Notes: a model not told the origin generated them from the letters alone. A stretch of 30,493 nt of DNA from a virus (IMGVR_UViG_3300032261_000326:1-30493), one strand, 5' to 3'. Numbered from the stretch's first letter, positions 1 through 30,493 are shown. Translations and numbers: made by a program.

Positions 1-2
1 TG

Positions 3-431
3 CACGTGCCGTATCGCGGCGCGGGTCCCGCGCTTGTCGATCTGCTCGGCGGACAGGTGCAGGTCATGTTCGCCAGCATATCCTCATCGATCGAGTACGT
101 GAGGGCTGGCAAACTTCGTGCGCTGGCGGTGACAACCTCGACGCACTCGCCAGTGCTGCCGGACACCCCGACGGTGGCCGAATTCGTGCCCGGCTATGAG
201 GCGAGCTTCTGGACCGGCATCGGCGCGCCGCGCAATACGCCCATAGAAATCGTCGACAAACTCAACCAAGAGACCAATGCCGCCCTCGCCGATTCCCAGA
301 TAAAGGCGCGGCTTGCCGGGTTTGCCGCCACCGCACTTCCAGGCTCTCCCGCCGACTTCGGCAAGCTCATCGCCGAGGAAACCGAGAAGTGGGGCAAGGT
401 GGTGAAGTTCGCGGGCATCAAGGCGGAGTGA
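3..431 (+). CDS. Bug/TctC family tripartite tricarboxylate transporter substrate-binding protein (5' truncated by window edge)
   Basis: HVPYRGAGPALVDLLGGQVQVMF, GKLRALAVT, P.VPTVAE..PGYE...W.G..AP..TP and the C-terminal E..KW.KVVK.AGIK are hallmark Bug-family motifs. Confidence 0.93.
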   Translation, partial: HVPYRGAGPALVDLLGGQVQVMFASISSSIEYVRAGKLRALAVTTSTHSPVLPDTPTVAEFVPGYEASFWTGIGAPRNTPIEIVDKLNQETNAALADSQIKARLAGFAATALPGSPADFGKLIAEETEKWGKVVKFAGIKAE

Positions 432-459
432 TCTAGGCCAATATTCCGTAACGCATCCC

Positions 460-912
460 ATGCACGAGCCGGTCACCTATCGCCGCATCCATGGAAGTTG
501 TCATTGTGGAAATATTCGAGTCACGCTCGATTGGCCCGATCCCGGATCGGCTATCCCGGTCCGCGCTTGTGGCTGCGGACTATGTACAAAGCACAGGGCG
601 GCCTGGACCTCGCATCCAGATGGCCGCTTTTATCTGCGGGTCACCGACCACTCGCGAGTGACAAGATATCGGTTCGGAACGAAGACCGCAGATTTTCATG
701 TTTGCGTGACGTGCGGCGTGATTCCGATCGTAACATGCGTGATCGAAGGCATTCGATATGCCGTGTTCAACGTAAACACGTTCGAGGACGTAGATCGGTC
801 GCAGCTCGTCGAGACGGCCACGAATTTTGAGGGCGAGACAACGGAAGGCCGACTAGCGCGACGGCGGCGCAACTGGACGCCAGAGGCAATCGCCAGTGAG
901 GGTGAAGACTGA
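460..912 (+). CDS. GFA/CENP-V family Zn-binding protein (glutathione-dependent formaldehyde-activating-like)
   Basis: GSCHCGNI, ACGCGLCTK and FHVCVTCG Cys pattern typical of the GFA family. Confidence 0.88.
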   Translation: MHEPVTYRRIHGSCHCGNIRVTLDWPDPGSAIPVRACGCGLCTKHRAAWTSHPDGRFYLRVTDHSRVTRYRFGTKTADFHVCVTCGVIPIVTCVIEGIRYAVFNVNTFEDVDRSQLVETATNFEGETTEGRLARRRRNWTPEAIASEGED

Positions 913-1104
913 GCGGCGAGCCCTGACTGCAACATCCGCCTTCGGCCTACTCGATGGCAACGGAGTGCGAGCGCGCTGAGCCGGAATTTTGCTGTCGAAG
1001 GGAGCCATGCGTGCGCACCTTGGATAGGCCTAGCGAGGGGCAGGCCCAGCACCTCGATTCAGAACGAATCAAGACATGCCTGATTTTTCAAGCTTTTCGG
1101 CGCG

Positions 1105-1170
1105 TTTTACACTCGTCCGACTGCAAGAATTTGTAAAACCCTGCATAGAGCGTTTTGTAAAATTTGGAAA
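1105..1170. repeat. Cluster of TTTGTAAAA-type repeats; candidate integrase arm-type sites at the prophage boundary
   Basis: TTTGTAAAA at 1130-1138 and 1154-1162, inverted TTTTACA at 1105-1111, degenerate TTTGGAAA at 1163-1170, in AT-rich DNA between host and phage genes. Function is inferred. Confidence 0.35.
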
Positions 1171-1277
1171 CGCTCCTTCGTCTCGATACTGGTCGGTAGC
1201 CTGTTGAACCTGCGCCCGGCTGCGACTAAGAAAGCAAGCGATAGCCACTGACCCTCTCGGCTATCGTCGTTCCTTAA

Positions 1278-1304
1278 GGGCGGCTCCTGCCGCCCCTTCT
1301 TTTT
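1278..1304 (+). terminator. Rho-independent terminator candidate
   Basis: GGGCGGC-TCCT-GCCGCCC stem-loop followed by CTTCTTTTT. Confidence 0.55.
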
Positions 1305-1524
1305 GCCCCCGCAACGCCCCACTATGGCCGTCTAGTTAAACCGATTTTCATCTAGAATTTTTTTTTGCCCAGGCGGAACCGCCAAGCCGTGTGTCAGTTT
1401 CGTGACGTAGGGGCGACGTCCTTTCAGGTTTTCCTCAAAGAGAGCAGTGCGTGGGTTCGCGAGAGCGCTGGCATGTCCTGCGTCATCTCGCCTCTGCGAG
1501 GAAGTTACAGGGAGCGTCAGAACA

Positions 1525-2304
1525 ATGGCAAAGCGCGAGACCGAGCCGATCGACCCAAACGACGGACAGCGTGTCGTTGAGCTTCGTAAATATATGGGCA
1601 TGACGCAGCTGCAGCTCGCGAAAGCCCTCGGTCTGAGTGTGGGGGCGATTCAGCACATGGAAAATGGTCGCGCTCGCATAACGAGTCAGCGCTTTCGTCA
1701 GCTCGCGAAGGTGCTGCGCGTCGAGACTGCCGATCTGGCTAAACCGCCAGGGTCGCCCTTGCCGCGCTTCTTGTGCGAAGAGCCGCACGATTCCACCGAG
1801 GAGAAAAATCGCAGGCCCCCCATACTCGGCATCGACGATTTGTCGAATTTAGGTTTCTACGCGTGGGACCCGTTGACCGACCAAGTGACTCGCGACCCCT
1901 CTCTCAAGTCGCTGATTGGCTTGCCGACAGACGCACCCCCTGACTTGATCCAATGGCGCAACATCGTGCATCCCGAGTATCTGCCGCGGGTTGATGCGAT
2001 CCTTGCCAAAAGCCGCGAGCCGGGCAGTGATGGCAGCTTCTATGTCGAGTACCCTGTCGTCGGTCGCGACGGCGCCGAGCGCTGGGTCGCTGAGTGCGGT
2101 CGCATGATATTCGATGCTAGGCGCCGTTTCGTGTACTGCATCGGCGCGGTGTTTCCGCTCCAGCAATGGACGGTAAAACGAGTCGCGTCTCGCGTGTTGC
2201 TCGCCTTTGCGTGCCTTTGGTGCGGCATTGAGACGGCTTCGGATTTCCTCCAAGCTCCAATTGCAGACAACGTGATCATCATGCTGTCTGAATCTCGTCG
2301 ATGA
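1525..2304 (+). CDS. XRE/Cro-C1 HTH transcriptional regulator fused to a PAS (PAS_3-like) domain
   Basis: N-terminal GQRVVELRKYMGMTQLQLAKALGLSVGAIQHMENG is an HTH_3 pattern. C-terminal GFYAWD...WRNIVHPEYLPRV...FYVEYPVVGRDGAERWV..G is a PAS_3 pattern. ATG at 1525 follows GGGAG. Confidence 0.8.
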   Translation: MAKRETEPIDPNDGQRVVELRKYMGMTQLQLAKALGLSVGAIQHMENGRARITSQRFRQLAKVLRVETADLAKPPGSPLPRFLCEEPHDSTEEKNRRPPILGIDDLSNLGFYAWDPLTDQVTRDPSLKSLIGLPTDAPPDLIQWRNIVHPEYLPRVDAILAKSREPGSDGSFYVEYPVVGRDGAERWVAECGRMIFDARRRFVYCIGAVFPLQQWTVKRVASRVLLAFACLWCGIETASDFLQAPIADNVIIMLSESRR

Positions 2305-2491
2305 GCCTGCTCGCATCGAAACCGATAGCGTTGGCAAGAGTGATAAACTCGATCACCTCGAGACGTCGCTTGCCGTTTTCCGTGCGCTGGACCCATGTCT
2401 GCGAGCGCTTAAGTCGCTTCGCCAGATCGACTTGTCGAATACCCGCCTTTTTGCGCTCTTCAATCAATCTAGCAATCAATCTGGCGCGCAA
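2279..2491 (-). CDS. Small XRE-family HTH regulator (natural start possibly lost)
   Basis: LIEERKKAGIRQVDLAKRLKRSQTWVQRTENGKRRLEVIEFITLANAIG; the frame stays open and family-like upstream to about 2527. Confidence 0.8.
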   Translation of the reverse strand: MRARLIARLIEERKKAGIRQVDLAKRLKRSQTWVQRTENGKRRLEVIEFITLANAIGFDASRLIDEIQTA

Positions 2492-2602
2492 CTGCCTGTG
2501 CTGTTTGGTGAGAATGGTTCTCGCCCCCGCTTTCGCATATGAGGTAATTGGGTACTAGGCGAGATTTGCATAAGTGAGTCAAGCTGCTTGAGGACGGAGC
2601 AA

Positions 2603-3016
2603 ATGGAAAAATGGCGCGAGGATTGGGTTGCCAGGGTAGCCGAATTCGGTCGGCACATCGGATGCAAGGTGGCGCTGCAGATTATTCCGGCAAGCGCTGG
2701 GGACGCGATGTTCGCGGCCGGCGATCGCGCCGACATGCAGGCGCGTGATGGCCATCGGCGAGTGGCAAAAAAACACCGAGACGGCCGTAAAGAGCGGCAC
2801 CTATCCGGGCTGCGGCGGTTGCGGTGTTACGCTTTATCGCGGCGATGTTTGTGGCTTTATCATCGTCGCCGCCGTCGCGGACCCGGCCCCGGCACCAACG
2901 CGATCGTGAGTCCGTTCTGCGAGCGCTGCCTCAAAAAGGATGAGGCGGAACTAATGGCCGGTTTTCGCGAAACCCTGCGCGAGACCCTCGGGGCCGATCT
3001 CGTCCGCGAGCACTGA
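2603..3016 (+). pseudogene. Hypothetical zinc-ribbon-like protein with two apparent compensating frameshifts
   Basis: GGAG RBS and ATG at 2603. The middle is protein-like only in the +1 frame (2745-2909, contains CGGC), while CERC lies in the original frame. Confidence 0.45.
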
Positions 3017-3046
3017 TGCGCTGCGCTGGACGCGCATGAGGGCGTA

Positions 3047-3694
3047 ATGGCTGCAGCCGATAATTTGACCTCGCTTCACGGCCGCGAAGAACAGCTGAGG
3101 GAGAGAAGCCTAGCTGTCATCAATGCCGATGCCGCTCTTTCCGACCACTGGAATTTGGTGGCCGAGGCGATGAACGCGATCTGGGACTTCGCGCACGACC
3201 ACGCACACAGAAGCGAGGACGAGCTGACGCTGCAGCTTCTCGGCATCCGGCTCTTCAATGCGGCCGGAACGTCGATCAAGCTCGCGTTGGCGGGCTACTA
3301 CCAGGGAGCATTCGGCCATGTGCGGGACGTGATTGAGACGTCCTTCCTGGTGGACTACCTCTCGACGCACCCGAAGGAGATCGACGAATGGCGGCGTGCG
3401 GATAGGAAGAAGCGGATGACACATTTCGGTCCCGGCCGCATCCGCACTGCGCTCGACAATCGGGACGGCTACACGAGCGGCGAGCGAAAGAGGGTTTACG
3501 ACTTGATCTCGGAATACGCGACCCACGCTTCGTATTCGAGCATGGGGCTGACGACGACCGGATCCGCCAACATGGCGAACGTCGGACCGTTCTTCGACGA
3601 GCAGAAGCTCAGGGCGTGGCTGGGAGAGATGGCGCTGCGCCTGAGCCTCGGGGCCTTGGTGCTCTTGCCATCTCCCGACCCGAGCGACATGTAG
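3047..3694 (+). CDS. Hypothetical all-helical protein, DUF5677/HEPN-like accessory (moron) gene; probably extends through TAG to 3805
   Basis: 215-aa ORF with RD..E...L..YL and RVYDLISEYATH motifs reminiscent of DUF5677/HEPN-like proteins; oriented opposite to the tail operon. Confidence 0.55.
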   Translation: MAAADNLTSLHGREEQLRERSLAVINADAALSDHWNLVAEAMNAIWDFAHDHAHRSEDELTLQLLGIRLFNAAGTSIKLALAGYYQGAFGHVRDVIETSFLVDYLSTHPKEIDEWRRADRKKRMTHFGPGRIRTALDNRDGYTSGERKRVYDLISEYATHASYSSMGLTTTGSANMANVGPFFDEQKLRAWLGEMALRLSLGALVLLPSPDPSDM

Positions 3695-3822
3695 CTCCTG
3701 ATGACCACGACGCACTACCTAGAAATTGACGATAGATGGTGGTCGAAGTACCGAGGGACGAAGCCCGCGATCGCGCGATCAACAGTGATGCGGGACAAAG
3801 AGTGATCGGGACGAAGAGCGTG

Positions 3823-3850
3823 AAAAAAAGCCCGGCGCGAGGCCGGGGCC
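3823..3850 (-). terminator. Rho-independent terminator ending the tail/lysis operon
   Basis: On the minus strand: CCCGGC-CTCGC-GCCGGG-C followed by T7, about 20 nt after the last gene of the operon. Confidence 0.8.
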
Positions 3851-3872
3851 AAGGTCGCCGGGAGGGTGAATT

Positions 3873-4151
3873 TCAGGCGGTCTCGGGCGGCGGCGAAGCC
3901 GAATCGATGCCCTGACCTAGCGCCAGCTTGAGATCGTTTATTGCTTCGGTGAGATCGTCCAAGGCACCCACCGTTTCTTGATCGTCCGCTTCCAGAACTG
4001 CTGCTCGCAAGCGCTCCATCTGGTCGGTGATGTCGTTGAGCGCGTTGCGGGTTAGCTGATCCACCATGCTGGCGACTGAGCGTTCTCCTGCGCCAGCGCG
4101 ATAGTCGCGAGCACAAGCGTAGAACGCGCGGCGTTCGCGGTCGCGCATCAT
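3873..4151 (-). CDS. Hypothetical acidic helical protein (92 aa)
   Basis: ATGA overlap with the endolysin stop; amphipathic helical sequence with no transmembrane segment. Confidence 0.6.
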   Translation of the reverse strand: MMRDRERRAFYACARDYRAGAGERSVASMVDQLTRNALNDITDQMERLRAAVLEADDQETVGALDDLTEAINDLKLALGQGIDSASPPPETA

Positions 4152-5650
4152 GCACCCGTCTCGGCTTCCTCGATGTAGTCCTGCACCGCACGAAACATCG
4201 CCTCGGCTTCGTCGCGAAGCTCGACCTCTTTGCGATTGATGGGTCCGTAGTGCTGGCGCAGGTTGCGCAGCGTGACGCCGCAAGTCTCGACGGCGAAGGC
4301 TGGGCATTCCTTGCACAGCCTTTGAAATTCGTAGCCGTCGCCGGAGCCGTAGTTCTCCCAATCGTCATCCGAGCACTCAACGTCCTCGGCAAACGCATTG
4401 TAGTAGCAGGTCGGTTCGTTCACCGGGTCGCTGTATTCGTCGAATAGCTGATCGAAGGTCGGATCGCAGTCGTGCGCGTCATAGCTGGTCTGGAACAGGC
4501 CGGCCTCTGCGGTGTCGCTCTGCACGTTGTCTGCGCTCATGTCGCGGCCTTCACAGTGTTGGCCCGAGCTTTCACGCATGCCGAGACCCATCAACAGCAC
4601 GTAGAGATGCCGCAACGTGTCCGGCCCCGAGGTCTCGTTCGACATGCCGAGCGCGCGGAATTCATCGTTGAACCAAGCGAGCGCGTCTTTGTCCTCGTTG
4701 TGCGTGTTGGCCTTCGCCATCTCGATCGCTGCCGCGTGGTTTGCCTTGAGCTTGCGGTAGGTCTGCGCGAAGGCGAGCGCCATGCCTTGCGTGTAGCCGA
4801 TTGGCGCTTGGCCGCGATCGCGCCATTCGTAATCGGCGATCCGCGAATTGCGCGCGAGCCCCATGATGACCTGCTGGTCAGCGTAGGAGAGCGCGCCGGG
4901 TGGCGGTGGCGGCGGTGGCAGCGGCGGCTTGTGCTCGTAGAGCGCTGTCCAAGTCTCTTGGCCGACGATGCCGTCAACTTCGAGCCCTCGGCTGCGCTGA
5001 TAGTCGAGCACGGCGTCCTCGGTAATCGGACCGAAGTCGCCATCGATCTCGCCCTCGAACCTGGGCAAAAGCTTTTGCAGGTCCTCGACATCCTTGCCGC
5101 TCTCGCCCTGCTCCAAGAGCGGGCGATCCTCGACCGGGATCGGCTTGGGTTTCGGTGGCAGTCCCGCCCAGCGCGGCCAGATCAGCGCGACGGTGCCGTC
5201 GATCGGGAAGCTTTTCTCGTTGACGGCGTCGGACTGATTGCCGCCGCGCAGGATGTAGTTGTCGCCTTCTTGCCGCTCGAACAGCGCGACGTGGCCACCG
5301 CCTTCGCGCTCGCGCACGACGACGCAGCCGAGCACCGGCTCGTCAAGCTCGATGCCGAACTCGTGCCAGGTCGACCATGCCAGCGCCCACAGAAATTTGT
5401 CGGTGTCGGTCGGACCGAATACCGGGCGAATGCCGGCCATTGTCATGCAGAAAGCGACGGTGAGCCCGCACCACGCGATCTCGTCGTGCGTGTACTGCGC
5501 ACAATAGTCAGCCATCTCTAGGTAGGCCTGCGCGATGATGTCGGCCATCGCCAGGATTTTCGGATTGTCTTCGTCGCCCGGCGCTTCCTCTGTGCCGGTG
5601 ATTGCGCGCATCACTTGCAGCCAACGCGGAGCGCGATCGCTTGATGCCAT
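4148..5650 (-). CDS. Modular endolysin: TIGR02594 (NlpC/P60-like) domain + PG_binding_1 + lysozyme-like domain
   Basis: DEIAWCGLTVAFC...GGGHVALF...LRGGNQSDAV (Cys/His peptidase); DVEDLQKLL...DGDFGPITEDAVLDYQRSRGLEVDGIVGQETWTAL (PG binding); LGMRESSG...GLFQ (lysozyme/SLT-like). GGAGG RBS precedes ATG 5650. Confidence 0.85.
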   Translation of the reverse strand: MASSDRAPRWLQVMRAITGTEEAPGDEDNPKILAMADIIAQAYLEMADYCAQYTHDEIAWCGLTVAFCMTMAGIRPVFGPTDTDKFLWALAWSTWHEFGIELDEPVLGCVVVREREGGGHVALFERQEGDNYILRGGNQSDAVNEKSFPIDGTVALIWPRWAGLPPKPKPIPVEDRPLLEQGESGKDVEDLQKLLPRFEGEIDGDFGPITEDAVLDYQRSRGLEVDGIVGQETWTALYEHKPPLPPPPPPPGALSYADQQVIMGLARNSRIADYEWRDRGQAPIGYTQGMALAFAQTYRKLKANHAAAIEMAKANTHNEDKDALAWFNDEFRALGMSNETSGPDTLRHLYVLLMGLGMRESSGQHCEGRDMSADNVQSDTAEAGLFQTSYDAHDCDPTFDQLFDEYSDPVNEPTCYYNAFAEDVECSDDDWENYGSGDGYEFQRLCKECPAFAVETCGVTLRNLRQHYGPINRKEVELRDEAEAMFRAVQDYIEEAETGA

Positions 5651-5746
5651 GTTGTATCCTCCACGCTCGGAGATTGTTCTCGCGGACGATGTTCGAGATG
5701 TCGCCGACGATGCGGCGCGTCTGCTTGCCAAATTGGCAGGGCAATT

Positions 5747-6811
5747 TCAGTGAGTGCGGGCGTACCAGCCGTCGCCCCATAGGTCCAGCAGGCGACGAAA
5801 GTATTGGTCATAGCGCGGCGCGATCGCCTCGAGCGAGAAGTTGTCGAGCGCGTATTTGCGAATGCGCCAGGGATCGAGCTTCTTAACGTCCTCGACGGCG
5901 TCGAGAAACTCCTGGAACGTGCGACAGCGAAAGCCGGTCTCGCCCTGTTTCACCGTCTCGGTAAAGACTCCCCAATCGGTGCAGATTATCGGCGTGCCGC
6001 ATGCCATCGCCTCGACGTGGACGTTGGCGAAAGGTTCGACATAGATCGTCGGGCACCAGAACGCGCTTGCATTCGCCATCAGCTCGCCGCGGAGCTCGGG
6101 CCCGACGACGCCGAGATATTCACCATACGGCGGCGGCGCGCCCTGGCCGCAGATTTTCAGCGGCTTGTGCGCAGCTCGGCAGACTTCGGCGGCGACCTGA
6201 TAACCCTTGCGCTCGACCAGCCGGCCCATGAACAGGTGATAGCCGTCTTTCTGCGGTTGGAACGGAAACCGCTCGCGCTCCAGGTAGCCGGGGATCACGA
6301 CGTCATACCATGCGCCGTCGCACGCGAATGCGTTGCCGGTCTGTGCGCCGTATATCACATGCATCCAGGCATAAGATTCAAACACCCGATATTTTGAGAA
6401 TGTGCCGGCATAGCCAATGCCGAATTCCACCGTCATATTGTTGGGAAATGCCTCGGCGATCGGCTGGTTCGAGATGCCGCCGATGATGCAGATGAAATCG
6501 CGCGGCCGGATGCGCTTGCGCATGGCCTCGATCACCCGCGCATTGAAATTCTGCCAGTGCGGCAGGCGACCGTCGAAAGGCGCGTGGCAGTAATGATCGT
6601 TGCCGACCGCAGCCGCGCGCTCGTCCTCGGAGATGCAGCTCAGGTGCTCGTCGCACGGGGCCTCGTTCTCGTCGCCGGCGTAGAGGTAAACCTCGTGCCC
6701 GATCGAGCACATCATGCGGCAAAACTTGCGCACCTTTTCGGTGTAGGCGCATGCGCCATAGGCGACCGTCGTTTGCGTGTGCGGCAGCGAGACGACATGG
6801 AAACGCATCAT
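5747..6811 (-). CDS. Glycosyltransferase, GT-B fold, family 4-like
   Basis: LFMGRLVERKG and EPFANVHVEAMACGTPII (E-x7-E), ETVKQGETGF. Confidence 0.92.
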   Translation of the reverse strand: MMRFHVVSLPHTQTTVAYGACAYTEKVRKFCRMMCSIGHEVYLYAGDENEAPCDEHLSCISEDERAAAVGNDHYCHAPFDGRLPHWQNFNARVIEAMRKRIRPRDFICIIGGISNQPIAEAFPNNMTVEFGIGYAGTFSKYRVFESYAWMHVIYGAQTGNAFACDGAWYDVVIPGYLERERFPFQPQKDGYHLFMGRLVERKGYQVAAEVCRAAHKPLKICGQGAPPPYGEYLGVVGPELRGELMANASAFWCPTIYVEPFANVHVEAMACGTPIICTDWGVFTETVKQGETGFRCRTFQEFLDAVEDVKKLDPWRIRKYALDNFSLEAIAPRYDQYFRRLLDLWGDGWYARTH

Positions 6812-7449
6812 TTCCTAAACGCTTCCTTGCGCCGGCGATCGATCAGCCGCCATCGCTCCTCGCTCGTCATCGCCGGCAGGAACACTAGCCCGCTGCGGCC
6901 CCAATGCGTCCACGACGACAGCGCGCGCGCGACTTTGGTAAGTTCCCAATCGAGGCGGTGGCCCCAGCGCGCCATGTGCGTAATCCAGTATTCGGTCGGC
7001 TGACAATTGACGTGATGCCAACCGCCTTGACTGGGAAAAGCATGCGTCATCAGCACCGCCTTGTCGGCGCTCGAAAACAGCGGCAGGAAATTATCAATAT
7101 ATTTTTCTTCGACGTGCTCGACGAATTCGCACGACCAAATGAGATCGACTTGCGCAAACGTCAAAGGCCCAAGATTGAAATCATGCGGCAGGATTCCGAT
7201 GACACTTTCCCTTTGCGCTGTCGGCGAACCGTCCACACCATGCGCCTGCAAAATCCCGCGCTCGCGAAAATATTTAACGGTGTGCCCTTCGCCGCAACCG
7301 ACATCGACGACCGTCTGCGGCTTGAATGTCTCGATCGCCCAATCCCAAACTTCCGGGCACCATGTCCATGGATCGCCGTGCGGATATTCCGGCGTGCTGC
7401 GCACATAACCACCGAGATGGCCCTCGTTCACGAATTGAACCTCGCTCAT
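6808..7449 (-). CDS. Class I SAM-dependent methyltransferase
   Basis: VVDVGCGEG motif I, DLIWSCEFVEHV, GGWHHVNCQPTEYWI; ATGA overlap with the glycosyltransferase. Confidence 0.9.
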   Translation of the reverse strand: MSEVQFVNEGHLGGYVRSTPEYPHGDPWTWCPEVWDWAIETFKPQTVVDVGCGEGHTVKYFRERGILQAHGVDGSPTAQRESVIGILPHDFNLGPLTFAQVDLIWSCEFVEHVEEKYIDNFLPLFSSADKAVLMTHAFPSQGGWHHVNCQPTEYWITHMARWGHRLDWELTKVARALSSWTHWGRSGLVFLPAMTSEERWRLIDRRRKEAFRK

Positions 7450-7452
7450 GTT

Positions 7453-7644
7453 CTACCCTGGAAGTTTGGGAAGTGCCGGCGGTGGTGGCGTAAATTGAAC
7501 GCCGTCGTCCGTCGTCCAACCTATTCCGGCACTATCATGTTTCACGAGCGTCGTGCCTTCCGGCGGTTCATGCGGCGTGACTCCATCCCATTCGATCACA
7601 TTGATGACCGTGCCGGTCGTGTCAACGACAAGATATTGCGCCAT
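7453..7644 (-). CDS. Small phage tail-fibre-associated (assembly/chaperone-like) protein, 63 aa
   Basis: MAQYLVVDTTGTVINVIEWDG...AGIGWT.DG..FTPP, a pattern common in small genes directly after fibre genes. Confidence 0.7.
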   Translation of the reverse strand: MAQYLVVDTTGTVINVIEWDGVTPHEPPEGTTLVKHDSAGIGWTTDDGVQFTPPPPALPKLPG

Positions 7645-7655
7645 CGCAATCGCTT

Positions 7656-12097
<4,442 letters not shown>

Positions 12098-12101
<4 letters not shown>

Positions 12102-13480
12102 CCTTGAATCTCTTTCATGACCATCAGACACGGCAACAGACTCGGATTAAAAGTCACAGAGTTAGTATCGAGCGGCGTGAAGCCAGCGCCGACAGTGAAA
12201 TTTGGATTGGAAGTCAGCTGCGGAAAATCAACGGCCCAAACGTGCCCCGAAGTCCACGACGCAGTTGAGGGATAAAAAACTTCCAAACAATCGATTTGCG
12301 CCCAGGCCGTGCCCGAGTTCAGCGACGGCCCCCAATAGATACGCCCAAGCGCATTCCCGTTCGCAACCGTAGTAAGGATCATCGATGCGCGAATTTCGGT
12401 CATGTTGCATGCATGCAGAAGATTGACGTTGTTGAGCACGAGCGGCGAATACATTGCCGCTTGCACGTTTTGCACCACGCTGGTGCTGGCGCAGACGGTC
12501 CAAGTCTGCACAACGTCGCCCGGCTTGCGGGTACCGGGAGTCATCTGCTGAGTCTGAATGATGTTCGTCGTCGTCCACGTGCCCAGCGTGGCAAGGCCAC
12601 CGACGCTCCATTCGATATAGCCGAGGATGCGCTGCGGCTTCGACGAGACGGCTTGGTTCGTATAGATCGTGCCTACGGTATTCGCCGAGGCGCTGATCAG
12701 CGTCGACGAGCGGATGCCGCTGTCATTGAGCCCGCAGATCATCGGCAGCGTCTGAGAAGAGGCGCCCGAGCCTTCGGTGCTCATGCGGCCGACGCCGAGC
12801 CGCACGGTGCCCGCATCGTTGAAGGCGACGACCCATAATCTGAAAGCGCGACCTGCTGCAACAACGCCGAGCGTCGCGCCCGACGGCACGACGACATTGA
12901 GTGGCGCGGTCACGTTGATCGCGGTGATGCCGCCGAGGTTGTCGGGGAATTTGAAAGTGACGGGAGAGCCCGCACTCGGATCGCCGCCGGAGAGATTTTT
13001 GATGGCGATGGTGAGCGCGCCCGCAGCTGCGGTGACGTTGAGCGCCCCATTCGCCATCGCGTCGTTGTTGGCAGGACCAGTCGCGCCGGTTGCGCCAGTA
13101 ACGCCGGTCGAGCCTTGAAGGCCAGTGGGGCCGGTGACGCCAGTTGGGCCGGATGGGCCTATTGGTCCTGAAGCGCCAGACGGGCCTGTCGGCCCGCCTG
13201 CAGGGCCGGTCGCGCCTGTAACACCGAGACCGCTTGCGCCAGTAACTCCGGGAGGCCCGCTCGGGCCAGTCGGACCAGTAGGACCAGTGGGGCCGCCCGG
13301 CGTGCCGGGGCCTCCGACTGGTCCCGTTGCGCCTGTCGCTCCCGGCGTTCCGCTCGCGCCCGTCGCGCCTGTTGCGCCGACAGGCCCATAAGGCGCGGCG
13401 GTGCATCCCGACAGCGGAACGTAGCCGCCGGTTTCCGTCTCGACGGCAGGACGCTTGACCGTGACCGAAAGGATCGTCAT
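12098..13480 (-). CDS. Collagen-like tail fibre protein (460 aa)
   Basis: N-terminal G-X-Y run (GATGATGAS...GPTGPSG) followed by a beta-rich globular region; coupled to both neighbours. Confidence 0.8.
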
Positions 13481-13860
13481 CGCGTGACGCCTTGGAAGAC
13501 GGTCAATGCGACTTCGACAACGACGCGCGTGTTGTCGGCATCAGTGCCGCGAATGTCCCCGACATATGCACCCGGTTGTAACGGCTGCATTTGTTCGATC
13601 GGCACACTGATGATGAGATAGCCGTAGTTCGGCGGATCGCCGATCATGAGCGTGTCGTCGTCAGTCATCGCGTGAACGACAACCTCGTGATCGTCGGGCA
13701 GACGGCGAATTTCCATCTCGAAGCGAATGCCGCGCAAGTCGAGTTGCGGCTGCGTCGGGTCGGTGCTGTCCACTAGGAACAGCAAGCTATCGACCCAATC
13801 CTCATTGTTGCCGGTCTCGACGACGATTGAGACCAGCGGGATCGCCAGCAAGTTGGACAT
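13477..13860 (-). CDS. Fibre adaptor-like protein (BppU N-terminal-like beta-sandwich)
   Basis: [13 protein letters not shown]...G.L.ISVP....L.PGAYVGDI pattern, located between fibre genes; family assignment is inferred. Confidence 0.55.
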
Positions 13861-13863
13861 CGA

Positions 13864-14358
13864 TTATTGCGGAGGGATGTAGACCGGGGGAATCTGTATC
13901 GGCCAGTGCGCATCGTCGGTCGGATCGAGTGGCATACCGCCGATCATCGCGTCAGAGACTTCGCGCACGGCATTGACGAAATTCCAGCCGGCATCGGCGC
14001 TCGCCTTGCGATCGAGCGCATCCTGCGGCCACTGGCTTGTATCGGCGCCGTGGCTGGTGATGCTCTTGGTTTGGTCCTGATTGGCGTTGCGCTGCATGTA
14101 GTCAGGAAAAGAAATCTGCACGCGCCGGTTTGCCTCGGCATTCACGACGACGTTAGGAAACGATCGCCAATTGGCCGCAAGAACGTGACCGCCCGGCAAA
14201 CCAGGCGGTGCAGGAAGCACCGCATTATCGGGCACCGTCATGATAGTGATGCCGTCGCCGTAAGATTGCGTACTGCGAATGTCGGTGCTGTCGGGAAAGA
14301 ACGCCAAGACGTTAGGTTGCTGCTCGCCGAGATCGGCGCGCCGAACGATGACCTGCAT
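13864..14358 (-). CDS. Hypothetical tail-fibre-associated protein
   Basis: 164-aa ORF with RBS after the first fibre gene; EANRRV...FPDYMQRN and C-terminal P.DPTDDAHWP resemble fibre assembly proteins. Confidence 0.6.
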   Translation of the reverse strand: MQVIVRRADLGEQQPNVLAFFPDSTDIRSTQSYGDGITIMTVPDNAVLPAPPGLPGGHVLAANWRSFPNVVVNAEANRRVQISFPDYMQRNANQDQTKSITSHGADTSQWPQDALDRKASADAGWNFVNAVREVSDAMIGGMPLDPTDDAHWPIQIPPVYIPPQ

Positions 14359-14368
14359 GATTTTCCTC

Positions 14369-16033
14369 TTAGCTTAGGAGGACGACGCCGCCGTTGTTTC
14401 CCGGCCCGGAGTTGGCGGGCGGGCTCGACGTGCCCAACGACGAACTTTGATTCGCGTTGATGATGCCGTTGCCGGCAGCGTAAGCATCGAGCGTCGCGTT
14501 ACCGGTGGCGAGCGAGCCAGCGAGCCACAGCACGCCGCCCGAATTGGCATAGAGGCCATATTGGCCGTTCATTTGCGATTGGATTGCCGAGCTTGTGAAA
14601 ACGGCGTTTGATTCGACGGCGAGCCCGTACCATGCGTTGCCGTAGGTGCCGCAGTTAGTCCACGCGCCGCCGCCGCGCGTATGCGCGTAAACGCCGTGCG
14701 TCCAGCACCCGCAAACGAATACGTTGCTGGCGTCGAGCGTGCCCTCGATTGCGCAGATGCCAAAAGAACCGCTGCCCCATACTGCGCAGTTGTTCATAAA
14801 GACGGCACCGCCGTGCGGCGGTGCTACTGCGCAAACGGCACCGTAGCTTGCTCCGGCGTAGACATTCTGGCCGGTGAGCAAAAGTTGCGCGTAGGTGATG
14901 CGGCCAGGCCCGGTATGCTGCAAGGCGAAAAGTTGCGCATTGGTGAATTGGATTTCCGTACCGAAGCGCGTCCGCAGCATGGCGATGTTGGTCGCGCTGT
15001 CAGCAGCTCGAGCAGTCGCGCTGTTGCCGGTCTTGGCAAAGTCGCCAAAGCTGGGCATCGCTGCCAGCATTGTGCCAACTACTTGGATGCGATCAGAATC
15101 GACGTGATAGGTCGTGATCTGCGGAAACTGTCCGACTCCCATTTGAATCGTGAGCGTGACGTTGGGCGGGATGCGCTTGCGGCCGAGCTGATTGAAAATA
15201 TTCGCCATGTTGGGGAATTGCGTCGACGGCACGTTGAGCGTGACATTCTGCGACATAAACACGTTTGGCGAGATGTAGAACCGCGTCCCGTCGTACATGA
15301 ACAGGATGACGTCGCCGGCGATCATATCGCTCGGCAGGAGATCACCGCCGCCCATTGCAAAAATCGATTTTGCTCCCATGCCTTGCACGTTGATGGTGCT
15401 CGGGCCGGTGTTGGTGTTGGAGACCTTCACCATCAGGATCGTGCCGGGCGAGAGCGAGGTGACCGCCGGGCTGAAATTCGCGGTCACGAGGTTTGGCGTG
15501 ACGCTTGAATCCACGCAGTAAGGGATGTTGACGAGAAACGTCGAGCCGGTGCCGCCGCCCGCGCCACCGAAATTGACCATCTGAAACGCCGTGCCGTCAT
15601 AGGCGAGATCGATCAAACCGCCCGCGCTAATGTCGCCGGCGGAGAGCTGTGCGCCATTCGGCTTTTTGATCTGTACGCGACCAGCACCGGCGTCGATCGT
15701 GCAAACGTTGGTGTTGGTGTTGGCGACCTTAACGCGCAGCAGCAGGCCGAGCGTATAGCTCGTGAGCGGCGGATCGTAAGCAACCGAGAGCGTGTTAACC
15801 GAGCCAGTGTCTTGCGCGTAGTTCATCCGCTGTGAGCGGATGCCCTTCGCCGTCTGCATCAGGTCGCCATCATCGGGCGTGAACTGACTCTTGCTGATGA
15901 CAGCGACGATCTCGCGCATCGGGTATTCGAACGCCGACGCCGGCGGGATCGAGCCCTGACGCGCCTGGCTCGGATCGCCGTTGATGTAGTGAGCATCGGG
16001 GTCCGTGATGCCGTAGGGTTGCTGGTATTTCAT
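14369..16033 (-). CDS. Baseplate-proximal tail fibre/spike with two tandem ~80-aa repeats and a C-terminal parallel beta-helix-like region
   Basis: Directly follows gp48; N-terminal GSIPPASAFEYPMREIV anchor; two Y..D....N.......P........V.NTNT...TI...L..GD..AG......YDGT.F repeats; periodic G..G...N..YG C-terminus. GGAG RBS precedes ATG 16033. Confidence 0.78.
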   Translation of the reverse strand: MKYQQPYGITDPDAHYINGDPSQARQGSIPPASAFEYPMREIVAVISKSQFTPDDGDLMQTAKGIRSQRMNYAQDTGSVNTLSVAYDPPLTSYTLGLLLRVKVANTNTNVCTIDAGAGRVQIKKPNGAQLSAGDISAGGLIDLAYDGTAFQMVNFGGAGGGTGSTFLVNIPYCVDSSVTPNLVTANFSPAVTSLSPGTILMVKVSNTNTGPSTINVQGMGAKSIFAMGGGDLLPSDMIAGDVILFMYDGTRFYISPNVFMSQNVTLNVPSTQFPNMANIFNQLGRKRIPPNVTLTIQMGVGQFPQITTYHVDSDRIQVVGTMLAAMPSFGDFAKTGNSATARAADSATNIAMLRTRFGTEIQFTNAQLFALQHTGPGRITYAQLLLTGQNVYAGASYGAVCAVAPPHGGAVFMNNCAVWGSGSFGICAIEGTLDASNVFVCGCWTHGVYAHTRGGGAWTNCGTYGNAWYGLAVESNAVFTSSAIQSQMNGQYGLYANSGGVLWLAGSLATGNATLDAYAAGNGIINANQSSSLGTSSPPANSGPGNNGGVVLLS

Positions 16034-16043
16034 AGCCGACTCC

Positions 16044-16748
16044 TTAAGGCGTCCCTTGCATCGGCCCGCCGAACGCAAGCAAAGAGAAATCCATCGTCAG
16101 ATAGGTTTGTGCCGGCTTCCATCGATCGAGCAGACATTGCAGCTCTTGCGGCACAGAGAATTCGAGATGGTGATCGACGCCAGCTTGCCCGCTGCCGGCG
16201 CGAAACCAGGTCAGCCCGACTTGCCCGACTTCGATCGAGCAATAGAACCGGAGCTCAGGCGGCCCGATGTACCAGCGAAACTGCCCGGTATTGTCGAACA
16301 TGTTGCGCGTGTCGCCGCACTGACTGACACCCGCCATGAACGGCGCGAATTCCTTGATCTGGATGGTGTAGCCGAGCCACTCCATCACGCCTTCGAAATA
16401 CGCGCGCGACTGCCCGCCGAGATAAGTCATGATCAGCACCAGCATGCGCTGGCGCTCGGCGATCGTTGTTGCGCTCGGTAAGCATGGATCGGGAAGTCCC
16501 CACGCCCGTTCCCAGTCGGGAAGGAGCTCTATCGTCTGGCGCGGATCGCTCTCGCGCGCGAGCAGATCGGCCGCACGGCCATCGACGAAGCCCCAATAAT
16601 TCGCGAGACCGTTGACGGTCTGCACGAGAATGCTGTCCGACCAGCGAGGCCATGCCAGGCCTCGAGGCAGAAGCGCCAGCAATGCTTGCGCATAGTCAGC
16701 ACCCGAGCGTCGAATGTGACGATCAGGGATTAGGGGTGGCAGCGGCAT
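16044..16748 (-). CDS. Baseplate wedge protein, Mu gp48/YmfQ (DUF2313) family
   Basis: YAQALLALLPRGLAWP, ESDPRQTIELLPDWERAWGLPD, LQCLLDRWKPAQT. Confidence 0.92.
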   Translation of the reverse strand: MPLPPLIPDRHIRRSGADYAQALLALLPRGLAWPRWSDSILVQTVNGLANYWGFVDGRAADLLARESDPRQTIELLPDWERAWGLPDPCLPSATTIAERQRMLVLIMTYLGGQSRAYFEGVMEWLGYTIQIKEFAPFMAGVSQCGDTRNMFDNTGQFRWYIGPPELRFYCSIEVGQVGLTWFRAGSGQAGVDHHLEFSVPQELQCLLDRWKPAQTYLTMDFSLLAFGGPMQGTP

Positions 16749-17820
16749 AGTAGATGTCGCGGAGAACGGCCATGTGGCCGCCGCTTGGCATCACATCATC
16801 GATGTTGTTAGTGAGATCGAAGGAATTGACGCCGGGCGTGGACATGGTCGCGTAGGATTTCCACACCGCGTAGATCGTCTGGCCGGGCTTGGCCTTTTCG
16901 TAGAGCATGTCCTGCAGCGCGACGTCGATCGCGGCGCGGACATCCGGCGTATCGGGATTGAGGTTGGCGATATAGACGTCGATGAACTGCTTGATCGGCG
17001 CGAGCGCCCAGAAGTCCTTGACCGCGACCGGGCGCACGGAGTCGAGATACTGCGTCACCGGCACCAGATCGCTCTCGTAGGGAAAGCCGTCGTTGTCCGC
17101 GCGGAGATCGTCCATCATCACGCGCACAGTCACGGTGCCGATACCCATCTCGAGCGGCGAGCACCAGGCGCGCGTGACGCCGGGAACGGCGAGCGCCCAA
17201 TGCTCGTAGTCGTAGGCAGCACCGCCCTGTGGTGGCTGGCGAATGCGCTTAAGCACGCGCATGCGCAGCTCGTCGTCAGTCTCGACGTCGGTGCCGCCGG
17301 TCATCGTCACGATGATCGCGCCGCTGTCGATGCCCTGCGGCGGGTTGTTGACGTTCAAGCCGGTGCCAGGCTCGAGATTGCCAGCCGCGCCAGCGTTGAT
17401 CGCACGCAAGTCGCCGACGCCGTTGCCGCTCTCGTCGATGATGATGTTGGACAGCGTCTCATAGGTTTGGTTGTCGCCGCCCGTAAGTTGCGAGAACATC
17501 GGCAAGGTCGAGAGCGATGTCCCGGTGAACGTCCCGCTGCCATGCGCGAGCGTTGCAGCCTTCCGCCCCGTGGTGCCATCGGCGTTGACCAGCCAGATTT
17601 GACCGTGGCGATCGAGCCATTCGGTCTCAGCCGTGTCCGGTAGAAGTTGCAGCGCGAGCCAATCGATGTAGCGCAACGTATGGTGCGCCAGCCCGGCCAT
17701 CGCGTCGGCCATGACGCGGAGCACGTTGTTGCCGATGAACGCTGCACCATAGAGCGCCGCGGTGATGTCATCGCGCACCAGCTCGCGAACCTGGCGCAAC
17801 GTCGGAGTTTGCCAAGGCAT
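16723..17820 (-). CDS. Baseplate J / Mu gp47 family protein
   Basis: MPWQTPTL, QLLPDTAETEWLDRHG, GGTDVETDDELRMRVL.RIRQPPQGGA.YDYE.WALAVPGVTRAW. Confidence 0.95.
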   Translation of the reverse strand: MPWQTPTLRQVRELVRDDITAALYGAAFIGNNVLRVMADAMAGLAHHTLRYIDWLALQLLPDTAETEWLDRHGQIWLVNADGTTGRKAATLAHGSGTFTGTSLSTLPMFSQLTGGDNQTYETLSNIIIDESGNGVGDLRAINAGAAGNLEPGTGLNVNNPPQGIDSGAIIVTMTGGTDVETDDELRMRVLKRIRQPPQGGAAYDYEHWALAVPGVTRAWCSPLEMGIGTVTVRVMMDDLRADNDGFPYESDLVPVTQYLDSVRPVAVKDFWALAPIKQFIDVYIANLNPDTPDVRAAIDVALQDMLYEKAKPGQTIYAVWKSYATMSTPGVNSFDLTNNIDDVMPSGGHMAVLRDIYYAAATPNP

Positions 17821-18321
17821 TTATATTCCGGTGACGTCAGCCCAGAGATATTGAAAGCGCAGCTCGATCGCCGTCTTCGGGCCGCGATAGATCGTGACGT
17901 GAACGTCGATCTCCTGCTTACCGACACGGCTGGCTTGAACATCGATCTGCGACGCGATGCGGTTATCGATGATTGGCTGCAGTGCTTCCCGCGTGTAGGT
18001 CTGCGCGCGAATGACGGTCCCGCCCTCCCAGGAGAATTGATCGGAAATCTTTGCGCGTAGCAGCAGCCAGTTCTTGCAGCCGATCGGCCAGCCGCCCCAA
18101 ATTTCGTCGGCCTCGAGATCGCCCCACCAGCCGCGGCGATCGGTGCTGTCGGGATCGGGAAGCACCTCGTTGGCATCGGCGAGGCGATCGGTGCCAAGCG
18201 CTAAGCGCACCGCGGTCGCGACCTCTTCGTCTTCGCTCAACGCCCCATTCGGCAAAAGCAGCCAGTCCATGAACGTCCCGGCGAGCGAGACGCTGTCGCG
18301 AAGATGGGTGTCGGTCGGCAT
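17821..18321 (-). CDS. Mu gp46 family baseplate protein
   Basis: TAVRLALGTDRLA...LPDPDSTDRRGWWGD...IGCKNWLLLRAKI; TAATG overlap with the upstream gene. Confidence 0.93.
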   Translation of the reverse strand: MPTDTHLRDSVSLAGTFMDWLLLPNGALSEDEEVATAVRLALGTDRLADANEVLPDPDSTDRRGWWGDLEADEIWGGWPIGCKNWLLLRAKISDQFSWEGGTVIRAQTYTREALQPIIDNRIASQIDVQASRVGKQEIDVHVTIYRGPKTAIELRFQYLWADVTGI

Positions 18322-19403
18322 TAGGTCGCCCACCCCGCCGTCGCGTCATAGGCGATCACGGCATTGATGTCGGTGAGAGCGTTGACTTCGTTGGTCTTGT
18401 TGACGCGCGCGGTGAGCAAGTTCAGCCGCCTCGTCGTGATGCCGCTCATGAGCCCGGCCATCTCGGTTGCGGCGAGATTGACAGGCGAGGCGTTGCCGAT
18501 CGGCGTCCACTTAATCGGCGGCAGCGATGGATCAGGCGTCGTGGTCGCATGGCCGACGCTGACGAAAGTCGGGTAATAGACTTGCGTCAGCGAATAGGGA
18601 AACGTGTGCGGGTTGGTCTCGCCCGCCCAGGTGACGTTAGCCGGCGGGATCTGGCCGCCAAGACCGGGCATGCAAGTATTCGCCGGCGTGCCGCCGCTGC
18701 CGGTGCTCTGCAGTTTGTTGTTGAGCGTGTTGTGCGCGGGATTGCCATCGATGAGGCCGAGCACGGTGGTGTCATAGTGACTGCCGAGTCCGATGATCGC
18801 GCCGCCGAGATCGCCGAAAATGATGTTGATCGAACCAAATCCCGCATTGCCCTCGCTGAAATTGGCGTTGGCCGGGATCACGATCCACTGATTGACTTGG
18901 TTCTCGAATGCGTTACCCGGCGCGACGATCTTGGAATTGATCTCGTCCACGAGCGCGTTGATCTTGCCGACGACGGTTCCGTCGCTCGTGCCCGTCAGTG
19001 CAGACAAGAGGCTCGGGATGGTGGCGATCGACATGCCGGCGGCAGCGCTGTCGGTTGCCTCCCACATGAAATCGCCAGCGGCGACGACGTAGTGGAACGG
19101 GGCCGCCCGCTTGACCTCATAGATGTCGTTGATCAGCTCGACCTTGATCGCCTTCGCTTCGGCAAGGGTTGGCGGCACGGGCGACGCCAGCCGCGCTGTT
19201 GTCCAACCGTTGAGGAACGCTTGATAAGGCGAAGGATCGGCGAGCGGCTCGTTGAGGTTCGAATTGTATCGCCGCAAGTAGCCCTCTTCGCCGGTCCATT
19301 TCACGCTCGCGACGTCGCTTGGCAGCGCCGAGCAATCCATGTCCTCGCCGACATCATCGACGAAACCATAATTGCGATCGCGGTTGAAATTGAAGCGCAG
19401 CAT
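18321..19403 (-). CDS. Hypothetical virion-associated protein (360 aa), DUF4376-like termini with central insertion
   Basis: TGATG and TAATG overlaps at both ends; LAEAKAIKVELIND and C-terminal W......V.L...EM..L......R......R......VNALTDINAVIAYD...GW resemble fibre-associated DUF4376 proteins. Confidence 0.6.
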   Translation of the reverse strand: MLRFNFNRDRNYGFVDDVGEDMDCSALPSDVASVKWTGEEGYLRRYNSNLNEPLADPSPYQAFLNGWTTARLASPVPPTLAEAKAIKVELINDIYEVKRAAPFHYVVAAGDFMWEATDSAAAGMSIATIPSLLSALTGTSDGTVVGKINALVDEINSKIVAPGNAFENQVNQWIVIPANANFSEGNAGFGSINIIFGDLGGAIIGLGSHYDTTVLGLIDGNPAHNTLNNKLQSTGSGGTPANTCMPGLGGQIPPANVTWAGETNPHTFPYSLTQVYYPTFVSVGHATTTPDPSLPPIKWTPIGNASPVNLAATEMAGLMSGITTRRLNLLTARVNKTNEVNALTDINAVIAYDATAGWAT

Positions 19404-20434
19404 CACAACGCCTTTTTGAGCAACCAAAACAGCACGGGATGATTTTTCTCGAGCGCCGTTAGTCGTGCCTCGAGCGCGTCGAGGCGTGCGACGACCGCGT
19501 CGAGCTCGCTGGTCTTTGCCCAGAACACTCTTTTTGGAGGCGTCGCGCCTTCCTCGAGGCCGCCGGCGCTGGCGTAACTGCCACCACCACCCCCGCCACC
19601 CATGTTCGGCAACGGGCCAGCGCCGAGTCTCGCATGCACATTGTCGGAAATGCCATCTTCGGTCAGCACCTTGGCGAATTTTGCCTTGCCCTGCTCGTAG
19701 CCGAGCCAAACTTTTTGATCCTCGCTGACATGCACGTAACCCATGTCGTCCTTTGCCAGCATGAGCAGCGCATTCGTGCCCTGAACGCGCGAGCGATCAT
19801 CGGTGACATCGACGAATTTCTTCGCCTTGGAATTTTCCTGGTGTAAGGGTTGCTGCCCCTTTTTGTTTTGCTGCCCCTGTTGGCCTTGTTGCTGCCGTTG
19901 TTGCGGCGGCGTGACCAGCGCCATACGCGCGGTTCGCCCTTCCGGCGCGCTCATCAGTAGGCCGCTCTCGTGTAGATGGACTTGGGTATAGTCGTCTTTC
20001 TTGCGATGCAGAAAGACGTCGCCCTCGGCGGCCTTGACGTTCTTGCTGTTGACGCGATGGCGGCGATCGCCAACGACCGTGACGACGCCATGCGAGCGCG
20101 AGCCGTTCAGATAGTTGACGATGACCTCGGCGGCGTCGCCTTCGGGTTGCTGGCCTTGCTCGCCAGGGCCGCCGCCTTCACCGCCCTGACCGTTGCCGCC
20201 ATTCGACCCTTGCTGACGTTGCTGTGATTGCTGCTGTTGCGACTGATCCTGCTTGCACGGGTAGCAACTGAAACCGTAGTTGAACGCCATCTCGACGCCG
20301 GTGTGCGTCTCCGACTTCATCATGTCGATATCGACTTCCGGCCAGTAATGGTCGTCGGCCGATTGGCGCAACGTGCCGCGTGAGCTGTGCGTCTGCACCC
20401 GCCGAGATGCGTCGCTGAGCGTGGTTCGCATCAT
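19403..20434 (-). CDS. Baseplate spike, Mu gp45 family, with Gln/Gly-rich insertions and C-terminal coiled coil
   Basis: ETHTGVE...NYGFSCYP, AEVIVNYLNGSRSHGVVTVVGDRRHR...GDVFLH; position after gp44. Confidence 0.85.
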   Translation of the reverse strand: MMRTTLSDASRRVQTHSSRGTLRQSADDHYWPEVDIDMMKSETHTGVEMAFNYGFSCYPCKQDQSQQQQSQQRQQGSNGGNGQGGEGGGPGEQGQQPEGDAAEVIVNYLNGSRSHGVVTVVGDRRHRVNSKNVKAAEGDVFLHRKKDDYTQVHLHESGLLMSAPEGRTARMALVTPPQQRQQQGQQGQQNKKGQQPLHQENSKAKKFVDVTDDRSRVQGTNALLMLAKDDMGYVHVSEDQKVWLGYEQGKAKFAKVLTEDGISDNVHARLGAGPLPNMGGGGGGGSYASAGGLEEGATPPKRVFWAKTSELDAVVARLDALEARLTALEKNHPVLFWLLKKAL

Positions 20435-20437
20435 GGC

Positions 20438-21520
20438 TTATTGTCCGCCTTGCGAGCTGTAATCGGGGCCGGTCGATCGGCTCTCTTTGCTGAGCTCGAG
20501 CGTTGAGCGCGACCCGCCGCGATCGTCTTGCGAGAACGTCACCGCATTGAGGATGAGCTCGCGATCCATGATGAGCATTGGCGATTTCACGTAGGCGCTT
20601 TGACCGGGACGCCACAGACCGCCGCTCGGTCTAAGCCACCCCTGCACGACGATCTGCACGTTAATCTGCTCATAGCCGCGCCAAGCGCTTTCGAATTCCG
20701 CCCGCGATTGTGCGTCTTGCTTGTCGCCGGGATGCTCCACAAGCGTGTTAGCCGGGGAATGCACGCCCTGCGATCCGATCTGCCCCTGAACGTCGCTCGA
20801 CTGTTGGCCGGCGGGCCGCGCCGCGGTCGTGCCGTCGCTGCGCTCGTCGCTGCCGGTGTTTTGGCCCGACGAGTAATCGATCCCGGTGCCCTGAGCGATC
20901 GATATGACCTCGCGCCCCTCGAGGATGTTGACGCCCTCGATCAGCATGTCGCCGCCGCCGATCGGCGAGCCAAGCGCGCGACCGCGCAGATTGCCGTCGT
21001 CGTCGCTGCCGAGAACGACCTTGCGCATCCGTGCCAGCATGTCGAGCGTGTTCCAAACGCTCTCGCCAGGCGCGATGTTGAGGCGCTCGAATTTTTTCTG
21101 CGAAAGCGGTCCATAGGCCTTGAAGTTGAGCCCGTAGGGATTGACCAGGTCTTGCGCGATCTCGGTGAAGCTCTTGTTCTTGAATTCGCTGGTCTTGGTC
21201 ATCGCCGAGCCGTAGGCCAGCGCCTCGGAATACGAATTGCCGACGATCTCGACGCCGTGCTGATTGCCGGTATAGGCGACCTGGCGCGTGGTCACGAAGC
21301 CAGCGATCGCGCGCTCGCCCGCAAGCGTCACGGTGCAGTGATCGCCGGGCTTGATACGAAGCGCCGCAAAGCTCTTTGAGAATGGCGCGCCCTCGGTCGT
21401 CTGCAGGCGATACGAGTGCGAGGGGCCGCCCTCGATCAGATGAACCTGCACCGATTCCCAATCGAGAAACCGCATCCCATTGACGGTGATCTCGGCAATT
21501 TCCGACGCCTTGAACGCCAC
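20438..21520 (-). CDS. Baseplate hub, Mu gp44 (P) family
   Basis: ITVNGMRFLDWESVQV, IKPGDHCTVTLAGE, IAPGESVWNTLDMLAR, LIEGVNILEG, VQGWLRPSGGLWRPG. Confidence 0.92.
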   Translation of the reverse strand: MAFKASEIAEITVNGMRFLDWESVQVHLIEGGPSHSYRLQTTEGAPFSKSFAALRIKPGDHCTVTLAGERAIAGFVTTRQVAYTGNQHGVEIVGNSYSEALAYGSAMTKTSEFKNKSFTEIAQDLVNPYGLNFKAYGPLSQKKFERLNIAPGESVWNTLDMLARMRKVVLGSDDDGNLRGRALGSPIGGGDMLIEGVNILEGREVISIAQGTGIDYSSGQNTGSDERSDGTTAARPAGQQSSDVQGQIGSQGVHSPANTLVEHPGDKQDAQSRAEFESAWRGYEQINVQIVVQGWLRPSGGLWRPGQSAYVKSPMLIMDRELILNAVTFSQDDRGGSRSTLELSKESRSTGPDYSSQGGQ

Positions 21521-21523
21521 GGC

Positions 21524-22195
21524 TCACGCGCTCAACGCCCTGATGCTGATGGGACAAAAAGCCGGATGAACGATCTTGTTCTCGGCGGCGATTTCCTCGT
21601 CGCGCGATCCATCCTGGTAGATCAAATTGCTGATCGCGAGCGCTGGCATGATCGCCGTCATCTGAAAGGCGACCATCCGCGGCAATGGTCTGCCGACGTC
21701 GGTCAGGTAGCGCGTGATGCCAGCCATCAATGTGATGAGCGCCTGATAGGTCGGGCCGTCCATCGTGTCGGCGACGAGATCACGCGCGATGTCGAACCAT
21801 CCCTTCATGTGCTTCATGGCTGCATCAACGTCATCTCGGCTGGTGTACGTGGTCGCGCCGATGATCTTGCCGTCCTGGGCGAGCGCAAACGTGATGCTGT
21901 TCTCGACGACGATCGAAGCTTCGAGCGAGATCGGCTGTTCGGTAGTGAGCTGCTCGAGCACGGCATCGAGTTGAAGGATGGTGATTCCCGCGGCGGTCGC
22001 CAGGCGAAAACATTGCAAGAGTCGGTTGGCGAATGTCCCGTCCGCCAAATAGACGGCGATATTCGCGTTGAGATCACCGACCGCAAACCGCAGATCGGCC
22101 CCCTGTTGACCGGCGATGCCGATGTCAGCAATGAGCAGGTTCGTCGTGCGCCCGACGATCGCCGAGATTTCCTCGATGGTGTCGCGCGTCGTCAT
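21524..22195 (-). CDS. C-terminal-half homologue of Mu gp43 (DNA circularisation / tube initiator) with LysM-like end
   Basis: TTYTSRDD, LPRMV......PALAISNLIYQDGSRDEEIAAENKIVHPAFCP; ATGA overlap with the upstream gene. Confidence 0.8.
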   Translation of the reverse strand: MTTRDTIEEISAIVGRTTNLLIADIGIAGQQGADLRFAVGDLNANIAVYLADGTFANRLLQCFRLATAAGITILQLDAVLEQLTTEQPISLEASIVVENSITFALAQDGKIIGATTYTSRDDVDAAMKHMKGWFDIARDLVADTMDGPTYQALITLMAGITRYLTDVGRPLPRMVAFQMTAIMPALAISNLIYQDGSRDEEIAAENKIVHPAFCPISIRALSA

Positions 22196-22749
22196 GCTGG
22201 TGCCGTTGCTGGTCGCGGTTGCGGGAGCGGGACGTTCTGCAGCGATGCGGTGCCGGTATTGATGGCGGTGGCTGATGCCGTCTCGGCAGCGCTGGCGTTT
22301 TGCGAGAGCATCGCGCCAGCATCGACCATCGCCTGCAGGACCGGCGCGCCCGCCTCGACGAACTGCATGTCGTACTCGACATAGCCGCCACGCTGGCGCT
22401 GATCGCTGTAGGACCAGCGTTCGCACATCACCATCATGGTCCCGAGTAGCGGATGGATCAGCATGCCGGCGGCAACGGCATCGAGCGCCAAGTTGAGCTG
22501 ATTGATCTGCGCGACGAGATTCGCGCCGATGCCGCGATCGCCCAGGATCAGATAGCCGGTAAAGTTCCAGCGGATCGCGTGGCGACCCATGTCTTCGGAG
22601 TAAGGTGCGTTGCGCTTTGGATACTCATGGACAACCGTACGACGGCCGCCCGCGCGCGAGCTCGCTTCGACATGAAAGACAACGCCGCGAAAGCTCGCCG
22701 GCACGAGACTGTCGCGCCAGACGTTATGGACGTCGCGGATCGAGGTCAT
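22192..22749 (-). CDS. DNA circularisation protein N-terminal domain (Mu gp43/N)
   Basis: WRDSLVPASFRGVVFHVE...GGRRTVVHEYPKRNAPYSEDMGR...GMLIHPLLG...MQFVEAG. Confidence 0.93.
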   Translation of the reverse strand: MTSIRDVHNVWRDSLVPASFRGVVFHVEASSRAGGRRTVVHEYPKRNAPYSEDMGRHAIRWNFTGYLILGDRGIGANLVAQINQLNLALDAVAAGMLIHPLLGTMMVMCERWSYSDQRQRGGYVEYDMQFVEAGAPVLQAMVDAGAMLSQNASAAETASATAINTGTASLQNVPLPQPRPATAPA

Positions 22750-25287
22750 TTATTCCTCGGCGTTCGCCGGTTCTGCCGGCGTCTTCTCGCGGCTCACGGT
22801 GGTATTGCCCTGAAAACCACCCTCGCTTTCGGTCTTGACGGTGGTGCCGCTCGGGGCGCGGATGTTGACCTTCAGCCCCATGCGGCTGCGCGGACGCGCG
22901 AGCATGCTCGTCACTTGCTCTCTGGCTCGATTTGTCGCCTTGCCCAGATCGACTGCCTCGCTGTCTGAGGGCGTCACGCTCTGCAACCAACTCGGAGCCG
23001 CTGACTTCTGGCCCCCGATATCCAAGTCGCCGATTTCGACGCGACCGGTTGGCCGTGCTCGCTGTTGCGATGACGGCCCCGGCTGGACGTCATCCCAACT
23101 TCTAAGACCTCTCGTCCAGCGCGTGACTGAGGTGCCTTCCTCCTTGTCACGATGACCGGGGTTGACTTCGCCGTGACCAAAGAAACGGCTGGGTGGGATG
23201 CCGTATTTCTTGCCGAGAAACACCGCGAGCTTGCGCATCGCTGCGATCTGTGCCGGCGTGAAATTTTTGTCCTCCTTGCCGGCGCCCGAGATGCCGATCG
23301 TATTCGCGTTGCTCAGTCCCGAGCCCATCGGACCCCAGCCAGGCAAGATGTGCGCGCCGCGTCTGCCGGTTCCGATGAATTGATAGATCGTGCCGTCGCG
23401 ATCGACGATAAAGTTGTAGCCAAGCCCGCGTTGGTTCATCGTATTGACGGCGCTCAACAGCGACGGCCCGCCGGTGTTGTGGACGATGACCGCCTGCGGA
23501 TTGATCTTGAATTGCGGGAATTGCCGAGTTGAGCGGCCAGTGATGTCGCGCACCTGCCCGAGATCGCTAATATCGCCGAGATCGACAGGCGTTGCGCCAG
23601 GGGGCCCGCGATCGCCACGCAGCGCGCGCTTGATGTGCTCGAGCGTGAACGGCTGCATGTTACGCGGCGTTGTAGCCTCTTCCGCTTCTGCCGGGCTTGT
23701 CGGCACCAGTGGCTCGCTGGTCTCTAGCGGGCCGCCGGTAGGAGAAACGCGACCACCCCTTGGAAAGCGAGTGCGCCCGCCACCGCCGCCCATGCCCCCG
23801 CCACCACCGGCGCGCCCGCCGCCGATACCGCCAAAGCCAAAGCCGCCGCCAATCGCGCGCGCTTCGGCTTCCTCGCCTAAGCCGAGATAGTCGTTCAAGC
23901 GTTTGAGCTCGTCAGTCGTCTTGTCGACGACTTCGTCGAGCTCCTTCATCACGCGGCGATCGCCATAGGCCGCAGCGGACTCGCTGCTACCCGTAAAGCG
24001 ATAAGGCGTCGTCTGCCCCAGAGTAGATGAGCGCAGAATAGTCATCGGAGGCGGGCGCTCGCCCTCGCCAGTGGATGCCGGTTGTGGCGTCTCGCCGCCG
24101 CCTTCTCCCGCCGGTGGAGCTGCAGGCGCGCCTCCGCCCTCTTTCGCTTCGGCCCCCTTTGCGCTCGTCGAAAGAGCCACGCCGAACGCAGTGAGCGCGC
24201 CGAAAACGAACATCAGCTTGCCAATCGCGCCGAGACCGCCAGCGACACCAAAAAGCCAACTGGAAAAGCCTAGCGCGACGACGCCCTCGATGATCGGTTT
24301 CCAGCCACCGATCTGCTGCACGATCGGATCGAGCGCAGCGAACGCTGCCTTCACATCGTCAAAAATCTTTTTGAGCGTCTGCAGCGCCGCGGTGAGCCCG
24401 TTTGCGATCGCATCCCAATCGATATTGATCGAGCGCGCCCATTCGGCAAACGCGTTGACGACATCGCGACCGGGGCCTTGCAACCATCGATCGAGCGAGT
24501 GAGTCAGTCGCTCGAATGCCGGCATCACCGCCATGCCGACGGTAGTTTTCAGATTATCGAAGGTGATGCCGAGATTCGTCCATGCGAGCTGATAGGCCCG
24601 CATCGTCGGCGTGTCTCGCCGTAGGTTTTCATTGAGCGGCCCAACGTCGAACATGTCGCGGTAGGTGACCGACGAGAGCCCGAACAACTTCTTGATCGAC
24701 TCCTGCGCATCCGGCGACATGCCTTTCATGCGCTCGGCCAGGACGCGCATGCCGGCTTCCCAACCGCCGGGGCCGCGCACCGCCTGCATGAGCTCTTGCG
24801 CGAGCTGCACGCCACCACGCCCGCGTGCGAGCTCGCGGAATATCTGTGACCGGCCGCCCTCTTGCTGCAGCGGACGCAGCGCGCGAACGACGCCCTCGAT
24901 ATTGCTGGTCGCTTGCTGACGGGAAAGACCGAGCGCCTGGCCGCGGGCAATAAGCTTCTCGAGCTGCTCGGTGGTGAGCCCGAGCTCGGAGGCGGTGTAG
25001 TGGAGCCCTAAGCCTTCGCGGGAGAAATTGGCGAGCGCTCGCGCCGCCGCGGCGATGCCGCCAATAAAGCCGGTGCTAATGATGGCGCCGGCGCCGGTGA
25101 GATTGACGAGAGTTTGCAGCTCGGTGTTGAGCTTCTGCGCGGCGCCTTCCAGGTCCTTGATGTCGGACTTCCATTTCGAGAATAGCGTGCGGCTCTCGAC
25201 ATTGTGCATGCGCTGGCGCACGCGCTCGAGCGACGCGGAGACCTCGTCGCGAATTAGGACTTCTACGACCGGTGCTTCAGCGGCCAT
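22750..25287 (-). CDS. Tape-measure-like protein 2 (845 aa) with N-acetylmuramoyl-L-alanine amidase (Amidase_2) domain
   Basis: Helical N-terminus with hydrophobic segment; AVIVHNT...GYNFIVDRDGTIYQ...GAH...NANTIGI...TPAQIAA...L...YGI.....GHGEV at about 23140-23505. Confidence 0.85.
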   Translation of the reverse strand: MAAEAPVVEVLIRDEVSASLERVRQRMHNVESRTLFSKWKSDIKDLEGAAQKLNTELQTLVNLTGAGAIISTGFIGGIAAAARALANFSREGLGLHYTASELGLTTEQLEKLIARGQALGLSRQQATSNIEGVVRALRPLQQEGGRSQIFRELARGRGGVQLAQELMQAVRGPGGWEAGMRVLAERMKGMSPDAQESIKKLFGLSSVTYRDMFDVGPLNENLRRDTPTMRAYQLAWTNLGITFDNLKTTVGMAVMPAFERLTHSLDRWLQGPGRDVVNAFAEWARSINIDWDAIANGLTAALQTLKKIFDDVKAAFAALDPIVQQIGGWKPIIEGVVALGFSSWLFGVAGGLGAIGKLMFVFGALTAFGVALSTSAKGAEAKEGGGAPAAPPAGEGGGETPQPASTGEGERPPPMTILRSSTLGQTTPYRFTGSSESAAAYGDRRVMKELDEVVDKTTDELKRLNDYLGLGEEAEARAIGGGFGFGGIGGGRAGGGGGMGGGGGRTRFPRGGRVSPTGGPLETSEPLVPTSPAEAEEATTPRNMQPFTLEHIKRALRGDRGPPGATPVDLGDISDLGQVRDITGRSTRQFPQFKINPQAVIVHNTGGPSLLSAVNTMNQRGLGYNFIVDRDGTIYQFIGTGRRGAHILPGWGPMGSGLSNANTIGISGAGKEDKNFTPAQIAAMRKLAVFLGKKYGIPPSRFFGHGEVNPGHRDKEEGTSVTRWTRGLRSWDDVQPGPSSQQRARPTGRVEIGDLDIGGQKSAAPSWLQSVTPSDSEAVDLGKATNRAREQVTSMLARPRSRMGLKVNIRAPSGTTVKTESEGGFQGNTTVSREKTPAEPANAEE

Positions 25288-25290
25288 CGC

Positions 25291-27789
25291 TTATTCGTAA
25301 TTGTATTGTGACCATTCCGTTGTATCGCCGCCCGCATGCGGCATCTGCGGCGTCTTTTTCGTCTTTGACGGCCGGAATAGATTTTTCTTGCCGTTGCCGT
25401 TCTTGGCGCCAGCGCCGACATCGATGTCGATTGAGGCGTTGCCGCTCATCACCTGTTGAGCGACGTCATGCGCGAGCGAGCGGTTGATTTTGGCGCGAGC
25501 TGATTCACGCCCGGCGATTTCAAGATCGCCGATTTCAACTCGTGGCCGCTCGCCGTCGCTGGTGTGTTGTCTTGGCCGCTCGCGATCTTGAATGCCGGGC
25601 CGCACGCCTGGCGGCAAGTTAGCGCCGAGATAGCGTCCCGTGATGCGCCGCCTGTTGGCGGCTTCCGTCGCTCGCTGACTGCCGTAAATTTCGTATGCAG
25701 CGCCAGCGCTGAGATCGACGACGCCCGGCGGTCCGACGTCAACTTTGCGCGTGACGTATTTGCGCCCGTCTGGCAGCGACAATTCGTACCAACCGCCTAG
25801 CCCACGTCGAGTCGCTGAGGCGAAGCCCGGTGTATCAGGCGGTAGGCCGCTCGCAAACGGACCCTCGCGATTGCGCATCGCGCCCCAATCGGTCCACACG
25901 TTGCCTTTCGGATCGGTGTATCGCCAGGGCTTGCCGAGAAACCATGTTTGCCCGCCAGCGACGTCAAAGCGACCACCGCCCGCTGTAGGTGCGCTGCTCG
26001 ATGGCGTGCTGCCCTCGACCGCTTGGCGGATTTGTTGGAGGTTGAACCGCCGCATCCCTTGCGGCCCGACTTGCGTGGGCGCTCCTGCCGGGCTCGTTGG
26101 TGCAGTTTGATCGCCATCGCTTGGCCCGCCGCTGGGCCCGCTCGGCGGCGTGCCGCCCGAGCCGAGACCGCCACCACCGCCCTCGAGACCCCCGCCGCCA
26201 CCACCGCCGCCGCCGAAGCCGCCGCCCCCAGCGCCCCCACCTTCGCCCGCCGGCATCAGATAATCGTTGAGCTTTGCGAGCTCGTCCTTCAGGTCCTTGA
26301 ATTCGTCAGTGAGATCCTCGCGCGTGCGACGATCCTCGATCGCGCCCGGCGAGAGATATTGCTCGCGCCCGGCGAGAAAATTCGGATCGGGATGAAAGCG
26401 AATATCATTCGGCCCGCCGCGGAGCATGTCGCGGAAGTCACCGAACTTTTGCGGCGTCGCTTCGGGATCATTATAAAATTCCGGCCCGAGCAAACGCCGC
26501 CACCAGGGAAGATTCTTCGGGCCAGGCAGTAGATCGATGCCACTCGGCGGCTCTCCTGGCGGATGCTCTTTGAGCGTCTCCTCACGATCCTCGCGCATCC
26601 GCTGGCGGAATTTCTCGATCTCTTCGCGATGCGTGAGGATGTAATAGAGCGCGCTGATGGTGCCGACGAGCGGCGTCAGCGCTCGCAGCACTGGCAACAA
26701 CGGCGCGATGCCGCGCAGGGCAAAGGCGACCGTACCAAGCCAACGAATGAACGGCAGCGCCATCAGTCCGATGATCACCTTCGTCCAATCCAGGCCGATC
26801 GACTTAATGACCTTGTCGGCGGTCTGGAATGCGGCGCCGATCTCGTCAGTCGCCTTCTTGAAATCAGCACTCAGGCGCTCGAGGCCTCCCAACTTGATCC
26901 AGGCGTCGATTGCCGCGGTGAGCTCGTTGCCCCAGGCGCTTATTTGCGCGACGAATTCTTTCCCCGTCTGCGACTGTAGCCACTTGTCGAGCGACTGCAT
27001 CAGCCGCGTCATCGATGGCAGGAGCGCGGTCCCGATGGTCGTTTTGATATTGTCCATCGAGATGCCGAGATTGGTTTGTGCGAGCTGATATTCGAGTAAC
27101 TGCCCCTTATCGAGCCGAATGCGCTGGTGCAGCTTGCCGAGCACGAGCTCGAGATCGCGATAAGCGACGCTCGGCAAGCCGAACATCTTCATGATCGAGG
27201 TTTGCGCCTCGGGCGACATGCCGCGCATGCGCGCGAATAGATGTTTCAGCCCGCCGATGACGCCATCGGGGCCTTGCATCGCGGCGACGACCTCCTTCGC
27301 CAACACGACGCCAGTGCCGCGCGCTCCGCGCGCTAATTCCTTGAACACCTCCGATTGCGGCCCGATGCGATTGAGCTCGCGCAGCTTCTCGATCGTGCTG
27401 CCGATGCCTTGCGCGGCCTGTTCTTGCGAGAGCCCGAGCGCGACCCCAGCATTGCGCAATTGTTCAAAGCGCTCGGTTGTGACGCCGAGCGCGGACGCCG
27501 TGTAGTGAAGCTGGAGGCCGGTGCGGGCAAAATCGCCGAGCGCCCGACTTGCCGCATAGAGGCTTGCAACGACACCGCCACCGATGACGCCGCCGACCGT
27601 GAGCTGCTTAAGCGTCGAGAGCTCGCGCCGCGCTGCCGAAGCCGCGCGCTCGAGCCCCTGAAATTCGCGCTGTCCCTTCGATGTGTTGAAGCTCTCGAGC
27701 TGGCGACGGTATTTGGCAAACGCCTCTTCCATCGCCTTCGAGAATTCATCCCGAAGGATCAGTTTAAGTTCGATTGACTGATCAGCCAT
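25291..27789 (-). CDS. Tape-measure-like protein 1 (832 aa) with RlpA-like double-psi beta-barrel domain
   Basis: Canonical TMP slot after the chaperone; helical N-terminus; ASG...PGFA......LGGWYEL..PDGR...TRKVDVGP.GVVDLSAGAA at about 25680-25960. Confidence 0.82.
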   Translation of the reverse strand: MADQSIELKLILRDEFSKAMEEAFAKYRRQLESFNTSKGQREFQGLERAASAARRELSTLKQLTVGGVIGGGVVASLYAASRALGDFARTGLQLHYTASALGVTTERFEQLRNAGVALGLSQEQAAQGIGSTIEKLRELNRIGPQSEVFKELARGARGTGVVLAKEVVAAMQGPDGVIGGLKHLFARMRGMSPEAQTSIMKMFGLPSVAYRDLELVLGKLHQRIRLDKGQLLEYQLAQTNLGISMDNIKTTIGTALLPSMTRLMQSLDKWLQSQTGKEFVAQISAWGNELTAAIDAWIKLGGLERLSADFKKATDEIGAAFQTADKVIKSIGLDWTKVIIGLMALPFIRWLGTVAFALRGIAPLLPVLRALTPLVGTISALYYILTHREEIEKFRQRMREDREETLKEHPPGEPPSGIDLLPGPKNLPWWRRLLGPEFYNDPEATPQKFGDFRDMLRGGPNDIRFHPDPNFLAGREQYLSPGAIEDRRTREDLTDEFKDLKDELAKLNDYLMPAGEGGGAGGGGFGGGGGGGGGLEGGGGGLGSGGTPPSGPSGGPSDGDQTAPTSPAGAPTQVGPQGMRRFNLQQIRQAVEGSTPSSSAPTAGGGRFDVAGGQTWFLGKPWRYTDPKGNVWTDWGAMRNREGPFASGLPPDTPGFASATRRGLGGWYELSLPDGRKYVTRKVDVGPPGVVDLSAGAAYEIYGSQRATEAANRRRITGRYLGANLPPGVRPGIQDRERPRQHTSDGERPRVEIGDLEIAGRESARAKINRSLAHDVAQQVMSGNASIDIDVGAGAKNGNGKKNLFRPSKTKKTPQMPHAGGDTTEWSQYNYE

Positions 27790-27792
27790 GGA

Positions 27793-27990
27793 CTATTCGG
27801 GAGGCTGCGCGGCCTCTTGCTCGGCTGTGATCGCGTCGGCGAGCTTCGCAGTCCAGCGTAGATGCCGGCCGAGTTCGCTGATTGTCTTTTCGAGAAAAAT
27901 GCAGGGATCGACGTGATAAAAGTGCGCCAGCCGATAGCAGTCGAGCACCACGTCGTCGGGGTTTATTACCCCATGGCCGGCATAAAAAAA
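27793..27990 (-). CDS. Tail chaperone frameshift extension (lambda gpT / P2 gpE'-like), reached by -1 frameshift
   Basis: -1 frame FFYAGHGVINPDDVVLDCYRLAHFYHVDP...ISEL..HL.W stays open from the T7 run to 27793, ending 4 nt before TMP1. Confidence 0.78.
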   Translation of the reverse strand, partial: FFYAGHGVINPDDVVLDCYRLAHFYHVDPCIFLEKTISELGRHLRWTAKLADAITAEQEAAQPPE

Positions 27991-28325
27991 CGTACGAGCT
28001 TCCAGGCTATCGTGTTCCAGTCCCCCGCTGGAATTTGCCGCACGCTCGAGGGCGGAATCTGTGCCAGCGTCGAGATCATCGCCGACATTTTCTTTTCGTC
28101 GAACGTGACTCGCGGCTGCTCGAGCCCGAACACCTCGAGGATGATGGGGTTGCCGGCGCGCTCGATATCGCCCGCGGTCGGCTCCCGCCATTTGATGATC
28201 TTGACTTCCTCGCCGTGCGCCTGAATCGGCTTGCTCAACGTTAGCATCAGATCGTTGGCTGGCACGCCATTAGCCTGGGGAGGCGCTTCGCCACCGGCAG
28301 GCGCTTCAGTTTCATTCTCCGCCAT
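27966..28325 (-). CDS. Tail assembly chaperone (Mu gp41 / FluMu gp41-like)
   Basis: LTLSKPIQAHGEEVKIIKWREPTAGDI...LAQIPPSSVRQI...DW......FF; located between tube and TMP. Confidence 0.9.
   Translation of the reverse strand: MAENETEAPAGGEAPPQANGVPANDLMLTLSKPIQAHGEEVKIIKWREPTAGDIERAGNPIILEVFGLEQPRVTFDEKKMSAMISTLAQIPPSSVRQIPAGDWNTIAWKLVRFFMPAMG
27984..27990 (-). promoter_or_regulatory. Programmed -1 ribosomal frameshift slippery site T TTT TTT
   Basis: CGT TTT TTT ATG in the chaperone frame, five codons before its stop. Confidence 0.8.
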
Positions 28326-28383
28326 GAAGTGCTTCCTTATGAGTTGGATAATTTCGCTCGCGCAAATTGCGCGAGCTCGGCGC

Positions 28384-28746
28384 TTAGCCGATCTCGTCGC
28401 AGCTCGTGCCTTCCCAGCGGACGCGAACCTGACCCTCTCGGGTGTTGTTCTCGAGCGCCGATTTGCAGGCCGCCTCTTTGAGGACGTAGACTTTTTCATT
28501 CGCGAGCTCCGCGGTGACGGTCACCTCGACCATCTGCTCGAGCGTCTCGAGGCTGACCTCTTGCGTGGTGCTGACGTCGCCCTCGATCCACGGCACGCGC
28601 GGGAGCTCTTGATAGCCGTGGACGTAGTCCTGACCGGCGAGCATCGTGCGTTCGAGTGAGCTGGGCGAGACCGTGAAATTTCCTCTCAACGGATACTGAT
28701 TGCCGTCGATTTTGAGGAACGCCGTTCCGGCGATTCTCTGTGCCAT
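28384..28746 (-). CDS. Tail tube protein (Mu gpM family)
   Basis: RIAGTAFLKIDG.QY.LRG...RT.LAGQD.VHGY.ELPRVPWIEG...TVTAELAN.KVYVL..A...EGQVRVRWEG; AAGGAG RBS. Confidence 0.95.
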   Translation of the reverse strand: MAQRIAGTAFLKIDGNQYPLRGNFTVSPSSLERTMLAGQDYVHGYQELPRVPWIEGDVSTTQEVSLETLEQMVEVTVTAELANEKVYVLKEAACKSALENNTREGQVRVRWEGTSCDEIG

Positions 28747-28770
28747 AGTTGGCTCCTTTTGTAGGAAAGC

Positions 28771-28792
28771 CGCGTCATCACGACGGGGCGAG
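28771..28792 (-). promoter_or_regulatory. Conserved leader hairpin motif, copy 1 (upstream of tube gene)
   Basis: Minus strand CTCGCCCCGTCGTGATGACGCG, 20/22 identical to the copy at 30442-30463. Confidence 0.65.
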
Positions 28793-28796
28793 TGAA

Positions 28797-28820
28797 AGCG
28801 CCGCGCGCTTGCGCGGCGCT
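28797..28820. repeat. Perfect 10-bp GC inverted repeat between sheath and tube genes
   Basis: AGCGCCGCGC-GCTT-GCGCGGCGCT. Confidence 0.7.
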
Positions 28821-28855
28821 ACGCTGCGAGGGTCGCGTCTCCTTGCGTTGGGGGA

Positions 28856-30415
28856 TTAGTTGATGATCTCGAGGTCCTGGCCGCGGTCGTATTGCAGGCG
28901 GAATTGTGCCAGCACGGCGAAGACGCGGAGTTGATTCACGAGATCAGGCGGATAGAGCACGTTCAGGCGGTTGGGGTCCTGGTTGTCCCTCTCAACCACG
29001 AGATGGTCCTTGAATGCCTGCAAGTTCTCTACGAGACCGTTGAACTCATCGATCGCATACTGCGCGACGAGCTCGGCCGTGATGACCTTCGGCGTGACGA
29101 TCTTCTGACCGACACCGAAGCGCGTGCCGTCATCCGCCAATTTATATCTTGGGTATTTCGACGTGATGACCTGACGCTGATTGCGAATGAGCTTCGCCAA
29201 AGTTGCGAGCGTAGTGACGAGCTCATAGGCGTCATCGCTCTGTCCGTACAGATTGAGCTGATAGGTGGTGGTCTCACGCATGATGTGTGAGACGTTGGTC
29301 AAACTGGCTTGTTGTGTGGCGATGCCGGCGCCCGAGAGACTGTTGAGCTCAGGCAAGTTGAAGCGATCGTTCCCCTTCGCCGGGAGGATGCTGTCGAGCG
29401 TGAGCGTCTGCAGCGGACGGGCCGGATCGTTCGTCAAAGCGCGCGCAGCTTTGGCAGTGTAGGCGCAAGCCCATTCATAGGTCGGGCTCGGCGCATTCGG
29501 CTCGACCGCCATCACTGAGAGCACGCCTGAGTTTTGCGTCGCGCCCCAGATGATCAGGTTCGAATAGGTGTCGCGCTTGGCCGCGAACAAGTGACCGTAA
29601 AGCTGGCGCATCCAGCCCCAGCGCCCGGTGTCGCCGAAGCCGTATTCCTGCTCCCACATGAACAGGGTATTGCTGTCGGTGTTGGCGAGCGCGACATATT
29701 CAAACTGTTGCTCACCAAGCGCGGCGATGCCGGCGGTGTAGTCGGGGATGCCAGCGCCGCCAGAGAGCATGTTGTTCGCCGGCAGAGTGACGACCAGGCC
29801 GGGCGGCAATTCCTGACCGCCGATCGCGCCGTAGTAGTTGAGCCACACGCTGATGTCGTTGCCATTGACGCCCGGCGTCTTGCACGTGATCGTGCATTTG
29901 TTCGTCGTCGCCACGGCATAGACCGGAAGCGCGTCGTTGTTGTTGATCGCGGCAGCGAGATTGGTCGCGATGTTCGCAGTCGTGTCAGTGGTGCCGACGA
30001 CGATGGCGACCAAGTGCCCGGCGATATAGACGTTGAGCATTCCGGCTTCGGTTGCCGGCGATGTAAACGTGATGTCGCCATGTGCCGCGACCGCGCCTAC
30101 CGGCGTGGTGACCGGCAAGCACCACATCTCCTGCGCAAAGTTATTCGCCAGAAACGCTTGCACCATGCAGCCGATCTCGGAGCCTTGACCGAAGTAGTGA
30201 TCGGCTTGCGCTTGCGTGCCGATCGGGATCGGCACATTCGGAACGCCGATGCCAGCGACGACGCCCGTCGGCGGTGGCGGCGTAGCGGGGATCATCGAGC
30301 CAACAAGCAGCGCCGGGTTCCGCACGATCGGCAGACCGGCCATGCTGGGGTCTACTTCGACCCAATAGAGCGGCATCCGCCAGTTTTGCGGAATGTTGTC
30401 AAAGCTGATGGGCAT
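28856..30415 (-). CDS. Contractile tail sheath protein (Mu gpL family)
   Basis: ISFDNIPQNWRMPLYWVEVDPSMA, GRWGWMRQLYGH, DPARPLQTL.L, SKYPRYKLADDGTRFG.GQ.IVTP, VERD..DPNRLNVLYPPDLVNQLRVFA. Confidence 0.97.
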   Translation of the reverse strand: MPISFDNIPQNWRMPLYWVEVDPSMAGLPIVRNPALLVGSMIPATPPPPTGVVAGIGVPNVPIPIGTQAQADHYFGQGSEIGCMVQAFLANNFAQEMWCLPVTTPVGAVAAHGDITFTSPATEAGMLNVYIAGHLVAIVVGTTDTTANIATNLAAAINNNDALPVYAVATTNKCTITCKTPGVNGNDISVWLNYYGAIGGQELPPGLVVTLPANNMLSGGAGIPDYTAGIAALGEQQFEYVALANTDSNTLFMWEQEYGFGDTGRWGWMRQLYGHLFAAKRDTYSNLIIWGATQNSGVLSVMAVEPNAPSPTYEWACAYTAKAARALTNDPARPLQTLTLDSILPAKGNDRFNLPELNSLSGAGIATQQASLTNVSHIMRETTTYQLNLYGQSDDAYELVTTLATLAKLIRNQRQVITSKYPRYKLADDGTRFGVGQKIVTPKVITAELVAQYAIDEFNGLVENLQAFKDHLVVERDNQDPNRLNVLYPPDLVNQLRVFAVLAQFRLQYDRGQDLEIIN

Positions 30416-30441
30416 GGAGGGACCTCCATCTGAGGGAAGGG

Positions 30442-30463
30442 CGCGTCGTCACGACGGGCCGAG
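30442..30463 (-). promoter_or_regulatory. Conserved leader hairpin motif, copy 2 (upstream of sheath gene)
   Basis: Minus strand CTCGGCCCGTCGTGACGACGCG, just 5' of the GGAGG RBS. Confidence 0.65.
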
Positions 30464-30493
30464 CGGCCGTGGTCCCGCGGCTTCAGGCCGTTT

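Follow-up and report, generated by a model that had tools for sequence, protein, structure and literature searches.

Among contractile tails, those of Mu (gp39-gp48), SfV (orf11-18) and AH07 share a gene order in which sheath, tube, chaperone and tape measure protein (TMP) are followed by gp43-gp48, and each has a single TMP gene, whose product is 611-690 aa long. Other TMPs carry wall-cutting domains. In the siphophages T5 (pb2) and phiCbK (gp95) such a domain lies near the C-terminus, behind a hydrophobic stretch, with pb2 being cleaved between the two (10.1101/2022.09.20.507954) and the phiCbK protein carrying a CHAP domain (PMC3556154); each of these phages has one TMP gene, with neither a paralogue nor a split anchor motif. 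Lambda gpH is likewise cut near its C-terminus, in a Gly-rich region (PMC12617516).

How many TMP chains occupy a tail, three or six, is debated in recent cryo-EM papers, as is the fate of three C-termini that stop short of the tip. Six chains in the tube and three at the tip are described for lambda, A-1(L) and HFTV1 (PMC12617516) and for P7-1 gp82 (PMC13338283), the TMP of Pam3 is given as a hexamer (PMC9942802), and two C3 sets have been proposed for P2 (10.64898/2026.09.14.750843). Mu gp42, of which only residues 674-690 were built, is described as trimeric (PMC11915804), as are the TMPs of phi92 (PMC13450770), diffocin (PMC11329794) and T5 (10.1101/2022.09.20.507954). The literature searched, which included few subscription papers, yielded no description of tandem or paralogous TMP genes: the wording "two tape measure" concerns chaperones in PMC3556154 and proteomic homologues in PMC3447690, and PMC12796354 and PMC10811340 yielded nothing relevant to paired TMPs.

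A Mu/SfV-type tail operon with two tape measure genes

The window, by which is meant the whole stretch of DNA analysed, is one record of 30,493 bases, from a soil phage, with a contractile tail operon on the minus strand, reading sheath, tube, chaperone, two long ORFs, gp43 (as two genes), gp44-gp48, fibres and a lysin-like gene. The order of the Mu/SfV-type module, sheath-tube-chaperone-TMP-gp43-44-45-46-47-48, is present with one additional ORF between gp45 and gp46, and the sheath is 40-44% identical to those of SfV-type isolates. Unlike Mu, SfV and AH07, however, the window has two TMP genes, both with hydrolase cassettes, and a gp43 that is split into two genes.

All of these genes lie on the minus strand. 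Profile matches identify single tube and sheath genes at 28384..30415, followed by a single tail-assembly chaperone gene with an extension frame (27793..28325), in which the chaperone itself (Phage_TAC_7) occupies 27966-28325, a run of seven T stands at 27984-27990, and the frame remains open to 27793. A T-run is found at the equivalent chaperone position in 46 of 47 other loci examined, and chaperone and extension are likely a programmed frameshift pair serving both TMPs. The TMP slot, directly behind this chaperone gene with its slippery run, is filled by two genes, where the Mu/SfV-type module has one. On its other side gp43, the tube initiator (DNA_circ_N), comprises two adjacent genes at 21524..22749, the first of which begins directly at the stop codon of the second TMP gene, and single hub (gp44), spike (gp45), gp46, gp47 and gp48 genes follow at 16044..21520, again by profile matches. 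The window itself begins at the sheath; portal and protease-capsid genes of HK97 type are present in all four paired relatives checked, so that the paired loci belong to phages and "Mu-like" holds for the tail only. A tailocin was rejected on the strength of these head genes and of a head-tail adaptor upstream of an identical sheath.

The two paralogues

TMP-A (832 aa, 25291..27789) and TMP-B (845 aa, 22750..25287), both on the minus strand, have intact frames separated by 3 nt between the chaperone gene (Phage_TAC_7) and gp43/DNA_circ_N, just as an initial annotation of this DNA had described them, and the shared motifs that it quoted are all there. BLASTP aligns the two proteins over residues 1-372 at 42% identity (E 1e-73), the conserved region comprising aa 1-372 of TMP-A (26674..27789, minus strand) and aa 1-366 of TMP-B (24190..25287, minus strand). 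When local alignments were judged against 500 shuffles, the N-terminal 330 aa scored 603 (shuffle maximum 69), the middle region 71 (maximum 43) and the C-terminal tail 61 (maximum 46), while the cassette slot scored 34, exactly the shuffle mean, and the two cassettes are therefore unrelated. The annotation's picture of different cassettes in the same slot is thereby confirmed, and its proposed check, a significant alignment of the N-termini, came out clearly positive; its statement of an alignment along the whole length applies to the first 372 aa and to short islands, but neither to residues about 375-480 nor to the cassette.

Behind the N-terminal region each protein has a hydrophobic stretch (from about aa 338 in TMP-A, about aa 332-376 in TMP-B) with a Kyte-Doolittle peak of 1.89. 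The ELAKLNDYL motif and poly-Gly linker of TMP-A follow at aa 503-548 (26146..26283, minus strand), with a counterpart in TMP-B at about 23770-23910. TMP-A matches a PHROG TMP family at E 2e-5 and PhageMin_Tail/TMP_2 weakly, under the Pfam cut-off; TMP-B matches phrog_2013 (E 4e-12) and phrog_9570 (TMP; E 2e-9), its Pfam TMP matches also lying under cut-off. At the C-terminus the proteins are of two types. TMP-A is of "Y type", with strand 1, LF and the QM tail of the family motif (aa 783-832; 25294..25443, minus strand), and its I789, F805 and M816 are invariant in 27 Y-type sequences; TMP-B is of "X type", with the AP-G-V turn and strands 2-3 and without the QM tail (aa 805-833; 22789..22875, minus strand).

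An assembly artefact was rejected as the source of the tandem, given that contigs from two of four other soil runs (X3 and X4) cross the gene junction without difference. Apparent joints between the two poly-Gly linkers were set aside as repeat noise, their sides being shorter than 30 nt.

Predicted hydrolase cassettes

The TMP-B cassette (23122..23502, minus strand) is the Amidase_2 domain (PF01510) that had been annotated, at Pfam E 1e-18 and 68.3 bits against a curated cut-off of 26. Its closest solved structures are T7 lysozyme (E 5e-7) and AmpDh2 (E 4e-6); His603, Tyr624 and His705, which we take to be zinc-ligand or catalytic positions, align with one or other of these enzymes, and a Ser stands at the position of the AmpDh2 Glu.

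The TMP-A cassette (25615..25962, minus strand) is likely an RlpA-like double-psi beta-barrel (DPBB), a prediction that draws on profile and model comparisons. An Atlas model of it matches an RlpA cluster (TM 0.57), and an HMM of nine related cassettes, built with the window and its closest homologue excluded, recovers it at E 2e-6. Compared with a profile of four RlpA sequences, one of 11 cassette sequences matches at 95% and E 4.5e-8 over 51 columns in the C-terminal half, although a two-sequence cassette profile reaches 5% only. Asp684 (DVGP) and Asp692 (VDLS) align to the conserved aspartates of the RlpA DRGP and IDLS motifs. Pfam gives no DPBB_1 (PF03330) match for this cassette at E up to 1, AlphaFold2 models of the cassette alone and with a 21-row alignment reached pLDDT 36 and 42 with no Foldseek match at E <= 0.001, and a PDB sequence search with the cassette alignment returned nothing significant. 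What stands of the annotated DPBB is thus the likeness to fold cluster and family profile and the motif aspartates, but not a Pfam match. Both cassettes are best called predicted wall-cutting domains. They have predicted folds and several motif residues in common with Pseudomonas RlpA, T7 lysozyme and AmpDh2, from which they differ in being embedded in a TMP, in having no SPOR domain and, for the DPBB, in being too divergent for Pfam. RlpA acts on amidase-denuded glycan (PMC9712689), and by analogy the two cassettes of the window could act in sequence.

The slot is hypervariable in phages with a single TMP as well, where it holds CHAP, M15, M23, SLT, lysozyme, glucosaminidase and amidase domains. 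The combination of amidase and DPBB is seen at the window locus only; in two other loci (L012 and L020) the DPBB has other cassettes as partners, and the amidase-DPBB pairing is not conserved there. About 25 of the 30 single-TMP relatives carry two cassette segments per chain, a count read from sequence clusters that take in some linker, and Pfam confirms two cassettes in three of them (L042, L047 and L080). The window pair has two cassettes in total, not more than a typical single, and in one pair (L002) both copies carry a homologous cassette (46%). The idea that two hydrolase activities would need two genes is not supported by this comparison.

Paired and single loci among relatives

Relatives were found by a sheath search, of which the best 80 of 458 viral matches and 16 genome loci were taken, and loci were kept when both chaperone and gp43 flanked the TMP slot. 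Near-duplicates (L001, L003, L006, L007, L009, L010, L013, L015, L029, L043, L045, L078, L083 and L087), truncated loci and two loci with broken frames (L032 and L093) were left out, and L008 was rejected as an unrelated, non-contractile tail. The survey of related tail loci that the initial annotation had called for thus gives, within this sample, 11 paired and 30 single loci that are complete and non-redundant, together with two further pairs cut by a contig end (L058 and L089). In all 13 pairs the N-termini are homologous (24-57% identity) and the paralogues are separated by -1 to 7 nt. The single state is found in 12 of 12 readable loci of genome contigs, mostly from Bradyrhizobium and other Alphaproteobacteria. 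When TMPs themselves were searched for, viral contigs yielded only four distinct related loci and genome contigs none.

Paired copies are 724-1071 aa long and singles 738-1057 aa; each paired copy is as long as a single, which argues for duplication and led to rejection of the fission of one long TMP. The near-equal length of the window's two proteins, first taken for a conserved trait, is a coincidence of this locus, total length differing by 13 aa here but by 11-294 aa in the other pairs. Length agrees better ahead of the pre-linker motif than behind it: in the 10 pairs in which this motif could be placed by a motif HMM (five of them with fewer than 5 bits on one side), the copies differ by 10-62 aa up to the motif and by 32-232 aa behind it. 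The X chain is usually the longer, with a median of 976 aa against 741 aa for Y, and usually has more cassettes.

A complementary split of the C-terminal motif

The conserved C-terminal motif of single TMPs comprises three strands, with an AP-G turn at strand 2 and GLF between strands 2 and 3, followed by a QTQM tail. A motif census counted, among 30 singles, 29 with the QM tail and 27 with the AP-G-V turn. Of 12 Y copies, 9 had the tail and 1 the turn; of 12 X copies, 1 had the tail and 10 the turn. Segments were also scored against a profile of 26 singles, X being defined by the score of strands 2 and 3 only, to limit circularity. Among the 11 complete pairs, the non-X copy scored higher on strand 1 in all 11 and on GLF in nine, and QM occurred in nine non-X copies as against no X copy. 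That the non-X copy is the better on strand 1, GLF and QM counts against one-sided decay, which predicts the opposite. The profile score for the tail has opposite signs in only 8 of 11 pairs, and when counted by lineage the strand-1 result holds in all five (two-sided p about 0.06), though narrowly in L071.

The same division extends to sequences judged without genomic context. Among the best 42 full-length representatives from a search of the full library, QM occurs in 23 and is missing from 19, and the two motifs are never found together. On a quick tree TMP-A lies within a 19-row clade in which all have QM and TMP-B within a 15-row clade in which none does (SH-aLRT 99 for each), so that near the window the C-terminal type tracks the N-terminal lineage. 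Exceptions are the Y copies of L038 and L055, which have no QM, the first copy of L089, which has both motifs, and L100 and L102, whose sole TMP scores below 0 for the X element. The ending G[AG]F..TET[NS]RT is common to the X copies of five loci (L050, L051, L055, L066 and L071), and this resemblance may reflect common ancestry or module exchange instead of convergence. With a single-TMP C-terminus as query, a PDB sequence search gave no significant match and an Atlas search no useful one; by eye, though not at statistical significance, the C-termini of Mu, SfV and AH07 have a three-strand-plus-tail layout like that of the window's family.

As read from the sequences, then, each copy has lost a different part of a motif that singles carry whole, which is the pattern of complementary degeneration. 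The annotated view that both copies are maintained is upheld in the sense of old paralogues with deep orthologous clades and invariant motif residues.

Recurrent duplication

On a sheath tree of 39 loci the paired or single state changes seven times, six of the changes being forced by starred branches, although the tree does not separate gains from losses of the pair. With L018, L058, L089 and near-duplicates removed, leaving 48 rows, AU tests reject the grouping of all X copies in one clade (p 5e-5) and likewise that of all paired copies (p 2e-6). In the TMP N-terminal tree paralogues of one locus or small group cluster together, the single L072 is sister of the L055 pair and the single L068 is sister of the L051/L066/L071 group; lineages also differ in gene order, some having Y-X and some X-Y. 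Repeated duplication of the TMP gene is the simplest reading of these trees, although gene conversion could mimic it, and C-terminal module exchange or reversion by fusion may be alternatives. The duplication at the window is real, old and recurrent.

A proposed mixed ruler and its rivals

The window presents a duplication with intact frames and tight coupling beside one set of chaperone, hub and spike genes. Given the complementary split there and in related phages, both copies would seem likely to build one mixed ruler, and co-assembly of TMP-A and TMP-B in the same tail is judged probable, if with appreciable doubt. The best reading of the sequences is that a TMP oligomer in which the chains ordinarily have two roles, probably as 3+3, underwent complementary degeneration. 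In single-gene relatives the chains would assume these roles where the symmetry of the baseplate steps from six to three, and in a family with six chains in two environments each duplicate could lose what its own environment leaves unused. The Mu segment 674-690 would match the LF...QM stretch by eye, though not at statistical significance, and on that correspondence TMP-A is the likelier tip-binding chain. TMP-A would provide the chains that extend to the trimeric hub and spike by their LF...QM end, and TMP-B those with beta-strands seated higher up, probably three of each. The N-terminal 470-510 aa would form a shared ruler and, after contraction, a membrane channel. The remainder, behind the Gly linker, would be set free into the periplasm, perhaps by cleavage at the linker as in lambda and T5; there the amidase may strip stem peptides before the RlpA-like domain cuts the stripped glycan. 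The cassettes would then be interchangeable cargo and not the reason for keeping the pair. The hetero-oligomeric ruler of the initial annotation is in this form retained, through complementary C-termini, while its rationale of two activities is dropped. Lambda gpH, P7-1 gp82, A-1(L), HFTV1 and the Pam3 hexamer offer the two chain environments that the window pair would divide; in tails of the lambda and P7-1 type one gene product occupies both, whereas in the window two genes would fill them. The trimers described for Mu, diffocin and T5 count against a six-chain premise for Mu-type tails, and a longer X chain is not predicted by a model in which X ends higher in the tube. The fuller proposition, that independent duplications each split the anchor motif in the same way and gave a heteromeric 3+3 tape measure with freely swapped cargo, is put forward tentatively, at somewhat less than even confidence.

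Four other explanations deserve consideration, of which the first would make one paralogue, probably TMP-A with its QM end, the sole trimeric ruler and the other a passenger, taken up into tail or baseplate, that brings extra wall hydrolases without setting length. The description of the Mu TMP as trimeric (PMC11915804), the greater length and usual surplus of cassettes of X chains, and the absence of a recognisable X element from the singles L100 and L102 all agree with a passenger, but X copies have the N-terminal region entire, still have the hydrophobic stretch and match their partners in the distance to the pre-linker motif, and Y lacks strands that 27 of 30 singles keep and its partner retains; the explanation is unlikely. 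If each TMP instead made a homo-oligomeric ruler by itself, so that virions of two types arose with different wall enzymes, an alternative that the initial annotation had also considered, full length and different cassettes in both would be expected, as is found; yet the C-terminal motif is incomplete in both copies, all 13 pairs show tight gene coupling, and no switch is visible, there being neither a promoter-like site at the TMP-A/TMP-B junction nor an inverted repeat pair flanking the two genes. That alternative is therefore decidedly improbable.

A similarly slender, perhaps slightly smaller, chance attaches to two trimers stacked head to tail, in which case the tail would be as long as the two added together. 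Stacked C3 sets are within what the P2 preprint allows (10.64898/2026.09.14.750843), and two docking sites would need C-termini that differ, as these do; the ends, however, are complementary halves of a motif that singles have whole and not a new docking site, and both N-termini remain alike. Finally, one copy might be a redundant leftover in decay, in keeping with the interconversion of pair and single states on the sheath tree and with the exclusively single state of the readable genome-contig loci. Against this, 11 loci have both frames intact, with 28-57% identity between the copies, the deep clades of both copies keep their invariant residues, and the GC3 of the pair (0.71-0.73) is near that of other tail genes (0.78-0.82). 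Decay is consequently regarded as largely refuted and, of all these explanations, credited with the faintest probability.

Implications for tape measure biology

The notable part of the finding is the complementary split of the anchor motif. The TMP family to which the pair belongs displays a hypervariable slot with many kinds of wall-hydrolase domains. Beyond this, a natural two-gene TMP labels both chain populations, which makes stoichiometry and chain roles directly testable. From the division of the motif one can predict the residues that work at the tip and those that work higher up, and cultured Bradyrhizobium prophages with a single TMP offer a test of this prediction.

Tail genes of the window and of related loci

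Besides the tape-measure proteins (TMPs), the window's tail operon has a split gp43: two adjacent minus-strand genes (21524-22749) encode a tube-like part and a helical part. The compared loci L002 and L004 show the same division, and in Mu and SfV a single gene encodes gp43. The gp45 spike (19403-20434, minus strand) carries Gln/Gly-rich insertions and reaches 343 aa, against 197 aa in Mu. Between gp45 and gp46 lies a minus-strand ORF of about 358 aa (18321-19397) with no family matches, and L002 and L004 have similar ORFs, of 413 and 466 aa, in the same position. Elsewhere, L066 has two tandem tube-like genes (11620-12399) alongside two TMPs, and several prophage loci (L092, L098, L100, L102, L103 and L106) have insertions of 1.9-8 kb between sheath and tube.

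Fibre, lysin and boundary genes

The minus strand carries several fibre-like genes in 5747-16078, two of which (460 and 1491 aa) contain collagen repeats. After the fibre-like genes come genes for a methyltransferase and for a glycosyltransferase, both possibly concerned with fibre modification. Also on the minus strand, 4148-5731 encodes a lysin-like protein, in which TIGR02594 and PG_binding_1 are joined by an unnamed domain at the C-terminus. The plus-strand genes at the left end (TctC, GFA and HTH-PAS; 1-2304) are of bacterial type, which points to the edge of a prophage at around 2.5-4 kb.

Distant tape-measure proteins and cassette mobility

A more distant group of TMPs, judged by eye from the proteins alone, has the same C-terminal pattern of tail-only, strand-only and complete ends, the three sets being, as listed, P0093, P0125 and P0134; P0111, P0114, P0116, P0118, P0123 and P0144; and P0097 and P0124. 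In L004, the X copy (10458-13607; the paired TMP lacking the QM tail) combines in one chain an M15 peptidase with a DPBB_1 domain that Pfam does recognise. A cassette resembling the window's amidase cassette, at 42% identity, recurs within an 891-aa protein of a non-TMP kind in an unrelated phage (L005, 7290-9965), which shows that the cassette moves between virion proteins.
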